DNA from: a virus
Virus record (IMG/VR): IMGVR_UViG_3300045988_171858
Reading direction: 5' to 3' (one strand)
Length of the DNA stretch: 64,000 bases
Shown here: in pieces, positions 1-64,000 of the stretch
How the letters are laid out: the number at the start of each line of letters is the position of its first letter
Position numbering within the stretch: the first letter of the stretch is position 1
The notes under the pieces: model-generated
Seen by the model: the letters and a program-made list of their open reading frames with translations, nothing else
Databases searched by the model: none
Told to the model about the DNA's origin: nothing
Translations under genes and position numbers: made by a program

Positions 1-1
1 C

Positions 2-766
2 TTTTCAATTCCAGAAACCGATTTTACAGACAAAGTTAACGGTCTTTCTATCATCAACGACAAAGATGTATTTATCTACGTCGAAAAGCCAAACATCAAA
101 ATCGAAGCAGGTCAGGGCATCATACCAATAGAAGACACATTGGTTACGCTCCAAGAGCCATCTTCTTCTGTATTTATCAGAGACCCATATAGTTCCTATT
201 CTGACATTCTTCCTGTAGAATATAAGCTGATTGATACAACAATAGGTGAGGACTTCGGCGATAATCCAGTAAACCAAATTTTATACAAATCGCCTGGCGG
301 TAAATTTAGAGGCCGCATTAGTCCAGACCTAAAAGCAGACCTATTAGAAATATCAGCAACAGGAAATTCAACATACAAAGACGAAGTTATTGAATCAAGA
401 TTCAAGGCTTCCGAATCTCCTATCTTAAAAATCAAAACAGTCTTCGGCGGCGAATATCGTTCACCGCTAGCAGACCAAATTCCAGAATACAGAGGACCAA
501 ATGCGATTGACTCATTAAAGACATTAAGTCAATACACAGCCTCTGCAATCAATATCGATATAGTGTCATTAGAGCCTAAACAAATGGCGCGGCAATATGT
601 GGATGAACTGACAACACTAGGTCTAATATCATCATCCTCTATTGATACAAACATAGTCTCCAAAGAATTCAAACAATCAATCCAAGAATTCCAAGAAACT
701 CTAACAACACTATCCCTACAAACATCATCATCAGTAAATATAACAATCACATCTAGCGGACAATAA
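2..766 (+). CDS. virion structural protein, 5' end outside window
   Basis: Frame 2 is open from nt 2 with no stop (FSIPETDFTDKVNGLSIINDK...). The ORF-track start at 140 is only an internal TTG. The stop lies 1 nt before the next gene. Confidence 0.55.
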   Translation, partial: FSIPETDFTDKVNGLSIINDKDVFIYVEKPNIKIEAGQGIIPIEDTLVTLQEPSSSVFIRDPYSSYSDILPVEYKLIDTTIGEDFGDNPVNQILYKSPGGKFRGRISPDLKADLLEISATGNSTYKDEVIESRFKASESPILKIKTVFGGEYRSPLADQIPEYRGPNAIDSLKTLSQYTASAINIDIVSLEPKQMARQYVDELTTLGLISSSSIDTNIVSKEFKQSIQEFQETLTTLSLQTSSSVNITITSSGQ

Positions 767-767
767 A

Positions 768-3700
768 ATGGCATTATACGGTTACCCAACAATCACGCTA
801 AAAGACAAAGACACCGGCAAGATTAAAAAAGAAATCTCCTGCAAAAATATCCAAACCATTCCCTCCAAAATGATGATGACAAATGTTGGATATCCTGACG
901 GTTACTATAGAATAGGTGTTAGAAGTATCGGAAGTAGTTCTAATCCAGAGACCTACATCTATACAACGCCATATAGAATGCCTAAGAACCCGTTTACATA
1001 TATCAACAATATGGAGCAAGAATCTTCCGGCACTATTTATCAGTCTACATATGCAGACGGGCAAAAAGCAAAGGCTATTACCGACATAACCGGAATTGAG
1101 AATGTGAGATGGGAGCAAGATGCAAATGGACGAGCGATTCTTGTTGTTAAGGGGGTCTTATATGCACCAGAGTCTGGTGTTAGGCAAATCGGCACAATAT
1201 ATGTAGGGTTTTCATGGCGCTCAGACTTTTTTACACCATTAGATGAAATAATCATACAAGATGCATCAACTGTTGTCGATATTACATACAAGATAATAGT
1301 ATCTGGGAATAATGAGAGGGAATATGTAGCGAATCTCTCTGGACTTATAGGATATGGAAGTAGCTCATACAGTAATCCGAACGGTACGATTTCCTTCCCA
1401 ACTGGATATGCAGACTCTGTCACGGGGCTCGGCACAGACAATATGTATGAATATGATGGCAAATATGATATATATGGTCCAATTTACGCAGATATGAATA
1501 GTAGCCAATACAATTCAATTGGATCTAAATATTCTAGCTTTGGAAGTAGAAAACCGACAATTAGTAGCGTATTCGGTAGATGGGGTATGAGTCCCTCTTA
1601 CAAATACAGTCTTAGTTTCCCAGAAATGAAGAAAAGTGGGAATATAGTAGGGTACATTGGAAGGGGAGGTGTATCCGTTCATCCAGATGCTGTTAAAAAA
1701 ATAAGTAATGGTAAAGGGGTTAGCACCACATTTTCGAAAAGAAGAACTAGCAAAGATTCAATAATTAAACCATTTTTTGAGGCCTCTTCTATAAAAAGGG
1801 GGTCAGGAATGATAAAAGCCGTATCTGCAACGGAGAAAAAGGGGTTCCCAGAAAGATGGGAGATTGACGTATTAAAAGGCGGAAATCTTCAAGAGGCTGA
1901 ATTTAGAGTGCGGAAGGCGATAGTTTCAGAATATTTGGCTAATTCAAATGTGCAAATTTATTCGAGAGTCCCGCATTTAGCATACTCCGGCAATACTAAT
2001 GGTATGTTGTATAAGAAATACAATCATCCTGATGGATTGATATACGAATCCTCTCCGTCTGTGTGGCCTCTATACGGGCAAAATATTGCGATCGTTATTC
2101 GGAAAGGTGTTCTTCTGACCTCTGTTGGCAATGCGAGATATTTCATTTTAGATGAGACAAATCTTCCACATGAGAATCGCGGCATTCAAATTACAGGTAT
2201 CGCTTGGGATGATAGCCAAAAAGGACTCTTAATAGGGTGTGGGGAAAGCGGGTTGTACCGTGTGGATTTTGACAATGACACAGACAGTGAACCGATTGTG
2301 AAAAGAGTAACAAAAGACGGCATCGAACATGTCTACGCTATTTCTGGGAATGGTAAGGGTGACGTTGCTATTGTTACAGATACTGGGATTATGTATTCAG
2401 ACAATCTTGGCGAAACATGGAACACCAAATCATTTGATGTTATCAAAAAACAGTTAAAAGGCTTAGATGATAGCATAGAAGATTCTTTTGATGTCAAAGA
2501 GAACCTAAAACATTCATGTTTGGTGTTCGTAATGACAAACGATGGGGAGAGTGTTGGCATCTGTCTATTTCCTTATAGTGACACCTACTATATTCCATTT
2601 ATCAAGCTAAAAGCAGAAGATAAGTGGTTTAGACTTGGCAGTTACGGTTCATCGGGATACTATGGATATAGTTCTATATCTTATGAACCAAATTCTAGTT
2701 ACCTAAAAATTTATCCTATTTGCATAGGTCCTGCAAGAGCAGAAGCAGAGAAAACTACGATTAGAGATATGGTAAACTCCAGGAAATATGCGCTGCAGCC
2801 AGGTGCTGCATGGGGAATCGGTCCATTAGGAAAATTGTCAATGACCTGGGCAAGAACTATTAATATAGCCAATGGAGGGATTATTGGCGGCGATAGTAGT
2901 TACAATATGAGCAGTCTAGCCGGTAATGAACATTACAGTAGTTTTGACGTAACGTTAGATAAAGGCAACAACCCAACAGTGACCCCGGTTAGTTATGGTT
3001 ATGACAATGTAATTGACAATGGACGATGGTCCATTGAGTTGGTAAAAGATTCCAAGTCTAATAAGTTTACAGTACTTGTTGCTGGCTCAAATATCGGTGC
3101 TATAAAGGACAATCCAGATGCATTCCTTTATTATTCAAGCGATAGCAGTTCTTTCTCTAAATCAAAAGATTCAGTATTTAAAGCTCCATCGCAGCAATTT
3201 GAAATTGATGGCGTTAAATTTGAGGCAACAGGAGAGAGATTTGAAGAGGGCGATTGCTTCGTATTTCACAGAACTATGGCCTATGTTAATGACAACGTTT
3301 CAACTGCGCACTTCGTTACTGAGAATTCGTGTCTACCTGCATCAGAATGGTTAGAGCAATCCGGGACCATTTCCGAGGAAAATAACAAGCCGGCATATAG
3401 GCAACCAATCAATTATTATAATAATATGTATAAAACTCAGGACGGAAGGCTAAAAACGAAGGATAGAACTTATACTAGGCTATATGATTTAGATAAATCT
3501 GTTCCTCAGTATATACTACCTGGGTCTTCCAAAATGAAGTTTGACCTGACGGCAATGAAAGGGTCGTTCGTTATACAGATTCAGACAAATGCAGGCTCTT
3601 ATAGTAGCAATAAGAATATCTTTCTCTCCAGGGTAGACACCGGGATATCCTACTATTGCGATAAGTATGACAGAAGCCGTAGTAGTGGGTTCCTATTCTC

Positions 3701-4334
3701 AGAGGCTGACATATTAAAAACACCGAGCAATTTTTCAATATCTATTGATGCAGAGAAGAGAGGTGTAATAGTTAATGACGGAGCAACTGTGATATGGACA
3801 TCTGGCTCGGATTCTTCTGGGTATAGGCAAATAAGTTCGGTAAAAATAGTTCCTGTTACAACATCTAAAGTATCCGGAACGAACAAAATTGGCTTTATCG
3901 GATATTTTGGCGGAGATCTAGGTGGCGAAGACAATGGTGAATCCGAGATTTTTCTTCCTACATTTGAATATGCATATCGTGGCACCCTATGCACAAGGCT
4001 TGGGGATGAGAATTCTTTGTCGGGCTCATTTGATCCCGTGTTTTACGGATTGCCTTCAATAGGCTCAGATTCTATGTTTCGGGTAGAAATAGATGGCAAA
4101 CCGGCAGAAGTCGTGCATCTTACGAATGGCTCATACTCTCCGGATTTCCTCATAAAAGAAGAAAAGCCAAATCGTGGAGGTGTTTCTGCTAATATCTCTG
4201 CAGGACAGGTAAAAATTGAGCCATACACAGGCCTAGTGCTCTTCTCCGATGAAGACATTGGTAAGCCATATAAGATTAGGTACAAATACTACAAAGGCGA
4301 TAGCCTTGGAATAGGTGAGGCAATCCTTGAATAA
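768..4334 (+). CDS. large virion structural protein with BNR/Asp-box motif (beta-propeller-like segment)
   Basis: 1188-aa ORF tightly coupled to its neighbours. SDNLGETW at nt 2397-2420 matches the S-x-D-x-G-x-T-W Asp-box. Confidence 0.6.
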   Translation: MALYGYPTITLKDKDTGKIKKEISCKNIQTIPSKMMMTNVGYPDGYYRIGVRSIGSSSNPETYIYTTPYRMPKNPFTYINNMEQESSGTIYQSTYADGQKAKAITDITGIENVRWEQDANGRAILVVKGVLYAPESGVRQIGTIYVGFSWRSDFFTPLDEIIIQDASTVVDITYKIIVSGNNEREYVANLSGLIGYGSSSYSNPNGTISFPTGYADSVTGLGTDNMYEYDGKYDIYGPIYADMNSSQYNSIGSKYSSFGSRKPTISSVFGRWGMSPSYKYSLSFPEMKKSGNIVGYIGRGGVSVHPDAVKKISNGKGVSTTFSKRRTSKDSIIKPFFEASSIKRGSGMIKAVSATEKKGFPERWEIDVLKGGNLQEAEFRVRKAIVSEYLANSNVQIYSRVPHLAYSGNTNGMLYKKYNHPDGLIYESSPSVWPLYGQNIAIVIRKGVLLTSVGNARYFILDETNLPHENRGIQITGIAWDDSQKGLLIGCGESGLYRVDFDNDTDSEPIVKRVTKDGIEHVYAISGNGKGDVAIVTDTGIMYSDNLGETWNTKSFDVIKKQLKGLDDSIEDSFDVKENLKHSCLVFVMTNDGESVGICLFPYSDTYYIPFIKLKAEDKWFRLGSYGSSGYYGYSSISYEPNSSYLKIYPICIGPARAEAEKTTIRDMVNSRKYALQPGAAWGIGPLGKLSMTWARTINIANGGIIGGDSSYNMSSLAGNEHYSSFDVTLDKGNNPTVTPVSYGYDNVIDNGRWSIELVKDSKSNKFTVLVAGSNIGAIKDNPDAFLYYSSDSSSFSKSKDSVFKAPSQQFEIDGVKFEATGERFEEGDCFVFHRTMAYVNDNVSTAHFVTENSCLPASEWLEQSGTISEENNKPAYRQPINYYNNMYKTQDGRLKTKDRTYTRLYDLDKSVPQYILPGSSKMKFDLTAMKGSFVIQIQTNAGSYSSNKNIFLSRVDTGISYYCDKYDRSRSSGFLFSEADILKTPSNFSISIDAEKRGVIVNDGATVIWTSGSDSSGYRQISSVKIVPVTTSKVSGTNKIGFIGYFGGDLGGEDNGESEIFLPTFEYAYRGTLCTRLGDENSLSGSFDPVFYGLPSIGSDSMFRVEIDGKPAEVVHLTNGSYSPDFLIKEEKPNRGGVSANISAGQVKIEPYTGLVLFSDEDIGKPYKIRYKYYKGDSLGIGEAILE

Positions 4335-4998
4335 CCGTATCAAAATATACGGATTTAAAGTTGACTTCAAAGATGGCAGCTCTGCCAATGTGACAGAGTC
4401 TGCCTCTGAGATTTCTCTTTCTCCGTTTTACGCATCAATACGAGACATCGAGTTAAATGTCCCAGCCGAAAATGTTTCTTTTACAGAGCAATTCTCAAAA
4501 GACGTTTCAGAAATTATCTTCAATAAGTCTATTTGGATTGATAATCATATCCGCCGTAAAAAGATTAACCTTTCGGATGAAGAACTATATATGATAAAGC
4601 GAGACTTTGTTATATGTTCAGTTCTTGCCGGTGTAGCTAATAAGTTATATGGAACACTTCTTAAAGGTCAATCTGTCAAAAAGGTCCTTGGCGATTTTGA
4701 GGTTCAAAGAGATTCGACATTCGATGTAAGTTCTGCTCTTAAATTTGCAAACGAATCTAAGGGGTGTGCTGATGATGTCCTCGCCGCAATTGATGAAGCC
4801 TCAACTCTTCTTGCTGTTGGTTTTGTTAAGGGCAAATGGAATTGTTCAAACCGCGTACCTAATCGTGAATGGCATCATCCAAATTATAGAAGCATTATGC
4901 CGATTGCGGCAGACAAATTGCTAGAGGCGGACGGAAAATTCTACAAGACAGGATACGGTCATGGCAACCAATATCTCCCCCTTTATCGCAGAGGTTGA
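4315..4998 (+). CDS. hypothetical structural-module protein
   Basis: 227-aa ORF. The listed start is GTG and overlaps the upstream stop by 20 nt; TTG at 4327 is an alternative. Start is uncertain. Confidence 0.5.
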   Translation: MRQSLNNRIKIYGFKVDFKDGSSANVTESASEISLSPFYASIRDIELNVPAENVSFTEQFSKDVSEIIFNKSIWIDNHIRRKKINLSDEELYMIKRDFVICSVLAGVANKLYGTLLKGQSVKKVLGDFEVQRDSTFDVSSALKFANESKGCADDVLAAIDEASTLLAVGFVKGKWNCSNRVPNREWHHPNYRSIMPIAADKLLEADGKFYKTGYGHGNQYLPLYRRG

Positions 4999-5485
4999 TC
5001 TACGACAAGAGATGGTCGATTTGTTCACGGGTGATGAGTTTGTAAATAAACTTCGGCCATTCATTTGCCGTAAGTCAAGGCATAACGAGGATGGAACCAA
5101 GATCAAGTGCCACTGCTATAACGAGATAAGTAAAGAAGGCATGACAGACTGTCCAGACTGTCTCGGCGCAGGCTATTTATGGGACGAGGAAATTATCCCA
5201 GGGCATATGTGGCTAACACGCTCAATCATGCCAACAACCGGTTCCTCTTACAATAACGGCACATCCCGCATTGGACGTTCAGTAGATTCAGCATGGGTAC
5301 TAATCATACCTTACAAACTAGAAGCCTTTGAAAAAGACATAGTCTACCTACCAGTAATGAATGATGAAGGTTCTATCAGATTCCCAATCAAACCAGAAAA
5401 GTCATACTACATTACAGAAGTCCTAAGGGTCGGATTTGACATGGGAAGAAAAGACTTCACAGCAATAGGACTACAGACACGATGA
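4961..5485 (+). CDS. structural-module protein with DnaJ-type CxxCxGxG zinc-finger motif
   Basis: CHC at 5108-5116 and CPDCLGAG at 5150-5173. An alternative ATG near 5012 would remove the 38-nt overlap with the upstream gene. Confidence 0.55.
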   Translation: MATNISPFIAEVDLRQEMVDLFTGDEFVNKLRPFICRKSRHNEDGTKIKCHCYNEISKEGMTDCPDCLGAGYLWDEEIIPGHMWLTRSIMPTTGSSYNNGTSRIGRSVDSAWVLIIPYKLEAFEKDIVYLPVMNDEGSIRFPIKPEKSYYITEVLRVGFDMGRKDFTAIGLQTR

Positions 5486-6237
5486 TAGAGCAACCGGATT
5501 TAAGAGACCCATATGAACTTGCACTAAAAGAACTTATTCAGCTTTCCAATAGAAAGGCAATCGAATCAAAGCCTTTGGAGCAAGTATTTGAAGAGCGTGC
5601 AGGATTAACGATTGACAATTTTATGGAATCGCTATATCCTCTATTCAAATCAGAAGGGCTTCTCATCGAAAATGAATCAGACTTTGGTCCATACGACCCG
5701 AACAAGTTTTACTTCACTGAAATTTTCCCTGACCAGCCAGATGACACGCCGGTTCAAAATGTTGTAACGTGGGAAATCTCACGAAGAGAACCGGCCCTCT
5801 TTGATTCAAAAGTAGTACAAGGTGGGACTAAGCAATATAGGCCAGTGCTACTTGGTCAAGTAAAGACCAATCAAAACCGACTAGCTGTTGTCTATGAAGC
5901 AATGTACGATAACTTAGTTAGTTTTACAGCCTGGTCTACAAGTGCTAGGGATGCAAGAAGGTTAGCTTCAACTCTGGAGAATTTGTTTCTAAAATTTAAT
6001 CCCCAATTTAAACGGGCGGTTAGATATATGGTCTACAAAGGCAGGTCGTCTACCATTAACACCGACCATTATAAGAACCGGAGACTATTTGGAGTTACAC
6101 TTTCCTATCTCATAGGAACAGCAGAACCTGGGTTCATCAAACAGGACGAGATTGTAGCAATTAAAACCTATAGTCAAGTCGTTGACTCCCTAAAAAATAG
6201 GGAAGTAGAAAAAATAACACAATTGATAGATAAATGA
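5482..6237 (+). CDS. hypothetical structural protein (just upstream of sheath)
   Basis: 251-aa ORF with an ATGA overlap with the upstream gene. Confidence 0.55.
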   Translation: MIEQPDLRDPYELALKELIQLSNRKAIESKPLEQVFEERAGLTIDNFMESLYPLFKSEGLLIENESDFGPYDPNKFYFTEIFPDQPDDTPVQNVVTWEISRREPALFDSKVVQGGTKQYRPVLLGQVKTNQNRLAVVYEAMYDNLVSFTAWSTSARDARRLASTLENLFLKFNPQFKRAVRYMVYKGRSSTINTDHYKNRRLFGVTLSYLIGTAEPGFIKQDEIVAIKTYSQVVDSLKNREVEKITQLIDK

Positions 6238-6249
6238 TAAGGTAAATAA

Positions 6250-8505
6250 ATGGCCACATATCAACACTTGCCAGGTGTAAACCTAGAGCTTCTGGATGGT
6301 AACCTTCGCATCGACCAAACCGATAGCTCTCCTCGCGTACTTATTATCGGTCGCGCAGAAAAAGGTCTGACCAACGCCCTGTATCCAGTAACTGACACTA
6401 ACCGTGCAGCCGCTGTCTTCGGTCAAGACTCTCCGCTAATCCGCAAGATGTCAGAAGCTCTTATCGGCGGCGCCCGTCGTGTTTCCCTATACCGTATTGG
6501 CGGTAAACAAGCCAAACTGAAAAACATCTTCGGTAAAGACAGCTATCTGGCTGCAGTAGAAGCATCAGTATCTGCCGTTGACAATCTTAAAGTCTACGTC
6601 GGTCCGCGCCCTAGCAATGATGGCAAGGCCTGCTTGATCGTTTTCAAAGGTAGCGAAATCGTCTACTCTAACGTTCCAGGTTCTGAAATCAACCGCAACC
6701 AAGTTGAAGTTTTCGGTTTTGACCCTGACACCAAGGTTAAAATCGGTACTCCTACCGAACCAGTTCCATTCTCCGAAGTAATTCTTAAAGAGTACACCCG
6801 TACTGCTAAGTTCGTCGGCAATGGTACTACAACCAAATTCTCTCTGCCCGGCGTTACTAAAACTGACAACGTAACAGTTAAAACTCTGACTGTTGACGGC
6901 GAAACTAAAAACTCCGGCTCAGACTTCTCTGTCAAAATCGACAAAACAAACTCTTCTCAATACGTTGAGTTCAACACTGCCCCTGAAGCAACTAAAGAAA
7001 TCCAAGTTCTTTATGCTTTCAAATCTAGCGGTAAAGTTGCCGGTTCTGCAGTATTCGTAGGTAACGGTTCTAAAACTGAATTTATCCTGCCTGGCACTAA
7101 GAAAGAGTATGAAGTTACTCTGGATGTTGTTAAAGTTGCTGGTCAAGACAAATCTGGCGAAGCTTCTGTTCAAGACGACAGCGCCGGTTCTGACACCAAA
7201 GTTCTGGAACTGACCGAAGCTCCTACCGATCAAAGCTCAGTTATCGTTGAGTACACCATCGATGCTAAACGCGAAGCCGTTACAGGTGAATACGAAGAAG
7301 GTGAAGATAACATCAACACCACCTGGAAAAACTACTATGAGTTGCTCCACACTGCTCTGGCAGAGTTGGAATCTGTTAATGCAATCTCTGTTGTTACCGA
7401 CTACGCTGTAATCGATGCTCCAAATATTGCCGATGGCTCTAACGACCTCGACCGTTTGGATTACGTTTACGTTTCAGAAGACAATGGCGAATTGAAATAC
7501 GAATGGTCAACCGAGAAAGTTCTGTACCGTAAAAACCGTGGCACTGCTACTACTGCCAATCCGGCTGAGGCAGACATTAACGGTAACGGCCAACCAATCG
7601 TTCATCGTCGCTACCACGAAGCAAACTTCGCTCACTTGCTGGCTAACTTTGCCAACACCATTTCTGAGAACGAGCAATTCTGTCTGGTAACTATCGGTGC
7701 GACAATGCCTCGTTCATTGTCTCAATACGAAGTTAACCGCTGGATTGGTTCTCCTGCCACTTACGATGCCTTGGGCAATATCGTTTCTAACGGTACAGGC
7801 CTGCTGGGCTTGCGCAATATGGTTGAGCGTGCTGACACCCGCCGCGGCTTCTATAAAACTATTTCTGGTTTCGTAGATGGCGCTATTGTAACCGACTCTA
7901 ATGGTGCACCAATCAACATTGGTAAATTCCTGTCTGTTGTTCCGCAAGTAATCGTAACTCCTTCATACTCTTCTGCCGGTTCTAACACTATCGTTACCAA
8001 CGGTGCAGCAGTTTATGCTGGTCTGATTACTACAATCGACGCCAGCGTATCTACCACTAATATGTTGATTCCTCGCATCTCGCTGCCAGGCGAAATCAAG
8101 AAACTGAAACTGGACCAATTGACTGGTGCTGGTTATGTCTTCTTCAAGACTACCAACAACAACGTCCGCGTGGTTTCTGGCGAGCTGGCTACAACTGCCG
8201 ATTCAGACTACCGTCTGCTTTCAACTACTATGGCCGTTGCCGAGGCTTCCAACGCCGTCCGTGACGTCGTTCAACCGTTCATCGGTCGAGGCCTGACAGA
8301 GGCTACTCTTGCTGCTGTTGACGTAGCAATCGAGGGCGCTCTGCAACGTCTGGTTGAGCAAGGACACATTGTGAAATATCTGCATGTAGTAAATCAACGT
8401 CCTATCGTTAACGGACGTGCAAGTCTGGACGTAGCTCTGACTATCGTTCCTGCATTTGAACTGCGTGAGATTAACGTAGCCGTTAAACTGGCTCTAGAAA
8501 TCTAA
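6250..8505 (+). CDS. contractile tail sheath protein
   Basis: N-terminus MATYQHLPGVNLELLD...VLIIGRAEKG...AAAVFG and C-terminal GYVFFKT...DYRLLST...PFIGRGL follow the usual sheath pattern. It is followed by tube-like genes and contains a tandem inserted domain. Confidence 0.75.
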   Translation: MATYQHLPGVNLELLDGNLRIDQTDSSPRVLIIGRAEKGLTNALYPVTDTNRAAAVFGQDSPLIRKMSEALIGGARRVSLYRIGGKQAKLKNIFGKDSYLAAVEASVSAVDNLKVYVGPRPSNDGKACLIVFKGSEIVYSNVPGSEINRNQVEVFGFDPDTKVKIGTPTEPVPFSEVILKEYTRTAKFVGNGTTTKFSLPGVTKTDNVTVKTLTVDGETKNSGSDFSVKIDKTNSSQYVEFNTAPEATKEIQVLYAFKSSGKVAGSAVFVGNGSKTEFILPGTKKEYEVTLDVVKVAGQDKSGEASVQDDSAGSDTKVLELTEAPTDQSSVIVEYTIDAKREAVTGEYEEGEDNINTTWKNYYELLHTALAELESVNAISVVTDYAVIDAPNIADGSNDLDRLDYVYVSEDNGELKYEWSTEKVLYRKNRGTATTANPAEADINGNGQPIVHRRYHEANFAHLLANFANTISENEQFCLVTIGATMPRSLSQYEVNRWIGSPATYDALGNIVSNGTGLLGLRNMVERADTRRGFYKTISGFVDGAIVTDSNGAPINIGKFLSVVPQVIVTPSYSSAGSNTIVTNGAAVYAGLITTIDASVSTTNMLIPRISLPGEIKKLKLDQLTGAGYVFFKTTNNNVRVVSGELATTADSDYRLLSTTMAVAEASNAVRDVVQPFIGRGLTEATLAAVDVAIEGALQRLVEQGHIVKYLHVVNQRPIVNGRASLDVALTIVPAFELREINVAVKLALEI

Positions 8506-8511
8506 GATAAA

Positions 8512-8531
8512 GGAGGGGCACTAGCCCCTCC
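8512..8531 (+). terminator. GC-rich stem-loop directly after sheath gene (attenuator/terminator or RNA-stabilising hairpin)
   Basis: GGAGGGGC-ACTA-GCCCCTCC, an 8-bp perfect stem followed by AATTTAAA. Confidence 0.4.
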
Positions 8532-8550
8532 AATTTAAACCAGGAATATT

Positions 8551-9255
8551 ATGTCAGATTTTGTTACATATAATGCCACCACCTCTGGTGTCGATATTAC
8601 ACCTGTACTAGCCGGTAAACCAATCGGCACTATGCAGATGATTTCATATCGTCTTGACCGTGAGAAACTTCCTATTCACACTATGGGGTCTCCAGATGCT
8701 CGTGCAATTGCTCGTGGTAAACGTACTTGTATGGGTTCTTGCGTATTCACAGTATTTGACCGTGAAGCTCTGTTTGACATCATGGATGAGATGGGTCGTT
8801 CAGACGTGTGGTTGGGTAAACATGAAACCGCTAACTATCGCCGCGGTGGTGCTTATAAACACCTGAACAATGGTCAATATCAAGACGCTATCCCAGAAGC
8901 TGCTCGTAACGCCATTTATGGTTCAACCGATCCTAAAGCTAACAACGGCATTCGCGGTGGCGGCACCTTGAATCCAGAATACGGTAAACTGGACTTGAAC
9001 ACCTCTCAAGGTATTCGTTCAGGCCTGCGTGACCTAACCAAGGCCCGCCTGGCAGACCAAATTCTCCCATTCGATATCGTATTGGCTTCCACTAACGAAT
9101 TTGGTAGCTCTACTAAAATGACCATCTACGGCGTAGAGTTCGTATCCGAATCCGGTGGTATTTCTATCGACGACTTGACCACTGAGAAACAATATTCATT
9201 TATTGCCCGCTCAGTATCTCCATGGGAACCGATGGATACCTTTAACTCTCGTTAA
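8551..9255 (+). CDS. tail tube protein (candidate major tube subunit)
   Basis: 234-aa ORF immediately after the sheath gene. It is a paralog of the N-terminal half of the next gene (ILPFDIVLASTNEFGSS...YSFIARS vs ILPFDIIILLSSEYGAF...LSFVARD). Confidence 0.6.
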   Translation: MSDFVTYNATTSGVDITPVLAGKPIGTMQMISYRLDREKLPIHTMGSPDARAIARGKRTCMGSCVFTVFDREALFDIMDEMGRSDVWLGKHETANYRRGGAYKHLNNGQYQDAIPEAARNAIYGSTDPKANNGIRGGGTLNPEYGKLDLNTSQGIRSGLRDLTKARLADQILPFDIVLASTNEFGSSTKMTIYGVEFVSESGGISIDDLTTEKQYSFIARSVSPWEPMDTFNSR

Positions 9256-9285
9256 TACTTAAATCTATTCTCCTACAGGTGTAAT

Positions 9286-10674
9286 ATGCAAGATTATAAA
9301 AATCAGCCATTACACAAGGAAGAATATCATTCTGTGGGTGGCGATGCCACCCACATTATTTTTAACTTCCCTGGATACGGCTATCTTTACATGGGCAGTC
9401 TTCTTTCACTGTCTTATCAAATATTCAGAGACAAAGTCCCAGTCTATAATTTGGGCAACACAAATATCGACGGCTTTGCTATTGGTAAACGATACGTAGC
9501 AGGGTCGATTGTCAAAACATCATTCCTACACGACGACCTGCGCCAATTCATGCAAGATATTGCAGACGGCATTGGTATTAAAGAACCGGTCGACTCTATC
9601 TATCAATTAAAACTCGAAAAGCAAAAGGCTTATCATCACCTAATGGCAGATGACATCCTTCCTTTCGATATCATTATTCTTCTAAGTTCAGAGTATGGCG
9701 CCTTCTCCGTATCAGAAGTTATATACGGCGCAACGTTAATCAATTCTGGGCAAGTCCACTCAATTCACGACATCATTACCGAAAATACACTTTCCTTTGT
9801 TGCTAGGGATGCCAGACAAACGCGCAATAAAATTGGCAGTGCTGTTTATGGTGAAGCCAAACATAACGGCGTAAAGGCTTCACAGCTATCAGGAGAGAAT
9901 GTAAACTATAATAACGGTGACTCATCATATTATTACGACAGATGGAATCAATCCGTTAATGATGCAGTCAAAAAAGGCACATGGTCACAAGACGAAATTA
10001 ATCGTATTAACGCTTATTCTCAGCTTGCAGGTAATGGCACACAGGCCAACGTCCCTCAAAGCTATCTGGATGCAGCCAGAGAGGAATATCGCAAACAAGG
10101 CGCAACAGATGCTCCGGACAGTGCATCGGGTTCTAAGCCATCGGGTTACGATGGTGCATACCTAGATAAAAATAGTTTCAAGTCCAGTAAAAATGGGTTT
10201 GAAGTAGAGGACGGCGATACCGTCAAAGTTAATGCAAGGAAAAGTGACGGCACAGAATACCGCTCTAAAAATGAGGATGGCAGAACTTCTCTTCGTTTTA
10301 TGGGTATTGACACACCAGAGACTGACCACCAAAAGAATAAGGGTCAACCATACGGACAAGAGGCCGCAGATTTCCTTAAAAAATATGTCCAAGATGGCAA
10401 GTGGGACAAAGATATTGAAGACGGCGTAACCAAGGTTGTTGGAACAGATACTTATGGGCGTAAGTTATTCTACAATCCTAGGTATATAGAATCAGCAGTA
10501 GAGTCAGGAATGGCATGGTTTAGACCTGAAAGTGCCAGACAGGCTGGTATGTCCACCGAAGATATTAACCGTATCAAGCAGAAATACCACAAAGCAAAGG
10601 CCGGCAAAGTCGGACTATGGGGCGGAGACAAGATCGTTGATCCTGCAATACACAGAAAGACATGGGATAAATAA
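9286..10674 (+). CDS. tail-tube-like domain fused to staphylococcal nuclease (SNase/thermonuclease) domain
   Basis: The N-terminal ~190 aa are paralogous to the tube protein. The C-terminal part reads DGDTVKV...LRFMGIDTPE...QPYGQEAADFLKKYV...TDTYGRKLFYN, which is the SNase catalytic pattern. Confidence 0.7.
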   Translation: MQDYKNQPLHKEEYHSVGGDATHIIFNFPGYGYLYMGSLLSLSYQIFRDKVPVYNLGNTNIDGFAIGKRYVAGSIVKTSFLHDDLRQFMQDIADGIGIKEPVDSIYQLKLEKQKAYHHLMADDILPFDIIILLSSEYGAFSVSEVIYGATLINSGQVHSIHDIITENTLSFVARDARQTRNKIGSAVYGEAKHNGVKASQLSGENVNYNNGDSSYYYDRWNQSVNDAVKKGTWSQDEINRINAYSQLAGNGTQANVPQSYLDAAREEYRKQGATDAPDSASGSKPSGYDGAYLDKNSFKSSKNGFEVEDGDTVKVNARKSDGTEYRSKNEDGRTSLRFMGIDTPETDHQKNKGQPYGQEAADFLKKYVQDGKWDKDIEDGVTKVVGTDTYGRKLFYNPRYIESAVESGMAWFRPESARQAGMSTEDINRIKQKYHKAKAGKVGLWGGDKIVDPAIHRKTWDK

Positions 10675-11612
10675 TGGCTAAGTCAAAATATAATATCTCA
10701 AACACCAGCGATGGCGTTCAAGTATCTGTTGATGGGAACCGAGCCGAAGAACATTCTCGGGAATATAATATTGGTCTTGAATATGCTCTCGCTAAAAATC
10801 TCGCTCCTGGTAAAACTGTATCAGTTGATAAAACTATAATCGAGAAGATGTACCCAAAGGTACAGGATACAAGAAAAGGTCCTACCACATTTAAGCCAAA
10901 GGGCGTTCCGAAGGCTACTGGTAAAACCGATCCAATAGACAATATGTCAGCCATCTCTGCAAAGGGAAGAGGCAAACAGGTTAATCTTAACCCCGGAGAA
11001 ACGGACAGGGAAAGAGCCTTGGCGCATAGTAAAGTTCAGACTGCATCATACGATGGGTTGTACACCAAATACTATTCGTCTAGTGATTTTAATCTGTATA
11101 TTGGAGATATTTTAATTGACCGGGCGGCCGGTGTTGCTGTTGGAGAATCACTAACAAGCATACCTATTTACACTATTGGCAATAGTAGATACGACTTCCT
11201 AGCCAGAGGCAATGTAATCGTCAACGGTATTATTAGAATCAATAAAGCGGAGAAAGATTACCTTGCAAGGGTAATTGCACACTACCGCGGCCGGACAAAC
11301 GAATTTAAGATTCTTAGCTCATATGAACAGCTCCAGCTTACATCCGAAGAGCTTGCAAAATACCGCAAGCAGTTAAAGGAATACCAAAACGAACAGGTAT
11401 CGGCCAAATCTGTATTAGACTGGGCAGACCTAGGAAGCTTTACTATTCATATGGTCTATAATAACTCTGACGCTGTTACAGAGGGTGTTCAACAACGCAT
11501 ATCTATTGTAGAATGTAGAATAGTTGGATATGAACATTCAGTAGATATCGGCTCAGACGGCCAATTAATTGATGGATACAAATTCATCGCTAAAGAGGTA
11601 ATTCCAGAATGA
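10674..11612 (+). CDS. distant tail-tube-family paralog (tube initiator/terminator candidate)
   Basis: IPIYTIGNSRYDFLARGNVIVNGIIRIN resembles LPIHTMGSPDARAIARGKRTCMGSCVF and VPVYNLGNTNIDGFAIGKRYVAGSIVK in the two preceding genes. Confidence 0.4.
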   Translation: MAKSKYNISNTSDGVQVSVDGNRAEEHSREYNIGLEYALAKNLAPGKTVSVDKTIIEKMYPKVQDTRKGPTTFKPKGVPKATGKTDPIDNMSAISAKGRGKQVNLNPGETDRERALAHSKVQTASYDGLYTKYYSSSDFNLYIGDILIDRAAGVAVGESLTSIPIYTIGNSRYDFLARGNVIVNGIIRINKAEKDYLARVIAHYRGRTNEFKILSSYEQLQLTSEELAKYRKQLKEYQNEQVSAKSVLDWADLGSFTIHMVYNNSDAVTEGVQQRISIVECRIVGYEHSVDIGSDGQLIDGYKFIAKEVIPE

Positions 11613-12094
11613 GAGTTGAAAGAATTGAAGGGTTGGAGTCGCTACATCCAGACGAACTCTCCCCTGATGAACACGAGCAGTTAGCTCAGGCTAAAGAAAA
11701 TGCCGAGGAAGAGCGAAAGGAACAGACGGATATCGACATCCTCCTTGATGCTCTTTCCGACAAAGAAGATGCCCCAAAGATTTATGACATTGAAGCATGG
11801 CTTGAAAAATATGGTACAATTCATGTATCGTCAGTTTTGGGCGGCAAGGATATTTTTATCTGGCGTGTATTAAGACGACAAGAATATTCCAATATGATTA
11901 AACAGGGAATGATGGACAATGAAATTCGCGCAGAAGACTCAGTAGTTCGCCGTTGCCTATTGTACCCAGAAGCCAAACAAGAGTTTCTAACAACCGCTCC
12001 TGCAGGTTTTATTTCAACATTGAAAGAACAAATCATGTATCGCTCAGGATTTGTTCCACTGCAGCAAGCCTATTCGCAAATTAAGATCCTGTAA
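11609..12094 (+). CDS. acidic tail-assembly-chaperone-like protein
   Basis: Sits between the tube genes and the giant tape-measure-like gene. Acidic N-terminus. Shares an AGF(I/V)ST(L/V) segment with the next ORF. Confidence 0.4.
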   Translation: MRVERIEGLESLHPDELSPDEHEQLAQAKENAEEERKEQTDIDILLDALSDKEDAPKIYDIEAWLEKYGTIHVSSVLGGKDIFIWRVLRRQEYSNMIKQGMMDNEIRAEDSVVRRCLLYPEAKQEFLTTAPAGFISTLKEQIMYRSGFVPLQQAYSQIKIL

Positions 12095-12624
12095 TGAGTG
12101 CATTAGATTTGAAGACGGGGACAGTTGTTATCCCCTTTAATAACACCCCTATTCAAATCGAGGGGCAAATGTTTAAAAACCTATCTGTTCTAGCTAGACT
12201 AATGTCTATGACCGAATTAGATAGGGCCATGAGAATCAACATTGAAGATGCTGCAACAGAAGATGAGCTGTATGAAGAAATCTTCAAGTCCTGCGTTATT
12301 GATGTCCCAGGTATTCCAAAGGGCGTTGATTACAATAATTCCTCAGCCGGATTTGTATCAACAGTTGGCAAAATAATCTTTATAAAATCAAAGGAATACG
12401 TAGAAGACCCGTTCAAAGCATACGATAGAGCAGTGGAATCTGTCCCTATGGTAGAGGCAATGGCGGCAGTAATATCAAGGTTTCTTGGCATCAAATACAC
12501 AGAAGCAAAAAGTCTCCCCATTAACGACCTCTTCGAGATGTATGCGGCTTGCCATGTTGCATTTCCCAATGAGGTTGCCCCAATTGTCAAACAAGAGGAA
12601 GAAAGGGTTGGTCCTCCAGCATGA
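12094..12624 (+). CDS. tail-assembly-chaperone-like protein, paralog of preceding gene
   Basis: TAATG overlap with the upstream gene. SSAGFVSTVGKIIFI aligns with TAPAGFISTLKEQIM. Confidence 0.35.
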   Translation: MSALDLKTGTVVIPFNNTPIQIEGQMFKNLSVLARLMSMTELDRAMRINIEDAATEDELYEEIFKSCVIDVPGIPKGVDYNNSSAGFVSTVGKIIFIKSKEYVEDPFKAYDRAVESVPMVEAMAAVISRFLGIKYTEAKSLPINDLFEMYAACHVAFPNEVAPIVKQEEERVGPPA

Positions 12625-15600
12625 TAACATCTAATATTGGGTGGTCGGCCCTTAACGATTACAGAGACCGCAGAGAGGAAAGAATTGCTCACCGCAGAGT
12701 CTTGATGGATGCTCAAACAGTTGAGGAAAATAAATCCGAGCAAGAGGCCAGGGACATTGTAGGCTCTGTCGTAAAATACGGATTAACTCTGGAAGGCCTC
12801 GTATTGGCTAACAGAGCACTTAAAAATAAAGAAGTACAACGGAAGGTTGAGCGTTATGTAAACCTAAGCTACCTATCTGATTCTATCAGAGGTACGAAAC
12901 AGGACGCTCTAAATGTCTTCGGTGGCGGGAAAGTTACCTTAGCAAACTTGTCTATGAACGTGGCAAGGGCGTTCGAGGAACTTTCCCCTTTTTCTATTTT
13001 AAGAACCTTTAATACTTCCCATATTATCACTCCATTCTCTACCGTAGAATCTGAATTTGAATTCTCCTCCGATTTGCTAAAGGGGCAGAAAAGATACTTA
13101 AAATTCTTAGCATCAAAATACGGAGAGCGAGAATTAACAGACGCCGACTTTGATGTTGGGCTCAAATATTCGAAGGGTAAACTACTAGACGCATCGGACA
13201 ATGTAGTAATCGAAAATGCAAGACTTACTTTAACAGAGTTTGCAGGCACGGAACCGGGGCACTCAGCAACATCTAACTATAATAAAGTCCTGCGTAGACA
13301 TATAGCCGTTGGGGAAGGAGCATCGTTCCTATCCAGAAGAGAGATTGGCGACCTAGCGAGGAACGTCCCTACGCATACTCCATTTACAATTATTGCAGCA
13401 GATAAAAATGCAAATATTGGAAAAGAGTGGATGAAGTCTGTTGTTGGGCAGGCAATAGCTCAGGGTTTTAACATGGTCAATGAACCACTTGGGTTCATAG
13501 AAGAAACCGGCGGCACCTTGATTAATAGGAACTCAACACTCTTTAAACTGATTCGCAAATATGGCAGAATTAATCCAAATGCAACATCCGAATCAACAAT
13601 TAAGGAATTAGCAACCGGATATGCCAGACATGGCACAATGAAACTCGCAGGATTGGCAGCCGGGTTCTATGCATTGGACAATGCCTCCAGATTGATAGGT
13701 ACAGACGACTCAGGATTCGGTCATGGCATCCTCGAAGGACTATCAACAACATTCCTCGGCGCGAAACTCCTATATGCAGAGACTGTATCAGACAGGTTTG
13801 AAGAATACAGACAAGAGCAAGAGTATGTAGCACCAGGTTCAACTTCTCTGTTAAAACTAGCAGGCTTCCCTCTGGCTGGAGCAATGTTTGGTGGTACAAT
13901 CGCTTACGGCAGACGTGCAATCCCAACAGCGTTGGCAAATAATGGGTATATCAGCTCAACAATAGAGGCTGCAAGAGAAAGCTTTATATTCGGTCGCGGC
14001 GTAGCGACACTCGCAGCTAATACGCCAATACAAGATGCAGTAGCAGTAGGCACAAGGGCTAAACGATTTGCAACAAGAGGCGCGGCAATCGGTGCATTAT
14101 TTGCACTACCATTTCTCCCTGGTGCATTGATAGGCGAAAGTAGTGATGAAGTAAGGGCCGAATATCTGGAAGGCAAAGATGTAGCTATCCGTAAAAACAG
14201 AGGATGGTTCTCATCGTCAACACCAATAGAAGGTGAGGGTGTAAAATATTTCACCAAGAATTGGTATCAAAGATTGATGGCTGATAATAAAGACAAGATT
14301 CTTTATGGGGATAAAGACACAGAAGAAGATCTGAATCCATTCCTAAGTCCATTCGACTATCTAAGAAATCCATACCGCTTCGAACAAATGCACGAAGGAG
14401 ATATGCCATATCCTGTATGGGGCATGGACGTATCTATGGGCGGCTGGATTGGTCGCGGGTTTCAAATGGCCTTTGGCGACGCTATCAAGCCTGACCTGAT
14501 CAATCCAAGGATGGAAGCTCTCACACAAGAGATGCAGGACTCTGGTGAGCCTGACATTATTCCAACACTATCAATAACCCAAAATGTTTCAAATAAACGA
14601 CTATCGCTTATTGGTGATGGCAAAGCAACATATGGCGAGTTGGCTAAGTATGACCCTAATACAGAGTCAGCAAACTATATTGTATCTTCTGGTCTAGACT
14701 TCGTAGGTCTTAAAGGCTGGGCAGTATCAGGTGTGCTAAAAGACTTCGGTATAGGTATGCCGGACTTAAAAACACAATATGCACGCTCGGGAGAAGCCAC
14801 AAATATCGCCAGAGAGTTTGAAGCACAGAACCTCGGTGGTATGTTAGGTTCGGCGGACGTTATACGACGTATCATTCCAATGTCAGCAGACGTCACAGGA
14901 GAGCGTTTCAATCCGTTAAAAAATACTGCTGCTCCAGACTGGCTACCAAAAGGAGATTACTTCAACGACTTCTCAAGGGGCGCATTCTGGGATAAGGTAG
15001 AAAACGGATACGACAGGCTTCCTGGTAAGGGATACGAAACATGGAATCCAGAGCTATCTGACATTGACCCCAACGACTATCCAGACATCGACAAATTCAA
15101 AATCCTATCAGACGTAGCATTCGGCAGTAACGAATACTATAAAATGTATGAGAAGATGGAGGATTTGTATCGCAGGAAAGTCGCCGGAGAAGAAACCGAG
15201 CTTTCAGACGAAGACGCTGCAAGATTCGAAGAGATTTATATTCAATCCCAGGAACGCTCCAGGAAGAAGCGCTTCTTCGAATACAAGACAGACGAAGAGC
15301 TTGAAGGTATTTCAATGTGGGGCAGAATGCTGGGCTCCATATGGGAAAGTACAACCCATAATGCAGAGCTTTCAACAGAACGTCTGACATTCTTCCGGCC
15401 GGCGGGCAAGCTATTGCACCAAAGAACAGCAATAGAAGATTACGTCAAAACTCAACTATCCGAAGGCGACACTGCACTCTGGAACAAGCCATACGAACAC
15501 TTCATTAGGCCATTCGTAGAAGACTCATACAAGTACATAGACTCAGAGCATGTACCGGAATATATCCAAGAGCGAAGAAACGTAGACAACTACTTCGATG

Positions 15601-16391
15601 CCTTAGAGTTCTACAAACAGATGCAGATTTACCGCAAGTCTGCCGGCACTAATAGTTATGAGGCTAATATTGCAAAACAAAAAGCCGGCAAAACTGTTTA
15701 CGGCGCAGTGGCTTCAGGACTAGACACAAGACAAGATGTAGAATCCGCATATGGTGCACTTTCAGATAATGAACGTGCCTACTTCTCCTCTTTTATAAAT
15801 GCAAAAGAATCAGACAGAAATAAAATCTCAAGAATCGTAGACGACAATAACACATCCGATATGTACCGTATGCTATGGGCAAGGAAGGATGCTATCGAAA
15901 ACGGCGATGATGTTTCTGCATTAATTCAACAAGAAGAACAAGACCTAATTGACGAAAACCGTTCAGCATACCAGGCCTATAAGAATAGTGGGGATGCAGA
16001 CATAGGAATCTCATTCAGGGAGTATGTTCAAGAGCTAAGGGCAGCGTCGCTAATAGAAGAGGCAACGGGAATACCTACATCAGACTTCGCAGGATGGGAC
16101 CCAAGGATTGAAATCAAAGATGTCAAACTGAGGGCGTTGCAGCTATCTAAAGAAGATGTCAGGGAATATGGATTCTGGAAATCTGATGAAGAAGATTTGG
16201 CCAGGCAATCATACATCCTAAATGAAGACCAAGTAACAACACAGTTAAGCTCAATCAAAGAAACAAGAGCAAGACGAGAGTTCCAAGAATCGCTATTAAT
16301 AAAAGACCAGTTGATGAAGCGCGGTATATTTGCAAAAGATATCCGTTTTTCAAACACAGGGTTTAGCGACCAAAATATAAACATAGGTTAA
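12621..16391 (+). CDS. tape-measure-like / ejected internal tail protein
   Basis: 1256 aa at the tape-measure position. It has several hydrophobic Gly/Ala-rich segments (LAGLAAGFYAL, LAGFPLAGAMFGGTIAYG, GAAIGALFALPFLPGALIG). Confidence 0.5.
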   Translation: MITSNIGWSALNDYRDRREERIAHRRVLMDAQTVEENKSEQEARDIVGSVVKYGLTLEGLVLANRALKNKEVQRKVERYVNLSYLSDSIRGTKQDALNVFGGGKVTLANLSMNVARAFEELSPFSILRTFNTSHIITPFSTVESEFEFSSDLLKGQKRYLKFLASKYGERELTDADFDVGLKYSKGKLLDASDNVVIENARLTLTEFAGTEPGHSATSNYNKVLRRHIAVGEGASFLSRREIGDLARNVPTHTPFTIIAADKNANIGKEWMKSVVGQAIAQGFNMVNEPLGFIEETGGTLINRNSTLFKLIRKYGRINPNATSESTIKELATGYARHGTMKLAGLAAGFYALDNASRLIGTDDSGFGHGILEGLSTTFLGAKLLYAETVSDRFEEYRQEQEYVAPGSTSLLKLAGFPLAGAMFGGTIAYGRRAIPTALANNGYISSTIEAARESFIFGRGVATLAANTPIQDAVAVGTRAKRFATRGAAIGALFALPFLPGALIGESSDEVRAEYLEGKDVAIRKNRGWFSSSTPIEGEGVKYFTKNWYQRLMADNKDKILYGDKDTEEDLNPFLSPFDYLRNPYRFEQMHEGDMPYPVWGMDVSMGGWIGRGFQMAFGDAIKPDLINPRMEALTQEMQDSGEPDIIPTLSITQNVSNKRLSLIGDGKATYGELAKYDPNTESANYIVSSGLDFVGLKGWAVSGVLKDFGIGMPDLKTQYARSGEATNIAREFEAQNLGGMLGSADVIRRIIPMSADVTGERFNPLKNTAAPDWLPKGDYFNDFSRGAFWDKVENGYDRLPGKGYETWNPELSDIDPNDYPDIDKFKILSDVAFGSNEYYKMYEKMEDLYRRKVAGEETELSDEDAARFEEIYIQSQERSRKKRFFEYKTDEELEGISMWGRMLGSIWESTTHNAELSTERLTFFRPAGKLLHQRTAIEDYVKTQLSEGDTALWNKPYEHFIRPFVEDSYKYIDSEHVPEYIQERRNVDNYFDALEFYKQMQIYRKSAGTNSYEANIAKQKAGKTVYGAVASGLDTRQDVESAYGALSDNERAYFSSFINAKESDRNKISRIVDDNNTSDMYRMLWARKDAIENGDDVSALIQQEEQDLIDENRSAYQAYKNSGDADIGISFREYVQELRAASLIEEATGIPTSDFAGWDPRIEIKDVKLRALQLSKEDVREYGFWKSDEEDLARQSYILNEDQVTTQLSSIKETRARREFQESLLIKDQLMKRGIFAKDIRFSNTGFSDQNINIG

Positions 16392-16394
16392 TAT

Positions 16395-19300
16395 ATGGCA
16401 ATCAACAATCTAGTGCTCGGCGGTGCTGCCGCGGGCTTTATGGCAGGTGACCCAATTGACAGTCCGATTTCATCGATCGCTGGCATTGGATTGGGAGCTT
16501 TGATCGGTTCTTCAATCGAGGTTGTTAAATCAAATCGGAAAGAGCGAACTCCTCGCGGTTCCGCTGATATCAGAGTTGACCATACTAAATTAAACAGTAA
16601 GGCGAATAGGACATTCACAGAGGACAATTACGCCGCAGAGATGCAGCGTCAGGCTAAACGTCACAGTGCAATGACAAGATATTCAGGGCGGAGAAGTATC
16701 CGTGAAGTAACAGCAGAAGCCCAAAAGAATAGAGGTATTATTACAGACTCTATGAGGACTGCTGCAGTTGAACGTGCAAACAGTTCTGTCTCTAAATGGG
16801 AAAGTGCCGTTTTGCACAACTTCAACTCTTTGTCCAATATGGACTTGTCGGAAACCTTAGGTCAAAGCGGGGCAATGAAATTTATCCGTGGAGAATATAC
16901 CGCAGATGAATTGTCAAACCTTGTTGTTAGCGGCAAACTTACAGATGAGCATTTCAAAATACTGAGACGCGCATCTTCAAACGAATTGATTTCATCAGAA
17001 GTAAAAGCCGGCGAAATCAACTACTCTTCAAAATTAAGAACAGTAGATATGAGCTGGGTCAAAAACAAAGAAGTGCCAAATATAGGCTCTCTTTCTATTG
17101 ACAGAACAGCCAGCAAAGAAGAGAAGATAAACGCACTTAAAGGCTATCTATCAGGCACACTGGGCCATGACGATGCATTCGCAGAAAGATTTGCACATAA
17201 TATCAGCAACTTCTATCCTGGCGCCGCAATTGATATTTCTAACTCTGACATTTCTATCAAGATGCCAAACGGGGAAACAATCAAAGACCTTATCCCAGAG
17301 AAAAGGAATGGGGTCCTGCAATACTCAAAGAATGGCAATATATACGAAGCAAAATTATATCAACCGTTCGCTGACTCTATTGGTGCTACATTGGGCGGCA
17401 TTGAAATGGCATCCCTATCATCAGACGGGAAAAGCGTTATTATTAGCTCCTCAATTGCCGATAGTACTGTCATTGATGGGTTCACTAATCTTGAAGTTGC
17501 AGGATTTAGAGGTCATGTAGAAGGAACTCCATATGGCAAGGCCCTAGAGCAAATGCAAAGCCTTGGCGCTTATGTCGGTCCTGATGACGGTGAGAATGTC
17601 GTAAGGGCGCCGTCACTTGATACAAAACTTCAGTTCAATCCTTCGGACACCGGTAAGATTGTAAGAATGAAAGATGCAAGTTCTCTTGAGGGCCAAAGAA
17701 GAACCTACAATGTAATCAATCAGGCAATGATTGGCCAAACAGGACTATCAGCAATTCCATCTAATCTCCGCTCAAGAACTTATTCTGTATCAAGTGCCTA
17801 TCAGGCCGAGCAGGCAGTAGCTGGTATAGCCCCTCACCCAGAGCGTTCAACAGGCACAGTGTCAAGAGGAACCGTAATTGACCTTGCAAATACTACACAT
17901 GAAGATACAAGACGCATTGCGCAAGCATCTAAGTTGCTAGTAGAACAAGGACTAGGTCACAACTTTAGCGGCGCAATCTTAGCATCAATCGTCGGACATA
18001 ATAGCAGCTTCAATAACACTATTGGTAGTGCAGTAATGGGCATGGTACTGGAGGACGGCAAAACAGAGCAGATGCTTAAGGGTATCCATTTGAATGCTCC
18101 GGGAACTGTTCGTCTCGGACAAGGTGCCTTTACAGGAACAGAAGAGCAAATCGCTAAGATGGCCCAAATCCAAAATGGCAATAATGTTTCCTACAAAGGC
18201 GGCGAAAGTATAGGTTTCTTCGGAGGGAAAGAATATACGATTCCGAAGACGGTGGATTCCTTTACGGTTTCAAGAATTGAGAACACCAGAGACGGGTACA
18301 AATTTGTAGGCAATAATAATGTTGTTACAGATACAGATTCTAACTCGGGCATCAAAATCTTTAACGATGTTAAGTCTACATCTACCCATAGAACAGAACG
18401 TGATTTTGCATTAAAAGAAATCATAGATAGGTTCGAAAGGGAAGGCTCCATTTCAATGGAGAACGGCTCTATTGTGGTGTCGTCAAGAGATACTAGAAAT
18501 CTCGAAAGACATAACCAACTTCAGAAAGTTTTACCTGAGGGCCGCAGCAGATTCTCCCCAAAAGAGTTTAGAGGCGCTATCGAGAAGTTTGTAGAGCAAA
18601 ACGGCGCAGAGCTAGATGTTGCATTGGCTAAGGTTAGAAATACCTACAAAGATATCAATGTCCGTTCAGAGGATTTTAAAACAGGTTATACGCTCCAAGG
18701 TCTAGAGGTTAGCAACTTCAGAGATAAAGATCAAATCAATAGAGCAAAAAATGTAATCGTGGAGGTTATAACCAATAGCGGATTAGATGTCTCAGGCGAA
18801 CTGCCAGAAGATGCTCCACAGGCATTAAAGGATTTGCAGCATTCGTTCAATAAGCTATCAGAAGCCGGGCTGGATTCAAACGAGGCCGGCAATGAAGTTA
18901 AACGGGCAAGGGCAAGTTTATTCGCAGCTAAAGCTATCGAAGATCCTAAGTTCTCAAATATCGCATTGGGAACTATGCTTGGCAATCTATCTCAGGCGCA
19001 TGACAAAGCCCTTAAACGCGGCAATTCAGTAACTCTTAATTTTGCATTGGGAGATGGCACATCAGTTCCTATCCATGTTGGTAAGGGTAACGATATATCT
19101 TCTGCAATGGCGGAATTAATCAAAGCCTCAAGTAAGCGCCAGAATATGTATGCTGCAGGGAAAATTAGCTATGACCAATTATACGGTGCAATCAAGGGCG
19201 ACTATACGGGCCTAGAATCGTTAGGCTCAAAAATGAGTCTGTATAATCTAGCAGGTCTACGTCCTGGCACGGCGGCGCTTACAGGCGAATCGAGCCGAGG

Positions 19301-21398
19301 TCAAAAAATGTCCTGGATGGCTATGGATAGATTCGACCATCTTACAAACTCACACGAGCTAAAAGATGCCCTTACAACTCTAAATATGGATGCCATATAC
19401 GAAGCTAAAGCCAGAGGCATGGAGCTTGAGAGCGGACATGAGTTCTCTCAAGTGTTTGATGCAGATGAAAGAGAGCGGGCCATTCAAATTGAAGACCTAT
19501 TCAACAAGGATGAAACAAAACGACTTAAGGCCTTCGAAAACGGCGGCTCTTTGAGCCATGTAAAACCTCAGGATGGCATCTTAAATATCAACCTGCCAGT
19601 TCCAAAAGGAATGAGCAAAGAGTTCAAGGGGCAAAAATCCCTATCTATTCCAATCCTAGATAGCAACATAAGCGGATACGCAGAGCTTCCAAATGGCAAA
19701 GATGCCACAAAAGAAGCTACAAAGATGAGAAGAAATCTTCTACTCTCTTTATCCGATTACATGAACGCTAAGGGTGTTGGTGGCGTAGCAGAAGAGTTTG
19801 CCGCAACAGCCTATATGAACGCCTTTAAAGAATATAGGGATTTCCAGAAGCAAACAGGTTCTTCTCTTAAAAAAGCAGCCGCAGGTCGGAATTATAGGAA
19901 TGCCTCATACTCAACCGTTCAGCCTCTAAATAGTGCGCAGCAAGCAGTCTTTGACGACGGTATGAATAAGGATAAACTTAGAGTCTTTGTAACCGAAGAA
20001 GCCGCAGCAGAATACGGGCTTGATAAGAAGAGGTTCGAATATCAAGAAATCGGCGATAGCGGTATGTTCAGAGTTATAGACAAAGAAACTAAACATCCTG
20101 TACAAGGCTTGTTTACTCGCGAACCTGCAACTGGTCCGAACTCTGTTCTTAGCACAGAGCTTGTCGTAGACAGAAATATGGGCAAAGGTATGGCAGTCGG
20201 GATGGATGCTCAGATGATGAAATTAAACTCTGGCGACTTTGACGACGATAAAGCTATTATCTCCGTATTGGATCCTAAGTCCAAGGACTTCTCTAAAAAC
20301 AATAAAGGGATGGTCAACATCATGAAGCGCCAAGCAGAAATGGTAAAAAGCCACAAAGATGCTATCACTAAGCTTACACCCAAGCTGAATGAAAGCAATA
20401 AAAAATTTACCAATATCTCCGGCGTTGGTGATGCTACAAAAAAACTTATCGACAACATCATGTCCGGTAAGGAACGTGACATCGAGGCTCCAAGAGTAAC
20501 TGCATTCCATCAATTGGTAGAAGGTTCTCTCAAACGCGCCAAAGACGAAGAGATGAAAACTCTTGCTATGGCAGACATGGATGATGCTGCAAGAAAAGCC
20601 GCAATGTCAGAAGTAAGAGCCAGATATTACATCGCTGAACAGACAGCCTACCTTATGCAGGAGAATACGCTTAAGTCGGTTCGTCTTGCAAATAAGGGTG
20701 GTCTATCCACAAGTCTTATGGAACAGATTGACGAGTTTATGGCAGAGAACCGTGGCAAACACGCGAACTATAATAAACTCGGAGATGTTATCGGTAGTTT
20801 CATGGAGTCGCTATATCAGCATAGTGACGATGATGTAGGTAGGTCTATTCAGGATGCAATCAATACTGTCAGGAAATCTGTTGGAAAATACGGCAAAGTG
20901 ATAGCAGACAGCCCAATAGAAATGGTTGGCGGTAAAGGATTTAATGCAAATTCCAATGCAGCAGCAATAGCCGCAGCAGCTAGAAATAGCAGCGCAGCAG
21001 AGGCCGCAGCATTGCCTTTTGAGGCGAATCCTAGTACCATTAATAGAATAGAAGACGGTGCTTATAGTGTTTTAGAAACGCTAAAGCATAACAAAAACAA
21101 ACTTATCCTTGGCGCGGCGGGGATGGCTGGACTTGCTATGATTAGCAGGTCAGAAGCTCCAAACCCAAGCTCACCTATGTATAACTCCCCTGTTGCCAGA
21201 ACCAATCCCGTATTGGAAGGTAGAACATCAGAAACCAGCTATGTAAAAGACTGGGGTAACGATCCTAACTCTGTTACCATTAACGGTCATGTTATTAACG
21301 GATTCTCAGATACAAGGATTAAACAGGGTCTAAGAGGCCTGATACAAGGTGATACAAACCAAAGGTCAACAGTAACATTTGACAATAGAAATTACTAA
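16395..21398 (+). CDS. giant virion protein with two-barrel RNA-polymerase-like motifs
   Basis: 1667 aa with N- and C-terminal hydrophobic segments. SSRGQKM at 19290-19310 resembles the beta/Rpb2 SRHGQKG motif. REP-x36-NSGDFDDD (20118-20249) resembles beta-prime NRAPTLH-x28-NADFDGD. Confidence 0.45.
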   Translation: MAINNLVLGGAAAGFMAGDPIDSPISSIAGIGLGALIGSSIEVVKSNRKERTPRGSADIRVDHTKLNSKANRTFTEDNYAAEMQRQAKRHSAMTRYSGRRSIREVTAEAQKNRGIITDSMRTAAVERANSSVSKWESAVLHNFNSLSNMDLSETLGQSGAMKFIRGEYTADELSNLVVSGKLTDEHFKILRRASSNELISSEVKAGEINYSSKLRTVDMSWVKNKEVPNIGSLSIDRTASKEEKINALKGYLSGTLGHDDAFAERFAHNISNFYPGAAIDISNSDISIKMPNGETIKDLIPEKRNGVLQYSKNGNIYEAKLYQPFADSIGATLGGIEMASLSSDGKSVIISSSIADSTVIDGFTNLEVAGFRGHVEGTPYGKALEQMQSLGAYVGPDDGENVVRAPSLDTKLQFNPSDTGKIVRMKDASSLEGQRRTYNVINQAMIGQTGLSAIPSNLRSRTYSVSSAYQAEQAVAGIAPHPERSTGTVSRGTVIDLANTTHEDTRRIAQASKLLVEQGLGHNFSGAILASIVGHNSSFNNTIGSAVMGMVLEDGKTEQMLKGIHLNAPGTVRLGQGAFTGTEEQIAKMAQIQNGNNVSYKGGESIGFFGGKEYTIPKTVDSFTVSRIENTRDGYKFVGNNNVVTDTDSNSGIKIFNDVKSTSTHRTERDFALKEIIDRFEREGSISMENGSIVVSSRDTRNLERHNQLQKVLPEGRSRFSPKEFRGAIEKFVEQNGAELDVALAKVRNTYKDINVRSEDFKTGYTLQGLEVSNFRDKDQINRAKNVIVEVITNSGLDVSGELPEDAPQALKDLQHSFNKLSEAGLDSNEAGNEVKRARASLFAAKAIEDPKFSNIALGTMLGNLSQAHDKALKRGNSVTLNFALGDGTSVPIHVGKGNDISSAMAELIKASSKRQNMYAAGKISYDQLYGAIKGDYTGLESLGSKMSLYNLAGLRPGTAALTGESSRGQKMSWMAMDRFDHLTNSHELKDALTTLNMDAIYEAKARGMELESGHEFSQVFDADERERAIQIEDLFNKDETKRLKAFENGGSLSHVKPQDGILNINLPVPKGMSKEFKGQKSLSIPILDSNISGYAELPNGKDATKEATKMRRNLLLSLSDYMNAKGVGGVAEEFAATAYMNAFKEYRDFQKQTGSSLKKAAAGRNYRNASYSTVQPLNSAQQAVFDDGMNKDKLRVFVTEEAAAEYGLDKKRFEYQEIGDSGMFRVIDKETKHPVQGLFTREPATGPNSVLSTELVVDRNMGKGMAVGMDAQMMKLNSGDFDDDKAIISVLDPKSKDFSKNNKGMVNIMKRQAEMVKSHKDAITKLTPKLNESNKKFTNISGVGDATKKLIDNIMSGKERDIEAPRVTAFHQLVEGSLKRAKDEEMKTLAMADMDDAARKAAMSEVRARYYIAEQTAYLMQENTLKSVRLANKGGLSTSLMEQIDEFMAENRGKHANYNKLGDVIGSFMESLYQHSDDDVGRSIQDAINTVRKSVGKYGKVIADSPIEMVGGKGFNANSNAAAIAAAARNSSAAEAAALPFEANPSTINRIEDGAYSVLETLKHNKNKLILGAAGMAGLAMISRSEAPNPSSPMYNSPVARTNPVLEGRTSETSYVKDWGNDPNSVTINGHVINGFSDTRIKQGLRGLIQGDTNQRSTVTFDNRNY

Positions 21399-21407
21399 GA
21401 GAAGAAT

Positions 21408-24400
21408 ATGGCAAGATTTACTTTTTCTATCAACGGAATGCTAGATTTAGAACCAATCTCATTCGACAAGGTTGATAAGTTTTATACAACCCAGCACGAA
21501 TTCCTACGAGATACTTCGGTTCTAACTTCTAAATCCAGATATAGCGAGATGCTTCATCTTGCCACATTCGCATTTGATGCCTCGGATGCTAAAGACATTG
21601 AAAGGCTTCAAACGCTAATTGCTATCTGCAACTCATTTCCATATGTATTCATTCGTTCAGATGCGATTGTTGAAAATCATTTGATGCCCTTGAATCTAGC
21701 AATAGGTTCTGGGTATTACATGTATGCACTGCATGAGTTTCAGGCAGAAATGTCTTCAACTGATGCAGACCAGGGTGTAGTTACAGTTTCCCTAAGACTG
21801 CAAATGGTAAACTGGAAACCTCTCGCCAAGAGTATTAAATTCATCTCAATCGAAGAGGGCTCAGAAGTTAAGACTAAATCTGGCAAAGTCAGAAATATTT
21901 CCGAATATAATGGCGAAGATGGAGACCAGGTTGTTTCTACCGGCAGCTATGTGAAATACGTTGATAACCCAGAAGAGTCCAATCTTCTTAACTACATGGT
22001 TGAGAAAAATACGAGTGAAGATATTGAGGCTCTTCTTAACTCAGGTCTAAGTCGCTCGTTTGAATTTAATCTTGGATGGCCTCTTGTTATGACGGACATC
22101 CAATTTGAGGGTAGGCCAAAATCAGATTTCTGCTGGAATCTTGTTCGACAGTTCAGAACATTAAAGACGGTAGACCTAGAAGGCTCTTTGCAGACAAAAG
22201 AAGGCAAGAAAACGTCTCAAGCAAATATCTCAGAAGTAACAGACGACAATGCCGAACGTTACGATGAGACTGGTAGAATTTGGGTCGGATATGTAAGAGA
22301 AAGGCTTGCAGGCACCAATGTCAAAGACGGCGGCGTGGCATTACAATCAATTACCGTCAGACGCAGAAATAGATTTGCCAATCAAACAGTTCAAGGTTTC
22401 GTATACCCATATGCACAATATCTTGGACGTTCTCCTTCTGAAGTTCTAATTACAACTGCCGTTAATCATACTAAAGGCATGGCATCTACAACCGCCATGC
22501 AAGCAATCAAAAAAGCCGACGAGATGACAAACTATGTAAGGGTGTCAACGCCGGCATTAAAAGGGCTAGATGTACTTGCAATCGAAAATCCCCTAGTAAA
22601 TGGTCTAGGCATTAAATATGCAATCCTAGACTCATCTCATGCAACCACATCTGGTTCACTAAATAATCTCCTAATCAACAACTTCACCTTTATTGAATCT
22701 GATTCTTACGGCGCAATAGAATCCAGTAGATACGTACTAGCATCTTCTGTTAACGGATGGAATGACTCTGCCAATAAAGCACAAAGACTAATTGATGTGA
22801 TCGGACAGTATCGCGCCCTTAAAAAAGACGGCTCAAGTACATCCGAATACAACAATATGATTTCCATGATAAACAGTCGCTTGGCTGACGCATTGGATAA
22901 ATCGGCTAAGGCAGAGCTATCAGAAGCTAAATCACTTCAAGAGTCCGATGTCTACAAAAAGGCAGACGACACTCAGAAATCTGTATATATCACTCAATTA
23001 TATTTACAGCTCGTATCAGCCAATACTGCCTCAGGTTCGGAAGAGCGTATAACACTGGAGCGTATAAGACTTCTAGATTCAGAAATGGAATCGTTGTATT
23101 TCGAGGTTATCACTAACCTTAATCCAATTACAATTAAGGGTTTAAAAGAAGACCTTAAAAAAGAAAAGGATTGGATTGACAAACTTGAAGGCAATTATAC
23201 GTCGTTCAATGGAGAGGGCATTCCGGATTTAAGAATTAAAGAAATCTTTGAGAACCTAACTCCAACAAAAGAGTACAAAAGCTGGAAAGACCTGTCGTCA
23301 TTCCCATTTATCTATGACCAAGGCATTCTATCTCCGGATAAAGTAGTAGCATACTGGGATGAAAAACTTCCAGAAATCAACAAGTTGCTGGAAGCAACAG
23401 GCGCGTTAATCAAAACAGACCTAAATATTTACACAACTGCTCCAGCTATGAATGATGCCGGAGGTAACTCAACTACCGGTGCATCGGTTATGGTTCAAAA
23501 CCCGGACGGCGGAACTTCTCCAAAACGTAAAGCAAACGTAGAATTGGTCTACACCAGAGACCAGTATGAACGTGACTACAAGGTAAGCACAGGTTCAAAT
23601 AAACGTTTACTCCCATTGGAAAGCATCGTAGCTTATACAAGGCTTGGTAGGGACTTGCAGAACTTTGGTGGACGGCATATGGGGTTAGATATGCCAGTAC
23701 CAGTAGGATCGCCTGTACGTGTTGCCGATGATGGTGTTGTAGCCGTAGCTAAGTTCCAGATGAATAAAAATGGTAAGCGCGGATACGGTAACGTAATCTA
23801 TGTTAAGCATGCAAACGGAATCGAAACTAGATATGCCCACTTAAGCCGCATTCTCGTAAGAGAGGGTTCTCGTGTTGGTAGAGGTCAGGTAATTGGACTA
23901 TCAGGTAACACTGGTGGTTCTACAGGCCCGCACCTTCACTATGAAATCAGAATTAATGACAAGGTGATTAGTCCCAAGGCTTACTACGGCAAATCTACAA
24001 ACGGCCCATCCTCTATTGCGACATCATCAAAAACAAACTCTTCTTATTCCGCAGCAGCATACGCAAGAGGCGGCTCAAGAGCAAGGTCAAGCATTATGAC
24101 CTTAAAAGAGTTTATCTCTGCTGGTGAAAGTGGAGGCAGTTATGATATTGCCAACTGGTATATAGGCAAAAGGTTAAGCTCAGGTAATAGAGGCATCTCT
24201 AATAAGACAGTGGCCCAAGTAATGGCTATGCAGAGCGCAGGGCAGCTTTACGCGGTTGGGAAATACCAAACCATACCTGTAACTCTTAGAGCTGCTGTAC
24301 AAGGCCTACGGCTGCCTGGAAGCACACCTATGTCTCCATCCGTTCAAGAAAAGATCGGAACATGGTTAATCTTCAATAAACGTCCTGCACTAGGTGCTTA

Positions 24401-27293
24401 TATTAGAGGCGAAAGTAATGACCTTGATAAGGCACACAGAGAGTTTGCATTAGAATGGCGCTCTATTCCAATGCCCAATGGCCGTTCAGCAAGTGCAAGC
24501 GGCGATAAAGTTCACGCCGGTTACACTCCAGAAAGAGTAAGACAGGCACTACTTGCAGCAAGAGCAGCGTATGTTAAATCGCTGTCTAGCGGCAAGAATA
24601 AGGAGCAGGCACAGGAAGAGGCTGTTGCGTCAACCGCGCTTGCAAGGGTTTCTGCCGGTGAAGATGTGTCAAAGGTTGCTGAAGGTTACATTAACGAACT
24701 TTATGCTGGCCGTGAAAAAGACCCAATCGAAGCAATTGTAGACCCAGTTCCATGGACAGAGGAAATTCAAGCTAAGTCTAGGCTTGAAAACTTTGTCAAA
24801 GACCTGAATCGAGGAATCCAAAAATTGATTCCGACATACAAGGTTTATATGGTTCACGGTAATGACGAAAACAGTTTGATTAACCTAATCAACTATCGTC
24901 AACATGCATCATACTACGAAGTTCCTGCAGTTAGAAACATTCGCGTAGAAATGGCAAATCAGGATAACCCTGTTGCTGTCGCTACATTTGAAGTTCTTAA
25001 TGCTTTAAATACAGCTTCTGATCCTAAAGAAATCAGAGCCTTAAAGCCTGAGAATGTGGATATACGCTCCTTAAACTCTGACGCGGCCCGTATTATTTCA
25101 ATGGACCAAATCAGACTCAAAGCTGGCAATAAAATCCAGATTAGAATGGGATACGGGAACGATCCTAATAAGCTGTCTGTTGTATTTAATGGAATCGTAA
25201 CAGAGTCTGACGGCGGAGAAGTTCTGACAATTGTAGCAGAAGGCTTCGGTAGAGAGCTTCAAAACGAGCAATTGTTTATCGGCGATGTAGTGCCAACATT
25301 CTCTTTCCTTTCCGATATTGACAACCTCTATGTATCAGCAGCGGTGGCTAAAGTTCTTAAGTCGGCTAATCTAGATAGCTTTGGTAGAAACCCAAGATGG
25401 TTTGCAGACAATGCAGACTTTAGAGATGTAAGAGGTATGAGCAACGAAACTGCCGCTTCAACCCTCGTTGGTGATAGCGGCATAGGGTTCAGTAATTCTC
25501 TATGGAATTCACAGCTAGACGAATACTTCTTCTATTCTGCAAAAGGCGCAACGGAGAGCCTGGAAAACTTCTGGCTTATGAATGTTGATATGGCAGACCG
25601 ATTCTTTGTTACAAGCCTAAAAGACCTGTTCCCATTCTCGCTGAATGATTTCTTCTCAAACTTCAATGTTGTTAATAAGACTGTTTGGGATGTATTAACA
25701 ACCGGCCGCCGCATGTTCCCATCATCTGTCCTATTGGTTAAAAACATCGAAGGACGCTCTACAACATTCGCAGGGATTAAAGAGCAGATGATGATAGGTA
25801 AAGAAAAGCCAACATCATTAGCAGCAGAACTGCTATCCAAGATTCAGAAGAAAGCAGACTTCAAGAAAGAGGCAGACTCAGCCCTAGCTGGAGACACCAC
25901 AGGTATCGGCCAATTCGTAGCAGAAAACGAACTAAAAGAGAAGACAAAGATCATTGGAGAGCAAACATTAAAAAACAATGGCTCCGATATTATTGACTTA
26001 CTGGATGCGGCAAACGCAGACAAATACGTCGACATCTCCTCTTATGTTCCTGCTACAAACTTCCATATGATTAACAGTTCTTACAATCTAATTTCAAATC
26101 AACTAAGACTAGACCAGAACTGTATCACTGGCGCTAAAGTAGAATACAATAGCGACCCAGAGGATTTTGGATACGGAGAGAATATCTTTGATATGAAAGC
26201 AAACGGCGGCCTTAAAGGTTCGCTTGCCAAGTTCGGATATATCAACGATAACTCCATTAGCTCTGTTGGTATGGCTATCAAAACTGCTCAAGGTTATTTA
26301 CTAGAAGAACTGGAAAAGATGTATGATGGTGCGGTTATCATTACCGGTAATCCGGACGTTCAGCCTGGCGACTATGCATTCATTCAAGATGACCTGAGAA
26401 ATATGTCGGGTGTGATTAAATGCCGCGAAGTTCAGCATGTATTTACAGACTTCGACGGGTATGTAACAATCATTACCCCAGGTATGTTTGTAGAGCCGTC
26501 AACTCATATGTATTCAAATTTGTATATGAAACTTGGCATCTTTATGAACTTTGTTTCAACAGCAGCATCTGAGTACGCTCAGGTGTCAAGCGCAGAAACA
26601 ATTCCAGGTCTAATCTATGAGCAAACAGCATTCCAACCAACTGACCTTGGTGCTTCCGTATACCTTCTTGGCGTAGGAAACGTTGCAGTAGGTGGACTAT
26701 CAGCAGCTTTGACGTATGGTGCGGCAAGTCGTATACTTGGTGGCCCTGCCATAAGTAGGGGCCTATCATTGGCAGCACGGGCAGGTAAGGCCGTTGCAGG
26801 TGCAGGTTGGGTTCGCTCATTAGCACACACGGCAATGTCATTTGGTTCTTCTGTTGGTTCAAAAGCACTACAAGTTCTACCAAGAGCAGCTAAGGTTATA
26901 TCGGCAGTCCGGAGCGTAATTGCAGGCGGAAGATCATTAGCATTAGCAGCAGCTGGTGCTGCGGCAGGAGGATTCATTGCCACGGCAGCAGTATCGGCCC
27001 TTGTAGTGGTTCTTGTATATGGTGCACTGGCCATGGTACAAAACCTAATTGAATCATATGCACTTAAACTCGAAATGAGACACCGTGCATTGATGAAATT
27101 CCCAGTCAAGGTTTATGGCCAAGAATACACAGCAGGCTTAACAGGATGGAATGATACAGAGACTCCATTAGAATTACAAATAGAGACAGTAAAAGAAAGC
27201 ATTAGGGCTTTAGGCGACATCAGCGAGGCTTCAACTCGGGCCGGTTACGATGGTTCTAAATATGCCTTATATTTTAAACTAGCTACGGATTAA
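21408..27293 (+). CDS. giant baseplate-hub / cell-wall-degrading protein (M23 peptidase + lysozyme-like + gpD/gp27-like + C-terminal hydrophobic region)
   Basis: M23 motifs HMGLD...YGNVIYVKH...GNTGGSTGPHLHYE at 23667-23951. GESGGSYD...AVGKYQ lytic-transglycosylase-like segment at 24096-24480. IQIRMGYGNDPNKLSVVFNGIV hub-like segment at 25110-25250. Ala/Gly-rich hydrophobic stretch at about 26630-27045. Confidence 0.65.
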   Translation: MARFTFSINGMLDLEPISFDKVDKFYTTQHEFLRDTSVLTSKSRYSEMLHLATFAFDASDAKDIERLQTLIAICNSFPYVFIRSDAIVENHLMPLNLAIGSGYYMYALHEFQAEMSSTDADQGVVTVSLRLQMVNWKPLAKSIKFISIEEGSEVKTKSGKVRNISEYNGEDGDQVVSTGSYVKYVDNPEESNLLNYMVEKNTSEDIEALLNSGLSRSFEFNLGWPLVMTDIQFEGRPKSDFCWNLVRQFRTLKTVDLEGSLQTKEGKKTSQANISEVTDDNAERYDETGRIWVGYVRERLAGTNVKDGGVALQSITVRRRNRFANQTVQGFVYPYAQYLGRSPSEVLITTAVNHTKGMASTTAMQAIKKADEMTNYVRVSTPALKGLDVLAIENPLVNGLGIKYAILDSSHATTSGSLNNLLINNFTFIESDSYGAIESSRYVLASSVNGWNDSANKAQRLIDVIGQYRALKKDGSSTSEYNNMISMINSRLADALDKSAKAELSEAKSLQESDVYKKADDTQKSVYITQLYLQLVSANTASGSEERITLERIRLLDSEMESLYFEVITNLNPITIKGLKEDLKKEKDWIDKLEGNYTSFNGEGIPDLRIKEIFENLTPTKEYKSWKDLSSFPFIYDQGILSPDKVVAYWDEKLPEINKLLEATGALIKTDLNIYTTAPAMNDAGGNSTTGASVMVQNPDGGTSPKRKANVELVYTRDQYERDYKVSTGSNKRLLPLESIVAYTRLGRDLQNFGGRHMGLDMPVPVGSPVRVADDGVVAVAKFQMNKNGKRGYGNVIYVKHANGIETRYAHLSRILVREGSRVGRGQVIGLSGNTGGSTGPHLHYEIRINDKVISPKAYYGKSTNGPSSIATSSKTNSSYSAAAYARGGSRARSSIMTLKEFISAGESGGSYDIANWYIGKRLSSGNRGISNKTVAQVMAMQSAGQLYAVGKYQTIPVTLRAAVQGLRLPGSTPMSPSVQEKIGTWLIFNKRPALGAYIRGESNDLDKAHREFALEWRSIPMPNGRSASASGDKVHAGYTPERVRQALLAARAAYVKSLSSGKNKEQAQEEAVASTALARVSAGEDVSKVAEGYINELYAGREKDPIEAIVDPVPWTEEIQAKSRLENFVKDLNRGIQKLIPTYKVYMVHGNDENSLINLINYRQHASYYEVPAVRNIRVEMANQDNPVAVATFEVLNALNTASDPKEIRALKPENVDIRSLNSDAARIISMDQIRLKAGNKIQIRMGYGNDPNKLSVVFNGIVTESDGGEVLTIVAEGFGRELQNEQLFIGDVVPTFSFLSDIDNLYVSAAVAKVLKSANLDSFGRNPRWFADNADFRDVRGMSNETAASTLVGDSGIGFSNSLWNSQLDEYFFYSAKGATESLENFWLMNVDMADRFFVTSLKDLFPFSLNDFFSNFNVVNKTVWDVLTTGRRMFPSSVLLVKNIEGRSTTFAGIKEQMMIGKEKPTSLAAELLSKIQKKADFKKEADSALAGDTTGIGQFVAENELKEKTKIIGEQTLKNNGSDIIDLLDAANADKYVDISSYVPATNFHMINSSYNLISNQLRLDQNCITGAKVEYNSDPEDFGYGENIFDMKANGGLKGSLAKFGYINDNSISSVGMAIKTAQGYLLEELEKMYDGAVIITGNPDVQPGDYAFIQDDLRNMSGVIKCREVQHVFTDFDGYVTIITPGMFVEPSTHMYSNLYMKLGIFMNFVSTAASEYAQVSSAETIPGLIYEQTAFQPTDLGASVYLLGVGNVAVGGLSAALTYGAASRILGGPAISRGLSLAARAGKAVAGAGWVRSLAHTAMSFGSSVGSKALQVLPRAAKVISAVRSVIAGGRSLALAAAGAAAGGFIATAAVSALVVVLVYGALAMVQNLIESYALKLEMRHRALMKFPVKVYGQEYTAGLTGWNDTETPLELQIETVKESIRALGDISEASTRAGYDGSKYALYFKLATD

Positions 27294-27294
27294 T

Positions 27295-27978
27295 ATGTCA
27301 ACAGTCCTAGTAAATAAATCTGGGGCTGACTTTACAAGAGTCGGCTCCATACAATCTGTTTCAATTCAGGGAACTCAACTATTTGCCGTAATCAGACTTG
27401 AGGGTGAGCCCATGCGGGATATGATGGGAAACACTGTCAGCTGCGGTCGGCATCTAGTCGGGCTTCCAAGATATGCCCCAGAAAGCACAGCAACAATGGC
27501 AGAGCTATTGATACCAATCAACATTAATAGCTCTGTTCAGGCTATAGACCCAAAGACACTTATCGACTGTCGCGTAATGGTATTTTTCACATCAACAGGA
27601 TTTCCTGAAGGTGCAACCATTATTAATAATTCAGATGCACGAGTTATGACTAGGCGGGAGTTATTTGATTTGCGGTCTAGGAATAAGGATGGTATAATAG
27701 ACCAACTGACAAAGAAAGAAGTCCAGGCAGTAAGCAATGAGGCCTCCAAAAATCTGGAGGTTATTCAAAGCGAGGTCTATGACCCCAGATTCCATAAGGG
27801 CGCAGTAGGTGTATATGGCAGCGAACAAAGCATGTTTGTAGCAGCTCCATCACACCAGTCTCAATATGTAGATTTCTCAACCCGTATTGACAAGAAGTAC
27901 ACAATACTGGACGTACAAAAAGAAACAAGAACAAAAGACTGCTATATGCCCGCAACAGTTTTCACAGGACGTAGTTAA
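27295..27978 (+). CDS. hypothetical baseplate-module protein
   Basis: 227-aa ORF, 1 nt after the hub gene and coupled (ATG overlapping TAA) to the next ORF. Confidence 0.55.
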   Translation: MSTVLVNKSGADFTRVGSIQSVSIQGTQLFAVIRLEGEPMRDMMGNTVSCGRHLVGLPRYAPESTATMAELLIPININSSVQAIDPKTLIDCRVMVFFTSTGFPEGATIINNSDARVMTRRELFDLRSRNKDGIIDQLTKKEVQAVSNEASKNLEVIQSEVYDPRFHKGAVGVYGSEQSMFVAAPSHQSQYVDFSTRIDKKYTILDVQKETRTKDCYMPATVFTGRS

Positions 27979-28304
27979 TGTCTCTCATTCTAAGACCATC
28001 TCCAACGAGCTCAACGGTCATCGATGTAAGAGAAGATGTAACTGCTGTATCAGCAGGCTCAATGTCTGTTTCAGTTCATAAGGATTACGGGACGTTTGTT
28101 AACGGCCCGTTTTCTGTATCTGCATCTCCAACATCAATGACATTCGGCGGATTCTACAAATTCAATCCGGTAGCCTTATCTGGTATGCCGTCTACAATCA
28201 TTACTCCAGTTCCAACATTTGAAGTTACAGTTCCAACAAAAAATATCGGGACACAACAAATATTAAACTCCATCGTGGTAAGCACCATTACGGGGATCTT
28301 TTAA
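27978..28304 (+). CDS. small hypothetical baseplate-module protein
   Basis: 108-aa ORF translationally coupled on both sides. Confidence 0.5.
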   Translation: MSLILRPSPTSSTVIDVREDVTAVSAGSMSVSVHKDYGTFVNGPFSVSASPTSMTFGGFYKFNPVALSGMPSTIITPVPTFEVTVPTKNIGTQQILNSIVVSTITGIF

Positions 28305-28723
28305 TGTACTCTAAGAATATACAAAGAGACCTTCGTATGGATAAATACGGGGACATCTCATTCAGCGGATACGACATTAAAACCACAAGAAACGAAAATG
28401 ATATTGTCGTTCAGAATTCCGCTCATAGAATCATGACCAGTCATAGAGATTTATTTTTGCATAGACTATATGGTGCTAATCTCCAATCCTTTATTGGTAG
28501 AAAGATTAACCAAGCTCTTGCAACAGAAATCCAACGGTCTATTGTAGATTCGTTAACATCAGACAATTTTTTAAACGCATCTCAGCTCTCAGTTATTCCA
28601 ATTCTTGATAGAGATAAAATCTTCTTCAAAATATCAGTTGGAACAACAGGAGATTTCCTTACAAATAGGGAAAACGAGTTGAATATAGTCTTCAGTCCTT
28701 CTGGAGGAATTAGATATGTTTAG
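28304..28723 (+). CDS. baseplate wedge protein, gp25/GpW-like
   Basis: 139 aa. VVQNSAHRIMTSHRDLFLHRLYGANLQSFIG...EIQRSIVDSL fits the GPW/gp25 pattern. It sits before a J-like gene. Confidence 0.5.
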   Translation: MYSKNIQRDLRMDKYGDISFSGYDIKTTRNENDIVVQNSAHRIMTSHRDLFLHRLYGANLQSFIGRKINQALATEIQRSIVDSLTSDNFLNASQLSVIPILDRDKIFFKISVGTTGDFLTNRENELNIVFSPSGGIRYV

Positions 28724-29858
28724 TGAAGTCACTAATCCCACATTAACAAAAAGACGCATCCTTCAGAAGATGGCAGAAGTTACAGGCGTGAATAATGACA
28801 GTCGGTCATCTATTATGTCTGGTATTGCCGAGTCTGTTGGTGGTGTTGTTTCCGATTCTGTTAAATACTCTAATGGTCTTGTTAATAGCACCTACACAGA
28901 GTTCGCGGTTGGGGAAACCCTAACAAACAATGCCCTTGAATTCGGAGTGGTAAGGGACATCTATTCCGACATTTATATAGACGAACAGGATGCAGCCATA
29001 GTATTAGAGCCGGAAAACGGTATCTCATTCCCAAGATTCTCTGACGGCAAATTGGCAATTAAAGCCGGCAAGCAATTCAAAATTGGCGCATCTACAATCG
29101 AAGTTCTCAAAGATGTCCATATCTCCGCAAACGAAGTGTCAATCCCTATCGCCGCCAGAGTTATTTCAAACTCCCAGTCGGACATTAAAACAAACGCCTA
29201 TATTGACATCTTTAGCAAGGACAACATTCATACTACCGGCGCAATCCTTCGCTTTAAGAAGCCAATCCATAACCGCCTGTACGAAGAAACAGACCTTCAG
29301 CTTCGAAGCAGAGTATTCCTAGCTAAGAATAAAACACATGGCTCTAGCAATGCCGCATTGGCAGGAATCGTATCTTCAATCCCTCTTATCAAATATTACG
29401 ACATCGAAGAGGACAAGTCCCTAGGTGTAACAAGAGTTTATGTTGCTACAGCTAAGACTATTCTTGATGAGGCGGAACAAAACTTTGAGGCTATCACCTC
29501 AGCCATTCGTGCAAGAGCTGATTATAAACTATCTGCAGAACAAAGAATCGAAGTTTATGAAGCAGAAGTAATCAGACTATCTCCATTGTATACATACAAA
29601 AATGTAACCGAAGATATGGCTATGGCGGCTATGGCGGATGCATTTAACAGTATCTATACTCCATTCTCAAAGACCGTTAATATCGACGAGCTTAATAAGC
29701 GAATCGTTGAATCAGGCATCGGAGTTACAGTTGATAGATTTGTAACCTCACATAAAAAGTTGGGGATTATAGGCTCACAATCTAGCGGCACCCTTGCTAT
29801 TGATGGCCCGTATATCGTTGTATTCTCAGATGCAGAGGCACAAGGGGCACCAGAGTGA
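28716..29858 (+). CDS. baseplate J/gp6-like protein (by position and size)
   Basis: 380-aa ORF directly after the gp25-like gene, the usual W-J order. No strong motif was read. Confidence 0.4.
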   Translation: MFSEVTNPTLTKRRILQKMAEVTGVNNDSRSSIMSGIAESVGGVVSDSVKYSNGLVNSTYTEFAVGETLTNNALEFGVVRDIYSDIYIDEQDAAIVLEPENGISFPRFSDGKLAIKAGKQFKIGASTIEVLKDVHISANEVSIPIAARVISNSQSDIKTNAYIDIFSKDNIHTTGAILRFKKPIHNRLYEETDLQLRSRVFLAKNKTHGSSNAALAGIVSSIPLIKYYDIEEDKSLGVTRVYVATAKTILDEAEQNFEAITSAIRARADYKLSAEQRIEVYEAEVIRLSPLYTYKNVTEDMAMAAMADAFNSIYTPFSKTVNIDELNKRIVESGIGVTVDRFVTSHKKLGIIGSQSSGTLAIDGPYIVVFSDAEAQGAPE

Positions 29859-31282
29859 AGCAAAACTTATCGCTCAATCTTCTGACAAAATATTTCGCCA
29901 AATGGTCAACTCCCTATTTGTCACCATATTCAAATGTAGGTAGAGTTCTCTCTCCTATATCTGACATCATCAATTCAAACATTGAATACGCATCCAATCT
30001 AATAAACACCAGATACAGACAGTCTGGTCTAGATACATACTCAAAGCTCTATACAATTCCGTCATATGGGGAATATAAAAAGGTAGAGTCCGAATCTACA
30101 AGGATTATCTCTGCAAATGGAAATGTCGAATATATCGGCACTTCTGTTTTAGAGAATATCGGACAATACGGTGAAGAGTTTTTTGGGTTGTATCCTGCAA
30201 CCGGTGTAGAGCTTTTAGAAGACCCTTCCAACTGGCTTGAGGATTCTTTCTCAGTCAGTTTGGAGCCGGGCGAGACTCACCTTAATTTAAGGTTTGTTTC
30301 TCCTAATAGGGCCTATATCACATCAGCAGGAGGTGCAGAAAATATCCCGGTCATCATAAGCGGATACACCAAAGACTACAAATATGTAGCTGAGTCCATT
30401 ACGATCACCCATAAGGGATGCTTTGAATCATTCAATGAGTTCTCAGAAATCTGTTCAGTTCAAACTCCAATCAAAATTGATATTTCTAATTATGTAGATT
30501 GCCAAGACGAGCATTCTATCGTAACCAAAGAGACATTACCTAGCAGGGTAACAGACTTGGACGGTTCATTCCTGGACGCCGGCCTAACCTTTGATGAAGA
30601 AACAGTATTTATCGTAGACAAGGCCAGAGAATTAGAATCTCCTATTGGCCAATACGATATGGAAATCCCTGCAAGATTTGGATTCCTATCTTCTATCATG
30701 GACGTTTATACTATTGATGAAGCCGGATGGTTAGGTGTAGCCAAACCGACATTTAACCTATCTTCAGATACAATAGCAGACGGCTCTGCAAACAATAACG
30801 AATACGTCTACCTAGAGGACTACGAACATAGAGTTGGGTCAGTTATTAGAGCAAGAGTAAAGGCTCATCAAATAGCAGCACGGTCAAGCAGTAACAATAT
30901 CAGAATCTCGGTTAAGAACGGAGAAACTCTGTATTATGTGGACCGCTTTGGTAATCTTATGGTCGATGAGAACACATGGATTGATGCACGAATGACGGCA
31001 GATATTATTAACATCGCCATCATGTGTGACAACAAAGATCCATACTTGTTTAAAGTGGAAGACGAGGACGGGAATACCTACTCGACAATGCTTGCACAAA
31101 TGGTGTCGCAATACACTGACATTATCGATGGATGCACGGCGATGTATCTTTACAACAAAGAATTATACGTTGTAAGAAAGGGTTCTCTATATAAGGTTCG
31201 GCCATTAAGACACATTTACTCCAGATACAATAGCTCTAGGATTGCACTAGATTCGGATTACGGAAAGATTAAAGTATCATGA
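29855..31282 (+). CDS. baseplate/fibre-proximal structural protein
   Basis: 475-aa ORF with ATGA-type overlap on both sides. Confidence 0.5.
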   Translation: MKQNLSLNLLTKYFAKWSTPYLSPYSNVGRVLSPISDIINSNIEYASNLINTRYRQSGLDTYSKLYTIPSYGEYKKVESESTRIISANGNVEYIGTSVLENIGQYGEEFFGLYPATGVELLEDPSNWLEDSFSVSLEPGETHLNLRFVSPNRAYITSAGGAENIPVIISGYTKDYKYVAESITITHKGCFESFNEFSEICSVQTPIKIDISNYVDCQDEHSIVTKETLPSRVTDLDGSFLDAGLTFDEETVFIVDKARELESPIGQYDMEIPARFGFLSSIMDVYTIDEAGWLGVAKPTFNLSSDTIADGSANNNEYVYLEDYEHRVGSVIRARVKAHQIAARSSSNNIRISVKNGETLYYVDRFGNLMVDENTWIDARMTADIINIAIMCDNKDPYLFKVEDEDGNTYSTMLAQMVSQYTDIIDGCTAMYLYNKELYVVRKGSLYKVRPLRHIYSRYNSSRIALDSDYGKIKVS

Positions 31283-31908
31283 TTAAAGTAGAAACAATCG
31301 ACATTAATCCGTTCAAAAGGGCGGAGCTTTCTCCGTCCTATGCTAAGACTATCGGAGAGACATATCCTGCTATTGCAATCTATAACACAGATAAAGTTAT
31401 TTCTGTGTATGATGGGATCATGAAAGTAGACAATGAGTCGATTGACCTTAAAGATTTAACCATCGGCGGGCTATTTAAACTTTTGAAAACAAAAGGTATT
31501 TCGACAAAAGTCTTTAAGGGCATGGAAAAACTTCCAGCCCTTTCTATTGCAAACTACTCAAATGTAGACCTGGTTGTTACAGAAGCAAGACGTTCTCCAA
31601 TCTACATTGCATCTCTTGTATCTGAATATATTGCTAAGGGCCTGATTGGAAGTTATAATGAGAATGTTGAGATAAGAATCCTTAGCGACAACACCATCGC
31701 GGGGAATAGAAAATACTTCTCAGAAAGCTCAGAACTGCCGGTTGAAATCGAGAGTCTGCATAGAGCCAAAACATTCGTCCTATTGGCAGCAGATGCAAAC
31801 GTAATTAGAGGTACGAAGAGAATCAAAGACATTAAGCAAGTCAATGATGCAATAGTTGACTTTAATCTTAAAACATATGGGAGAGATAATGCCTACATTA
31901 ACCTATGA
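31279..31908 (+). CDS. hypothetical structural protein
   Basis: 209-aa coupled ORF. Confidence 0.5.
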   Translation: MIKVETIDINPFKRAELSPSYAKTIGETYPAIAIYNTDKVISVYDGIMKVDNESIDLKDLTIGGLFKLLKTKGISTKVFKGMEKLPALSIANYSNVDLVVTEARRSPIYIASLVSEYIAKGLIGSYNENVEIRILSDNTIAGNRKYFSESSELPVEIESLHRAKTFVLLAADANVIRGTKRIKDIKQVNDAIVDFNLKTYGRDNAYINL

Positions 31909-33340
31909 CGTAAGAGTCGGGGCTAGAGCTGGAGTATCTCCCGAATACCGGAGCCCACCTCTTAGACTGTCAGAAATAGACCCTAATAGAAACCATCTAT
32001 TAGATACATACACATCTCCAGGTTCAGTCTCTAAATTCGGATGGGAATCAGAGTTGATGTCATTCGATTCGTTCGGTAAGCTAACAGCGGGATCTATGTC
32101 GTTCCTAAAGGATGATAGTTCTGTCTCAGCGGTGTCAGGCTATGGATTTATCCCATCTAGCCAAAAGATAAAGCTCAAGACTTATGTATCGGTATCTGCA
32201 TCAGTTTATAAACGAGGCAAAGATTCTGATTCTGTATATATCAAATATAGTGGTAATAAGGATGACAAATATCACGTCCTGACAACAAGAGTTGGCGAGC
32301 TGGACCATATCGAAGATGATTCACATAACCACGGTATTAATCTTGACGAGGTTGGCGAACTCACAATCGAAGTTTCACACATTGCTATCCCAGAGGAAAA
32401 GACTAAGGTTTCATCAGATAAAATCATTAAGCTAGATTACTATCCTGTTACGAACGTCAGAGTAGAAGGCGCGGCAGAATACGATGTAAATCCATATTCC
32501 GGCATTGTCATAAATAAATCCGGGAAAAGTCTTACAATCAAATATAATCCTGCTCCATTAGTAGTTATTCATAGCGGTCCCGCCACATATCTTGAGGCAA
32601 TCAACCCATCAATAACCCTAAACCTTCTAGAGATAAACAATCAAAGTGTTGATAAGATTATCTCTAACGACAATATGATTGACGCTAAAACCAGCTTCTT
32701 CATAGAGTCCACGGGTCCTGTCGATATAGATAACGCTACATACTCCTCAGGTAGAAAACATATCCTGCCTCCTGGCGTATACTCATTGACCCAGACAAGT
32801 TCAGAATGGGAGACAGAGGTCAACTCTAAGATTGCAGCCTCGGACTTATCGGTAGTTGCAGATATTAAATCCAGACTCCTTAAGAAGTACAAGTCGGATA
32901 ATGCAAACCCAATCTCATATGAGAGCGCAGCTAATGGTGATGTGTATAAGTTAAAAGAAGATGGTAGATCTGGAACCTATTCATTAGAAACGGTTGTGGA
33001 TAATGAGGATAGAAGGATTATTCTTCCGCATCTTACAAATCCTGCCTCCATCTCTGTGCAAAGAGTTGGTCACCGCAACTCTAGGGTAGAAGTAACTGAC
33101 TATGACAAGGACGCCGCCGGCACACTAAAATTTGACACCAAAGGTAGATATATTATTAGATACACCCCCATCAAAGAGAACGAATGGGAAGCTTCAAATT
33201 CTAGCATTTTAAGCTCAATTGTAGCTGCACTAAGAGCACCTCAAACGCAAGTCAAAGTGTATTACGGGACAGAAGAAAACGGCTCCGTAGAGTATTTAAA
33301 TATAGACAACCCTATTATTATAGGTAGCAACAATGGATAA
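31889..33340 (+). CDS. hypothetical tail/fibre structural protein
   Basis: The ORF is open from 31856, but the in-frame ATG at 31889 is preceded by GGGAGAG, so that start is preferred. Confidence 0.5.
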   Translation: MPTLTYDVRVGARAGVSPEYRSPPLRLSEIDPNRNHLLDTYTSPGSVSKFGWESELMSFDSFGKLTAGSMSFLKDDSSVSAVSGYGFIPSSQKIKLKTYVSVSASVYKRGKDSDSVYIKYSGNKDDKYHVLTTRVGELDHIEDDSHNHGINLDEVGELTIEVSHIAIPEEKTKVSSDKIIKLDYYPVTNVRVEGAAEYDVNPYSGIVINKSGKSLTIKYNPAPLVVIHSGPATYLEAINPSITLNLLEINNQSVDKIISNDNMIDAKTSFFIESTGPVDIDNATYSSGRKHILPPGVYSLTQTSSEWETEVNSKIAASDLSVVADIKSRLLKKYKSDNANPISYESAANGDVYKLKEDGRSGTYSLETVVDNEDRRIILPHLTNPASISVQRVGHRNSRVEVTDYDKDAAGTLKFDTKGRYIIRYTPIKENEWEASNSSILSSIVAALRAPQTQVKVYYGTEENGSVEYLNIDNPIIIGSNNG

Positions 33341-36300
33341 ACTAACTCTGCTTTCAGGCAGCACAATAACCCAACAAGGAACGATTGATGCAATTAATAA
33401 GCTTGCTCAGGCAAGTAATAGCATCAATGGGGATATTGGGGATGTCAATAATTTTAGCGGTAAGTCAGACGCTCTAAACGGAACTCTTGCCGGTACACTT
33501 GGCAACGGTGAACTACTGGCGCCGCAAATTCCTTTTGGCGAAACAATCACAGACTTCACAGAGAACTTTAGCGGTTCAGCATCCCATGATTTCGTATTGA
33601 CCCTTATCCCACTGACCGATGTAACAATCACAACTCAGTCCGGTAAGTCATACGAAAAAGTCGATAAAGCCACAATGACAAACGACTCTCACTATTCCAT
33701 TGAGGGTCGCAGACTAAACTTCTACAAAAACCCAGAAGGCCAATTCTCTGTAACCTACAAAGGTAAATTCCCAAGTATTCCTGGTTACGAGAAATACGCA
33801 ACTAATACATATCCAAACGTAGCAAGTGTTGCATCTGGTAAACAGCCAAAGTCAGAAGTCCAAAAGCTTGACAATACAACCTACTCTGTAACTATTAAAC
33901 CGACAACAAAGATTGGCGATATTGGCATTCCAAATGGAATCCAGCCTTCCCTTCCGGATAAGGTTAAACCATATGTTGACCCAAACGGAACCAAAGAGGC
34001 GAATCCTTCTGATGTCTCAGTCTGGGTTAAATCAGACGAAAGATACCAACGAGTATCAGATGCCGTCGTATATCTCTTAAGCGACTCTACGTTTAAATTC
34101 AAAACGCAGATGTCTCTTCCGTCTAATCCAGAGATTGTTCTATACGTTAACGGTTGGACTGTTAGTGACGGTGTAGGCTTACTGTATAAGCTGTTCACCT
34201 CTCATGCACACAATGGTGAAGACCCATCGGCGTTACTTAGCCACTCAAAACTTGTAGGCCTAATTGCTGATCGTTATGTTGCCGGACAGCCAGGATTTGG
34301 CGTATCAAAACACAAAGGCGATGACCATCCTCATTATTTCCATAGGGATGGTTATACTACGGACAATCCCGGCAACTTTAACAATGCAATCCTTGGTGAC
34401 GTTCTTATTGGTTCTACCAATCCTGGCGACATGTATAACAACACCTTAGACAATTCCAATAAATTGTTCTTCGGTTCTGTCTCTACCGGCGCATCATTAA
34501 TGTATGATAAAGACTTCCAAGGTATCAAGTTATTCGGTACTAATTCTGGTCTTAGAATCAATACACACGGTTTGCCTAGCGAAGAAAAGAATCTGTATGC
34601 CACGGCAATTGAATTCGACGGCAATAAGCTCTACTCTACCGGCGACAAAGGTGATGCTAAAAACGTCCTGAACATTAGGGCAAAAGACGGTCTAGTTAAG
34701 GTTTCCAAAACGGACGAAGAACTGGCAGCAATTGAGGCCAAGTCTGTTTCTGTCCAAGACGCATCAGTGTCAGGAACTCTTGCAACAAAAGGCACTGGCG
34801 GAATTAAAGTAGCCAAGGTTGACTTCCGCAGTAATGACGGTAATAAGGTAGAAGTCTCATCTGAGGATGCAGAAGCCTCGGTCGAATTCAAACTTCCTGT
34901 TGCATTTGACAAACTGGCCGCTAAATCCTTTAACCCAACATCTATTGGTATCTCCGGCGATGGAGCAATTAAGTTCGGGGAAGAGGGCGCAAACTCCATC
35001 AAGAGTGTAGATGGTGCAGCAACAGTTGCAGGTAAGAAACCACTTACTATCGAAGAGTCAGGTAAGAACACCGGCATTCGTTATCAACGTCAAGAAGGCA
35101 TGCCATTTGCAAACGTCTACGTATCAGCAGAGAACGGCGGACAGGCAACCCAGACAGACCATGACACCTACTTCGAGACCGGCAATGGTGACCTGTATTT
35201 TCTAAAAGACACTACAAAGGTTAACAGTGTCCTAGGAACTAAGTACGGTTTCGGTGAACTTGCAAAAGACGGCGCAACCCGGTTAGATAACCTAACTTTA
35301 ATGCCAAGAGCCAACACATTTGCCGGTACTGGTGATTTCTACACTATCAAAGTTAAAGAGTCATCACTAAAACAAAGACAGGGTATCCATGTAGGCCCAG
35401 ATGCAAACATTTATGCAACCGGTGCAGATGCTGACTGCCCTCCAGGCTGGCTTGTAGTTGAATCTCGCAATGGTGTTGTATTCGCAGAGACCCGCGCGGG
35501 CGAGATGAACTGTTCCAACTTGTCTTATTCGGAAGTTACAACCGGTTCATTGAAAGTCTTTGGTTCAGCTTCCATTGATAAAAACCTTGGCTTGAACGGA
35601 AATATCGACGCTGGCGGTTATGTTAGTGCAGAAAGTGGCGAGTTTAAAACCAAGATTTCTACAAAAGAAATCGAAGTTGCCGGCAACTCACGATTCACAG
35701 GTAAGGTTGATTTTACGGAGAACGTAGAGATCAATTCCGGGCTTGTTGTTGGTGGTTCTATCCAAACCAAGAACAGACTCGAAGCAAATGAACTTGCAGT
35801 TCAGTCCAGTGCAATCTTCTCAGGCCCTGCAACATTCTCGAAACAAATCAACATCGAGGGTGATATTTACTCTCGCGCCGGATTTAGTGGCGCAGGAACA
35901 ATCTCTACAACAGGCTCTGTAAATGCAGACCAGGCTAAATTCAATACTGCTAGTATTGGTCAGCTATCCGTAGTAAATAAACTAGATGCAAGAGCAGGTA
36001 TTTCAGGCGCAGGTGACTTTGTTACCAATGGTAACTTAACCGCAGACGGCGACGTAACAGCAACCAATGCTCGTTATACAGGCACCGCCACATCAGGAAT
36101 GCTCGATGTAGAGAAAGACGCATCTATTAGAGGCGACATCTATGTCGGAGGTAAGGTTCAGCTTAACGGCGACACCTATGTTGGCTCAGATGAAAATGAC
36201 AAACTGAATGTTCTTGCTAATACGACATTCAACAATAATCGAAACATCTTCCTCGGGGATGTAGAGATTTCCGCCCCTGTTTCAGTAAAAGCGGAATTGG

Positions 36301-37385
36301 ATGTAGTAGGACAATCAAGCTTCCAATCTGCAATTAGAGCTAAGGCCGGACTAGAAGTAGAAGGCCCAATCAATTCTAAATCAAGCGCAGAATTTACGGC
36401 AGTTGATGTTAAAGACAATATCAGTGCTGCCGGCAACATCTACGCTAAGGGCGATATCGTTTCAGATGGCCAGCTAAGAGCAGATAAAGGCGCTACGATT
36501 TTAGGTAACTCTAACATCGGTCAGCAAGGCGACAATATCAACATCTCTGGTGATGTCATTTTTGGTAATGAGAAGTCTACATTCTCTGGCGAAGTATTAA
36601 TGACCGATAAGGTTACAATCTCTGGTGAAACCACACTTAACTCAAAAGTTAATGTTGAGGGTTCTATCAAAGCCAAGGGTAACCTAGAGATTGAGGGTAT
36701 TGCAAACGTCAAGACAATCCGCGCAGATGCTCAGTCAGAGTTTAAGGGCGGCGTTATTATTGACCGACAAACAGAGATGTACAGTGCCTATATCAAAGAT
36801 AAGGCAATCATCGAAAAAGACCTGATTGTCTCTGGCGGCCTAAGCCTTCAAGGCGATATCACCTCAGTTCCATCATCAACTGCAACACTGGGACAACTTA
36901 ACGTCTCTAAAGGTTTAACACAAATCGGTTCAGCCGAGGTTAACAGCTTTGCAGGTGAAACCAGATTCAACTCCACAGTTAGCGTATCTGGCAAGATGTC
37001 CATATCTGGTGCTATAATGACAGGTAGCGAACGGTCTGGTGTTATCATTGAGAATAACACGATCCAAATGACCGGCGAGGCTTCCTTGATTAAAGCAGAC
37101 TCAATGTCTGTTAATAGCATCCGAGGCGATGCAACCAAAACCGTACCAATCACTTCTTCTAACGCCGCAATGTCTAGAGAGGCAAACAATCTTAGCCGTA
37201 AGAAATTTACGACTATTAATAATGCCTACATCGAAGACTCAATGGTTGCCAATGGTAACTTGTTCTGTCTTGGTACATTGTTTGTAAGTGCAATCGAAGT
37301 GGTCGAGAACGAGAAGTCTAAAAACGAGCTGAATAACAAATCTGTTCTTAACATTATTGCAAGAAGGGCAAAATACGCTCCATGA
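33333..37385 (+). CDS. long tail fibre protein with extended degenerate beta-helix-like repeats
   Basis: 1350 aa. From about nt 35560 to 37000 there are repetitive G-x-I/V-x-A/S-x-G segments (NGNIDAGGYVSAESGEF, GDIYSRAGFSGAGTIS, GNLTADGDVTATNARYTG and similar). Confidence 0.6.
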   Translation: MDKLTLLSGSTITQQGTIDAINKLAQASNSINGDIGDVNNFSGKSDALNGTLAGTLGNGELLAPQIPFGETITDFTENFSGSASHDFVLTLIPLTDVTITTQSGKSYEKVDKATMTNDSHYSIEGRRLNFYKNPEGQFSVTYKGKFPSIPGYEKYATNTYPNVASVASGKQPKSEVQKLDNTTYSVTIKPTTKIGDIGIPNGIQPSLPDKVKPYVDPNGTKEANPSDVSVWVKSDERYQRVSDAVVYLLSDSTFKFKTQMSLPSNPEIVLYVNGWTVSDGVGLLYKLFTSHAHNGEDPSALLSHSKLVGLIADRYVAGQPGFGVSKHKGDDHPHYFHRDGYTTDNPGNFNNAILGDVLIGSTNPGDMYNNTLDNSNKLFFGSVSTGASLMYDKDFQGIKLFGTNSGLRINTHGLPSEEKNLYATAIEFDGNKLYSTGDKGDAKNVLNIRAKDGLVKVSKTDEELAAIEAKSVSVQDASVSGTLATKGTGGIKVAKVDFRSNDGNKVEVSSEDAEASVEFKLPVAFDKLAAKSFNPTSIGISGDGAIKFGEEGANSIKSVDGAATVAGKKPLTIEESGKNTGIRYQRQEGMPFANVYVSAENGGQATQTDHDTYFETGNGDLYFLKDTTKVNSVLGTKYGFGELAKDGATRLDNLTLMPRANTFAGTGDFYTIKVKESSLKQRQGIHVGPDANIYATGADADCPPGWLVVESRNGVVFAETRAGEMNCSNLSYSEVTTGSLKVFGSASIDKNLGLNGNIDAGGYVSAESGEFKTKISTKEIEVAGNSRFTGKVDFTENVEINSGLVVGGSIQTKNRLEANELAVQSSAIFSGPATFSKQINIEGDIYSRAGFSGAGTISTTGSVNADQAKFNTASIGQLSVVNKLDARAGISGAGDFVTNGNLTADGDVTATNARYTGTATSGMLDVEKDASIRGDIYVGGKVQLNGDTYVGSDENDKLNVLANTTFNNNRNIFLGDVEISAPVSVKAELDVVGQSSFQSAIRAKAGLEVEGPINSKSSAEFTAVDVKDNISAAGNIYAKGDIVSDGQLRADKGATILGNSNIGQQGDNINISGDVIFGNEKSTFSGEVLMTDKVTISGETTLNSKVNVEGSIKAKGNLEIEGIANVKTIRADAQSEFKGGVIIDRQTEMYSAYIKDKAIIEKDLIVSGGLSLQGDITSVPSSTATLGQLNVSKGLTQIGSAEVNSFAGETRFNSTVSVSGKMSISGAIMTGSERSGVIIENNTIQMTGEASLIKADSMSVNSIRGDATKTVPITSSNAAMSREANNLSRKKFTTINNAYIEDSMVANGNLFCLGTLFVSAIEVVENEKSKNELNNKSVLNIIARRAKYAP

Positions 37386-39073
37386 CGACAATAACCTACA
37401 ACATCTCGATTGTAGGGAAGAGACATTCAGCAGAATTTCAACAAGCCACAGACAGCAGAAACGCTGTCGTGGCTGTTGATACTTCTCCATTGAATGGTTC
37501 CCTAATTGAGATCGAACACAAGAGCCAGGGCGACAGACTACGCTTTGTCAGACTGGAATCAAAATCTATCTCAGGGATTGCTATTCGTTCTAGCAGCCCT
37601 GACATTTTAATTACCGACATTATTCATAATGGCCGCCCGATGTGGTATAAGTACCAGCTTCGAGGAGAGCCTTCTTTATCAACACCGCATTGGACAAAAG
37701 ACGACAACTGGATTTATAGCGATGCCCCATACCTAAATATTGAATATGGGAATATCAAACTAAGAGAAGTTGGAACTCCAGTATTCGTAAAAGAGTCCAA
37801 TCATTTTCTAAATGCCATTAAGGCACTCGACAATAGAACATATTCTGTATCACAAGATTCATCTGGCGAATATATTATCAAATGCAAGAATCAGAATGTT
37901 TCGTTCTCAAGTATTACCGGAGAGATTGCAACAATCTCTGAGTATACTAATCCAAATAGCCCTGTAGTAGGCATCTTTGCAAACGAATACTCAAGCGATA
38001 GAATCGCCTCAGTGGGAGAACAAAAAGCAAAATACCGCTTTCAATCTCCAGAGTTTATAGCATCAGTAATCAAAACAAATAAAACGAAAGTGCCTGTCAA
38101 TTCTGGCGTGGCCAAACTCCCTCATAGATATATCAATTCCGTTAAATCCCACGAACCCAAGAATATTGTATACAATCAAGGATTTATTGTCGTTGATCCA
38201 TCATTGGAGTCAATTGACGTAGAGTACGAATATATCGAACCTGTTAATAACTATGCTTCTATCCCTTTGGGTGTAATTAGAAATGCATCGGTTATTAAGG
38301 TTTATGCAACTCCGTACTCAATAGCTAAGGGTGATGCTGAGGATTTTCTTAATACGGAACTTCTATTCTCTGCCTTCGACAAGGCTGGCGTTTGCATTTA
38401 CTCAACAATGACAGGAATTAATTCTTCTGTTCCGGCCGCAATTCTTGTTACGTCAAATTCCGCATCCGGAGTTGACTACAATGCGGGTAAAGGTAAGAAG
38501 AAATCAAAGGCGCCGCGCTCATTATTTCAATCTGCCCCAGAACTAGAAAAAGATACCGTATTGGAAATAGCAGAAATCAGAATTAAAAAACAAGAACTAG
38601 ATTACGCTATCTCCGGAAGAAGAGCTATGCCAGTACAAGGAAGTATAGGACCAAGAGACCTAAGACTACCCAAACTATCATACTCAAGAATAGTTCTAGC
38701 GGATTACGCTCCACAATCTATTAATTCAAATGTTACAGTAATAGATGCAAATCTATCTGCCGGATACCCAATTCTTATTGGAGAAACAGATTCAGACATA
38801 CTTGTAGAAATAGATAACAGAGAAGAAGAAACAGATGTTGATTTTGTCGACGATGATGATGGCCGTTTCCATAGACGCAATCCTCCTGTATTCCTTGGTC
38901 AAAACTCTAAAATTTGCCTAGTTAATACATACAATACACACAGAGAAATTTTAAAAGAACTTGCTTCAAAAGAGCTTGATGGAAAGACGTATATTAAGGC
39001 TAAAAAGTCGGACTACCCAATTGGTAGAATCACAGCCGAATACGTTCACCTGTCTAAGATTCCGAAAGGCTAG
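37382..39073 (+). CDS. hypothetical tail-fibre-module protein
   Basis: 563-aa ORF with an ATGA overlap. Confidence 0.5.
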   Translation: MTTITYNISIVGKRHSAEFQQATDSRNAVVAVDTSPLNGSLIEIEHKSQGDRLRFVRLESKSISGIAIRSSSPDILITDIIHNGRPMWYKYQLRGEPSLSTPHWTKDDNWIYSDAPYLNIEYGNIKLREVGTPVFVKESNHFLNAIKALDNRTYSVSQDSSGEYIIKCKNQNVSFSSITGEIATISEYTNPNSPVVGIFANEYSSDRIASVGEQKAKYRFQSPEFIASVIKTNKTKVPVNSGVAKLPHRYINSVKSHEPKNIVYNQGFIVVDPSLESIDVEYEYIEPVNNYASIPLGVIRNASVIKVYATPYSIAKGDAEDFLNTELLFSAFDKAGVCIYSTMTGINSSVPAAILVTSNSASGVDYNAGKGKKKSKAPRSLFQSAPELEKDTVLEIAEIRIKKQELDYAISGRRAMPVQGSIGPRDLRLPKLSYSRIVLADYAPQSINSNVTVIDANLSAGYPILIGETDSDILVEIDNREEETDVDFVDDDDGRFHRRNPPVFLGQNSKICLVNTYNTHREILKELASKELDGKTYIKAKKSDYPIGRITAEYVHLSKIPKG

Positions 39074-39075
39074 TA

Positions 39076-39465
39076 ATGAAGGATTTTATTCAAAACCATC
39101 AGTTCAACTACGTTAACGATGAATTGCGTATCAAGGGCATAAAAGACCTAGATACAATCGGCCTTTCATATGTTACGAAGGAAGTTTCTAGATTTGGCGA
39201 GACTGCAACCTCTTCTTCTGACTTTATCGTAGAGTCAATGGACAGGATCGAGGCTGATCTTGAAAAGTGGCATAAGGGATACATCGAGAAGCTGGCTATT
39301 ATTAAGAGCGGTTCTGATTTTATTCAGGGTAGCAATCTGTCATCAGAAGATGCAGGTCATTATGCAATTATGGAAATTGACACGTCGGCGAATGGAAGCA
39401 TGATTTATTCGACCACTGAAGAAGCATATGTTATGCCTCCACGCGATGAAAGGTATTTTGCATGA
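39076..39465 (+). CDS. small hypothetical structural/assembly protein
   Basis: 129-aa ORF, tightly spaced. Confidence 0.5.
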   Translation: MKDFIQNHQFNYVNDELRIKGIKDLDTIGLSYVTKEVSRFGETATSSSDFIVESMDRIEADLEKWHKGYIEKLAIIKSGSDFIQGSNLSSEDAGHYAIMEIDTSANGSMIYSTTEEAYVMPPRDERYFA

Positions 39466-40250
39466 AAGAACTAAGAGAAACACTGCGGCCGGGCGTATCG
39501 TTCTTTAATAGAATAGTAATCCGTCCAAATGTAAGAGATGTAGTTATCTCATCTATTACCGCTATTGATTCTATGGGCAATGCAAAGCCTATCATATCGT
39601 TCCCTCTTGAGCTCGATGAACCAATCGTAATCAAAAATAAACATCAAAACTCTATGGCAATAGAAGTGTCAATCATCCATGAGCATATCGAAGATGGAGA
39701 CTCTCTGTCTAAATTTGTCGACATTGACGCTAATAGAATCTCTTCCGAAGATGTTGCTTCTCTGCGGACAAAAAGAACAGAGATACTTAACTCCGGTTCG
39801 CTTAACGTAGTGATTAAGGGTGAGGACCTTGAGACGGCAATTATCTCCGGCAATATTACAGTGACTGGATATTCTCGTTCCGGCGTAGAGTTAATGGAAG
39901 AGAAGGTAACACTAGGTCTTGGCAAAACCAGAGAAGTCGTACTTGGAAGTGAACCATCTAAATACAAGCTGTCCAGTGCATATAAATACAGAGCGGGGAT
40001 GGTTAGCAAAGACGAGGTTATAATTAAGGACGGGAAGGTAGAAGATAGAGATGAGTCTTGCTTCTATATTGCGTCTCCCAACTATACCGGCGGCCTGTAT
40101 AGCAATGAAAATATAGCTATTGATGAAAACAACTCAATTAGAATTTTAAATAAGGATGTTTACAAAATAGCCTGCTATTTGGACGCAGTTGTAATTGACC
40201 CGGATAAGTCTGAGCCTAACATCAAATACGTTGGAATTATATCAAAATGA
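39462..40250 (+). CDS. hypothetical structural protein
   Basis: 262-aa ORF with an ATGA overlap. Confidence 0.5.
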   Translation: MKELRETLRPGVSFFNRIVIRPNVRDVVISSITAIDSMGNAKPIISFPLELDEPIVIKNKHQNSMAIEVSIIHEHIEDGDSLSKFVDIDANRISSEDVASLRTKRTEILNSGSLNVVIKGEDLETAIISGNITVTGYSRSGVELMEEKVTLGLGKTREVVLGSEPSKYKLSSAYKYRAGMVSKDEVIIKDGKVEDRDESCFYIASPNYTGGLYSNENIAIDENNSIRILNKDVYKIACYLDAVVIDPDKSEPNIKYVGIISK

Positions 40251-42874
40251 TAAAAGATTATTTCAGTTCATATTCCGTTTATTCAAAACGGCTTCCAGGA
40301 TGGAGAGAGCAACTCTTATCCGATATTAAAGCTAGAGCGGATAAGCTGGCTTCATCTGTAAACGATTCCAATAATAGAATCGCTATGGCTATCGGTAAAT
40401 TTGCTGAAGGCGTATCGGATGTAAGAGAGCAGATGTCTGACGTTTCGGATTTGTATCTGACCGTATCAACTGTTAGCGGTAATACTAATCGGCAGTTTGG
40501 CATTAACAATATGCCAATCCTAAAGAACAGTGGAATCGTAATTAGCGATGGAACGCTATCCCTGCAAACCAAGACATTCTCTCCTGTTCCTATCGTAGAT
40601 GTAAAGGTCAATACGAACGGGCAAGAAGGCAACTCGGCAGACTTTGATATTCCCAGATACAACAATAAGAATACGATCATTTCTGAGACTCAGTATGAGG
40701 TAGAGAAATTTGATTCCGCTATCACCGCTGTATTGACAATCAACCTCAGAGACGTAAGTCAGGTAAACAGAATCTCCTTGGCGCATTCTGAATACGGAAT
40801 TAATAAGCCCACAGTTATGTACCTAGAGGTTTCTCCAGACGGCAAGCGATTCTACCGTTCTGACTTCTCTGTTCAGGAAGTTAATGGTATTTCTCAAATC
40901 AGCTTCCCCGGAGTTAATGCGACATCGGTTAAAGTGTCTTTCCTTCAGAACAGTCCATACACCTCAAAGAGCGGGCAGATTCGATACGCTATAGGGATCC
41001 GCAATCTCTCTATTGGTATTGCTACATCAATCGAAAGCGGCGAAGTAGTATTTGGTCCTATTACACAGAAAGACGAAATCTTAAAGGCATCAATCGCTGC
41101 ATCTATTCCTACGGATAAATACTCATTTGAAAATATTGCATTCGAAATAAGCAATGATTCTTCAACATGGTATCAGGTGTCTACGCCATTCTCTGTAAGC
41201 GACTATCCAAAACATCTGGATTTCAATACTAAGTCTGAGAACTCCATTAATACAAGAACGCCGGTGACTACGTTATTCTTCAGAATCAGAATGACTGGCA
41301 ATCGGCATACATTGCCACTAATGGCGTCTAGCATTAATAGACATATTCAGCAGGTTAGTCAGCAATCTCCAGTAATTCAGGCTCCATTTGACTTGTCCGA
41401 TAAGTATATCGTATCAGAAAGACTTGGTTATCAATTCGGAGAAAGAGGCTCATATTTCCTCTACAATGACAATACGGAATTGGTAGATTCTATTAGCTCA
41501 ATCAAATCAGGGTCCGATTATCTTATTAAAACAGTTGCTCCTATGAAAAATATTACAAGAGCAACAATTAGAGCTGATAAGATCAAGTGTGCAATCGAGG
41601 GCGGCGAGATTTATAGAATCGTCCCTCCATACTCTATTGATCCAAAATCAGCAAAAGCATATAAAGCATCATTGCCAGTTAATAGGGAAGTAAGAATATC
41701 AGACAGCGCAAATATGGTTATCCCATTTACACAGCCTGCCGGTATATACACACTTACAGACGGAGAGAATACAAGAAAAATCAACCTAACACTAGGTTCA
41801 TTTGCATCTTGCTACGAATGGGTATTTGCCCCTTCGGATAGGACCGTATCTTTAACTGACCCGTTTGGTAAAAAGGTAATGGAATTTGAGGCCGGCAAGT
41901 ACATTAATCTGCTGGACTATTTTACAGTAACAGTCCCGACCAGCTCAAACAAATCCATTATCAATGTAACATTCAATAGTAGATACCCAGAAGCCCCATT
42001 AAGCGAGGGCGAATTTACCATTATCGATGGTAAATTCTATTCTTCTTCTCACTCTGCTATTGTTAATGGTATGTACGTCAACTACGAAGAAATTCCTCTA
42101 GTTATGCGTTCCAATATCAATGGAATCGACCTGTATACAGAGGAAGCGAAGTTCTCTAAATCAAAAGAGAAGCTTTCGCGTTTCGACGGCCAAACATCTG
42201 CTAAACTTGCACACTCGGGATTACTAAAGGGCGGACTGAAGTTTACAAACAAATCATCTTCTCTTTTGTCATTCGTAAAAGAGGTTCCGTATATCAACGG
42301 CATTGACGAGTTTAAAACTTCCGGCAGGGCGAATATCCTTATTCCAAAATCAGCAAACAGATTTAGTCTGGGTAGACTTGTTAATCACTTCGACGACATT
42401 GAGATTACCGGCGGCGTTGAACAGCTAAGTTCAAAGGTCTTTAGCAGAGACGAACTCATCTATCGCGGCGACTATATGCTAGAAGATGTTGGCAATGAAA
42501 CATTTATTCAATTGCCAGAAGGAGTTAAAACAGACGATATTATCGACACGTTTATCTCCGTATCTGTAGCCGATTCTAATAGCTCAAGTGGGTTATACTC
42601 TATTGACTACACGAACGGTATGCTGTATTCTCAATCTACAATTAGCGGCGAATCCGAGGTAGAGTACATCTATTCAAATATCTTCATATCAGGCTTCCCA
42701 ATTAAAGTTCTTGATAAGAAATCCTATTCAGTAAGCGAGCGTCAAATCGAATTAAAGGATGCGACAATGGATACTGAATATGTGGTTCTGTCCGAAAGCA
42801 AAACAGATAAGGGCGAAGAAATACTGCGCTCACCAACATTGAAGAATCTAACATTAAACACAGTGACGGTATAA
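40247..42874 (+). CDS. large hypothetical tail-fibre/baseplate-periphery protein
   Basis: 875-aa ORF with an ATGA overlap. Confidence 0.55.
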   Translation: MIKDYFSSYSVYSKRLPGWREQLLSDIKARADKLASSVNDSNNRIAMAIGKFAEGVSDVREQMSDVSDLYLTVSTVSGNTNRQFGINNMPILKNSGIVISDGTLSLQTKTFSPVPIVDVKVNTNGQEGNSADFDIPRYNNKNTIISETQYEVEKFDSAITAVLTINLRDVSQVNRISLAHSEYGINKPTVMYLEVSPDGKRFYRSDFSVQEVNGISQISFPGVNATSVKVSFLQNSPYTSKSGQIRYAIGIRNLSIGIATSIESGEVVFGPITQKDEILKASIAASIPTDKYSFENIAFEISNDSSTWYQVSTPFSVSDYPKHLDFNTKSENSINTRTPVTTLFFRIRMTGNRHTLPLMASSINRHIQQVSQQSPVIQAPFDLSDKYIVSERLGYQFGERGSYFLYNDNTELVDSISSIKSGSDYLIKTVAPMKNITRATIRADKIKCAIEGGEIYRIVPPYSIDPKSAKAYKASLPVNREVRISDSANMVIPFTQPAGIYTLTDGENTRKINLTLGSFASCYEWVFAPSDRTVSLTDPFGKKVMEFEAGKYINLLDYFTVTVPTSSNKSIINVTFNSRYPEAPLSEGEFTIIDGKFYSSSHSAIVNGMYVNYEEIPLVMRSNINGIDLYTEEAKFSKSKEKLSRFDGQTSAKLAHSGLLKGGLKFTNKSSSLLSFVKEVPYINGIDEFKTSGRANILIPKSANRFSLGRLVNHFDDIEITGGVEQLSSKVFSRDELIYRGDYMLEDVGNETFIQLPEGVKTDDIIDTFISVSVADSNSSSGLYSIDYTNGMLYSQSTISGESEVEYIYSNIFISGFPIKVLDKKSYSVSERQIELKDATMDTEYVVLSESKTDKGEEILRSPTLKNLTLNTVTV

Positions 42875-42875
42875 G

Positions 42876-44609
42876 ATGAATAAAGTAGAAGAAGCGATTT
42901 ACAATTTGAATCTATTCCAAGCTTCATCTGCTGGAACTGAAATCCCGAGCCTCGGCAGTGAATACACTGAGGCCGGGTTAAACAAGATTCTAAAAGAATG
43001 GTATGACATTCTGTTCTGCAATCAGGATAAGATAGACGAATTACTACCACGGATAGAGAAGTTCGAAACCAGGTCTTCTGATTATGTCAGGGATATTAAG
43101 ACTAGGTTAGCCAAAGCGTCATCAGATGCTAAGGCGGCAAACGTTGCGGACAGGTCTGTTACGAAGTATACAAAAGCGGTTTATTACTCCCCATCATCAA
43201 TTTCATACATTGAGGAAGAAACTACCGCTTATGTTGACGGCGGAAAGATTGTTGGTGTAAAAGAGTCGGATACATTCAACTCCGACTCTCATGTTATCTC
43301 CAATAATACCAGCTCCGGCATTTCGTGCTATGTATTTGAGGATAATAAAAAAGTTGATTTGGTTTGGACTGTTGATGGCGGCGCGGCACAATCCCGCAAT
43401 GTCTTAAATTCCAATGTCAATTCAACCATTTCCTATTCCTCTCTAAATGGTGGTACTAAGAGTTTTGTATTGGATATTGATAGAAAAGAATACGGAGTCT
43501 TTAATAATATCCAGTTAAAAACAAAACGAGCATATGTGTACACCATCTACACCAGCAATGATTCAATCAACTATAACAGGATTACAGATAGAATCCTAAC
43601 CAATAGTCTAAACGAATCAATCGGCGAAACAAACGACCGTTATGTCCGCATAGTTATCGAACTAGACAAAAATTCGGATTATGTATCAGGCAGATATATC
43701 TACAACGTAGAAATAAGTTCTTTTCACATTGCAGTAAAGCGGTACTCAACTCCGACAGAATACGTTACAGGCGATATTCCTATCAGGGCTACCGGTGAGT
43801 TTGTAGCCATAGATACTTGCGACAACTACCAGTCTAAGAATGTCGATATGCACTACCAGATTTCAATCAACGGCGGCGCGTATAAAGACATTAAGCCTCT
43901 ACGGAAGCTATCAAAAACTGGCAGGTCAATTAGGAGCATTTTGCCAATAAATGACTATTCTGATAATAACATTGTTACGCTACACGCCCATATTAGACAT
44001 CCTGATGGGAACATTTTCACGACTGAAATAGACCCGGCGCTACTTGAAACAAACATCTTTAAGTATTACGATGCTACAAATCCTATCTCTGTAAAAGGAA
44101 ACGTAGTATCTGCTTCAGGCATTGCCATTTCAGAAAAGGTCATCAACTTCAAAGATACCTACTTCGTAAATGGTGTACCATTCTCAGGCGAGTCTACTAT
44201 CTACACAGGGTTCAATAGTTTGTCATTCCCTGCCGACAATTATGTCGAAATCTATGACGTAACTAAATACACTTTAGTATCTTTCAACTCCGGGGAGTTT
44301 AGGGTTGCAGACGCGGCCGGCGTAGAACAAACCATTATAGCCGAAGACTGGGAGAAAAACCCATTCACTTCTATTGTTCTATCCCTTAAATATATCCTTG
44401 GTAGAGAACTAGGGTACGGCAAAGATATCAATACTAGCAAATCAAAGAATGGATACCAGCTAAAAACATCAGAGGATGTAAAATCCCTCTATGTAGCTGC
44501 CAGACAGAAGAATGCTATTATTAATACAGCCAGAATCAAGATAAAGATGAAAACCTTAGATGGATACACCAAACCTAATGTATCCAGAATCCTAATCAAG
44601 GTGGCCTAA
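42876..44609 (+). CDS. hypothetical tail-fibre-module protein
   Basis: 577-aa ORF. Confidence 0.55.
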
Positions 44610-45187
44610 TGCAGTTAGATTTAAAACTGAAACAAGCCGCATTCTTCTTCGTTAATGGAATTTCTGTCAGAAGAGAATTTTCAACATTCGACATTGACAA
44701 CGGTGATACCACCGCTCTAATTTCCGTAGTTAGAGGAATTGAGGGGAACAGGATCGAATCGTCAATCTCTGCTGAATCCATTCGGGCAATCATAACTCCG
44801 AATGGAGGTGGTGGTGGCGGTGCACCTGGCAGGCAGGGACCTCAAGGCGCTAGAGGAGAAACAGGCCCGGCAGGCCCAGCCGGACCACAGGGACCAACCG
44901 GTTTAACAGGACCTATGGGACCTCCAGGCCCTCCAGGACCTCCGGGGCCAAAAGGCGATAAGGGTGACCCAGGACCAAAAGGAGACCCTGGCGAATCTAG
45001 TTCTTCAAGCGGGCTATTCGATATTGAAAAGTTCTACAATACCTATCTTGATATGCAAAAAGACTTCAGTATCAAGGAAGGAACTTTTGTAGGAGTTCTC
45101 GATTCCAATGGTAATAAAGAAAACTCTATCATCTACAGGAAGGCAAACGGACAATTTCAAGAGGTTGTCAACTTCTCAGAAATCTAA
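44609..45187 (+). CDS. collagen-like fibre protein
   Basis: Uninterrupted G-X-Y run [59 protein letters not shown] (about 44815-44995), followed by a small C-terminal globular domain. Confidence 0.75.
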
Positions 45188-45196
45188 GGAAGAGTA

Positions 45197-45628
45197 ATGA
45201 ATGCACTTACAATTATCTCTCTTCAGTTCAAGAAGCTAATTGACAAAATCACGCCAATTCTAGCCGACCTAACCTCACTGAAGAAAAGAGTTGAAACAAT
45301 CGAATCCAGCCCATTATATACAGGCGCCGGAAGAAAAGAGGAATTCATCGTATTGACCAAAGAAATGTTCAATGACAATGGATATCCTTATACAGAAAAA
45401 CCAATCCAATTCAGAAACACCTATACTTCTCCCGTAGCTAAGGTATACACTAATTTTAGTGGAGCTGAAACTGGCGACACAACCATAACAGTTTACCAAC
45501 TAAAGGAAAATAGATGCTCCTTGAGATATGGAATTGGTAAAAGGCCAGTCGAACTCGGCAAATCATATAGGGCGATTCTACACATACAAGAGTCTGGAAC
45601 AGATCCGGCTTTATTTAAGAGAGTCTAA
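45197..45628 (+). CDS. small fibre-associated protein sharing the N-terminal SLQFKKL module with the next gene
   Basis: MNALTIISLQFKKLIDKITP... aligns with [20 protein letters not shown]... Confidence 0.5.
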   Translation: MNALTIISLQFKKLIDKITPILADLTSLKKRVETIESSPLYTGAGRKEEFIVLTKEMFNDNGYPYTEKPIQFRNTYTSPVAKVYTNFSGAETGDTTITVYQLKENRCSLRYGIGKRPVELGKSYRAILHIQESGTDPALFKRV

Positions 45629-45648
45629 ATAAAATATAAGGCAAATAA

Positions 45649-46407
45649 ATGAATATTGTACAATTGCTTTCACTACAATTTAAAAAGCTGGCATCCGGTT
45701 TGACTACTTTGACTACCAAAACCGAAGAGCTAGATCAAAAGGTAAAATCCCTTGAAGTTACTGGCGGTGCTAAAGGTGGAAAAGGCGAAGACGGCAAATC
45801 CGCATATGAGCTGGCAAAAGGAACTGGCTATACCGGCACCAAAGAAGAATGGCTGCAAACACTCAAAGGTGAAGCAGGTCCTCAAGGTCCAACCGGCCCA
45901 CAAGGTCCTCAAGGTCTCAAAGGCGAAATGGGTAGCCCATTCTCAATCGCCAAAACATTCGAAACCAAAGCCGAACTGGAAGCAGACCGAACTGTCGAAG
46001 AAGGCAAGTTCGCTGTTGTAGCCTCCGCCAATCCCGATACAGACGAAGATAACGGTCGTCTCTATGTTCGAACTACAGATGGTTGGTCTTACATCCTCGA
46101 CCTGTCAGGTGTTAAAGGTGTCCAAGGCCCAGCAGGTCAAGATGGCCCAGCAGGTCCAGCAGGACCTCAAGGTATTCCTGGTGAGCGAGGACAAACTGGC
46201 CCAGCCGGAGAAAAAGGTGACCCTGCCAATCTATTCGTTGCAGAAGTCACCGATCTAAGCGAAGCCGGAAACACTTCCGACTTTAAAGATGGAGACATGT
46301 TGTTAGTTGTACCTGCCGGTACCAAAAAAGAAGACGGCAAGCTTTACAGCTTCCAAGAAAACGACTCCTCTTGGGAATTGGTATTCGACTATTCTACGGT
46401 CAAATAA
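45649..46407 (+). CDS. collagen-like fibre protein with two G-X-Y segments
   Basis: [22 protein letters not shown] (about 45868-45935) and [36 protein letters not shown] (about 46115-46222). Each is followed by a domain similar to the C-terminus of the 44609 gene. Confidence 0.75.
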
Positions 46408-46414
46408 AAAAGAA

Positions 46415-46448
46415 AAGGGTGGTCGCGCAATAAAGCACGGCCACCCTT
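46415..46448 (+). terminator. stem-loop after collagen-like fibre gene
   Basis: AAGGGTGGTCG...CGGCCACCCTT, 11 bp including one G-U. No clean T-run follows. Confidence 0.35.
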
Positions 46449-46472
46449 CAATACATTGAATAAGGAGATAAG

Positions 46473-46832
46473 ATGAAGATTAACAAAGAAAGCATCGCTG
46501 AATACGCAAAAAGCTTCACACCTTTTTGGGTTAAGATTCTTCCTGCTGTCTTTATTCTTGGACTTGGCGCGGCACTGGTTTACCAATACGGAGAAAACAA
46601 ATACCAGCGTGGACGAACTGATGCAGAAGCAATGTACCTTAAGGAATCGGCTGAACTGGCCAATAGAATCAGAGGAGTAGAGGGTACAGTTCTTACTCAA
46701 TTCAGAGAGGGCCGTAAAGGCGTAAGAGATATGCTGAATGACAACAACGCGGAAATCCGTGCACTTGTCGTTGACAAAGAATGTGTATCTGAAGACTTCA
46801 AAACTGAATATAACAAAAGGCTGAAAAAATGA
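46473..46832 (+). CDS. i-spanin-like protein (N-terminal TM, charged coiled C-terminal part)
   Basis: AAGGAG Shine-Dalgarno. TM segment ILPAVFILGLGAALVY. ATGA overlap with a downstream lipoprotein gene. Confidence 0.5.
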   Translation: MKINKESIAEYAKSFTPFWVKILPAVFILGLGAALVYQYGENKYQRGRTDAEAMYLKESAELANRIRGVEGTVLTQFREGRKGVRDMLNDNNAEIRALVVDKECVSEDFKTEYNKRLKK

Positions 46833-47095
46833 AGCATCTATTAATTGTTCTGGCTGCACTATCCTTGGGTGCTTGTTCCTTTGCACAAAAACCTAAAAAA
46901 GCACAACAAATACAAATAGCAGAAGAAGTAAGACTCGGACAATGTGAACAGGAAATCCAAGAACTACAAGGAACCACATCAAGAGCACTAATCGAGCACT
47001 CATTATCGCTTATTGAAAAAGTTCATAATTGCAGACTTGAAAAACAATATCTAGTAGACCTAATTGACGGATACAATAAGGAGGCCGCTAAATGA
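46829..47095 (+). CDS. o-spanin-like outer-membrane lipoprotein
   Basis: Signal peptide plus lipobox MKHLLIVLAALSLGAC, with additional Cys residues. Coupled to the TM protein upstream. Confidence 0.6.
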   Translation: MKHLLIVLAALSLGACSFAQKPKKAQQIQIAEEVRLGQCEQEIQELQGTTSRALIEHSLSLIEKVHNCRLEKQYLVDLIDGYNKEAAK

Positions 47096-47451
47096 AATGG
47101 TCAGTCAAAAAACTAAACAAAAATGAATACATTACACTAGAAGGTGTAACATTGGGAACTGATGCAACTGAAATCAAAGTAACAGACCAAAACAAAGTTG
47201 CTATTCGTGCAGTTAAGAATGCCCTATCCCGATTGAAACGTGAAAAACGTATTGAGGTAGTTTCAGGCGATGTTCCAGAGAAAGCTGCAACTGTATATGC
47301 TAAGAAAAACAAACAGGCCAAAGCAGCTCCAGCTCCAACAGAACGAGCAGCAGTAACAGAGCAAGTTCCTCCGGCCAAGCCAGTAAAACCTAAAGCGGCT
47401 AAACCAGAAGCACAAGCTGAAGGTGTAGTAGCTTCAGAAGAAGCAAGCTAA
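47092..47451 (+). CDS. small hypothetical protein, paralog A (Ala/Pro/Lys-rich tail)
   Basis: AAGGAGG Shine-Dalgarno. MKWSVKKLNKNEYITLEG...ALSRLKREKRIEVVSG is paralogous to the next gene. Confidence 0.55.
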   Translation: MKWSVKKLNKNEYITLEGVTLGTDATEIKVTDQNKVAIRAVKNALSRLKREKRIEVVSGDVPEKAATVYAKKNKQAKAAPAPTERAAVTEQVPPAKPVKPKAAKPEAQAEGVVASEEAS

Positions 47452-47483
47452 GAATAATCAAAACAACAGTAAGAATCAGCTAA

Positions 47484-47945
47484 ATGAAATGGTTAATCAA
47501 TAAGATGAAATGGCTAGTTAGAAAACTAAGAAAGCACGACTATATCGCATTGGAGAATAAGACCATTAAGGACGAACCAACAGAGATAGTTGTACCGGAT
47601 GATCCTAATGTTATCCGTTCTGCAAACAACACCCTTAACCGTCTTAAAAACGAAGGTAGAGTAGAAGTTCTTTCAGGCGAAACAACTGGTAGTCATAACC
47701 CTTTTAACGGCTCGGGAATTCCTGGGGCTTCTGGCAATCCCGGAAGCTCCGGTGGTTCTGGTAACTCAGGGAACACTGGTGCACAAGACTTCTCCGGCCC
47801 TACTATTGATTCATCTACAACCACTGAGGTTAAAAGAGAAGTAACTCCAGATGGTAAAGAAAAAATCGTAGAAAAGGTAACTATCAAACAAATCGTTGAC
47901 ATTAGCAATACAACTAAAACTAAAATAGAAGAAATCCTGGCCTAA
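47484..47945 (+). CDS. small hypothetical protein, paralog B (Gly/Ser-rich linker)
   Basis: MKWLVRKLRKHDYIALEN...TLNRLKNEGRVEVLSG. By alignment to paralog A the true start may be the second ATG at 47505. Confidence 0.55.
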   Translation: MKWLINKMKWLVRKLRKHDYIALENKTIKDEPTEIVVPDDPNVIRSANNTLNRLKNEGRVEVLSGETTGSHNPFNGSGIPGASGNPGSSGGSGNSGNTGAQDFSGPTIDSSTTTEVKREVTPDGKEKIVEKVTIKQIVDISNTTKTKIEEILA

Positions 47946-47955
47946 GAGAGTAAAC

Positions 47956-50900
47956 ATGACAACTCCAAATTTAGACTCAGTAACCATCTTAATGGCACAA
48001 AAGATTGCTGCTAACAAAGCAGAGCAAGTAGCAATCAAAGGCGAAATTGAGAGAGTCAAAACATCTCAGAGTGAATCTGATAAGAAAGCAGATAAAGCTT
48101 TAGAGGCAATCAAAACGGCTGAAGGTAAAATTGCCACAGCAGAGGAATCTCTAGAGCAGGTTAAATTAAAAGCAGAAGAAGCTAAACAACAATCGTCGGA
48201 AGCTAAAGAACAAATCGAAGCTGCTAAACAATCTGCAGAAGCAGCCAAACAAGAAGTAGCACAGCACAAAGCCACGGCGGAAGATGCCAAAACAAAAGCC
48301 GAACAAGCTCAAACTAAAGCTCAAGAAGCACTAGATGCAGCTAAAGAGGCTAAATCCTCTATTGTCACTCCTACTGTTGATATTACTGTCGGACAAGAAG
48401 GCGACATCAAAGTCAACAATAAGACCACTGGTGTAAAAGTTGTAACACCAGAAAAAGTAGAAGAGGAAGTAGGAAAAGCGCTTGGTTCAGAAGACTCAAG
48501 CAAAAAGATCTTAAAAAGCCAAGTTGAAGCAACAAAATCCGAAGATCATATTAAAGCCCCTCTAAGACTTTCCTTGGAGTCAGGCATTTACTATATCGAA
48601 GATGCACTGACAGAAGATCTTAGAAACAAAGTTATGTCCAGATACTACGAACCACTGGACAAAAAAGTAGAAGGCAAAAACGATGCCAGAGAAATCGTAA
48701 GGCTGATTCAAGCCTGGTATGACAAAGTTCCTCCTCATTCGTACATCTCTTCTCGCGGCGGCGTATTCCCATTTACCAAAAACAAAGGTTACAAACCAGA
48801 ATACTACGGTGCAGATAACCGTTCTATCAAACGTAACTGGGACAATCCTCAAACACTGGTAGTCCACGGACAGCAACCATGTATTTCCTTCTATCACTCA
48901 GTCGGCAATAAATACGACTTTGCAAAAGCAAAATTCATCGTCGAAGAAATGGGCCAAGATGCATTCCATCTTTGTGGCAATTCGTTAGATAACGAAATCA
49001 TTCACGGCGGCACAATCCTTACACGGGCTTATCAAGAGTTCGGCTACAAAAAAGGCGCTGACCGAGATAAAATGCTGTTTGCTCCTATTGATGGATGGAC
49101 CAAAGAAGCACCTAACATCGGTACGGGGATGGCAGACAAAGGCGTAGCAGAAGCAGGTTTCAACACAACAACACAACGCCATGATATTGCTGCATATATG
49201 AACAACGGCTATGAAGCCCAAGACATTCAGCAGCCAGAAGGTTTTAACAAAACCAAAATTATGGAGCTTCTGAGAAATGGTTCTTCCCTCAGATACATGA
49301 GTGCCGGCGGATACTTCAACGAGCAGGGCATTTCCGAATTCCCTCAAGAAGACGGAACCACTTCTCCGAAATGGGGAACTTGGCGCGGACAACAACGAGG
49401 CAGTCGTGGTTACGGATGGAGACTATTCGGCACTAAAAACACTATCGTCAAAAACTTCGATGTTAGAGGTATGACAGGTGGTGCAATTGTCTGTGGACTC
49501 TATGGCACTCCTATGGGTGAATCTGTAGATGCCAGAGACTCAGCCGCCGCATTCGCCGCTGGTATTGTTGCAGAAAATACAAAAATCACAGGTGGTTACT
49601 TCACACATAACTACATCTGCGGTGTAGAATGTATTCGTGCATCTGGCTTTGAATTGACCGGAATTTACGCTCCAGACTCTGTCGTCGGACATCCGGACGC
49701 AAACCTTGAACATACACGCGGTATTGGTGGTGGTACCTCTCTCGATCCTGGCTATCAACAATGTACATCTCGATATCTGCCAATGGATAATATCTATATC
49801 CATGACAACGTATTCGGATTGGGAATGCGGAAAATTATGGATATCCATACCGGCAATAACGTTAAGATCATCAACAACGTTGGTAAAGCTATGTATTATG
49901 GTGTATCAACAGTTATTGAAGAACTATTCGCCGGCAAGCTAATTAAACCTAGCGATAGAAACAGTAAAGACATTCCAGACCCTCATTCCTTCCCATACCA
50001 AGATAGCAATATCGAAGTAAGAGGAAACACCATCACCTCTGGACTATTTGGCCTTCATCCTATTAATGGAGCCAAAGGTGTAAAAGTCCGTAGAGATGCC
50101 AAAAAATGGTGGCTAAGATGCCATCAAGTCTGGGCGGACAATATTGTTTATGCTCCTAGAGGTATCCTTTGCAACTTTGGCCATAACCACTACCTAGTTG
50201 AGAATAACCAATTCACATTCGCGCTTCCTTATGGCGAATTCTATTCTATGCGTCAAATCTCGGGCATTAACATCACAAACCAAGGCTCAGGATACACCAG
50301 CGAACCAACTGTAACAATTACAGGTGGAGGTGACGAAGCATTCGATGGACAAGCTTCAGCAAAAATCCAAGACGGAAAAGTCGTAGCAATCAGACTAGAC
50401 CGGGCAGGAAGCAGATATGACACTCCTCCCACAGTAACAATAACAGGAGGCGGCGGTTCAGGAGCAACAGCAGTTGCAACTGTAAACTCTCACACATATG
50501 GTATGCTCATTGGTGCGGAAACTCACTATGGAGACATGCTAGGATGTGTTATTGCTAAAAACTGGATTCAAAACTCCCCAGAAGGCAACTATGCCAGACA
50601 GTTGGTGGTAGGTTCACTAAGAGGCTCAACCTTGATGTGCAACTATACAGACACCACTCCGTTCTCTAGCGAAGAAAAATCAAAACTTCCATTTGGTGAC
50701 CCTTATGTATCCAAAACGATGAAATACAGAGACGGCATCGGAAGTCAAGGATTCTACGGCGGCGCATTGAATGGCTGTGAAGTAATCGGAAACTATGAAT
50801 ACGACCAACTAAGACAAACGCTTACACCGTGGATTGGTAAGAATAGAAACGGAACTGTTCATAGCAATTACACTCCGACATACTTGCAATCTGTACTAAA

Positions 50901-51678
50901 CTTGGAAGAAATCCAAAAACTGACAGCTAAGGTTACAGAACTAGAGAAACGACTAGGTTCAACATCCGGTAGCTCAGGACAAGGTTCATCAGCAACTAAT
51001 CCTGCTACAACTCCGTCACAACCTCCAGCGCCTCCAAGAGAACCGGGACCTTCCGTTTCAACAGCAATGAGTCTGGCTTCAGTGGAAGCAAACGCCAATA
51101 AAGTCGAGCTGGGCCATATTGTTATTAAAAGTCTAAACTCCTCTCCTAATAGCGGAGAGCCAGAAGGATGGCAGGGTCTAGTAAAAGAAGTTGATGGACA
51201 CAAATCTATTATCAGCTCCCATACTGGAAATAGCGGATTCAGATATCTTGAAACCGAAGGATTTGCATCTAAAGCCGGAGAGGATAGAGCGTTAGTTATT
51301 CCGTTTAGACTAACTAAAGGTGGAACTGATGGTGGCGCATTTGCCATTACTCCATTGAAAGATAATGCAGTCGCAGTCCCTACATTGCTAACCACAAACG
51401 AGGATAGCGGATTCAAACTTCGCTTCTACGAAGATGTCAAAATAAACGGCAAGAACATTGACCCAGATAAGGTATACGAATACGATAAATGGCATATCGT
51501 AACTATGTCAATCAAAGCTGGAACAGAGTTCAACAAAGTAAGATTCGGCGCTAACCAAAATGCAAATACCATTCGTCTAGTAGCAATTGGCGAAGGAATG
51601 GAATTCATTGAGGGTGATATCTCTAGAATCGGAGAAAAAGCCACAGCGTTGATGACTAAATACGGCGTACAACAATAA
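47956..51678 (+). CDS. tailspike/depolymerase-like protein (coiled coil + right-handed beta-helix-like + TVTITGGG repeats + C-terminal domain)
   Basis: 1240 aa. A/E/K/Q coiled-coil segment at about 48000-48360. Beta-helix-like region at about 49400-50260. GYTSEPTVTITGGG / TPPTVTITGGGGSGATAVATV at about 50281-50480. Pro/Ser linker at about 50950-51060. Confidence 0.55.
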   Translation: MTTPNLDSVTILMAQKIAANKAEQVAIKGEIERVKTSQSESDKKADKALEAIKTAEGKIATAEESLEQVKLKAEEAKQQSSEAKEQIEAAKQSAEAAKQEVAQHKATAEDAKTKAEQAQTKAQEALDAAKEAKSSIVTPTVDITVGQEGDIKVNNKTTGVKVVTPEKVEEEVGKALGSEDSSKKILKSQVEATKSEDHIKAPLRLSLESGIYYIEDALTEDLRNKVMSRYYEPLDKKVEGKNDAREIVRLIQAWYDKVPPHSYISSRGGVFPFTKNKGYKPEYYGADNRSIKRNWDNPQTLVVHGQQPCISFYHSVGNKYDFAKAKFIVEEMGQDAFHLCGNSLDNEIIHGGTILTRAYQEFGYKKGADRDKMLFAPIDGWTKEAPNIGTGMADKGVAEAGFNTTTQRHDIAAYMNNGYEAQDIQQPEGFNKTKIMELLRNGSSLRYMSAGGYFNEQGISEFPQEDGTTSPKWGTWRGQQRGSRGYGWRLFGTKNTIVKNFDVRGMTGGAIVCGLYGTPMGESVDARDSAAAFAAGIVAENTKITGGYFTHNYICGVECIRASGFELTGIYAPDSVVGHPDANLEHTRGIGGGTSLDPGYQQCTSRYLPMDNIYIHDNVFGLGMRKIMDIHTGNNVKIINNVGKAMYYGVSTVIEELFAGKLIKPSDRNSKDIPDPHSFPYQDSNIEVRGNTITSGLFGLHPINGAKGVKVRRDAKKWWLRCHQVWADNIVYAPRGILCNFGHNHYLVENNQFTFALPYGEFYSMRQISGINITNQGSGYTSEPTVTITGGGDEAFDGQASAKIQDGKVVAIRLDRAGSRYDTPPTVTITGGGGSGATAVATVNSHTYGMLIGAETHYGDMLGCVIAKNWIQNSPEGNYARQLVVGSLRGSTLMCNYTDTTPFSSEEKSKLPFGDPYVSKTMKYRDGIGSQGFYGGALNGCEVIGNYEYDQLRQTLTPWIGKNRNGTVHSNYTPTYLQSVLNLEEIQKLTAKVTELEKRLGSTSGSSGQGSSATNPATTPSQPPAPPREPGPSVSTAMSLASVEANANKVELGHIVIKSLNSSPNSGEPEGWQGLVKEVDGHKSIISSHTGNSGFRYLETEGFASKAGEDRALVIPFRLTKGGTDGGAFAITPLKDNAVAVPTLLTTNEDSGFKLRFYEDVKINGKNIDPDKVYEYDKWHIVTMSIKAGTEFNKVRFGANQNANTIRLVAIGEGMEFIEGDISRIGEKATALMTKYGVQQ

Positions 51679-51687
51679 GGCCAGGCA

Positions 51688-51885
51688 ATGGAAAAAGATC
51701 TATTAATCCAACAAATCGAAGATTTAAAACAGCACTGTAGAAATCTTCAGGCAAATATCCAAGAAGCCCTAGATTGGGGAAGTCAAGGAATTGCAATCGC
51801 GCTAATGGATGACCTTCAAGAAGCGGAATCCCAAATTGGTGCTAAAAAACTTTTCCTAGAAGAGCTAGAACAAAAAGGGCAATAA
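51688..51885 (+). CDS. small acidic hypothetical protein
   Basis: 65-aa ORF, coiled-coil-like, tightly spaced. Confidence 0.45.
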   Translation: MEKDLLIQQIEDLKQHCRNLQANIQEALDWGSQGIAIALMDDLQEAESQIGAKKLFLEELEQKGQ

Positions 51886-51888
51886 GCT

Positions 51889-52434
51889 ATGATAGAAACC
51901 ATTACCATCACCGGTACTGGCGAGTCTGTCTATGAAGTTCCTGCAAAAGCAAAACGTGGAACAGTTAAGTCTAAAAACGAGTCTTATCAAGTACAAGAAG
52001 TAGACGGGAGCCTGGACACAAATTCGGGCACCGTCCTTGTATTGATAACACCAGAACTACCAGTAGGTTTCAAACTAGAATTAGAATACGAAATTCCAGA
52101 TACAGAAGCCCTACAAAAAGTAGAAAGAGCAGTCTTCGGAGAACAGATAAAATCCTCTTCTCTAAAAGACATCATCGTTGTCTTAACTAATATCATAGAA
52201 AGACAAAACAACTTAGAAAAACTCTTATACGATAAAGTCGGATACTCAGAGCTAGATGCAGCAGTGCACCCAGTAAAAGAGTCTCTAAGTCTAATCGTAG
52301 AGGACATCAAGTTGCGTCAGCAAACAAAAGAACCGGCCAAAGGAAAAGGTAAAACAACCAAGACCGAAACAACCGGAACATTTGATTTATCTCCTACCGT
52401 AATGAAGAAAGTCGAAGACCTCCTAAACGGATAG
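51889..52434 (+). CDS. hypothetical protein, last gene of plus-strand module
   Basis: 181-aa ORF ending 12 nt before the terminator hairpin. Confidence 0.5.
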   Translation: MIETITITGTGESVYEVPAKAKRGTVKSKNESYQVQEVDGSLDTNSGTVLVLITPELPVGFKLELEYEIPDTEALQKVERAVFGEQIKSSSLKDIIVVLTNIIERQNNLEKLLYDKVGYSELDAAVHPVKESLSLIVEDIKLRQQTKEPAKGKGKTTKTETTGTFDLSPTVMKKVEDLLNG

Positions 52435-52445
52435 GCAAAACAAAA

Positions 52446-52471
52446 CCCCGGCACCAATTAAGGTGTCGGGG
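52446..52471. terminator. bidirectional intrinsic terminator between convergent modules
   Basis: CCCCGGCACC-AATTAA-GGTGTCGGGG, 10 bp with one G-U on the + strand. Flanked by ATATTTTTA on the + strand and TTTTGTTTTG on the - strand. Confidence 0.6.
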
Positions 52472-52480
52472 ATATTTTTA

Positions 52481-53194
52481 TTACTGATACAAAGCTTTGT
52501 TGTACGTATCCGCGGTGAAATATTTTAAAGGGTCCAATCGTCCAGTAAGGCCTTTGCCTGGATGTTGGGAAGTTCTCACCTCAAAGTGCAAATGAGAACC
52601 CTCGGCCATATTCCGCATTGTCCTAGCATTTCCAGAAGAGCCGGTAAGGGCAACAACGTCACCAGCCTTAACTCTCTGCCCCTCTTTGACAAGAATGTCT
52701 TTAAGGTGTGCATACGCAACATACAGTCCACGGTCAAGCTTAATAATAAGCATACGTCCATAACCATTGTCATCAGTAGTTTTAACAAAAGACACTACAC
52801 CATCATCGACAGCATAACATCTATAGTTATTAGGCACAGCAAGATCAACACCCTGATGTGCCCGAGTACCTCCATTACGAACCATACCAAAACCAGCAGA
52901 ACGAACAGAAGCTAACTTAGCAGTTCTAAGAACATTGAAACCATGTTTTAGGGGCTGAAATTTAAATCCGCCCGGCAATGGGTCATAATTGCTCTCAGAA
53001 GGCTTTTGAACCACAGGTAATGGTTTTGTATTAGCAGGAGTAGAAACGCTCTCTACGGCCGTTTTTGGAGCCTCTACGGGTACTTCGTCTACTTCGTCAA
53101 AAGAATCTTCTTCTAGTCTGTATGGAACTTTAACATTGGTGGTTTTTTGGTCAGGCTGATTTAATAGCCCTCCAATAAGATTGAAAATATTCAT
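52481..53194 (-). CDS. peptidase M23 family protein (candidate endolysin)
   Basis: HQGVDLAV...YGRMLIIKL...YAHL...GSSGNA...GSHLHFEV, the LytM/M23 HxxxD and HxH motifs. Confidence 0.8.
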   Translation of the reverse strand: MNIFNLIGGLLNQPDQKTTNVKVPYRLEEDSFDEVDEVPVEAPKTAVESVSTPANTKPLPVVQKPSESNYDPLPGGFKFQPLKHGFNVLRTAKLASVRSAGFGMVRNGGTRAHQGVDLAVPNNYRCYAVDDGVVSFVKTTDDNGYGRMLIIKLDRGLYVAYAHLKDILVKEGQRVKAGDVVALTGSSGNARTMRNMAEGSHLHFEVRTSQHPGKGLTGRLDPLKYFTADTYNKALYQ

Positions 53195-53220
53195 AGGCTT
53201 TATCCTTATGTGACCTAGGG

Positions 53221-53946
53221 TTAATCCCAGGTATGAAATTTACTAATGAATTCTGCAGCAAGTGGCAAAGCCGGGTCGTACATACAGTCATCTATTTCAT
53301 ATGATACCACATCTGGTACATCATCGAAGCCTATGGTTTCCCGCCTCCATATAAGAGAGTCGTAAACGGGCCCTCTTCTAAGGAAATCTCTAAATTCGTA
53401 CTCCAGACAATCCGGGAATTGATTGATGAAGAATGTTCCGAATTTAAATTTTGCGTCATGATTATACTTTGGCAAAGACCAGGTCATAAACTTGTTGAGG
53501 GCATTATTCCAAAGTGTCGGCCAGTTATCCTCGAGGATGGACCAATAACGGGCGTTCAATTTGAAATGTATCCTCAACTCAAGTCTAAACAGAATATCAT
53601 CCCTTATCATCTGATAAGAACCTTTCCATTCTTCCCTGAATACTTTGTCAAAGACAAGGTAGGACCTCGTTAATCTTGACATTATCCGGTTCATCTTTAC
53701 GGTATTCTTAAGTCCCATACTCAACTCTTCAGGAGTAAAGTCGGCAAGCTCATTAACCATAGAAGATTTAAAAACCAGCTCATCTCCAATAGGCTTATCT
53801 AGCCCCTTTTCGATTCTGGCTATCCTAGCTTTACGGCGCTTTTGTCTACGTTTCTCAAATCGACTTTGCACCCGGTAATATGCAGACCAGTCAGTAACAT
53901 ACGGAATTTGTCCGTCGTATTGACCTTCAAGGACTACATTACTCAT
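53221..53946 (-). CDS. hypothetical protein
   Basis: 241-aa ORF with a basic RRQKRRKARIARIEKG segment. Confidence 0.55.
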   Translation of the reverse strand: MSNVVLEGQYDGQIPYVTDWSAYYRVQSRFEKRRQKRRKARIARIEKGLDKPIGDELVFKSSMVNELADFTPEELSMGLKNTVKMNRIMSRLTRSYLVFDKVFREEWKGSYQMIRDDILFRLELRIHFKLNARYWSILEDNWPTLWNNALNKFMTWSLPKYNHDAKFKFGTFFINQFPDCLEYEFRDFLRRGPVYDSLIWRRETIGFDDVPDVVSYEIDDCMYDPALPLAAEFISKFHTWD

Positions 53947-54113
53947 AACTTCATAAAGCTAGCTAATGATGCCATAGGGTTCTTGCCATAATTGCGTTGA
54001 AAGGTTTTCTCTTTACGAGTAAGCAAATCCAATGCAAAGTTGACAATTCTTTTAGCTAGAATAAGCATACTTTGGAATGCTAAGATTCCAAGAAACTTAG
54101 AGAGTGACAACAT
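53943..54113 (-). CDS. small hydrophobic protein (weak)
   Basis: ATG at 54113 (the ORF-track start at 54125 is TTG). MLSLSKFLGILAFQSMLILA is TM-like. ATGA overlap with the downstream gene. Confidence 0.3.
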   Translation of the reverse strand: MLSLSKFLGILAFQSMLILAKRIVNFALDLLTRKEKTFQRNYGKNPMASLASFMKL

Positions 54114-54148
54114 AAATAATACCAAGGATTGCTTTTGCTTATATCTTT

Positions 54149-54400
54149 CTATGCTAATTTTGAAAGGCGAATCCTATAACCTTCTAAATCAGTTTGGGCC
54201 GAGAGGACAGGCTCAATTCGGAACTCATAACCGCAGCATCTATCATAACCGGTTATAAAATTCATATCCGCAGCGGGGTTCCAGGCCAGCTTCAAATCCC
54301 ATTCAAGAGGAGTGCCACAAATATGGCAACAACTCAAAAGCGCTTCTTCTATTGTATCGAATATAGCGCCATCTTCGGCATCCGCATAAATAGCATTCAT
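54149..54400 (-). CDS. small Cys-rich hypothetical protein
   Basis: 83 aa with CCHIC and CC clusters. Overlaps the dNMP kinase stop by 4 nt. Confidence 0.45.
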   Translation of the reverse strand: MNAIYADAEDGAIFDTIEEALLSCCHICGTPLEWDLKLAWNPAADMNFITGYDRCCGYEFRIEPVLSAQTDLEGYRIRLSKLA

Positions 54401-54963
54401 GCAGACACCATAGATTCAAAAATTTCTTTAAGAGAAACCAGATAACGAGCTGAAAAGTCATTTTCCAATTCAATGACACCTTCTACTTCATCTTCGATTC
54501 CCCATTCTGATGCGTGTTCAGAAAACTTAGACTTATTATGTTTATCTTTAACAGCGGTAATATTAATTACTTTGCCGCCATTGTTAATAACATAATCACG
54601 CTCATTGTCAAATCTAATATCAGAGATAATGACAATATCGAAATCAGAATAGCGTTCTGAAATTCTTTTATCCAGGACTTTAACCCAGATATCTTCAGAC
54701 ACCATATGTCTGCCCCAGTCAGTACCAAGGCTCTGGAGAATCTCTCTTAAAGAAATTCCAAAACCGTCTATTGGGTCTTCTTTACTACCACGACGATAAA
54801 TATCATCAACATCAAAAATAGGTCTAACCATATCTCTAACTGCATCAGCAAAAGCAACCTTTGCAATCTTCAGGTTAGGATATTCTTGAATAATATGGTC
54901 GGCTGAAAAGTCTTTGCCACTATGGGCCTTTCCAGCGAAGCCCAATAAAAACGGTTTCTTCAT
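54397..54963 (-). CDS. deoxynucleoside monophosphate kinase (T4 gp1-like)
   Basis: P-loop GFAGKAHSGKD. LQSLGTDWGR...WVKVL...SDIRFDNE...SEHASE resembles the T4 gp1 pattern (SGVKRSGKD, LMQALGTD, DTRQDHE, THITE). Confidence 0.7.
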   Translation of the reverse strand: MKKPFLLGFAGKAHSGKDFSADHIIQEYPNLKIAKVAFADAVRDMVRPIFDVDDIYRRGSKEDPIDGFGISLREILQSLGTDWGRHMVSEDIWVKVLDKRISERYSDFDIVIISDIRFDNERDYVINNGGKVINITAVKDKHNKSKFSEHASEWGIEDEVEGVIELENDFSARYLVSLKEIFESMVSA

Positions 54964-54976
54964 TATTATTATTACC

Positions 54977-55396
54977 TTATTTGGATTTAGAAAGAATTTT
55001 TTCTTCCAAATCGAAAATATCCAAAATACCTAGGCGACAATACAGTTCTGCATAAACCTGAAGATTTTGGAAATCTTCTTTAGTTACCTGCTTGCAGAAT
55101 TCAGAAATGGCATCAGTAACTCTGGCATCTGCCTGTTCTAGGCGCCAAATATATGCAAAGCCTATCCTTTCGGCAACATACCGGTTATACTCTCTAATCA
55201 TCTTTCGAGGGTCGTTTAGGATGTCAGGATTTGCATAGTGAATACCATTAGATCTAATAAGGTCTCTTAATACCTCTTCTGCAGTTCGGGCCGGAATAGA
55301 ATACCCCTCAGAAATTACGCGAACAGCATCTAGATGAAATTTAGGATCATCAGAAATGGCGGCCCTTAATTCTTTTAAGAGTGTTTCTTTTGACAT
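54977..55396 (-). CDS. hypothetical protein
   Basis: 139-aa ORF in the operon. Confidence 0.5.
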   Translation of the reverse strand: MSKETLLKELRAAISDDPKFHLDAVRVISEGYSIPARTAEEVLRDLIRSNGIHYANPDILNDPRKMIREYNRYVAERIGFAYIWRLEQADARVTDAISEFCKQVTKEDFQNLQVYAELYCRLGILDIFDLEEKILSKSK

Positions 55397-55404
55397 TTTT
55401 AATC

Positions 55405-55614
55405 CTATTTAATAGGGTGTCCTTCTACGGCTACAATCTTGCAGAATCCCCATGTATCATCTACTTCGATATCTACATTAATAGCGCCGAAAGCAGAACG
55501 TATTGCATCTTGTTGCTCCTCATTAAACATAAGGGCACAATGGTCCAAAGGAGGTATTTCTCCTTCTTCTTCTATTTTGTATCTGCATCTTACTAGCATG
55601 TTAATCCTTAGCAA
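55405..55614 (-). CDS. small hypothetical protein
   Basis: 69-aa ORF, correct strand, tight spacing. Confidence 0.4.
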   Translation of the reverse strand: MLRINMLVRCRYKIEEEGEIPPLDHCALMFNEEQQDAIRSAFGAINVDIEVDDTWGFCKIVAVEGHPIK

Positions 55615-55636
55615 TAATGTAGCCGTATAAAACTAT

Positions 55637-55999
55637 TTAACCGATAAGAGCTTGGAACATTTGAATAAGCTCAGAAGCTTTACGCTTAGATTTACGAGCG
55701 TCAAGGTGTTCCTGATGGGCTTGAAGTACACTCGCTTTAGATCGGCGAACTTCTTTTTTATTTTCTGCTTCATCAAGAATTCCAGCCAATGTAATAGCAC
55801 CGATAAGCTTCAGAAACTCTTCAAACTCTTTTTGCTCATCGTCTTCACATTCAAAGGTTTCGGTTGGAATAACTTCTACAGGCTCGTCATCTTGGACTGA
55901 ACGCAAATAACCCAGTCCGTCAATAGCTTTACTTCTTTCAGCAGCTCGATGTGCTGCTAGGATTTTGGCGATATCGCCAGGGGAAACGTTACGAATCAT
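55637..55999 (-). CDS. hypothetical protein
   Basis: 120-aa ORF with a TAATG overlap with the nrdA stop. Confidence 0.45.
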   Translation of the reverse strand: MIRNVSPGDIAKILAAHRAAERSKAIDGLGYLRSVQDDEPVEVIPTETFECEDDEQKEFEEFLKLIGAITLAGILDEAENKKEVRRSKASVLQAHQEHLDARKSKRKASELIQMFQALIG

Positions 56000-57441
56000 T
56001 ATAGTTTACACGCTACACAATCGTCTTCATCGTCTGTGTGAGAATCATCAGGAACTTCGGTTACATTGCCTTCCATAATGTCGGAAGATTGACCATCATA
56101 ATTGTTATTATAATACATGGTCTTACCTCCCAATAGATAATGGAGATAAATGTCCCAAGATACAACAGATGCGGGCACCTTGTTGTTCGGATAATTCTGT
56201 TTGTTATAATACGTATTAACAGAAATAGCTTGGTCAGTATATCTCTGAATAACAGCATAAGTTTTAATTAGCGCCTCATTAGACGTATGATCCCAAATGC
56301 GGTCATACTTATCTTTAAGCCGCGCCAATTCAGGCACTACGAATTTAGCCTGTCTATTCTTGCCGCCCTTAGAAATAATCAATTCCCGTATTGGCTCAAT
56401 ACCATTGGTAGTACCAGAACCAGAAATCTTAGCACTCGTTTCAGCAGGGAACATAGCAATCATAGAAGCATTTCTAACACCGTACTTAGCAATTCTAGCA
56501 CGGAGACTAGTCCAATCTAATTTCTCTTCATAATTAAACAAAGAGTCATACATAGGAGTAGTCATATCTTTTGGAAGTTTACCTTCCGCCCATCGAGTAT
56601 CAGCGTATGCATCACAAGCACCGCGCTCTTCAGCAAGGCTAACAGAAGCACTAATAACTCCATAAGAGAAATATTGCATCCATTCGTCTAACAGTTCATA
56701 GCAATTGGAATATTTCTTATCATTCTTAGCTAACCAATATGCAAGACCTGTAATACCAATACCAATAGGTCTAAACAATCTATTATGTTCCTCGGCCGCC
56801 GGGAAAGGATGCTCTTGGAAATCTAACAAATTGTCAACAGCACGCATAGTTACATAAGCTACACGAGCCAAATCTTTAGGGTCATCAAAAGCCCCAAAGT
56901 TAATACCACTCAAGTTACACAGAGCAATCAATCCGTCCTGCTTATATGTCTTACTTACAGGGTCATAAGTTCGCGTAAGTCCTTGAGTTGGAAGAACAAT
57001 CTCAGCACACAAATTAGATTGTTTAATCGGATATCTGTCCGTATTGTACATAGAATGACGGTTAATATTATCCGCAAATCCTACATACACTCGACCAGTG
57101 CCGAATCTTTCTTCCACCAATAGGTCCATAAGGTGTCGGGCATTAATAGTACCAACAGCCTCGCCTTTATTCATGGCTCTGGTGTAAGCATCATAAAAAT
57201 GAGAGTCAGAACAGCTAGAATAAAAAGCATCGTAAACCTCTTTGGAGATATGCGGGGAGAACAGGCCAATATCCCTATTTTCCGCCGCGGCCTTAAGCAT
57301 AAAGCCGTTTAAGAATATAGAATGGTCAGAATGTTTCATAGACTCAGAATCCTTCTTCATATTATTTTTATAAAGAAGAGTTTCTTCGATGTCTGGATGT
57401 AGACCCCACCAGTTGAATGTCAATGAGCCCTTCCTGATGCC
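55999..57441 (-). CDS. nrdA: ribonucleotide reductase class I alpha subunit, exon 2
   Basis: GIRKGS...NLCAEIVLPT...PIGIGITGLA catalytic-core motifs. Joining it to exon 1 restores ...SCSQG|GIRKGS (the canonical QGGxRxG). Confidence 0.85.
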   Translation of the reverse strand, partial: GIRKGSLTFNWWGLHPDIEETLLYKNNMKKDSESMKHSDHSIFLNGFMLKAAAENRDIGLFSPHISKEVYDAFYSSCSDSHFYDAYTRAMNKGEAVGTINARHLMDLLVEERFGTGRVYVGFADNINRHSMYNTDRYPIKQSNLCAEIVLPTQGLTRTYDPVSKTYKQDGLIALCNLSGINFGAFDDPKDLARVAYVTMRAVDNLLDFQEHPFPAAEEHNRLFRPIGIGITGLAYWLAKNDKKYSNCYELLDEWMQYFSYGVISASVSLAEERGACDAYADTRWAEGKLPKDMTTPMYDSLFNYEEKLDWTSLRARIAKYGVRNASMIAMFPAETSAKISGSGTTNGIEPIRELIISKGGKNRQAKFVVPELARLKDKYDRIWDHTSNEALIKTYAVIQRYTDQAISVNTYYNKQNYPNNKVPASVVSWDIYLHYLLGGKTMYYNNNYDGQSSDIMEGNVTEVPDDSHTDDEDDCVACKL

Positions 57442-57708
57442 CAAATATGTTCAGTATCGTTCGCAAATCGACACCCGGGATTATACCCAGCTCTATATCA
57501 CTATAGAGTTCAGACTATATCTTCATCCGTATTAAACGGAGCGTAACATTTCGAACGCCATAAGCTTGCGTCCTACGCCTCTCGGCTAGTCGTTGAACCT
57601 TGAATCCATAAAAGGAAACCTTGGCTGCTGATTGTCTCGTATGTTGAGAGTTCCCAGCAATTAATTACGTTTGCTATTGTATATTACTATACAAAGGGGC
57701 AGTCATTT
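57442..57708 (-). ncRNA. ORF-less group I-like self-splicing intron in nrdA
   Basis: The 5' exon ends in U (57709) and the intron ends in G (57442). GGGU can pair with GCCC 8 nt into the intron (P1-like). GNRA-capped hairpins UUGUAUA-GUAA-UAUACAA and CUCUAUA-GUGA-UAUAGAG are present. No ORF. Confidence 0.65.
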
Positions 57709-58596
57709 ACCCTGGCTACAAGAAAGTGCACTATACTCGATAGATTTAGCATGATAAAGAGCTCCACTGTTTACAGCAGCACCATTTCTGATTGATGCAT
57801 TGCGCTCTCTTAATTTGGATGAACCAATACCAAGGCCCGCGCCCAGTGTTGCATATTTACGGGCAGCAGTTGCCGCTTCGCCAATCGAATCGATAGAATC
57901 ATCAGTTTCAATCAGGACACATGAACTAAAACTACGAGTAGGTTTCCTCAAATTTGCAATATGAGGAGTGGGAACATTTACCCGGCCAAGAGACATATTG
58001 TCATAATGCTCTTTAACAAAGCTTAGACGATCTGTATAAGCATCGCCTTTATCGTTGATAAAGTACATCATAGCTGCAACCATATACGAAACTTGTGGAG
58101 TCTCGTAATATTCTTTGGTTTTAGCATTCTTGGCTAAGTATTTAGCTTCCCATTCAACCGCGCCGGAGATAGAATACATCATATCCCTATTGTGGTCTAT
58201 TTGTTTATTCAGCCATTCAATTTCTTCTTCAGAATACTTCTCAAGAATAATCTTGTCATAAACACCAAGCTCTGTATTGTGTTTAATAATTTCATGTAAA
58301 TGTTTAGGCTCAAAATCACCATAAACATATTTGCGCATATTACAAAGCAAGATGCGGCCGGCAACAATAGCATAATCAGGATGCTCTTCATCAATCAAAT
58401 TGTTAGCACTGGTTAACAATGCCCCATTGATTTCTTCGGTAGTGATCCCATCGTAAAACATAATGTTGCTATTGACAGCAATTTCAGAAACAGAAACGTT
58501 GTCTAATCCTGCACATACAAAACCAAGAAAGGAATTGATACGTTCAGGGTTATAAGGGACAACGTCACCGTTACGTTTGGTAACGTTGAATCCCAT
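57709..58596 (-). CDS. nrdA: ribonucleotide reductase class I alpha subunit, exon 1 (ATP-cone N-terminus)
   Basis: MGFNVTKRNGDVVPYNPERI is ATP-cone-like. The FSSCVLIE motif is present. If read without splicing, the frame runs into a TGA 6 nt past the splice site. Confidence 0.85.
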
Positions 58597-58597
58597 A

Positions 58598-58912
58598 TTA
58601 AGCCTCTTCCAAGTTCAGTGCCTTAACAAGCTCTACAACTTTAGCACGGAGGTCTTTAAATTCTACATGCTCATAAGAGCCTGTATCATCACGATCAATG
58701 AAGATTTGAGGAACAGAACGAGGTTCAGGTTTTCCCATTTCTTCGAATCGTTTTTTCAGTTCTTCCATTTCTGTTTTACCGGCATCAACATAAGTCTTTT
58801 CAAAATAGAATCGCTTATGCTTGTCGATATATTTGGTACCCAGGCCCTCCAGAATGGCAGTAGCCTGAACACATTGCGGGCAATTGGATTTGGAATAAAT
58901 CAAAACCTTCAT
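58598..58912 (-). CDS. glutaredoxin/NrdH-like redoxin
   Basis: CPQC active site at residues 11-14 and a VPQIF cis-Pro motif. Located between nrdB and nrdA. Confidence 0.75.
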   Translation of the reverse strand: MKVLIYSKSNCPQCVQATAILEGLGTKYIDKHKRFYFEKTYVDAGKTEMEELKKRFEEMGKPEPRSVPQIFIDRDDTGSYEHVEFKDLRAKVVELVKALNLEEA

Positions 58913-60933
58913 TGATTTTTCTCCGGGTTAAATTTGTTAAACGCAACAAGAATCTCTCCATAATTGGTTTGAGACTTATCAATAATGCCGCGCTCATAAT
59001 CTGTTTTCTCCGCCTCTTGTGGTGCCACTTGTTCTTTTTCCTCACCATTCCAAGCTGTTACCCAAGGAATAGGATTCTTAGTTACAGATTGCAGGCCACA
59101 CAACTCTTCCAGCGGCGGAAGGTTGTATCGTTTCAATCTAGCAGTTGCCAGATAGCGCAGATACTCTTCAAGGATTGCTTGGTTAAAGGCAAAAATTTCA
59201 CCTTCTTTGAACAGGTACTTGCACCAGTCAAGCTCTTCCATAATGGCATCTCGCCATATTCCTTCAATTGCACATTTGACGTCTTCTTCTTCAGACACCA
59301 TAAGGAAGTCGATATCATCGACAGGAAGAATGCTTAGCAGGTTGTTTGTGATTGCGACGTGAATATTTTCGTCCCTATTGATGAGTTTAATAATACGCGC
59401 AAGTCCGGGCAATTTGCCCATTTGTCCAAAGATGAAACTACATGCAAAAGATACTTGGAATCGGATAGACTCCAAAGCATTTGCAGTATGCAATGCAAGC
59501 CACAAAGCCCTTACAGCTTCAATACGCTCACATCTACCTTCATAGTAATCTTGAACCTTTTGAATGGCATCATCATAATATTTGCAGATGCTATCTTTAC
59601 ATTGGACAATCTCTTGGATGTCCATAACAGTATCCAAAGTTTCTTTTGGATTAACAAAAGACTGTTGGATAATATGTGTATATGAGAATGAATGCAGGCA
59701 GTTGCCGGTAATAGACGGGATGCCTTTATAACGAATGACAAACGCGCCGGTTGGCACTGTTAAGCAGTAAACCTTACCTTCATATTGCTCATAAGTCTTT
59801 TCGACAAAATCACCACGAACAGTATCGTCATGGCTAATATACAATACATAGCCGCCATCCTCTTCTTTGTATGTAGAATGAATGCCAGACATAAAGAGCA
59901 ATGCCTGAATATCGTCCACAATTTCTTTACGCTCAATCCAAAGGTTATCTTTACCAGAAGCTTCGGCCATATTTTTAATTAAACCAAGAAGCTGATAACC
60001 TTTAAGATAGCTCATCGAAGAAAGAGGCAGTATATCAGTAAGGCGATTATGATAGACATCTTTAATTGCTCCATCTAATTGGAATTCAATACGGTCATCG
60101 AATACAAAGCTAGGTTTAGCTAAGTTCGACAACAAATCGGCCGCATACTTATTCTTTCCATAAAAATGAAGTTCATCAGGAATACCATCATCTGTCTTAA
60201 GGTGATATCCAAGGACAGTTGCATACACCTTAGCGGCTGTAATCGCATCAAAATCAGCACTGAATTCTTCATCTTCAAAAGCAGTGCCGGTCAATGGCAA
60301 ACCAACCATCTCATGCGGCTCAAACTTATCGGCCTCTTCAAAACCAAAAGAGTCATAGGTCACAAAAGGCATTCTATGGTTCTTAGTTACGAACTGCTCA
60401 AAATTACCATTAGCAGATTTAAAACGAACCAGTTCTTCGTTCTTATCGTAAACATGAATCTTCTCAGGATGAGTCCAATACAACCCTCTATTGGTAGAAC
60501 GATATTGAGCAACCATAGTTTCCATAGTTACATCTTTAATATCAATCCATCCCTTGTCGGTAAGAACTTCAGCTCCTTCAGCCAAACATTCAAACAAAGA
60601 CCAAGTTTGAATCACACATTCAAGACTAGGATCAGCAACCGCCGGATTAAACACAGCAGTAGGAGCACGACCCATAATAGAATCCAATAGGATCTGACGC
60701 TTAATGTTAGAAATAACAATATGCTCCTCCGCCTTTGTAAGCAAAGGAAAGTTAGTTCTATCATTAGTCATATCAATTTCTTCAGGGCGCCAAATCTTTT
60801 CAAGCTGCATTGTAAATAAATCCAAGATAACTTTGTATCTAGGATTATCAAAACGCTGGACCGTAGCGCCCTGGCTGCGGTCCAAGAATAAAGTCTTAGG
60901 AAACAATTCGTTCCCAAATACTGTACCTGTCAT
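58909..60933 (-). CDS. nrdB: ribonucleotide reductase class I beta subunit containing an intein
   Basis: Exteins join as ...IQTWSLFE|CLHSFSYTHII (the R2 iron-ligand motif E..H..SY). The extein total is 378 aa. Confidence 0.85.
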   Translation of the reverse strand: MTGTVFGNELFPKTLFLDRSQGATVQRFDNPRYKVILDLFTMQLEKIWRPEEIDMTNDRTNFPLLTKAEEHIVISNIKRQILLDSIMGRAPTAVFNPAVADPSLECVIQTWSLFECLAEGAEVLTDKGWIDIKDVTMETMVAQYRSTNRGLYWTHPEKIHVYDKNEELVRFKSANGNFEQFVTKNHRMPFVTYDSFGFEEADKFEPHEMVGLPLTGTAFEDEEFSADFDAITAAKVYATVLGYHLKTDDGIPDELHFYGKNKYAADLLSNLAKPSFVFDDRIEFQLDGAIKDVYHNRLTDILPLSSMSYLKGYQLLGLIKNMAEASGKDNLWIERKEIVDDIQALLFMSGIHSTYKEEDGGYVLYISHDDTVRGDFVEKTYEQYEGKVYCLTVPTGAFVIRYKGIPSITGNCLHSFSYTHIIQQSFVNPKETLDTVMDIQEIVQCKDSICKYYDDAIQKVQDYYEGRCERIEAVRALWLALHTANALESIRFQVSFACSFIFGQMGKLPGLARIIKLINRDENIHVAITNNLLSILPVDDIDFLMVSEEEDVKCAIEGIWRDAIMEELDWCKYLFKEGEIFAFNQAILEEYLRYLATARLKRYNLPPLEELCGLQSVTKNPIPWVTAWNGEEKEQVAPQEAEKTDYERGIIDKSQTNYGEILVAFNKFNPEKNQ
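59701..60588 (-). mobile_element. intein (296 aa) within nrdB, probable degenerate LAGLIDADG endonuclease core
   Basis: Starts CLAEGAEVLTDKG (block A). TKNH is block B. Ends VYCLTVPTGAFVI...IPSITGN with C as the +1 residue. VLGYHLKTDDG and IQALLFMSGIHS are LAGLIDADG-like. Confidence 0.8.
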
Positions 60934-60953
60934 ACTAGCTATTCCTTTTTGTA

Positions 60954-60983
60954 ATTATAATAGTAGGAACATCTTAATTGCAA
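60954..60983 (-). promoter_or_regulatory. sigma70-like promoter for nrdB
   Basis: On the minus strand: TTGCAA, an 18-nt spacer, TATAAT, then AAGGA about 9 nt before the ATG at 60933. Confidence 0.35.
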
Positions 60984-60997
60984 CAAAGCAATAAGGT

Positions 60998-61627
60998 CGG
61001 ACGAAAATGTCCGCTCGGATCCGGCAGCATGCCGGATCTGCAGTCACCCCCGGGCACGGGGGCCCAACATCTGCGAAGCACGGTGTTGGAATCTTCTCAG
61101 AAACGAACCTCAGTTCGTAGAAGGTTGGGAATAGCATGTACTCCCACAGCTAGTTTTTCTTTTAGAAAAAATAAAGATATTAATGAGCCTCAGCTCATAT
61201 AAGGCCGGAAGGAAAACTTCCGTCACCGGGCGCGTCCGCGGCCGTGTGATCAGCTCCGCCAGGCAGCGCCGGGCGGGCGCATTATTTTACCAAAATAATG
61301 CAATACAATATTAACGGACCTCAATCCATTTTAAGGCAGAAGACTATAAGGTTATCCCAGCTGTCAATCACAACTGATGCACCGCACATCTTCTACATTT
61401 TAGCAGGCGCTAAAATGCATTTATTTGAATCTACCCAAAGCGTAGATTCAAATGTCTAAGTATAATCACTCTTAAGTGACAAAGACCGGAAGGCAAGCTT
61501 CCGTGCCGGAGCAGAGCCCACGGGATCTGGCCGGCACCTACAGCATCAGGCTGCCCGAATTTCGCAGAAATTTGGATGGTGTTATAACGATCCTTAAATC
61601 GTAGTTGCCGACTCTGCCCTGGTCGGC
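60998..61627. ncRNA. candidate large structured RNA (strand unresolved)
   Basis: At least 18 stem-loops in 630 nt, GC-rich blocks in an AT-rich context, a duplicated two-hairpin module, and no credible ORF. Confidence 0.45.
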
Positions 61628-61721
61628 CCGGGTTATAAAGGAAATTTCATTATGACTTTAGAATTTATGAAAATTAAATCTAAAAGGTTATGGAGCTTAA
61701 TCCATCGCCGCAATTAATCTT

Positions 61722-62210
61722 TTATTTTTCTGTGGCATTGCGATCAACCACACCTTTTTGTTTTTGTTCTCGATAACGTTTTGCCCTGATCTCCCTTGCC
61801 TTCTCTAAGGCCGGATTTTCAGAACTCTTCATTATAGAATTGAAATCGTATTCAACATCAGGATAAGGCACTGAATCTATGATCGCCTTTAGCTCTTCTT
61901 TACTTTTAGGACATTCGGATTGAGGAATCCTAATTAGCTTAATGCCGGACTCTTCTGCTTTTCTGTCCTTCTTTTTGTCCTTGAACTGCTGCCACTTAAA
62001 GCCTGTAATGTCTTTATGAAAATGTTTAATAAATTCAGCATGCTGGGCCCCATCGGTTTCTACGACTATTCCCATTTCTTTGACGAAACAGTCATATCTC
62101 GTCCCATCTGGAAGACAAGCTTCGTATATAACATTACACGTAGGATAAAGCTGGCAAAGATAGCCATAAATAATGCGCTGTTCATTGGAGCCTCTATTAT
62201 CGGCCGCCAT
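61722..62210 (-). CDS. DUF559/Vsr-like PD-(D/E)XK endonuclease (possible free-standing homing endonuclease)
   Basis: YDCFVKEMGIVVETDGAQH...DKKKDRKAEESGIKLIRIP fits the D...hhhE-x-DG..H...D..K...G..hhRh pattern. Confidence 0.5.
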   Translation of the reverse strand: MAADNRGSNEQRIIYGYLCQLYPTCNVIYEACLPDGTRYDCFVKEMGIVVETDGAQHAEFIKHFHKDITGFKWQQFKDKKKDRKAEESGIKLIRIPQSECPKSKEELKAIIDSVPYPDVEYDFNSIMKSSENPALEKAREIRAKRYREQKQKGVVDRNATEK

Positions 62211-62526
62211 AACAAATACCCTGAATAGAGCTCAATTCTCCATGAGCAATGCCATCTAGAACCTTTCCGAGTCCATTATCGTAAAAGAACTTACGATACG
62301 CCTCAAACGCTTTATCATCATCAACGCGCTTAAAGTTATGAGTGGCAAATTTCCAAATGGCACGTTTATCAATCAGTTCATTGATATAGCAGGCGTTATA
62401 AACCTTATCTACAATCAGTGCAACTTCAATACCATCATCTTCGAGGACGGCAACAACGACCTGATGGTCGAAGCTGCCTTCCACATTAAAACCCATTTTC
62501 TCAGGGGCCATATGTACTATCTTCAT
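62197..62526 (-). CDS. hypothetical protein
   Basis: The ORF is open from TTG at 62592. The ATG at 62526 is preceded by AAAGGA and gives less overlap with the upstream gene, so it is preferred. Start is uncertain. Confidence 0.4.
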   Translation of the reverse strand: MKIVHMAPEKMGFNVEGSFDHQVVVAVLEDDGIEVALIVDKVYNACYINELIDKRAIWKFATHNFKRVDDDKAFEAYRKFFYDNGLGKVLDGIAHGELSSIQGICYGGR

Positions 62527-62824
62527 CGGAATCCTTTTCTGGGCAATCTTTCTTACACTTGCATCTGAATAGTATATAAATATGTTCAACAAGAAGCAAA
62601 AATGTAGCCAATGCGAAGACGCCTAAAATGAAGACCACTGGAGTCATAAAAATCAATGGCCACGGAACAAATGCAATTTCCCCGCTAATCTTCATCAGTA
62701 TCATTGGCAAGATACCGGCAGTAAACCCAACACCAATAAGCTTTAGATTATGGAATGACAATTCATCCTTATCTAGTGCAATTTTGGCTTTTCTTTTCTT
62801 ACTCTTTATAGAACGAACTGTCAT
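62501..62824 (-). CDS. small multi-TM membrane protein with charged C-terminus
   Basis: Hydrophobic segments LIGVGFTAGILPMILM, FVPWPLIFMTPVVFILGVFALATFLLLV, then CKCKKDCPEKDSDED. Confidence 0.45.
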   Translation of the reverse strand: MTVRSIKSKKRKAKIALDKDELSFHNLKLIGVGFTAGILPMILMKISGEIAFVPWPLIFMTPVVFILGVFALATFLLLVEHIYILFRCKCKKDCPEKDSDEDSTYGP

Positions 62825-62834
62825 GTCTCAATCC

Positions 62835-63710
62835 TTAGAAATTGTCAGGTATCATCTTTTGTATTCCGCAATAATTATGATTTGGGCAAGCAGAACATTT
62901 TCCCGGATTACCTCCGGAAGTAGAGTCAGAGTTCATAAATCTGATAGCTATTTCTTTTAGCGGCCCTTGAGTAAACTCAGGTCGCTTGGTCACTCCTGTA
63001 TTGATATTAGGTGTCCAACCAAATGGAATCCGAATATCATGCAAAGTATTAACCTTAATCCCTATATCTTCTATATGCTTTACAACTGCCATGTTTCTTG
63101 GATTGTTATATGCATACATCGGGTTGTTTTTATCATCTTGATGAAAAGGACTAATTAAAAAAACCTCAATTCCATCTTCCATCAATAGGATAAGGTCTAT
63201 CGACGTATGAAACGTCTTTCTTGGCTTTCTGCCATAGGACCAAAATATAAGCTCGTCATTAATAGCGCCCTTAGAGTTATACACCCTATCAGAGATTATA
63301 TCCAAAGACTCGGTTAAGAATCTTCTTAGTGCCGCTTTATACGACTCCATATTTTCATCTCCAGCTGGGAGTATCTTCCTAATTTTGCGCTCAAAATAGA
63401 GAATTGGGGCATTGCTAGGCCCATTCAAATCAGACATATAGATCTTAATTGCTTCATATAAAGCCAGGGCGGCCCGCTCTTTCTCACTGAGATTTTCATC
63501 ATCAGAAGAAAGACCTTCAAAAGAAATGATTTGATTTAGACTACGATAAACTGTATCCGGCGCGTCAATCTTATTCCTGCATTGGGTATACAATTTAAAC
63601 ATATTAGCATTAAGCTCCATATAAGGAGCATCAGCCCTAGTCCTTCTATCATGAAGAGGTATCTCAACCTCCTCCTTTAAGACAAGCTCTTCTATCTCAT
63701 TGTTGAACAT
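62835..63710 (-). CDS. possible Cas4/RecB-like nuclease with C-x2-C-x5-C Fe-S motif
   Basis: C-terminal CSACPNHNYC (62868-62897) plus an N-terminal Cys44. IDLILLMEDGIEVF is only partly PD-(D/E)XK-like and has no clear Lys. Confidence 0.35.
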   Translation of the reverse strand: MFNNEIEELVLKEEVEIPLHDRRTRADAPYMELNANMFKLYTQCRNKIDAPDTVYRSLNQIISFEGLSSDDENLSEKERAALALYEAIKIYMSDLNGPSNAPILYFERKIRKILPAGDENMESYKAALRRFLTESLDIISDRVYNSKGAINDELIFWSYGRKPRKTFHTSIDLILLMEDGIEVFLISPFHQDDKNNPMYAYNNPRNMAVVKHIEDIGIKVNTLHDIRIPFGWTPNINTGVTKRPEFTQGPLKEIAIRFMNSDSTSGGNPGKCSACPNHNYCGIQKMIPDNF

Positions 63711-63984
63711 TTTGACCGATACCCTGTTTAGCAGCAGTATTTTGCTGAATCAGTGCATCAAACTCACGAGGAGTCATCTCTTCAAAGTAAGCCTTCTCAG
63801 GCCAGAATCTAGTTGGAATATCACCCTTAAAGGATGCAACTTTATTCTTACCAATGCTCCAGATAACAAGAGGTTTTCTACGACGAGATTCATCTTCGCT
63901 ATAATCAATATGATAAGCGACTGCATTCTCGCGCAGACCATGCAACTCATTCCAACCGTGCATAATCAGATTACTGTCATACAC
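63697..63984 (-). CDS. hypothetical protein
   Basis: 95-aa ORF. The listed start is GTG, with an in-frame ATG at 63963. It overlaps the downstream gene by 14 nt and lies near the window edge. Confidence 0.4.
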   Translation of the reverse strand: MYDSNLIMHGWNELHGLRENAVAYHIDYSEDESRRRKPLVIWSIGKNKVASFKGDIPTRFWPEKAYFEEMTPREFDALIQQNTAAKQGIGQNVQQ

Positions 63985-64000
63985 AAGGCTGTTAGATTCG

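Follow-up and report, generated by a model that had tools for sequence, protein, structure and literature searches.

A putative tail-tube paralog fused to an apparently intact staphylococcal nuclease domain in an uncultured myovirus of the 0305phi8-36 lineage

Introduction

Most enzymes known from phage virions act on polysaccharide or peptidoglycan. In the AFP/PVC systems, Afp5 and Afp7 are tube-fold paralogs that form single hexameric rings leading from the hub to the tube, and Afp7 carries a LysM domain. Extra tube-fold paralogs also accompany the major tube protein in T4 (gp54/gp48) and phiKZ (gp88). These paralogs form single hexameric rings between the hub and the tube and serve as the tube-initiator rings of the baseplate in phiKZ and likewise in T4 (PMC13250141).

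Tube proteins can also bear additional domains. In lambda gpV, T5 pb6, SPP1 gp17.1*, and YSD1_22, a tube domain is followed by a C-terminal accessory domain, as in the protein described here. Such C-terminal domains protrude outward, where they would clash with a sheath, and the decoration domains of siphophage tubes are thought to contact the cell surface (PMC8718954). In type VI secretion (T6SS), the C-terminal toxin domains of the Hcp-ET proteins, known as "specialized Hcps", include an HNH DNase, according to PMC8262886, which cites Ma et al. 2017. A staphylococcal nuclease (SNase) domain has been described at the N terminus of a baseplate-hub homolog in BtI1, a prophage-like element of B. 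thuringiensis israelensis. There it stands in place of the cell-wall hydrolases of gp147 from Bacillus phage 0305phi8-36, and its utility was called "obscure" (PMC2147016).

We found no published example of a contractile tail that incorporates a nuclease. A search for a tube-SNase fusion or a virion nuclease returned only the remark on the BtI1 hub, in agreement with the first-pass annotation of the present DNA, which knew of no characterized tube-SNase fusion. Here, we describe such a fusion, designated T2, and compare its locus with these systems.

Results and Discussion

Tail locus and phage lineage

The window, i.e., the whole 64,000-nucleotide stretch of viral DNA analyzed, contains a tail locus (Table 1) in which the sheath gene, three genes for tube-like proteins (T1, T2, and T3), two chaperone genes, and genes for giant tail proteins follow each other in the order of the 0305phi8-36 lineage, gene for gene. 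The same order was observed in four cultured and five metagenomic relatives. The source is an uncultured myovirus of roughly 183 kb that belongs to the 0305phi8-36 / ME3 lineage, and among cultured phages, Acinetobacter phage ME3 has the closest tail module.

Table 1. Features of the tail locus and of the fusion gene T2
Feature	Coordinates	Strand	Length	Evidence or remark
Tail sheath protein	6250..8505	+	751 aa	phrog_16991 "tail sheath", E=8e-63
T1, probable major tail-tube protein	8551..9255	+	234 aa	Foldseek tube/Hcp matches, tblastn orthologs
T2, putative tube-paralog-SNase fusion (main feature)	9286..10674	+	462 aa plus stop	ATG start
Terminator-like hairpin within T2	9333..9366	+		GTGGGTGGC-GAT-GCCACCCAC plus U-rich tract; terminator scan
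T2 N-terminal tube-like domain (aa 1-189)	9286..9852	+		hhalign to T1 family
T2 tether (aa 190-304)	9853..10197	+	115 aa	Ser/Asn/Ala/Gly-rich
T2 SNase (thermonuclease) domain (aa 305-462)	10198..10671	+		Pfam PF00565, PDB profile alignment, Foldseek
T3, third tube-like paralog	10674..11612	+	312 aa	hhalign to tube-domain family
Tail assembly chaperone homolog	11609..12094	+	161 aa	BLASTP ME3_33 "putative tail chaperonin", 5e-27
Second small tail-module protein (second chaperone position)	12094..12624	+	176 aa	BLASTP ME3_34, E=3e-17

The sheath protein was similar to the gp139 sheath of 0305phi8-36 (BLASTP, E=7e-15). The 161-aa chaperone homolog also matched WH1 gp098 and 0305phi8-36 gp143 (BLASTP), and the 176-aa protein shows synteny to the pair of "tail chaperonins" in 0305phi8-36 and WH1. 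The start of T3 overlaps the stop of T2 (TAATG). The T3 family was related to the tube-domain family over 166 columns (hhalign, 98.1%, E=6.5e-14), a relationship that was significant only with the T3 family profile and not from the single T3 sequence. The orthologs of T3 are ME3_32, WH1 gp099, MTATph1 CDS23, and 0305phi8-36 gp142.

T1, T2, and T3 each define an orthologous group common to 0305phi8-36, WH1, ME3, and MTATph1. The best matches of the T2 N-terminal domain in other phages were 0305phi8-36 gp141 (E=3e-21), ME3_31, WH1 gp100, and MTATph1 CDS22, which belong to the same orthologous group and occupy the same syntenic slot. T2 gave bit scores of 75-99 with the T2 proteins of other phages versus 43-54 with T1 proteins, with the exception of the T1 protein WH1 gp101 (bit score, 82). 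In GenBank, 0305phi8-36 gp140 (ORF140) is noted as "tail tube", a major structural protein, and gp141 is noted as "tail tube paralog"; both are recorded as virion proteins by mass spectrometry. The T2 proteins of the cultured relatives range from 174 to 502 aa, and their C-terminal extension is optional and variable. Like T2, gp141 has a C-terminal extension, of ~300 aa, but this extension, which matched no Pfam family, is not an SNase, whereas the orthologs of WH1, ME3, and MTATph1 have little or no extension.

A megablast search of positions 6000-13000 of the window against GenBank phages gave no match, and tblastn of the fusion against the same phages gave only remote matches to the N-terminal domain, in two Bacillus jumbo phages. 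This collection contains no close relative from culture. Host-specific binding domains were not found in Pfam scans of the other large ORFs. Subunits of ribonucleotide reductase are also encoded in the window.

Tube-like domains of T1 and T2

T2 aligned with T1 in two collinear segments in BLASTP (E=2e-10 and 2e-8). Profile-profile comparison of the two families with hhalign gave 99.4% (E=7e-22) over 161 columns, corresponding to residues 11-177. By these alignments, residues 1-189 of T2 belong to the same tube fold family as T1, the probable major tube protein.

The AF2 model of T1 had a pLDDT of 58, and its Foldseek matches were nearly all tube or Hcp proteins. The best match was the tube of phage 812 (5e-4; probability, 1.0; TM ~0.5 by target), and the tubes of PVC, AFP, and diffocin, as well as PVC/AFP baseplate chains, were also among the matches. 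In the AF2 model of the full fusion, which was built from a 20-sequence alignment, the N-terminal domain of T2 had a pLDDT below 50. No tube protein was matched when the T1 family and the broad domain family were searched against PDB with sequence profiles, and the Pfam tube families gave one marginal match among T1-family members, to Phage_TTP_1 (E=0.026). The assignment of the tube fold, a helix-flanked beta-sandwich with a long hairpin loop, is based on Foldseek because these sequence-level searches yielded no solved tube protein. Orthologs of T1 detected by tblastn were 0305phi8-36 ORF140, ME3_30, WH1 gp101, and a KLEB27-3 protein annotated as "tail tube protein". The moderate-quality model, the synteny, and the GenBank annotation of the orthologs together suggest that T1 is the tail-tube protein, and a tube fold is predicted for T2 through its homology to T1.

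A head-protein reading, raised by the "major head protein" label of phrog_9206, was rejected; the GenBank note for ORF140 reads "tail tube". The RefSeq versions of 0305phi8-36 ORF140 and ME3_30 read "major head protein" in place of "major structural protein", and the phrog label probably stems from this relabelling.

The tether and continuity of the fusion gene

The first-pass annotation had described a Ser/Gly/Asn-rich linker between the two domains of T2, and the composition of aa 190-304, which are rich in S, N, A, and G, agrees with this description. The tether had pLDDT values mostly below 55 in the AF2 model. Among 20 T2 homologs, the mean pairwise identity was 69% in the N-terminal domain, 40% in the SNase domain, and 20% in the tether. 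Despite this low identity, the tether was 96-133 aa long in all of the 20 homologs.

The fusion is a single continuous ORF in every lineage examined. An origin of the extension by programmed frameshifting or from a split gene, as in SPP1 gp17.1*, was therefore rejected. The 213-aa protein that clustered with a fusion homolog, and that had prompted the frameshift idea, proved to be a mis-clustered homolog of T3.

SNase domain of T2

The C-terminal domain matched Pfam PF00565 at aa 336-445 (E=2e-13; score, 51.2 bits; gathering cutoff, 21), and the match spanned positions 2-105 of the 107 positions of the model. In a PDB profile search, the SNase family profile aligned with S. aureus nuclease over residues 14-144 of the latter (E ~3e-14). 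The AF2 model had pLDDT values of ~75-95 at aa ~295-460. All of the top 50 Foldseek matches to this domain were S. aureus nuclease entries (50/50; probability, 1.00), with a TM of ~0.62 normalized by target length, in line with the nuclease A fold, in which helices accompany an OB-fold barrel. Together with the BLASTP and hhalign results described above, the Pfam and AF2/Foldseek results bear out the proposal of the first-pass annotation that a tube-family paralog is joined to an SNase domain.

Every catalytic motif named in that annotation was recovered when the sequence was read again: DGDT (D309-G-D311-T312, nt 10210-10221), the Arg of LRF (R337, nt 10294-10296), DTPE (D342-T343-P344-E345, nt 10309-10320), the Arg of YGR (R392, nt 10459-10461), and QPYGQEA, which begins at Q354. 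The equivalents in nuclease A are D21 for D311, R35 for R337, D40/T41 for D342/T343, E43 for E345, and R87 for R392. D309, D311, T312, R337, D342, P344, E345, and R392 were present in 20 of the 20 homologs (identity, 32-87%), so that a loss of catalytic residues in orthologs, which would have spoken against a nuclease, was not seen down to 32% identity; position 343 was T or A. T41 of SNase binds Ca2+ via its main chain. Judging from the sequence, the domain is complete, with its Ca2+ site and catalytic site intact, and the nuclease of T2 is apparently a working one.

SNase requires millimolar Ca2+, and the free Ca2+ of the cytoplasm is sub-micromolar. T2 resembles nuclease A in its full-length domain alignment, its predicted fold, and its Ca2+-binding and catalytic residues. 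On the other hand, the identity is only ~25%, an insertion of ~10-20 residues follows the DGDT strand in T2 (aa ~318-333), and the equivalent of K84 is not conserved. In addition, the T2 domain is fused to a putative virion structural domain, whereas nuclease A is secreted via a signal peptide. The BtI1 hub homolog is similar to T2 in that a structural protein of the tail tip, from the same ancient phage lineage, bears an SNase domain. By its published description, however, the carrier in BtI1 is a hub protein (gp27/gpD-like) rather than a tube paralog, and the SNase domain is fused to its N terminus.

Distribution of the fusion and modules on related proteins

This phage recurs: at least 18 contigs of 50-200 kb encode an identical T2 protein. 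The first-pass annotation had proposed a search of related phages for the same architecture, and ~69 protein clusters were found to carry the tube-SNase fusion, down to 31% identity. The T2-related clusters hold up to 953 member sequences. In public records, the fusion appears only under the names "nuclease-like protein" or "staphylococcal nuclease homologue". A search of 185,579 bacterial and archaeal species genomes for prophage copies and host clues yielded no relatives.

The tube-like domain profile matched 2084 representative proteins. Long extensions were present in 97 of the 146 best-scoring domain relatives examined, a wider family that may include proteins other than strict T2 orthologs. 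The Pfam modules on these 97 relatives were PG_binding_1 (35), Cadherin-like, CarboxypepD_reg, SH3_3, SLH, Phage_lysozyme, Big_1, and others. In two contigs, L002 and L007, that encode relatives with PG_binding_1, shorter proteins with this module follow, together with small ORFs and a giant protein. This downstream order resembles that of the T2 locus, and both contigs end just upstream, before the sheath/T1 position. The many extensions may represent swappable envelope-directed modules; we found no description of a modular site in a second tube paralog.

Placement and possible role of the nuclease

The phage particle probably carries the nuclease on its tail; virion association of T2 is indirectly supported by the GenBank mass spectrometry record for its ortholog gp141. 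T2 would form one or a few hexameric rings at a tube end. Based on gene order and on analogy with the T4, phiKZ, and Afp rings, its most likely site would be a baseplate-proximal adaptor ring, with T3 or the hub below and the T1 tube beyond. The T1/T2/T3 triad, here known from its genes, mirrors T4 gp19/gp54/gp48 and Afp1/Afp5/Afp7. However, no nuclease is present on any of the adaptor rings of T4, phiKZ, and AFP/PVC, and no sequence-level relationship of T2 to their ring proteins was detected in PDB profile searches. By analogy with tube proteins that bear additional domains at the C terminus, the tethered SNase would emerge outside the ring rather than into the lumen, and the nuclease most likely faces outward and not into the DNA channel. 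This orientation is taken from siphophage tube structures, with which the relatives of the T2 domain also share Ig-like modules. In the decorated siphophages, the tail is non-contractile, its major tube protein is the carrier, and binding folds of the Ig-like type are attached, whereas the tail of T2 has a sheath, and a minor paralog, T2, bears a putative enzyme.

Thus placed, approximately six tethered nucleases per virion would be displayed near the tail tip. They would be silent in the low-Ca2+ cytoplasm during assembly and would be switched on in Ca2+-containing surroundings. Their targets would be extracellular or envelope-associated nucleic acids, such as extracellular DNA (eDNA) of biofilms or mucus, DNA from lysed cells, and surface-bound DNA or RNA, and by cutting them the phage would reach the cell surface, or pass through it, more readily. 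Peptidoglycan-binding or lytic modules would take the same position in sister lineages and act at the same infection stage. To the whole reading, that a minor tube ring, probably adjacent to the baseplate, displays tethered putative nucleases acting outside the cytoplasm, we assign a probability of roughly 0.5. That about six active, Ca2+-gated, tethered nucleases at the tube tip cut eDNA or competitor DNA, and that the T2 C terminus is a general plug-in site, is a tentative proposal about which considerable doubt is warranted. A functional precedent is absent, because we know of no phage with a demonstrated virion-associated DNase.

The first-pass annotation had placed the nuclease inside the lumen of the tail or at the end of it, from where it could be delivered with the genome to degrade host DNA or RNA. 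T2 would then be a tube-fused effector in the manner of Hcp-ET. The intact catalytic site is compatible with this placement, and the long, poorly structured tether could in principle thread the domain along the channel. Moreover, a tube-fold protein joined to a nuclease toxin is an established pattern in T6SS (Hcp-ET1-5, as cited in PMC8262886), and Hcp structures were among the Foldseek matches of T1. However, T6SS is a machine with no capsid or genome, the nucleases of Hcp-ET are HNH and others but not SNase, and Hcp-ET are interbacterial toxins paired with immunity proteins, whereas no immunity or inhibitor gene is evident beside T2. There was no Pfam Hcp match and no T6SS context; T2 is surrounded by phage genes for sheath, tube, and chaperone proteins and by genes of the capsid lineage. 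In solved tails, the known additions at the C terminus of phage tube proteins sit outside the tube (PMC8718954), and the peptidoglycan-binding, SH3, SLH, lysozyme, and Ig-like modules of the relatives, which face outward, would be senseless in the cytoplasm. From known tube dimensions, six folded 18-kDa domains appear too bulky for the lumen of one ring, which is also occupied by the tape-measure protein and the DNA end. The lumen placement is further disfavored because a non-specific nuclease there would sit against the phage's own DNA and be self-destructive. Since millimolar Ca2+ is needed, the SNase is expected to be inactive in the cytoplasm. Both the lumen placement and the delivery with the genome were thus not supported, and we regard them as improbable; the putative action on cell-surface or extracellular nucleic acid, which the same annotation had also mentioned, fits better. 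A tail nuclease might instead work in the periplasm or wall zone after penetration and destroy competitor or foreign DNA (superinfection exclusion). This reading shares the structural evidence of the preferred one. The wall-directed modules of the relatives point to a T2 extension that reaches the wall layer, the envelope compartment is expected to hold enough Ca2+, and the closest cultured tail module is from a phage of a Gram-negative host, ME3. Nevertheless, it is entirely speculative and has no documented mechanism, a dose of approximately six molecules per infecting virion would be small, shielding of the phage's own DNA would be required, and folded domains outside the first ring might not fit through the baseplate opening. 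We consider it quite improbable.

Two further explanations concern the activity of the SNase domain and the presence of T2 in the virion. The domain could be an inactive binding or structural module, either an OB-fold adhesin for nucleic acid or an anionic surface polymer or a baseplate spacer. Most modules at the T2 position in relatives are indeed binding domains (PG_binding_1, SH3, SLH, and Ig-like), and T2 has T in place of K84 of nuclease A in the alignments. Nevertheless, the Ca2+ and catalytic residues are kept (with T or A at position 343) though the identity of the domain among homologs is ~40%. Such conservation is predicted by selection for catalysis and not for binding alone, and an inactive domain is therefore unlikely. 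Alternatively, T2 might not be a stable virion component but an intracellular or lysis-released protein that breaks down host DNA to salvage nucleotides or lowers the viscosity of the lysate, with the tube-like domain as a leftover or an oligomerization module. The ribonucleotide reductase subunits, which point to an investment in nucleotide supply, and the public annotation, which refers only to a nuclease, would suit such a role. On the other hand, the N-terminal domain is the best-conserved part of the protein, T2 has T1 and T3 as its neighbors in a tail operon of strict synteny, with its stop overlapping the T3 start, and the GenBank record of the ortholog in 0305phi8-36 states that it was detected in virions by mass spectrometry. 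Intracellular activity is also hard to reconcile with the low Ca2+ of the cytoplasm. A non-virion role consequently has little probability in our judgment.

If the reading of T2 as a ring that displays outward-facing nucleases is true, nucleic acid would join the barriers that phages degrade on entry, and T2 would be, to our knowledge, the first virion-associated DNase/RNase "depolymerase". The C terminus of T2 would then be a general plug-in site for peptidoglycan-binding, lysozyme, SLH, and SNase modules in a large, mostly uncultured lineage of jumbo phages. Biofilms and mucus have extracellular DNA as a major scaffold, and the phage or its SNase domain could therefore have practical interest.

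Hairpin within T2

The terminator-like hairpin begins 48 nt into T2 and is unique in the window. Its folding energy was -19 kcal/mol (z=-3.8). The hairpin is kept in five diverged relatives, with fixed synonymous codons, and one change among the relatives preserves a G.U wobble pair. It may act as an attenuator that holds T2 and T3 below the levels of T1; a hairpin under such synonymous constraint fits the idea that T2 is made in smaller amounts than T1. The hairpin also offers a clean case of a regulatory RNA element that would constrain synonymous sites in a structural gene.

Tail-tube paralogs and the tail module

The 751-aa protein encoded upstream of the fusion gene matched a tail sheath family (phrog_16991, 8e-63). 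The 234-aa protein encoded between them (T1) showed no sequence-level match in Pfam or PDB. Its AlphaFold2 model was of moderate quality (pLDDT 58, core 70-79), and the Foldseek matches of this model were nearly all tube-family chains (best E 5e-4, probability 1.0), including the phage 812 tail tube and neck, PVC and AFP tubes, HFTV1, a diffocin tube, and many Hcp. A tblastn search of GenBank phages found T1 orthologs in Bacillus phages 0305phi8-36, vB_BceM_WH1, Edson, and KLEB27-3, Moorella phage MTATph1, and Acinetobacter phage ME3. In the 0305phi8-36 record, the entry for ORF140 reads 'major structural protein ... identified as virion protein by mass spectrometry; tail tube'; that for ORF141, the gene after it (502 aa), reads 'virion structural protein ... 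identified as virion protein by mass spectrometry; tail tube paralog'. These three lines (structural matches of the model, GenBank orthologs, and the 0305phi8-36 annotation) identify T1 as the putative tube protein. The same family carries the label 'major head protein' in PHROG phrog_9206, in RefSeq NC_009760 and NC_041884 (0305phi8-36 and ME3), and in the MTATph1 GenBank record. Because the GenBank records of 0305phi8-36 and ME3 call these genes 'major structural protein' and the ORF140 note reads 'tail tube', the 'head' label appears to have arisen as an error in annotation and to have propagated; in PHROG it probably stems from relabelling.

When the three genes that follow the sheath were compared by bit score across five phages, they fell into three orthologous groups, T1 to T3. 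The fusion matched 0305phi8-36 gp141 with E=3e-21 and belongs to the T2 group of that phage. The T3 family profile matched the tube-domain family profile (98.1%, E=6.5e-14, 166 columns). Since T3 is thus a third tube-like paralog, the lineage is predicted to carry three tandem tube-fold genes. The T3 start codon overlaps the T2 stop codon (TAATG); T3 proteins have variable insertions, and gp142 shows a weak PG_binding_1 match. The two small ORFs after T3 encode homologs of annotated tail chaperonins, and the gene order is the same in five diverged metagenomic relatives. On the basis of the sheath, the orthologous groups, the chaperonin homologs, and the shared gene order, the locus was assigned to the tail module of a ~183-kb member of the 0305phi8-36/ME3 lineage, with the fusion as its T2 gene.

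Features of the window
Feature	Position	Strand	Description
GC-rich hairpin	8512-8531		GGAGGGGC-ACTA-GCCCCTCC, between the genes for the sheath and T1, which are 45 nt apart
T1	8551-9255		234 aa; group: 0305phi8-36 gp140, WH1 gp101, ME3_30, MTATph1 CDS20
T2 (fusion)	9286-10674	+	462 aa; group: 0305phi8-36 gp141, WH1 gp100, ME3_31, MTATph1 CDS22
Terminator-like hairpin in T2	9333-9355, U-tract to 9366	+	terminator scan: GTGGGTGGC-GAT-GCCACCCAC, then ATTATTTTTAA
T3	10674-11612	+	312 aa; group: 0305phi8-36 gp142, WH1 gp099, ME3_32, MTATph1 CDS23
Tail-module protein	21408-27293	+	1961 aa; Peptidase_M23, aa 756-856, E=3e-29
1350-aa protein	33333-37385	+	Bactofilin-type beta-helix segment, aa 736-814, E=1e-8
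Ribonucleotide reductase large subunit	55999-57444	-	
Ribonucleotide reductase small subunit	58909-60933	-	674 aa, ~2x usual length

Architecture and active site of the fusion protein

The first-pass annotation had described a paralog of the upstream tube protein joined by a Ser/Gly/Asn-rich linker to a staphylococcal nuclease (SNase) domain with all catalytic positions present, and each of these points was borne out. BLASTP against T1 gave two collinear matches (E=2e-10 and 2e-8), and a profile-profile comparison of 20 fusion homologs with 21 T1 homologs gave 99.4% probability (E=7e-22, 161 columns) over residues 11-177; the AlphaFold2 model of this N-terminal domain was poor. The tether (residues 190-304) has a high content of S, N, A, and G and a mean pairwise identity of only 20% among the 20 homologs, yet it is 96-133 residues long throughout. 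The corresponding identities are 69% for the N-terminal domain versus 40% for the SNase domain.

The SNase domain matched Pfam PF00565 (E=2e-13), scoring 51 bits where the cutoff is 21, and the fusion family profile could be aligned with S. aureus nuclease A over residues 14-144 of the latter (E about 3e-14). Residues ~295-460 were modeled by AlphaFold2 with a pLDDT of about 75-95, and the top Foldseek matches of this part in PDB were all staphylococcal nuclease. The catalytic codons, read straight from the sequence, specify D309-G-D311-T312, R337, D342-T343-P344-E345, Q354, and Y390-G-R392; in nuclease A, D19-G-D21-T22, R35, D40-T41-P42-E43, and Y85-G-R87 are the equivalents of all but Q354. 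All of these residues are invariant among the 20 homologs (32-87% identity to the window protein) except T343, which is T or A; T41 binds Ca2+ via its main chain. By sequence, fold, and residues, the domain belongs to the SNase family and has a complete predicted active site. The best viral structural match of the SNase part was BFVD A0A6J5NQ80, a 1342-aa protein of an uncultured Caudovirales phage that bears the annotation 'SNase-like, OB-fold'. Further large phage proteins, possibly including virion proteins, may thus contain SNase domains.

At least 18 contigs of 50-200 kb, including one of 183.6 kb, encode an identical fusion protein, and a search for the same architecture in relatives recovered it in ~69 protein clusters. 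The fusion is therefore real and no assembly artefact. A split-gene or frameshift form, suggested by the grouping in cluster P0060, does not exist. P0296, a 213-aa T3 homolog seen on 410 contigs, shares the 90%-identity cluster of P0060 with a 456-aa T2-SNase protein, which looks like a clustering artefact. Public records label close homologs only as 'nuclease-like protein' or 'staphylococcal nuclease homologue'. As the first-pass annotation had remarked of characterized tube-SNase fusions, no description of such a fusion, or of any virion-borne SNase, was found in the literature. We regard the T2 gene as a known tail-tube paralog slot bearing a new kind of module.

Extensions of T2-like proteins

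The T2 proteins are between 174 and 502 aa long, indicating that the C-terminal extension is optional and variable; that of gp141 contains no Pfam domain. A profile of the T2 N-terminal domain, searched against 1.84 billion representative proteins, gave 2084 matches at E<=1e-3, of which 1124 reached E<=1e-10. Of the new matches, the top 146 were examined (150 listed, including four proteins already in hand). Ninety-seven of these are at least 280 aa long, most having the domain at the N terminus followed by a long C-terminal extension. A Pfam scan of these 97 proteins, which may include some that are not strict T2 orthologs, detected PG_binding_1 in 35, Cadherin-like in 4, CarboxypepD_reg and SH3_3 in 3 each, and SLH, PG_binding_3, Phage_lysozyme, Big_1, SpaA, CHB_HEX_C, Fn3_assoc, and Cu_amine_oxidN1 in single cases. 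The predicted modules are all cell-wall-binding, lytic, or Ig-like, and would thus all face outward. On two contigs (L002 and L007), the PG_binding_1 protein is followed by shorter PG_binding_1 proteins, small ORFs, and a giant protein, an arrangement resembling that of T2 in the window, on contigs that break immediately upstream of the T2-like gene, before any sheath or T1 gene.

T4 gp54 and gp48, as well as Afp5 and Afp7, the latter with a LysM domain, form single rings between the hub and the tube. Likewise, phiKZ gp88, an extra tube paralog of a contractile tail, forms a single ring at this place, analogous to T4 (PMC13250141). In solved tail tubes, the C-terminal domains of the tube proteins of lambda (gpV), T5 (pb6), SPP1 (gp17.1*), and YSD1 stick out from the outer surface (reviewed in PMC8718954). 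In BtI1, of the same lineage as the window phage, an SNase domain is likewise present on a tail protein, but the carrier is a baseplate-hub homolog, in which it occupies the place of the peptidoglycan hydrolases of 0305phi8-36 gp147; the authors had no explanation for this (PMC2147016).

Proposed role of the fusion and alternatives

The fusion combines a domain of the tube fold, a tether, and an SNase domain, and its gene lies between those of the two other tube paralogs in a conserved tail operon. We propose that T2 is a minor virion protein that assembles into a ring at one end of the tube, most probably the one facing the baseplate, with the tether placing the nuclease outside the tube. SNase requires millimolar Ca2+; because of this, the domain would be inert inside the producing cell and active outside, where it would cut extracellular or envelope-associated nucleic acid on approach or penetration. 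We give this reading as a whole a probability of about 0.5. That the protein is a structural paralog of the tail whose SNase is competent is very likely in itself, whereas the specific ring position is tentative.

The first-pass annotation had placed the nuclease in or at the end of the tail lumen and suggested that it could be injected with the genome or act on cell-surface or biofilm nucleic acid. The T6SS Hcp-ET proteins offer a precedent for a tube-type nuclease carrier. The fusion differs from them, however, and was ruled out as an Hcp-ET, since Pfam detected no Hcp match in it, T6SS context is absent, and no relatives were found among 185,579 prokaryotic species genomes. Injection from the lumen appears unlikely because C-terminal additions to tube proteins lie outside, the modules of the relatives argue against it, steric limits apply within the lumen, and the phage's own DNA would be endangered. 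We also consider it improbable that the nuclease acts against competitor DNA in the envelope compartment, and give similarly little credence to the SNase domain serving as a binding module only or to a lysis or salvage nuclease functioning outside the virion.

A conserved hairpin within T2

The terminator-like hairpin is located 48 nt into T2, ~80 nt past the T1 stop codon, has a folding energy of -19 kcal/mol (z=-3.8), and is the sole copy in the window. Its stem is kept in five relatives whose protein identity is just 31-52%. The stem shows only two changes, a GCC-to-GCT substitution that leaves a G.U pair on the sense strand and a GCC-to-TCC substitution that disrupts the innermost pair. 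At invariant residues, fourfold-degenerate codons were fixed as a single codon in all six sequences at 5 of 5 positions in residues 17-29 versus 0 of 15 elsewhere in the N-terminal domain (p about 6e-5, Fisher, from these counts). The retained stem and the fixed synonymous codons indicate that the hairpin is under selection on the nucleic acid. In the simplest reading, it probably acts as an attenuator by which the T1:T2 ratio is set and T2 and T3 are kept well below T1, in agreement with a minor-ring role of T2; alternatively, it is a transcript-stabilising 3' hairpin. The GC-rich hairpin between the sheath and T1 genes received a terminator score on the minus strand only.

Other features of the window and its relatives

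Mobile elements were observed in the tail modules of relatives (L010 9213-13506, L012 6384-7398, L002 4945-9982, and L008 5746-6387), and the giant protein downstream of the chaperones in relatives has Intein_splicing or LAGLIDADG matches. In L008, two short ORFs closely precede the T2-like gene, and an ORF between them has a faint LAGLIDADG_1 match; the T1 gene could therefore be interrupted. In the window, the small subunit of ribonucleotide reductase has a Pfam match split into two stretches, which together with its length suggests an insertion such as an intein. For the 1961-aa tail-module protein, there are also matches to PHROG families with a tape-measure protein or endolysin annotation; these matches and its Peptidase_M23 domain indicate that it is probably a virion-associated peptidoglycan hydrolase. 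The 1350-aa protein with the beta-helix segment may be a fibre or spike component.

What the first reader, a model, noticed from the sequence alone, without database searches (positions are those of the whole stretch)
19281..20260. Giant tail-module protein carries both hallmark motifs of two-barrel RNA polymerases
The 1667-aa ORF (16395-21398) contains ...GESSRGQKMSWMAM... (19290-19310), which resembles the beta/Rpb2 barrel motif SRHGQKG. About 310 aa downstream it contains FTREPATGPNSVLSTELVVDRNMGKGMAVGMDAQMMKLNSGDFDDDKAI (20118-20249). That segment lines up with the beta-prime barrel [43 protein letters not shown]. The shared features are the R-x-P, a G-K in the middle, and N-x-(x)-DFD-x-D 35-39 aa after the Arg. 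Single-chain two-barrel RNAPs packaged in virions are established for crAss-like podophage (phi14:2 gp66), and a related enzyme is SPbeta YonO. Here the candidate sits in a sheath-bearing phage at the tape-measure/ejected-protein locus and is flanked by hydrophobic termini. That would imply an RNAP delivered through a contractile tail.
Basis: partly seen in the sequence, partly recalled or inferred. Interest (0 to 1): 0.8.

Follow-up and report, generated by a model that had tools for sequence, protein, structure and literature searches.

The report
Hidden RNA polymerase in myovirus tail module
A 1667-residue protein encoded among the tail genes of an uncultured ~185-kb contractile-tailed phage is a very divergent, unannotated relative of cellular-type ("two-barrel") RNA polymerases. 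It is probably carried in the virion to start phage transcription, and a cultured relative (Acinetobacter phage ME3 gp36) makes this testable.

Summary
The second motif is real. R1242-x-P..G1247 followed 39 residues later by D1281-F-D-D-D1285 has the same spacing as the catalytic barrel of crAss-phage phi14:2 gp66. It is invariant across a family diverged to 15-20% identity, whose distant members carry the classic DxDGD. An AlphaFold model of aa 470-1530 (pLDDT 81.8) finds only RNA polymerase beta' subunits in the top 50 PDB matches. In BFVD it finds viral RNAP large subunits.

The first motif (SRGQK, aa 966-971) is a chance resemblance. It is not conserved and lies in a low-confidence loop. 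The likelier second barrel is about 310 residues upstream (aa ~548-695: invariant D554-G555, K654, K660). That placement rests on motif and topology only; I could not confirm the fold independently.

No sequence method (Pfam, PHROGs, PDB sequences, BLAST) recognises the protein. The gene lies between tail chaperones and an M23-peptidase/transmembrane giant, and this arrangement is conserved in ME3 and in distant relatives. The closest precedents are crAss gp66 and the tape-measure-fused RNAP of Thermus phage P23-45. Activity and virion location are inferred, not shown. I found no paper describing this family.

The parts
16395..21398 (+). ORF of 1667 aa: candidate single-chain two-barrel RNA polymerase (ortholog of Acinetobacter phage ME3 gp36)
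16410..16532 (+). N-terminal Gly-rich hydrophobic segment (aa ~6-46), conserved across the family including ME3 gp36
   Evidence: (HMM domain 1)
17832..17870 (+). 'PHPERSTGTVSRG' with invariant R484 and R491. Proposed equivalent of the duplex-binding helix that precedes DPBB-B (compare gp96 'LRRENIYRTP', gp64 'WRVSDVFRAP'). Inferred.
18036..18479 (+). Candidate second barrel (DPBB-B, aa ~548-695). Invariant D554-G555 ('GDG'-type beta2 motif). Beta-hairpin insertion at aa ~598-644, at the site where the beta flap and the gp66 insertions sit. Invariant K654 and K660 in 'GIKIFNDVKSTS' (compare QDE-1 'GRFGSAKG', beta 'GDK..RHGNKG'). Placement by motif and secondary-structure order only.
   Evidence: the independent fold test failed
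19290..19307 (+).
19902..20267 (+). Catalytic barrel (DPBB-A, aa ~1170-1291). Contains R1242-E-P1244-A-T-G1247 (nt 20118-20135) and D1281-F-D1283-D-D1285 (nt 20235-20249). All invariant in the family.
20433..20570 (+). Long helix aa 1347-1392 with invariant A1365 and T1369 ('ERDIEAPRVTAFHQLV'): bridge-helix-like element (inferred)
20583..20747 (+). Helix-loop-helix aa ~1397-1451 with invariant E1423 and K1427 ('QENTLKSVR') and a tip of pLDDT <50 (aa 1430-1438): trigger-loop-like element (compare 'VDxxK' in gp66, QDE-1 and gp96). Inferred.
21099..21395 (+). Conserved C-terminal hydrophobic helix (aa 1569-1584, 'LILGAAGMAGLAMISR') and conserved ~80-aa tail. The same layout is seen in ME3 gp36 and in the non-homologous positional equivalent 0305phi8-36 gp146.
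12621..16391 (+). Upstream giant ORF (1256 aa, two hydrophobic segments). Ortholog of ME3 gp35 and of 0305phi8-36 gp145, which was detected in virions by mass spectrometry.
21408..27293 (+). Downstream giant ORF (1961 aa). M23 peptidase at aa 756-856 (nt 23673-23975) and strong C-terminal transmembrane segments. Tape-measure/hub-lysin-like. Ortholog of ME3 gp37 and 0305phi8-36 gp147. Its M23 domain is 42% identical to the metallopeptidase domain of P23-45 gp96.
11609..12624 (+). Two small ORFs (161 and 176 aa) at the position of the tail assembly chaperones of ME3 (gp33 annotated 'putative tail chaperonin'; gp34 'hypothetical') and 0305phi8-36 (gp143/gp144)
6250..10674 (+). Tail sheath (6250-8505), tail tube-like protein (8551-9255) and tube paralog fused to an SNase nuclease domain (9286-10674). 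These define the contractile-tail module.

Best explanation
The 1667-aa protein founds an unannotated, very divergent family of single-subunit two-barrel (double-psi beta-barrel) RNA polymerases, found in ME3-like large myoviruses.

Shown: It carries the catalytic barrel signature (RxP..G, then DxDxD 39 residues later). The residues that stay invariant across the family map onto the active-site elements of two-barrel RNAPs. Its predicted fold matches RNAP beta' and Rpb1-type subunits.

Inferred: An N-terminal barrel (aa ~548-695) supplies two lysines (K654, K660). The C-terminal barrel supplies the Mg-binding Asp triad (D1281/1283/1285). A bridge-helix-like helix and a trigger-loop-like hairpin follow.

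Inferred from gene position, the conserved hydrophobic termini and the virion status of the neighbour's ortholog: The protein is built into the virion together with the two flanking giant proteins. One of these is a membrane-segment protein. The other is an M23-peptidase/transmembrane tape-measure-like protein. The three are ejected through the tail at infection. The RNAP then transcribes the first phage genes from the entering DNA, independently of the host polymerase. Later genes use the host enzyme, because ME3 has no second copy.
For: Motif and spacing are identical to phi14:2 gp66 (YRIPNQGQSS-x30-DFDIDK versus TREPATGPNS-x30-DFDDDK). The protein meets the literature filter [RK]xPx{20,100}DxDxD; the strict version occurs in 0.025% of shuffles.

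The exhaustive profile search found 9 distant full-length relatives, and ME3 gp36 hits the family HMM at 5e-33. Distant members have SGDLDGDK / ADFDGDM / SMDYDGDQ. In the two-clade alignment at 15-17% identity, R484, R491, D554, G555, K654, R1242, P1244, D1281, D1283, D1285, T1369, E1423 and K1427 stay invariant, and K660 is nearly so.

The AF2 model has pLDDT 81.8 and pTM 0.72. In Foldseek PDB the top 50 are all bacterial RNAP beta' chains, probability ~0.99. In BFVD the matches are ME3 gp36, a crAss-like phage giant protein, NCLDV and poxvirus Rpb1 homologs, and a nudivirus LEF-9.

The invariants align with the published structure-based alignment of gp96, gp64, QDE-1, gp66 and Tth RNAP.

The synteny sheath - tube - tube+SNase - chaperones - giant - RNAP-like - M23 giant is conserved in ME3 and in a 22%-identical relative. 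The upstream neighbour's ortholog is a virion protein by MS in 0305phi8-36. The downstream M23/TM protein mirrors the C-terminal part of P23-45 gp96.
Against: No sequence-profile method links it to any RNAP family: Pfam, PHROGs, PDB sequence hmmsearch, BLASTP and hhalign against gp66 and gp96 were all negative.

Global TM-scores to RNAPs are low (0.11-0.16) because only part of the model superposes.

The second barrel could not be confirmed as a fold. The isolated-domain model was poor (pLDDT 63.8) and its PDB search was non-significant.

The connector between the proposed barrels (~500 aa) is far longer than in gp66 or QDE-1 (~140 aa).

ME3 has DHDQD rather than D[FYL]DGD.

There are no data here on activity, virion presence or early promoters, and a repeat scan found no promoter-like motif. 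A folded ~185-kDa enzyme does not obviously fit inside a tail tube.
Confidence: 0.6

Rival explanations
1. Exapted or inactive polymerase fold. The protein descends from a two-barrel RNAP but now serves only as a structural tail-lumen, tape-measure or ejection (membrane-channel) protein.
For: It occupies the position held in 0305phi8-36 by gp146, a 'hypothetical tape measure protein' that lacks any DxDxD or similarity. Conserved hydrophobic N- and C-terminal segments resemble tape-measure and ejection proteins. ME3 has a non-canonical DHDQD.
Against: Nearly all residues that remain invariant at 15-20% identity are the ones expected to build an RNAP active site: the Asp triad, RxP, two Lys, 'DG', and E..K in the trigger-like hairpin. 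A purely structural role would not preserve them. ME3 still keeps all three Asp.
Confidence: 0.17
2. An active two-barrel polymerase with a different job: a primase-like or RNA-dependent RNA polymerase (as in QDE-1), or a PolD-like DNA polymerase, rather than an early-gene transcriptase.
For: The two-barrel superfamily includes RdRPs and archaeal PolD (PMC10770324). Template and product cannot be read from sequence.
Against: All significant fold matches are DNA-dependent RNAP large subunits, not PolD. The experimentally characterised phage single-chain relatives gp66 and gp96 are DNA-dependent RNAPs used for early transcription; YonO is held to be one on my own knowledge, not checked here. ME3 has its own DNA polymerase and primase/helicase.
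Confidence: 0.12
3. Coincidence. An ordinary giant tail protein carries a chance DxDxD, and AlphaFold and Foldseek over-interpret long helices.
For: The loose motif occurs in 7% of shuffles. Sequence searches see no RNAP. TM-scores are low.
Against: The strict motif occurs in 0.025% of shuffles. Spacing is identical to gp66. The motif residues are invariant while the rest diverges to 15% identity. The top 50 PDB hits are exclusively RNAP beta', and the BFVD hits are enriched in RNAP large subunits from unrelated viruses.
Confidence: 0.03

Closest known systems
crAss-like phage phi14:2 gp66 virion RNA polymerase (PDB 6VR4; bioRxiv 10.1101/2020.03.07.982082)
   Same: A giant single-chain two-barrel enzyme. 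RxPxxGxxS-x30-DFDxDK with identical spacing. It is the middle one of three consecutive giant virion genes (gp65/66/67 versus 1256/1667/1961 aa). It is not recognisable by ordinary sequence searches.
   Different: No detectable sequence similarity outside the motif. gp66 belongs to a podovirus-like crassvirus with no sheath. Its connector between barrels is ~140 aa, against ~500 aa here. Here there are conserved hydrophobic termini, and the gene sits at the tape-measure position of a contractile tail module.
Thermus phage P23-45 gp96, tape-measure-fused virion RNAP (PMC10770324)
   Same: A two-barrel RNAP encoded at the tape-measure locus of the tail module. It is associated with an M23-type metallopeptidase and transmembrane segments. 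The M23 domain of the downstream ORF is 42% identical to gp96 aa 3153-3255. The same 'GDG' and Arg-rich pre-barrel motifs are present.
   Different: In P23-45 the RNAP, tape measure, peptidase and TM parts form one 5002-aa polypeptide in a siphovirus. Here the RNAP-like protein and the peptidase/TM giant are separate ORFs (9-nt gap) in a myovirus. P23-45 also has a paralogous non-virion RNAP (gp64), whereas ME3 has no paralog. The RNAP parts show no sequence similarity.
Multisubunit virion RNAPs of phiKZ- and AR9-type jumbo myoviruses (PMC7598289, PMC7824862)
   Same: Two-barrel RNAPs delivered by contractile-tailed phages for host-independent early transcription.
   Different: Those enzymes are split into 4-5 subunits that are clearly related to bacterial beta and beta'. 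They are encoded outside the tail module, and phiKZ DNA is packed around an inner body in the head (PMC7909554). Here both barrels are in one chain, the sequence is far more divergent, and the gene is in the tail module.
YonO (SPbeta) / YonO-like RNAP of Bacillus phage 0305phi8-36
   Same: A single-subunit two-barrel RNAP of tailed phages. 0305phi8-36 is the nearest well-studied structural relative of this phage's tail module.
   Different: YonO-like enzymes are about 800-aa non-structural proteins encoded elsewhere in the genome (the size and non-structural status rest on my own knowledge). The 0305phi8-36 tail-locus equivalent gp146 has no RNAP features. I made no direct comparison with a YonO sequence.

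Membership tests
Two-barrel (DPBB) RNA polymerase superfamily | Catalytic barrel with a metal-binding DxDxD triad | tested here: met
   D1281-F-D1283-D-D1285 is invariant in all homologs. Distant members have DxDGD.
Two-barrel (DPBB) RNA polymerase superfamily | [RK]xP 20-100 residues upstream of DxDxD (filter used in PMC10770324, Suppl. Data 4) | tested here: met
   R1242-E-P1244, with R1242 39 residues before D1281. Invariant.
Two-barrel (DPBB) RNA polymerase superfamily | Fold-level similarity to RNAP large subunits | tested here: met
   Model pLDDT 81.8. The top 50 PDB hits are all RNAP beta' (probability ~0.99, E from 2e-4). BFVD hits include NCLDV, poxvirus, nudivirus and phage RNAP subunits. 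TM-scores are low because only part of the model aligns.
Two-barrel (DPBB) RNA polymerase superfamily | [quoted passage not shown] | tested here: inconclusive
   Invariant D554-G555, K654 and K660 fit the published structure-based alignment, and the secondary-structure order fits. The isolated-domain model was poor and its PDB search non-significant.
Two-barrel (DPBB) RNA polymerase superfamily | Bridge helix and trigger loop after the catalytic barrel | tested here: inconclusive
   Long helix aa 1347-1392, and a helix-loop-helix with invariant E1423 and K1427 and a disordered tip. The assignment is by analogy only.
Two-barrel (DPBB) RNA polymerase superfamily | Template-dependent RNA synthesis that requires Mg2+ and the Asp triad | not testable with these tools
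   Needs biochemistry.
crAss-like gp66 vRNAP family | Detectable sequence or profile homology to gp66 orthologs | tested here: not met
   BLASTP gives no significant HSP. hhalign of the family against gp66 gives probability 0.1%. Only the motif and its spacing are shared.
P23-45 gp96-type tape-measure-fused vRNAP | RNAP domain and tape measure in one polypeptide | tested here: not met
   Stop at 21398; the next ORF starts at 21408. The M23/TM module is a separate protein.
P23-45 gp96-type tape-measure-fused vRNAP | Encoded at the tape-measure locus, next to a metallopeptidase and TM module | tested here: met
   The gene lies after the chaperone-position ORFs and before the baseplate. The neighbouring M23 domain is 42% identical to that of gp96.
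Tail tape measure protein | Homology to known TMP families, or a largely extended helical prediction | tested here: not met
   No PHROG or Pfam TMP hit. aa 470-1530 is predicted as a compact mixed alpha/beta fold with pTM 0.72. The TMP-type hits (M23, TM) belong to the next ORF.
Virion (packaged, ejected) protein | Detected in purified particles | not testable with these tools
   Indirect only: position in the structural operon, and the 0305phi8-36 orthologs or positional equivalents gp145 and gp146 found in virions by MS. No proteome was found for ME3.
YonO-like single-subunit RNAP | Sequence homology to YonO | not tested
   No YonO sequence was fetched. Pfam, NCBI-independent profile scans and PDB searches gave nothing.

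The most novel reading that the evidence does not exclude
A new family of single-chain two-barrel RNA polymerases replaces or accompanies the tape measure in ME3-like contractile-tailed phages. It is stored in or behind the tail tube with two membrane-active giant proteins and threaded into the cell ahead of the DNA, where it acts as a membrane-anchored ejectosome-transcriptase. Together with P23-45 gp96, this would point to an old and recurrent link between tape-measure/ejection proteins and cellular-type RNAPs across sipho-, podo- and myovirus morphotypes.
Probability: 0.4. Interest if true: 0.8.

Novelty: new variant of a known kind. Interest (0 to 1): 0.7.

Why it matters
Two-barrel RNAPs are the universal transcription enzymes. 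Extremely divergent phage versions (crAss gp66, P23-45 gp96/gp64, YonO) have reshaped ideas about their evolution and about how phages start infection.

This family is invisible to Pfam, PHROGs and BLAST. A dedicated survey of jumbo-phage transcription machinery reported DPBB RNAPs only in group 1 phages and two named group 3 phages; ME3 is not among them (PMC7824862). If active and virion-borne, the family would show a third independent solution for bringing a cellular-type RNAP into the cell. That solution is a separate protein at the tape-measure locus of a contractile tail. It would also give a tractable model, because ME3 infects Acinetobacter baumannii, and it would imply rifampicin-insensitive early transcription in phages related to a therapy-relevant pathogen's viruses.

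It also raises a mechanistic puzzle: how does a ~185-kDa enzyme pass through a tail tube?

Tried and rejected
- Pfam and PHROGs scans of the ORF found no RNAP or TMP family.
- phmmer and hmmsearch against PDB sequences, with the full protein, the full family and the catalytic block, found nothing.
- A Pfam scan of 12 family members' catalytic blocks gave only noise.
- tblastn against 50,697 phage genomes found no match, not even ME3.
- BLASTP and hhalign against gp66 and gp96 were not significant.
- A second homologous-protein search with the diverse alignment returned only the close homologs again.
- The isolated-domain AlphaFold model of aa 485-715 lost the lysine-bearing strands (pLDDT 63.8). 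Its Foldseek search was non-significant. A plastid RNAP beta and a vaccinia Rpo132 appeared only at ranks 44 and 49.
- A search for a repeated promoter-like motif in 44-64 kb found nothing convincing.
- ORF 768-4334, which has DxDxDxD at aa 500-506, was considered as a second RNAP and rejected. Its sequence context is a Ser/Gly/Tyr-rich structural protein without the RxP..G context.
- 0305phi8-36 gp146 was considered as a homolog and rejected.
- Literature searches for prior description of the family found none (supplement search).
Full report
**1. Observation**

The window carries an uninterrupted + strand ORF at 16395-21398 encoding 1667 aa. 'SSRGQKM' is aa 966-972 (nt 19290-19310).

The surrounding genes confirm a contractile-tail module:
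- tail sheath at 6250-8505 (PHROG 16991, 8e-63);
- two tail-tube-type proteins at 8551-9255 and 9286-10674;
- two small ORFs at the chaperone position (11609-12624);
- three giant ORFs of 1256, 1667 and 1961 aa;
- baseplate genes from 28304 onward.

The third giant has an M23 peptidase domain (aa 756-856) and strong C-terminal transmembrane segments.

**2. Is it more than chance?**

Sequence methods see nothing. The 1667-aa ORF has no Pfam or PHROG family, no PDB sequence match, and no tblastn match in 50,697 phage genomes.

The loose RNAP filter used in the literature, [RK]xPx{20,100}DxDxD, appears in 7.3% of shuffles of this protein, so alone it proves little. The stricter RxPxxG-x(25-45)-D[hydrophobic]DxD appears in 0.025% of shuffles.

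The block also has the same register as the catalytic barrel of crAss-like phage phi14:2 gp66. That reads YRIPNQGQSS-x30-DFDIDK, against TREPATGPNS-x30-DFDDDK here, with the Arg 39 residues before the first Asp in both.

**3. Homologs and conservation**

The word-indexed search gave 13 close homologs at 64-95% identity, on contigs up to 187 kb. The exhaustive profile search of 1.84 billion representatives found only 12 proteins. Nine of them are full-length relatives at 20-28% identity (P0015-P0023).

The sheath protein's best cultured relative is Acinetobacter phage vB_AbaM_ME3. Its tail module is collinear with the window, and its gp36 (1603 aa, annotated 'hypothetical protein') hits the family HMM at 5e-33. 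ME3 gp36 has its own clade, P0026-P0033.

In the joint alignment of the two clades (15-17% identity), few positions in the central part stay invariant. In window numbering they include R484, R491, D554, G555, K654, W974, Y1002, K1160, R1242, P1244, D1281, D1283, D1285, T1369, E1423 and K1427, with K660 nearly invariant. Distant members carry the textbook DxDGD: SGDLDGDK, ADFDGDM, SGDFDGDA, SMDYDGDQ. ME3 has DHDQD.

R968 and G969 vary even among close homologs. In distant members the stretch has no conserved Lys.

**4. Structure**

AlphaFold2 on aa 470-1530 with the 23-sequence family alignment gave mean pLDDT 81.8 and pTM 0.72.

Foldseek against the PDB returned bacterial RNA polymerase beta' chains for all of the top 50 matches (E from 2.4e-4, probability ~0.99).

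Against BFVD the order was:
- ME3 gp36 (1e-16);
- two uncharacterised giant phage proteins aligned over >1000 columns (one annotated 'minor tail protein' of a siphovirus);
- a Microcystis myovirus protein;
- a crAss-like phage giant protein;
- then RNAP large subunits of pithoviruses, mimiviruses, poxviruses (147 kDa), a nudivirus LEF-9, and jumbo-phage beta'.

Global TM-scores to cellular RNAPs are low (0.11-0.16), as expected when one module of a large protein superposes. The consistency of the hit list is the argument.

SRGQK falls in model residues 497-502, inside a block of mean pLDDT 61. That is a loop of the long region between the barrels.

**5. Where is the second barrel?**

The published structure-based alignment of gp96, gp64, QDE-1, gp66 and T. 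thermophilus RNAP (PMC10770324 supplement) shows three features of DPBB-B:
- It is preceded by an Arg-rich duplex-binding helix (gp96 'LRRENIYRTP').
- It has a 'GDG'/'NDG'/'FED' motif at beta2.
- It ends with a basic-x5/7-Lys-small motif (QDE-1 'GRFGSAKG', beta 'GDK..RHGNKG').

The family invariants fit this exactly: 'PERxxGxxxRG' (R484, R491), 'GDGq' (D554-G555) and 'vKlFGDxKS' (K654, K660).

The model's element order fits as well: strand-strand-helix, a beta-hairpin insertion at the site of the beta flap and gp66 insertions, strand-strand-helix-strand.

I could not confirm the fold independently. The isolated aa 485-715 model was poor (pLDDT 63.8) and lost the Lys-bearing strands, and its PDB search was non-significant. 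DPBB-B is therefore inferred.

After DPBB-A come two further elements, assigned by analogy:
- a 46-residue helix (aa 1347-1392; A1365 and T1369 invariant), which is bridge-helix-like;
- a helix-loop-helix with invariant E1423 and K1427 ('QENxLK', compare 'VDxxK') and a disordered tip, which is trigger-loop-like.

**6. Context and mechanism**

The order sheath - tube - tube+SNase - three small ORFs - ~1270-aa giant - RNAP-like giant - M23/TM giant is conserved in ME3. A 22%-identical relative shows it as far as its contig reaches; only the first 470 residues of the gene after the RNAP-like one lie on that contig.

The flanking giants are orthologous to ME3 gp35 and gp37 and to Bacillus phage 0305phi8-36 gp145 and gp147. 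gp145 and the positional equivalent gp146 were found in virions by mass spectrometry. gp146 itself, a 'hypothetical tape measure', has no similarity to this family and no DxDxD. So the RNAP-like gene occupies the tape-measure slot only in the ME3-like lineage.

The family keeps a Gly-rich hydrophobic N-terminus and a C-terminal hydrophobic helix plus tail.

The downstream ORF's M23 domain is 42% identical to the metallopeptidase of P23-45 gp96. The gene order 'RNAP-like, then peptidase/TM tape-measure-like' therefore mirrors the domain order of that fused protein.

A six-frame scan of nearly the whole ME3 genome (positions 4262-234900) found no second copy or paralog. A comparative study of jumbo phages did not list ME3 among the phages with a DPBB RNAP.

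The most likely mechanism is a virion-borne RNAP, ejected with two membrane-active partners, that transcribes the first genes of the incoming DNA, with the host RNAP used later. Shown: homology of the catalytic module, purifying selection on active-site residues, and conserved structural-operon position. Inferred: the second barrel, activity, virion location and role in early transcription.

**7. Comparison with known systems and novelty**

It works like crAss gp66 and P23-45 gp96 but is not a member of either family by sequence. It differs from phiKZ- and AR9-type virion RNAPs, which are multisubunit and encoded outside the tail module. RNAP delivery through a contractile tail is therefore not new in itself.

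What appears new is a single-chain, sequence-orphan two-barrel RNAP family at the tape-measure locus of myoviruses, unrecognised in annotations and in the literature I could search. I rate it a new variant of a known kind.

The window's phage comes from human-associated metagenomes. One source is an ENA scaffold of 130 kb; others are IMG/VR genomes of ~184 kb, including one whose accession (7000000615) looks like a Human Microbiome Project sample.

**8. Verdict**

- Two-barrel RNAP homolog: about 0.85.
- Catalytically active, virion-delivered early transcriptase: about 0.6.
The beta'-type motif and the overall idea are right. The beta-type motif is misplaced, and the novelty claim needs the phiKZ and P23-45 precedents.
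- Interest: 0.7.

Noticed in passing
window 9286-10674 (+); also L005 2474-3847: The second tail-tube paralog (462 aa) carries a C-terminal staphylococcal-nuclease (SNase, PF00565) domain at aa 336-445. The same fusion is present in a relative whose RNAP-like protein is only 22% identical. A nuclease fused to a tube-like virion protein is unusual.
   Followed up: partly
window 55999-57444 and 57703-58596 (-); 58909-60933 (-): The ribonucleotide reductase large subunit is split into two ORFs with a ~260-nt gap. The small subunit ORF is 674 aa, with the RNR_sm match only in aa 412-607, which suggests an intron, intein or homing-endonuclease insertion. ME3's RNR large subunit is likewise interrupted by a homing nuclease.
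   Followed up: no
window 21408-27293 (+), aa 747-853: The M23 peptidase domain of the 1961-aa giant is 42% identical to the metallopeptidase domain (aa 3153-3255) of the P23-45 tape-measure/RNAP fusion gp96. Gene order here therefore mirrors domain order there.
   Followed up: partly
ME3 genome NC_041884 187426-187638 (L014 41427-41639, -): ME3 gp218 is annotated 'baculo_LEF5_C superfamily protein'. This is a TFIIS-like zinc ribbon of the kind that works with two-barrel RNAPs. It is a possible cofactor of the gp36-type enzyme. I did not look for an equivalent in the window.
   Followed up: no
window 33333-37385 (+): A 1350-aa tail protein (PHROG 5717) in the baseplate/fibre region contains a bactofilin-like beta-helix domain (PF04519, aa 736-814).
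   Followed up: no
window 52481-53194 (-): A second, small (237 aa) M23 peptidase is encoded on the opposite strand just downstream of the structural module. It may be the lysis enzyme.
   Followed up: no
window 768-4334 (+): An 1188-aa ORF has no Pfam or PHROG match and a DxDxDxD run at aa 500-506. Its composition looks like a structural or fibre protein, not a polymerase.
   Followed up: partly
BFVD hits of model mf47d26eeda14: Uncharacterised giant proteins align over 650-1250 columns with the model at probability 1.0: A0A7R7G2L5, 'minor tail protein' A0A8S5SD80 of a siphovirus, and Microcystis phage MaMV-DC A0A075BUT7. This hints at further unrecognised tail-associated two-barrel RNAP-like proteins in other phage groups.
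   Followed up: no

Follow-up and report, generated by a model that had tools for sequence, protein, structure and literature searches.

A hairpin-dense phage spacer upstream of nrdB as a putative tandem array of structured RNA modules

T4-type phages carry promoter-early stem-loops (PeSLs), which are composite terminator/promoter cassettes (Arbiol et al. 2010, PMC2839356; Comeau et al. 2014, PMC4122927). Copies of them lie scattered across numerous hyperplastic regions, flank small ORFs and possess promoters with a near-consensus -35/N17/-10 arrangement (PMC2839356, PMC4122927). At the nrd locus of T4, mobE lies between nrdA and nrdB, and regulatory RNA structures occur around free-standing homing-endonuclease genes (PMC2790892, PMC2988022). 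Stem-loop TIGR arrays have also been found in phages (PMC12045711).

Here we analyzed a 64,000-nt stretch of viral DNA (IMG/VR record IMGVR_UViG_3300045988_171858; hereafter the window), in which an earlier note had singled out a block upstream of nrdB as a candidate large RNA. The block has a modular anatomy, its recurring motif is limited to one locus and one strand, its stems covary, and modules are gained, lost and replaced quickly among close relatives. In our leading, though tentative, reading, some six structured RNA modules (75–240 nt each) form a tandem array in the block, which would be transcribed on the minus strand jointly with the flanking genes and tune nrdB-nrdA.

The spacer between an endonuclease-like gene and nrdB

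The non-coding gap comprises 788 nt (60934–61721) and is bounded by the start of nrdB (60933, minus strand) and the stop of the gene at 61722–62210 (minus strand). This length is exactly the one given in the earlier note, and the ORF maps agree with its statement that no other long non-coding stretch exists in the window. Except for a tiny, non-conserved ORF on the plus strand, no conserved ORF was found within 60934–61721 on either strand. The described contrast to the AT-rich flanks was likewise recovered, with a GC content of 0.46–0.50 in the block versus about 0.39 in the flanks. All genes from 52481 to 64000 lie on the minus strand. The product of the 61722–62210 gene shows a weak match to DUF559, is 88–90% identical in relatives and shares 40% identity with a 'homing nuclease' of phage ME3. 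In relatives a primase-helicase is found about 3 kb upstream of the spacer, and the surroundings form a block of replication and nucleotide-metabolism genes. The nrd genes of this locus contain an intron and an intein; the group I intron in nrdA (80 bits in the Rfam search) was the sole match at gathering score in the 64-kb window, and the Intron_gpI model gave no match to the spacer in this same search. A spacer that is itself a group I intron housing the endonuclease-like gene was rejected, as the N-terminus of nrdB is complete and this gene has its own ribosome-binding site (RBS) and a promoter-like site.

No other part of the 64-kb window deviates as strongly in its folding as the block. 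When the 64 kb were scanned with sliding segments of 200 nt, six consecutive segments over 60901–61600 ranked 1st, 4th, 5th, 12th and 13th, with minimum free energies (MFE) 18–31 kcal/mol under those of shuffled sequences, compared to a mean of -4 ± 5.6 for the whole window. Folding of the entire block yielded -281 kcal/mol on the plus strand (z = -13.2, 20 shuffles) and -283 kcal/mol on the minus strand (z = -6.1, 20 shuffles). All 18 stem-loops that had been drawn by eye possess complementary arms, mostly with perfect stems of 5–12 bp, and the ORF and folding scans bear out the description of a non-coding, exceptionally hairpin-dense block. The hairpin loops measure 3–9 nt, and most stems, being almost perfect palindromes poor in G·U pairs, could form on both strands as well as in DNA. 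Tandem repeats, including iteron-type repeats, were not found in the spacer, its only direct repeat being a 23-nt palindrome-bearing junction hairpin present in three copies at spacings of 208 and 281 nt. The spacer contains AT-rich stretches, and no GC-skew inflection was seen at the block. The features of the locus are listed below, in minus-strand order within the spacer; A2 denotes an alignment, R1 a covariance model of the junction motif and G1 to G6 groups of related spacers.

60934–61721, minus strand: whole spacer, tandem array of about six hairpin modules between the homing-endonuclease-like gene and nrdB (folding, ORF absence, mosaic homologues)
61722–62210, minus strand: upstream neighbor gene, 162 aa, homing-endonuclease-like, conserved, outside the array (phrog_559, phrog_9084)
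61504–61721, minus strand: unit 1, from the stop of the upstream gene to the first junction, about 220–240 nt throughout the groups of the focal clade (alignment A2, 13 sequences)
61690–61705, minus strand: hairpin hp1 with the invariant loop UUAAGC (in G1, both partners differ in three of four pairs)
61605–61654, minus strand: most conserved element of the spacer, CAUAAU..UUUCCUUU..ACCCGGGCCGACCAGGGCAGAGUCGGCAA, including hairpin 61607–61627 (invariant in A2)
61582–61602, minus strand: small hairpin of unit 1, loop UAAG, followed by UUAUAA (partial covariance-model match at 61587–61603)
61453–61503, minus strand: junction 2, CGGAAG-CUUGC-CUUCCG hairpin (61487–61503), G-UCUU linker, small hairpin (61466–61479), UUAUACU (R1, 62.3 bits)
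61423–61453, minus strand: hpL, 12-bp hairpin with the conserved loop GCUUUGG (all groups but G3)
61302–61396, minus strand: junction 3, long hairpin (61336–61396), C-CUUAAAAU linker, small hairpin GGAUUGAGGUCC (61308–61329), UUAAUAU (R1)
61224–61301, minus strand: body of cassette 'a', AT-rich 10-bp hairpin (61279–61301), then two GC-rich hairpins (fold inspection)
61171–61222, minus strand: junction 4, CGGAAG-UUUUC-CUUCCG hairpin (61206–61222), G-CCUU linker, small hairpin AUGAGC-UGAG-GCUCAU (61183–61198), UAAUAU (R1, 64.9 bits)
61091–61146, minus strand: junction 5, UGGGA...UCCCA hairpin (61126–61146), A-CCUU linker, small hairpin ACGAAC-UGAG-GUUCGU (61103–61118) (R1)
61016–61089, minus strand: three GC-rich hairpins (61064–61089, 61047–61062, 61016–61040), homologous to G1
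60948–61013, minus strand: junction 6, fused with the nrdB promoter region, CGGAC-AUUUUC-GUCCG hairpin (60998–61013), A-CCUU linker, small hairpin (60977–60992) (R1, 18.6 bits)
60941–60970, minus strand: hairpin GUUCCU...AGGAAU with the -10 box in its loop (local folds of all spacers)
61652–61717, plus strand: tiny ORF of 21 codons behind a strong Shine-Dalgarno (SD) sequence (SD and ATG conserved in all seven groups)

The first CGGAAG hairpin begins at spacer position 219–238 in groups G1–G5, and the length of unit 1 differs in the more divergent group G6 (L018/L022/L024). The element at 61605–61654, found in G6 by pattern search, is the sole piece of the spacer that this group has in common with the others. 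On the plus strand it reads as a hairpin followed by an SD and an ATG; it is left unexplained by the array model, counts against it and reads best as an opposite-strand RBS. The peptide of the tiny plus-strand ORF ranges from 3 to 48 aa across groups and is unconserved, and the ORF probably does not encode a functional peptide. Further along unit 1, the stems of the small hairpin are group-specific in sequence and still pair (inspection of A2). hpL is also present in the distant relatives L038–L041, and the stem sequences of its copies in the various groups are unrelated. The R1 match in junction 3 (61302–61345, 23.1 bits, E = 5e-4) and that in junction 5 (17.7 bits, E = 0.011) both lie outside the training set, and homologous copies of junction 3 occur in L002, L003 and L004. 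Inspection of cassette 'a' revealed that its AT hairpin is kept in G2–G5 and that its GC-rich hairpins persist with unrelated sequences, while the three hairpins at 61016–61089 are 78–83% identical to G1, with visible compensatory changes.

Close to nrdB, a promoter scan recovered the sigma70-like -35/-10 that had been noticed between the block and the gene, namely TTGCAA-N18-TATAAT at 60983–60954 on the minus strand (-35 at 60978–60983, -10 at 60954–60959). According to the local folds, the hairpin at 60941–60970 can sequester the nrdB SD, which may have a regulatory meaning. A search of the spacer for NrdR boxes (acaCwAtATaTwGtgt, up to 3 mismatches) gave no match, and an NrdR-regulated nrd promoter was rejected for this reason.

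A junction motif with covarying hairpins

A motif of about 50 nt recurs five times in the spacer, always on the minus strand and thus in gene direction. It consists of a YGG...CCR hairpin, an N-YCUU(N2-5) linker, a second hairpin of 5–6 bp whose loop reads YNAG, and finally an A/U-rich box (UAAUAU, UAUACU). Each junction is followed by one to three further hairpins in which pairing is kept and sequence is not; the stem of the junction hairpin itself varies in length (5–8 bp) and sequence and likewise retains its pairing. Motif scans of the 64 kb yielded three exact copies of the CGG hairpin with YCTT and four of the small hairpin with TATA, all on the minus strand, and essentially none elsewhere. 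The covariance model R1, searched on both strands with filters off, found five matches with E<0.03 in the window, all in the spacer and on the minus strand, three of them outside the training set. Over 141 kb (the window plus seven loci), 29 of 29 R1 matches fell within spacers and in gene orientation, and in the relatives of about 180–188 kb the exact CGGAAG...YCTT motif is restricted to this locus. The motif hence offers a clean searchable signature (29/29 at one locus and on one strand). Since it covaries and is without an Rfam counterpart, it is a candidate for a new RNA motif irrespective of what it does.

A terminator scan of the minus strand flagged 61503–61487 and 61198–61183, whose tails are just N-YCUUU...; a proper U-tract is absent after the junction hairpins, and the phage's clear terminators (8508–8528, 52446–52471) look different. 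No consistent -35 partner was found for the A/U box, which reads TAATAC in one close relative: TTG-like hexamers lie 12–15 nt away and are not conserved (inspection of alignments A4 and A5), so the -35 part of a sigma70 promoter at the junction was rejected. A pseudoknot formed by pairing of the CCUU linker with the YNAGG loop was rejected on steric grounds for copies with 4-nt loops. A nut-like boxA/boxB junction was discarded, in which N-YCUUUR would be only loosely boxA-like; five tandem nut sites make little sense.

In the MAFFT alignment A4, 96.5% of cells are paired, a value reached by none of 500 shuffles, and five of six pairs of the small hairpin are changed on both sides; the model-fitted alignment A5 shows double changes in 11 of 12 pairs. 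Similarly, eight of nine pairs of hpL are changed on both sides with 95.8% of cells paired (0/500 shuffles match), and 23 double compensatory changes occur inside groups that are 93–97% identical. Compensatory changes in several stems support selection on the hairpins. An RNA-level role of at least some of the structure is likewise supported.

Regarding the strand, the small hairpin contains 17 G·U cells in gene orientation versus no A·C, a count behind which perhaps 5–6 independent events stand. This 17:0 ratio argues that transcription passes the first junction hairpin. Over all hairpins of seven representative spacers, the ratio of G·U in gene orientation to A·C is 37:27, and the MFE of the two orientations is ambiguous as to strand. 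Taken with the co-orientation of all 29 junction motifs with the genes, the sequence evidence leans to the minus strand. The earlier note had quoted G-U stem extensions valid on the plus strand; these pairs are present, but in view of the 37:27 balance, extensions of this kind do not settle the strand.

Turnover of modules among relatives

Twenty related loci from uncultured myoviruses of about 170–190 kb contain a mosaic spacer of 577–896 nt between flanking genes that are 80–90% identical. Between groups, only 25–49% of the spacer can be aligned, in shuffled pieces, versus about 80% (nt) and 88–90% (aa) identity in the flanks. A 284-nt cassette with CGGAAG hairpins at its borders sets L002 and L003 apart, and the distant relatives L038–L041 possess a single unit of about 205 nt. 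The endonuclease-like gene is present in all relatives, including Acinetobacter phage ME3, whereas the array is clade-specific. ME3 lacks a structured spacer, and the 315-nt 'gap' after its homologous nuclease gene (z = -0.58) is unstructured and reads as nrdA coding sequence; the phage was therefore rejected as a cultured model. The visible series thus leads from no spacer in ME3 over one unit in distant relatives to five or six units here.

Searches beyond these relatives returned little. BLAST against INPHARED phages gave no match for the block and the surrounding 6 kb, and tblastn with a 109-aa neighbor gave none either. The exact pattern CCGGAAGGNAANCTTCCGT retrieved only two unrelated matches from IMG/VR; this exact scan misses the relatives because they differ by 1–3 bases. 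A conserved-core pattern had no match in 185,579 bacterial genomes, and hence no host or prophage counterpart was found there.

Possible functions and comparison with known systems

We infer that the function of the array is to punctuate and tune expression ahead of nrdB-nrdA. Transcripts from the upstream replication-gene operon would read through the array, in which the junction hairpins may serve as leaky terminators, protective ends or both, and the A/U-rich box as a cleavage site or a -10-like site of re-initiation. The array would thereby insulate and tune the nrdB-nrdA operon. The sigma70-like promoter of nrdB would lie inside the last junction, and its SD could be masked by an upstream UUCCU in read-through transcripts only. 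Module turnover probably proceeds by recombination between junction copies and gene conversion beside the homing-endonuclease-like gene.

The earlier note had proposed a single large ornate RNA resembling GOLLD or ROOL. Size, hairpin density, phage context and the strong folding z-scores speak for such an RNA with a global fold, although a GOLLD/ROOL-like RNA cannot be recognized by these first two traits alone. In Rfam 15, the spacer had no match at gathering score (GOLLD, ROOL, HEARO, OLE, raiA, introns, riboswitches), and at E<=10 the region 60800–61900 gave on both strands just two chance-level matches (a snoRNA, 17.9 bits; an rpsB sRNA, 13.2 bits). Nothing was found in the spacers of L001–L004 either, so that the proposed family resemblance finds no match here or in four relatives. 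Moreover, the spacer varies from 577 to 896 nt, the order and content of its modules vary among close relatives, no long-range helix is conserved (the MFE closing helix TTAATTGC/GCAATTAA is missing in G4), and only local hairpins in repeated units of about 75–160 nt are seen, which makes a single global fold highly improbable. A guide-RNA array, either of the TIGR type with a Nop-domain Tas protein or of the CRISPR or bridge-RNA type, is barely plausible. Its attraction lies in the phage-borne tandem stem-loops, but no Nop domain was detected among eight ORFs scanned at 55999–63984 (Pfam, PHROG), which gave nuclease-like or RNR matches or none at all, the neighbors being a DUF559-like nuclease and nrdB. 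The 36-nt dual-repeat period is absent, loops of 3–9 nt are too small for two 8–12-nt spacers with box C/D, and neither a recombinase nor a Cas gene lies nearby. CRISPR-type regular direct repeats of 25–40 nt with unique spacers were not found in the spacer, and ARAGORN detected neither tRNA nor tmRNA in the window or eight related loci. We consider it improbable as well that the plus strand is the functional one, as a structured leader running from the nrdB side to the conserved RBS (61636–61654) and driving the tiny ORF. Such a leader could supply a leader peptide or minigene, form a type I toxin-like module, or regulate the 3' end of the upstream gene in antisense. The SD (AAAGGAAA; TAAGGAGG in G6) and the ATG are conserved in all seven groups with a variable intervening spacer, which is the pattern of a real RBS; the adjacent hairpin at 61607–61627 is invariant, the plus strand has the lower z-score, and the four plus-only G-U extensions of the earlier note agree with it. 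On the other hand, the peptide is not conserved and is cut by premature stops in G2, G3 and G6, the promoter scan found no plus-strand promoter-like site, every gene of the region lies on the minus strand, which the junction motifs with their G·U pairs also favor, and the distant L038 clade has structured units without the 61605–61654 element.

An element acting in DNA, with extruded or protein-bound palindromes at an origin, a primase/helicase loading site or a recombination hotspot, appears distinctly unlikely. It would fit near-perfect palindromes with few G·U pairs, an overall strand balance that is not significant, the three direct copies of the 23-nt repeat, the AT-rich stretches, the replication and nucleotide-metabolism surroundings with their primase-helicase, and a mosaic spacer adjoining a homing-endonuclease-like gene. 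It agrees poorly with the G·U excess of the small hairpin, with iteron-type repeats and a skew inflection being absent, and with motifs that are all co-directional with transcription, and a junction stem of varying length that keeps its pairing fits folded single strands better than a fixed duplex operator. Unlikely too, yet to be taken seriously, is a precursor of trans-acting small RNAs, in which the minus-strand transcript would be cut at the A/U-rich boxes into hairpin RNAs of about 75–160 nt, or a sponge or decoy, in which five to six repeated small hairpins, with their SD-like YNAG(G) loops, and the anti-SD-like CCUU linkers would sequester an RNA-binding protein or a component of the ribosome from host or phage. 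The repeat is specific to locus and strand, its loops and linkers are conserved while stems covary, further conserved loops exist (GCUUUGG, UUAAGC), and RNA-level selection extends to hairpins beyond the first junction hairpin. The nrd genes of relatives with one unit or none manage without the array, which fits an accessory RNA gene. Against this, no conserved single-stranded seed region was identified, and wholesale replacement of module bodies among close relatives would be odd for RNAs with specific targets. AGGA is limited to roughly one small hairpin in three (inspection of A4/A5), and a CsrA-type sponge is therefore unlikely; the loops conform to YNAG with a G after it (A4, A5) and not to a consistent GGA. 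With the same small probability, the sequences could represent a new class of phage tandem structured-RNA array that acts in trans, either as a long minus-strand precursor cut at its conserved two-hairpin junctions into a set of small hairpin RNAs that diversify quickly, or uncut as a multi-site decoy. Its target would be an RNA-binding factor of host or phage, for instance as an anti-defense decoy or translation-factor sponge, with the variable modules as evolving cargo. If true, such trans-acting RNAs or decoys would make this a non-coding phage RNA locus of a new type.

If instead the reading as a punctuation array ahead of nrdB-nrdA is right, this clade has assembled a dedicated array for RNA punctuation through repeated addition of hairpin cassettes before its ribonucleotide-reductase operon, and the relatives offer a natural series on the birth, duplication and shuffling of regulatory RNA modules beside a homing-endonuclease-like gene.

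When compared to described systems, the block shares with GOLLD (RF01998) and ROOL (RF03087) a length of several hundred nt, a non-coding and hairpin-rich character and its place in a phage genome, but it has neither a covariance-model match nor a conserved global architecture and is modular and rapidly shuffled. It resembles TIGR arrays with Tas (Faure et al. 2025, PMC12045711) in its occurrence in a phage and in its tandem order of palindromic stem-loops, which vary but contain small conserved motifs, whereas here an adjacent Nop-domain protein is missing, the loops are too small and the units are irregular (75–160 nt). The likeness of guide and decoy arrays to a trans-acting role is one of shared logic, not of ancestry. 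CsrB/RsmZ sponge sRNAs similarly present many short hairpins with a purine-rich loop motif along one RNA; their loops carry GGA instead of YNAG(G), and the array lies in an operon spacer and does not form a separate sRNA gene that ends in a clear terminator. In common with the nrd-locus homing-endonuclease RNA structures of phages (T4 mobE, nrdA/nrdB), an endonuclease-like gene stands beside nrd genes with an intron and an intein, and its flanks are expected to be recombination-prone, but a multi-unit hairpin array is undescribed there, and here the endonuclease-like gene is fixed while the array is clade-specific. PeSLs also combine a short conserved stem-loop with a following A/T-rich promoter-like box, repeated in co-orientation with the genes, and their copies are tied to insertions, deletions and replacements among close phages, plausibly via recombination between copies. 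As in PeSLs, junction copies lie at indel and replacement breakpoints (the cassette distinguishing L002 from L003; the spacer mosaic between groups). Stem-loop and A/T box (TAATAT, TATACT) occur together in 29 copies, without a consistent -35 at N17 and with TAATAC in one relative. Unlike PeSLs, the junction motif is confined to one spacer of the whole genome of about 185 kb, flanks hairpins only and no ORFs, and has a second covarying small hairpin at the place of the -35 and spacer. We infer by analogy that the array may work like a local, ORF-less version of the T4-type composite terminator/promoter cassettes.

A structured spacer at the nrd locus

The region 60934-61721 is unusual, which confirms what an earlier note on this DNA had observed. 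It lies between two genes of the same strand:

58909-60933, - strand, nrdB
60934-61721, non-coding spacer of 788 nt (the block), between the nrdB start and the stop of a 162-aa gene
61722-62210, - strand, 162-aa gene upstream of the block

The spacer contains no ORF with conservation or a plausible start, and all 18 of the stem-loops listed in the note possess complementary arms at the positions given there, mostly as perfect stems of 5-12 bp. The minimum free energy (MFE) of the block is -281 kcal/mol on the + strand (z = -13.2) and -283 kcal/mol on the - strand (z = -6.1; 20 dinucleotide shuffles each), and its GC content is 0.46-0.50 vs ~0.39 in the flanks. In a 200-nt sliding scan, the most extreme folding window of the 64 kb is among six covering 60901-61600, which fold 18-31 kcal/mol below their shuffles compared to a window-wide mean of -4 +/- 5.6. 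The same scan shows that 37401-37600, 30001-30300 and 48001-48200, located inside or bordering + strand genes, fold 20-25 kcal/mol better than shuffles. The sigma70-like site reported before nrdB is present as TTGCAA-N18-TATAAT (60983-60954, - strand) just upstream of the gene; NrdR boxes are absent from the spacer.

The window comes from a large myovirus, with + strand genes for sheath, head-like and very large structural ORFs followed by a - strand nucleotide-metabolism block. None of 50,697 deposited phages is related to it at the nucleotide level, its sheath shares 39% identity with the sheath of Acinetobacter phage ME3, and its ribosome-binding sites are strong Shine-Dalgarno (SD) sequences. 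Mobile elements crowd its nrd locus:

57491-57718, - strand, group I intron in nrdA (Rfam RF00028, 80 bits), splitting ORFs 57703-58596 and 55999-57444
about aa 117-412 of nrdB (58909-60933, - strand), intein-sized insert, begins CLAEGAEVL, ends SITGN|C

NrdB matches the RNR small-chain profile in two separated stretches, and no intein Pfam match was returned for the insert. The 162-aa gene product is homing-endonuclease-like (phrog_559 and phrog_9084, with a weak DUF559 match). Further mobile elements occur at the nrd locus of relatives (locus L001, 10371-10583; L002, 10917-11108, ORF 10504-11025), including nrdB group I introns, one with a 173-aa ORF, and in L039 of a distant clade the endonuclease-like gene is itself interrupted by a 297-aa ORF (4466-5359). 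Another mobile insertion may lie in the major-head-like ORF 9286-10674 (+ strand), where aa 306-394 resemble an endonuclease (phrog_452). The 291-aa ORF 62835-63710 (- strand) has no family match, carries a C-terminal C-x2-C-x5-C motif and is conserved to 28-31% identity in distant relatives; by eye only, it resembles a Cas4/RecB nuclease.

Spacer turnover and the junction motif

Protein-anchored and pattern searches in metagenomes and in viral contigs of ~170-190 kb gave about 20 related loci. Their spacers between the endonuclease-like gene and nrdB measure 577-896 nt and form about six sequence groups. While the flanking genes share about 80% DNA and 88-90% protein identity, only 25-49% of the window spacer, in scattered pieces, is alignable to any other group. 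In distant relatives (neighbour gene 57% identical) the spacer comprises only ~205 nt, and in phage ME3 the nrdA coding sequence directly follows the homologous nuclease gene with no structured spacer between; hence, the array grew within this clade. In ME3 (NC_041884), the 315 nt annotated as a gap behind the 'homing nuclease' (4469-4783) read as an nrdA ATP-cone start (VIKRNGRRVKF...), and the nrdA start given in the record probably lies too far downstream.

The earlier interpretation of a structured non-coding RNA beyond the nrdB leader stands, but its likening to a giant GOLLD/ROOL-type RNA does not. Rfam 15 gives no match in the block on either strand, at gathering score or E<=10, nor in the corresponding spacer of any of four relatives, and ARAGORN finds no tRNA/tmRNA in the window or related loci; GOLLD, ROOL, HEARO, OLE, raiA, introns, ribozymes and riboswitches are thus unsupported. 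The sole long-range helix of the MFE fold, TTAATTGC/GCAATTAA at the two block ends, is absent from one group. Nor would one compact RNA of defined fold be expected to show such scattered alignability beside well-conserved flanks.

The block is instead a modular, clade-specific and rapidly remodelled - strand hairpin array with a new conserved junction motif, whose function we infer. In gene direction (- strand), this ~50-nt motif comprises a hairpin closed at its base by YGG...CCR (most often CGGAAG-N5-CUUCCG), a single nucleotide, YCUU, 2-5 bases, a small hairpin of 5-6 bp with a YNAG loop, and an A/U box (UAAUAU, UAUACU). In the block, simple motif scans recover three copies of its first half and four of its second, all of them on the - strand, and essentially none elsewhere in the 64 kb. 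The covariance model R1, built from 17 junction copies in a MAFFT alignment (A4) and searched unfiltered against both strands, yields five window matches with E<0.03, three of them absent from the training set, and nothing credible elsewhere in the window:

61503-61453, - strand, junction match
61345-61302, - strand, junction match
61222-61171, - strand, junction match
61146-61091, - strand, junction match
61013-60948, - strand, junction match

Across 141 kb (the window and seven loci), all 29 R1 matches fall within spacers in gene orientation, at four to five copies per spacer 70-165 nt apart, and the exact CGGAAG...YCTT pattern is confined to this locus in the ~180-188 kb relatives. Hence, about six modules in tandem make up this locus-specific array: a first unit of ~220 nt and five units each led by a junction, the last junction being fused to the nrdB promoter region.

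Selection on hairpins and the probable RNA strand

In A4, 96.5% of cells are paired, compared to 83.6 +/- 1.6 in shuffles (0/500 as high), and pairing falls to 20-57% when partners are slid; five of the six small-hairpin pairs have changed on both sides. The model-fitted alignment A5, structure-leaning by construction, shows double changes in 11 of 12 pairs. The hairpin 61423-61453 (9-12 bp, conserved loop GCUUUG(G)) occurs in all groups but one, the distant clade included, on unrelated stem sequences with 8/9 pairs changed on both sides (alignment loop-anchored, N placeholder). In hairpin hp1 (61690-61705) the UUAAGC loop stays the same while three pairs are swapped in one group, and 23 double compensatory changes occur within groups of 93-97% identity.

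The strand is ambiguous from folding energies and from the tally over all hairpins (37 G·U vs 27 A·C), but the small junction hairpin has 17 G·U and no A·C cells, perhaps reflecting 5-6 independent events. Judged from sequence, this bias, the uniform motif orientation and the direction of all neighbouring genes favour an RNA on the - strand. Bias and orientation also suggest that transcription continues beyond the first junction hairpin, which implies that the modules would at least partly be made as one transcript. A DNA-level role as origin or loading site would fit the near-perfect palindromes, but it is at odds with the G·U bias and the varying stem lengths, and the block has no iterons and a flat GC skew.

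The most conserved spacer element, 61605-61654, is common even to the divergent group G6, which carries a second SD-like copy ~250 nt further on. On the + strand it reads as an invariant hairpin, then a strong SD and, after a spacer varying from 5 to 8 nt, an ATG:

61652-61717, + strand, tiny ORF MTLEFMKIKSKRLWSLIHRRN (then stop) with a strong SD, oriented against all neighbouring genes

SD and ATG are kept in all seven sequence groups, and the peptide (3-48 aa) is unconserved across them. The loop GGG of the hairpin (61607-61627, GCCGAC-N9-GUCGGC) and the CCC of the flanking CCCGG (61628-61632) could form a candidate H-type pseudoknot; the hairpin shows zero variation and hence no covariation signal, and its pattern does not occur in any of 185,579 bacterial genomes.

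Possible roles of the array

Since the junction resembles a known phage cassette and two CGGAAG hairpins bound a 284-nt cassette difference between L002 and L003, we infer that the array may act as RNA punctuation that separates the replication-gene operon upstream from nrdB-nrdA. Junction hairpins would act as leaky terminators and as protective ends, and the A/U box, typically followed after 5-7 nt by a stable hairpin, as a cleavage or -10-like site. The last junction would contain nrdB's own promoter; because its -10 box lies in a hairpin loop, the predicted pairing of the nrdB SD (60941-60946) with GUUCCU (60965-60970) would arise only in read-through transcripts. Recombination between junction copies may drive module turnover, and gene conversion beside the endonuclease-like gene, by analogy with T4 mobE biology (PMC2790892), may contribute. 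Weak points of the punctuation reading are the poor U-tracts of the junction tails, which differ from the obvious terminators of this phage, the lack of a consistent -35 for the A/U box, and the element 61605-61654, which stays outside its account.

Among the alternatives, the most interesting would have the array give rise to trans-acting small RNAs as their precursor, or act as a decoy with multiple sites. We also considered a TIGR-type stem-loop guide array, likewise a phage-borne tandem stem-loop array (PMC12045711), but the block has no adjacent Nop-domain protein and no 36-nt period, and its hairpin loops are too small. For RNA punctuation, the closest comparison is to the promoter-early stem-loops (PeSLs) of T4-type phages, composite terminator/promoter cassettes of a conserved stem-loop and then a promoter, which lie at the breakpoints of indels that distinguish close relatives (PMC2839356, PMC4122927). 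The junction motif resembles them in having a stem-loop with an A/U box after it and in bounding the L002/L003 indel. Unlike PeSLs, it is restricted to one locus and flanks no ORFs, a further weak point of the punctuation reading.
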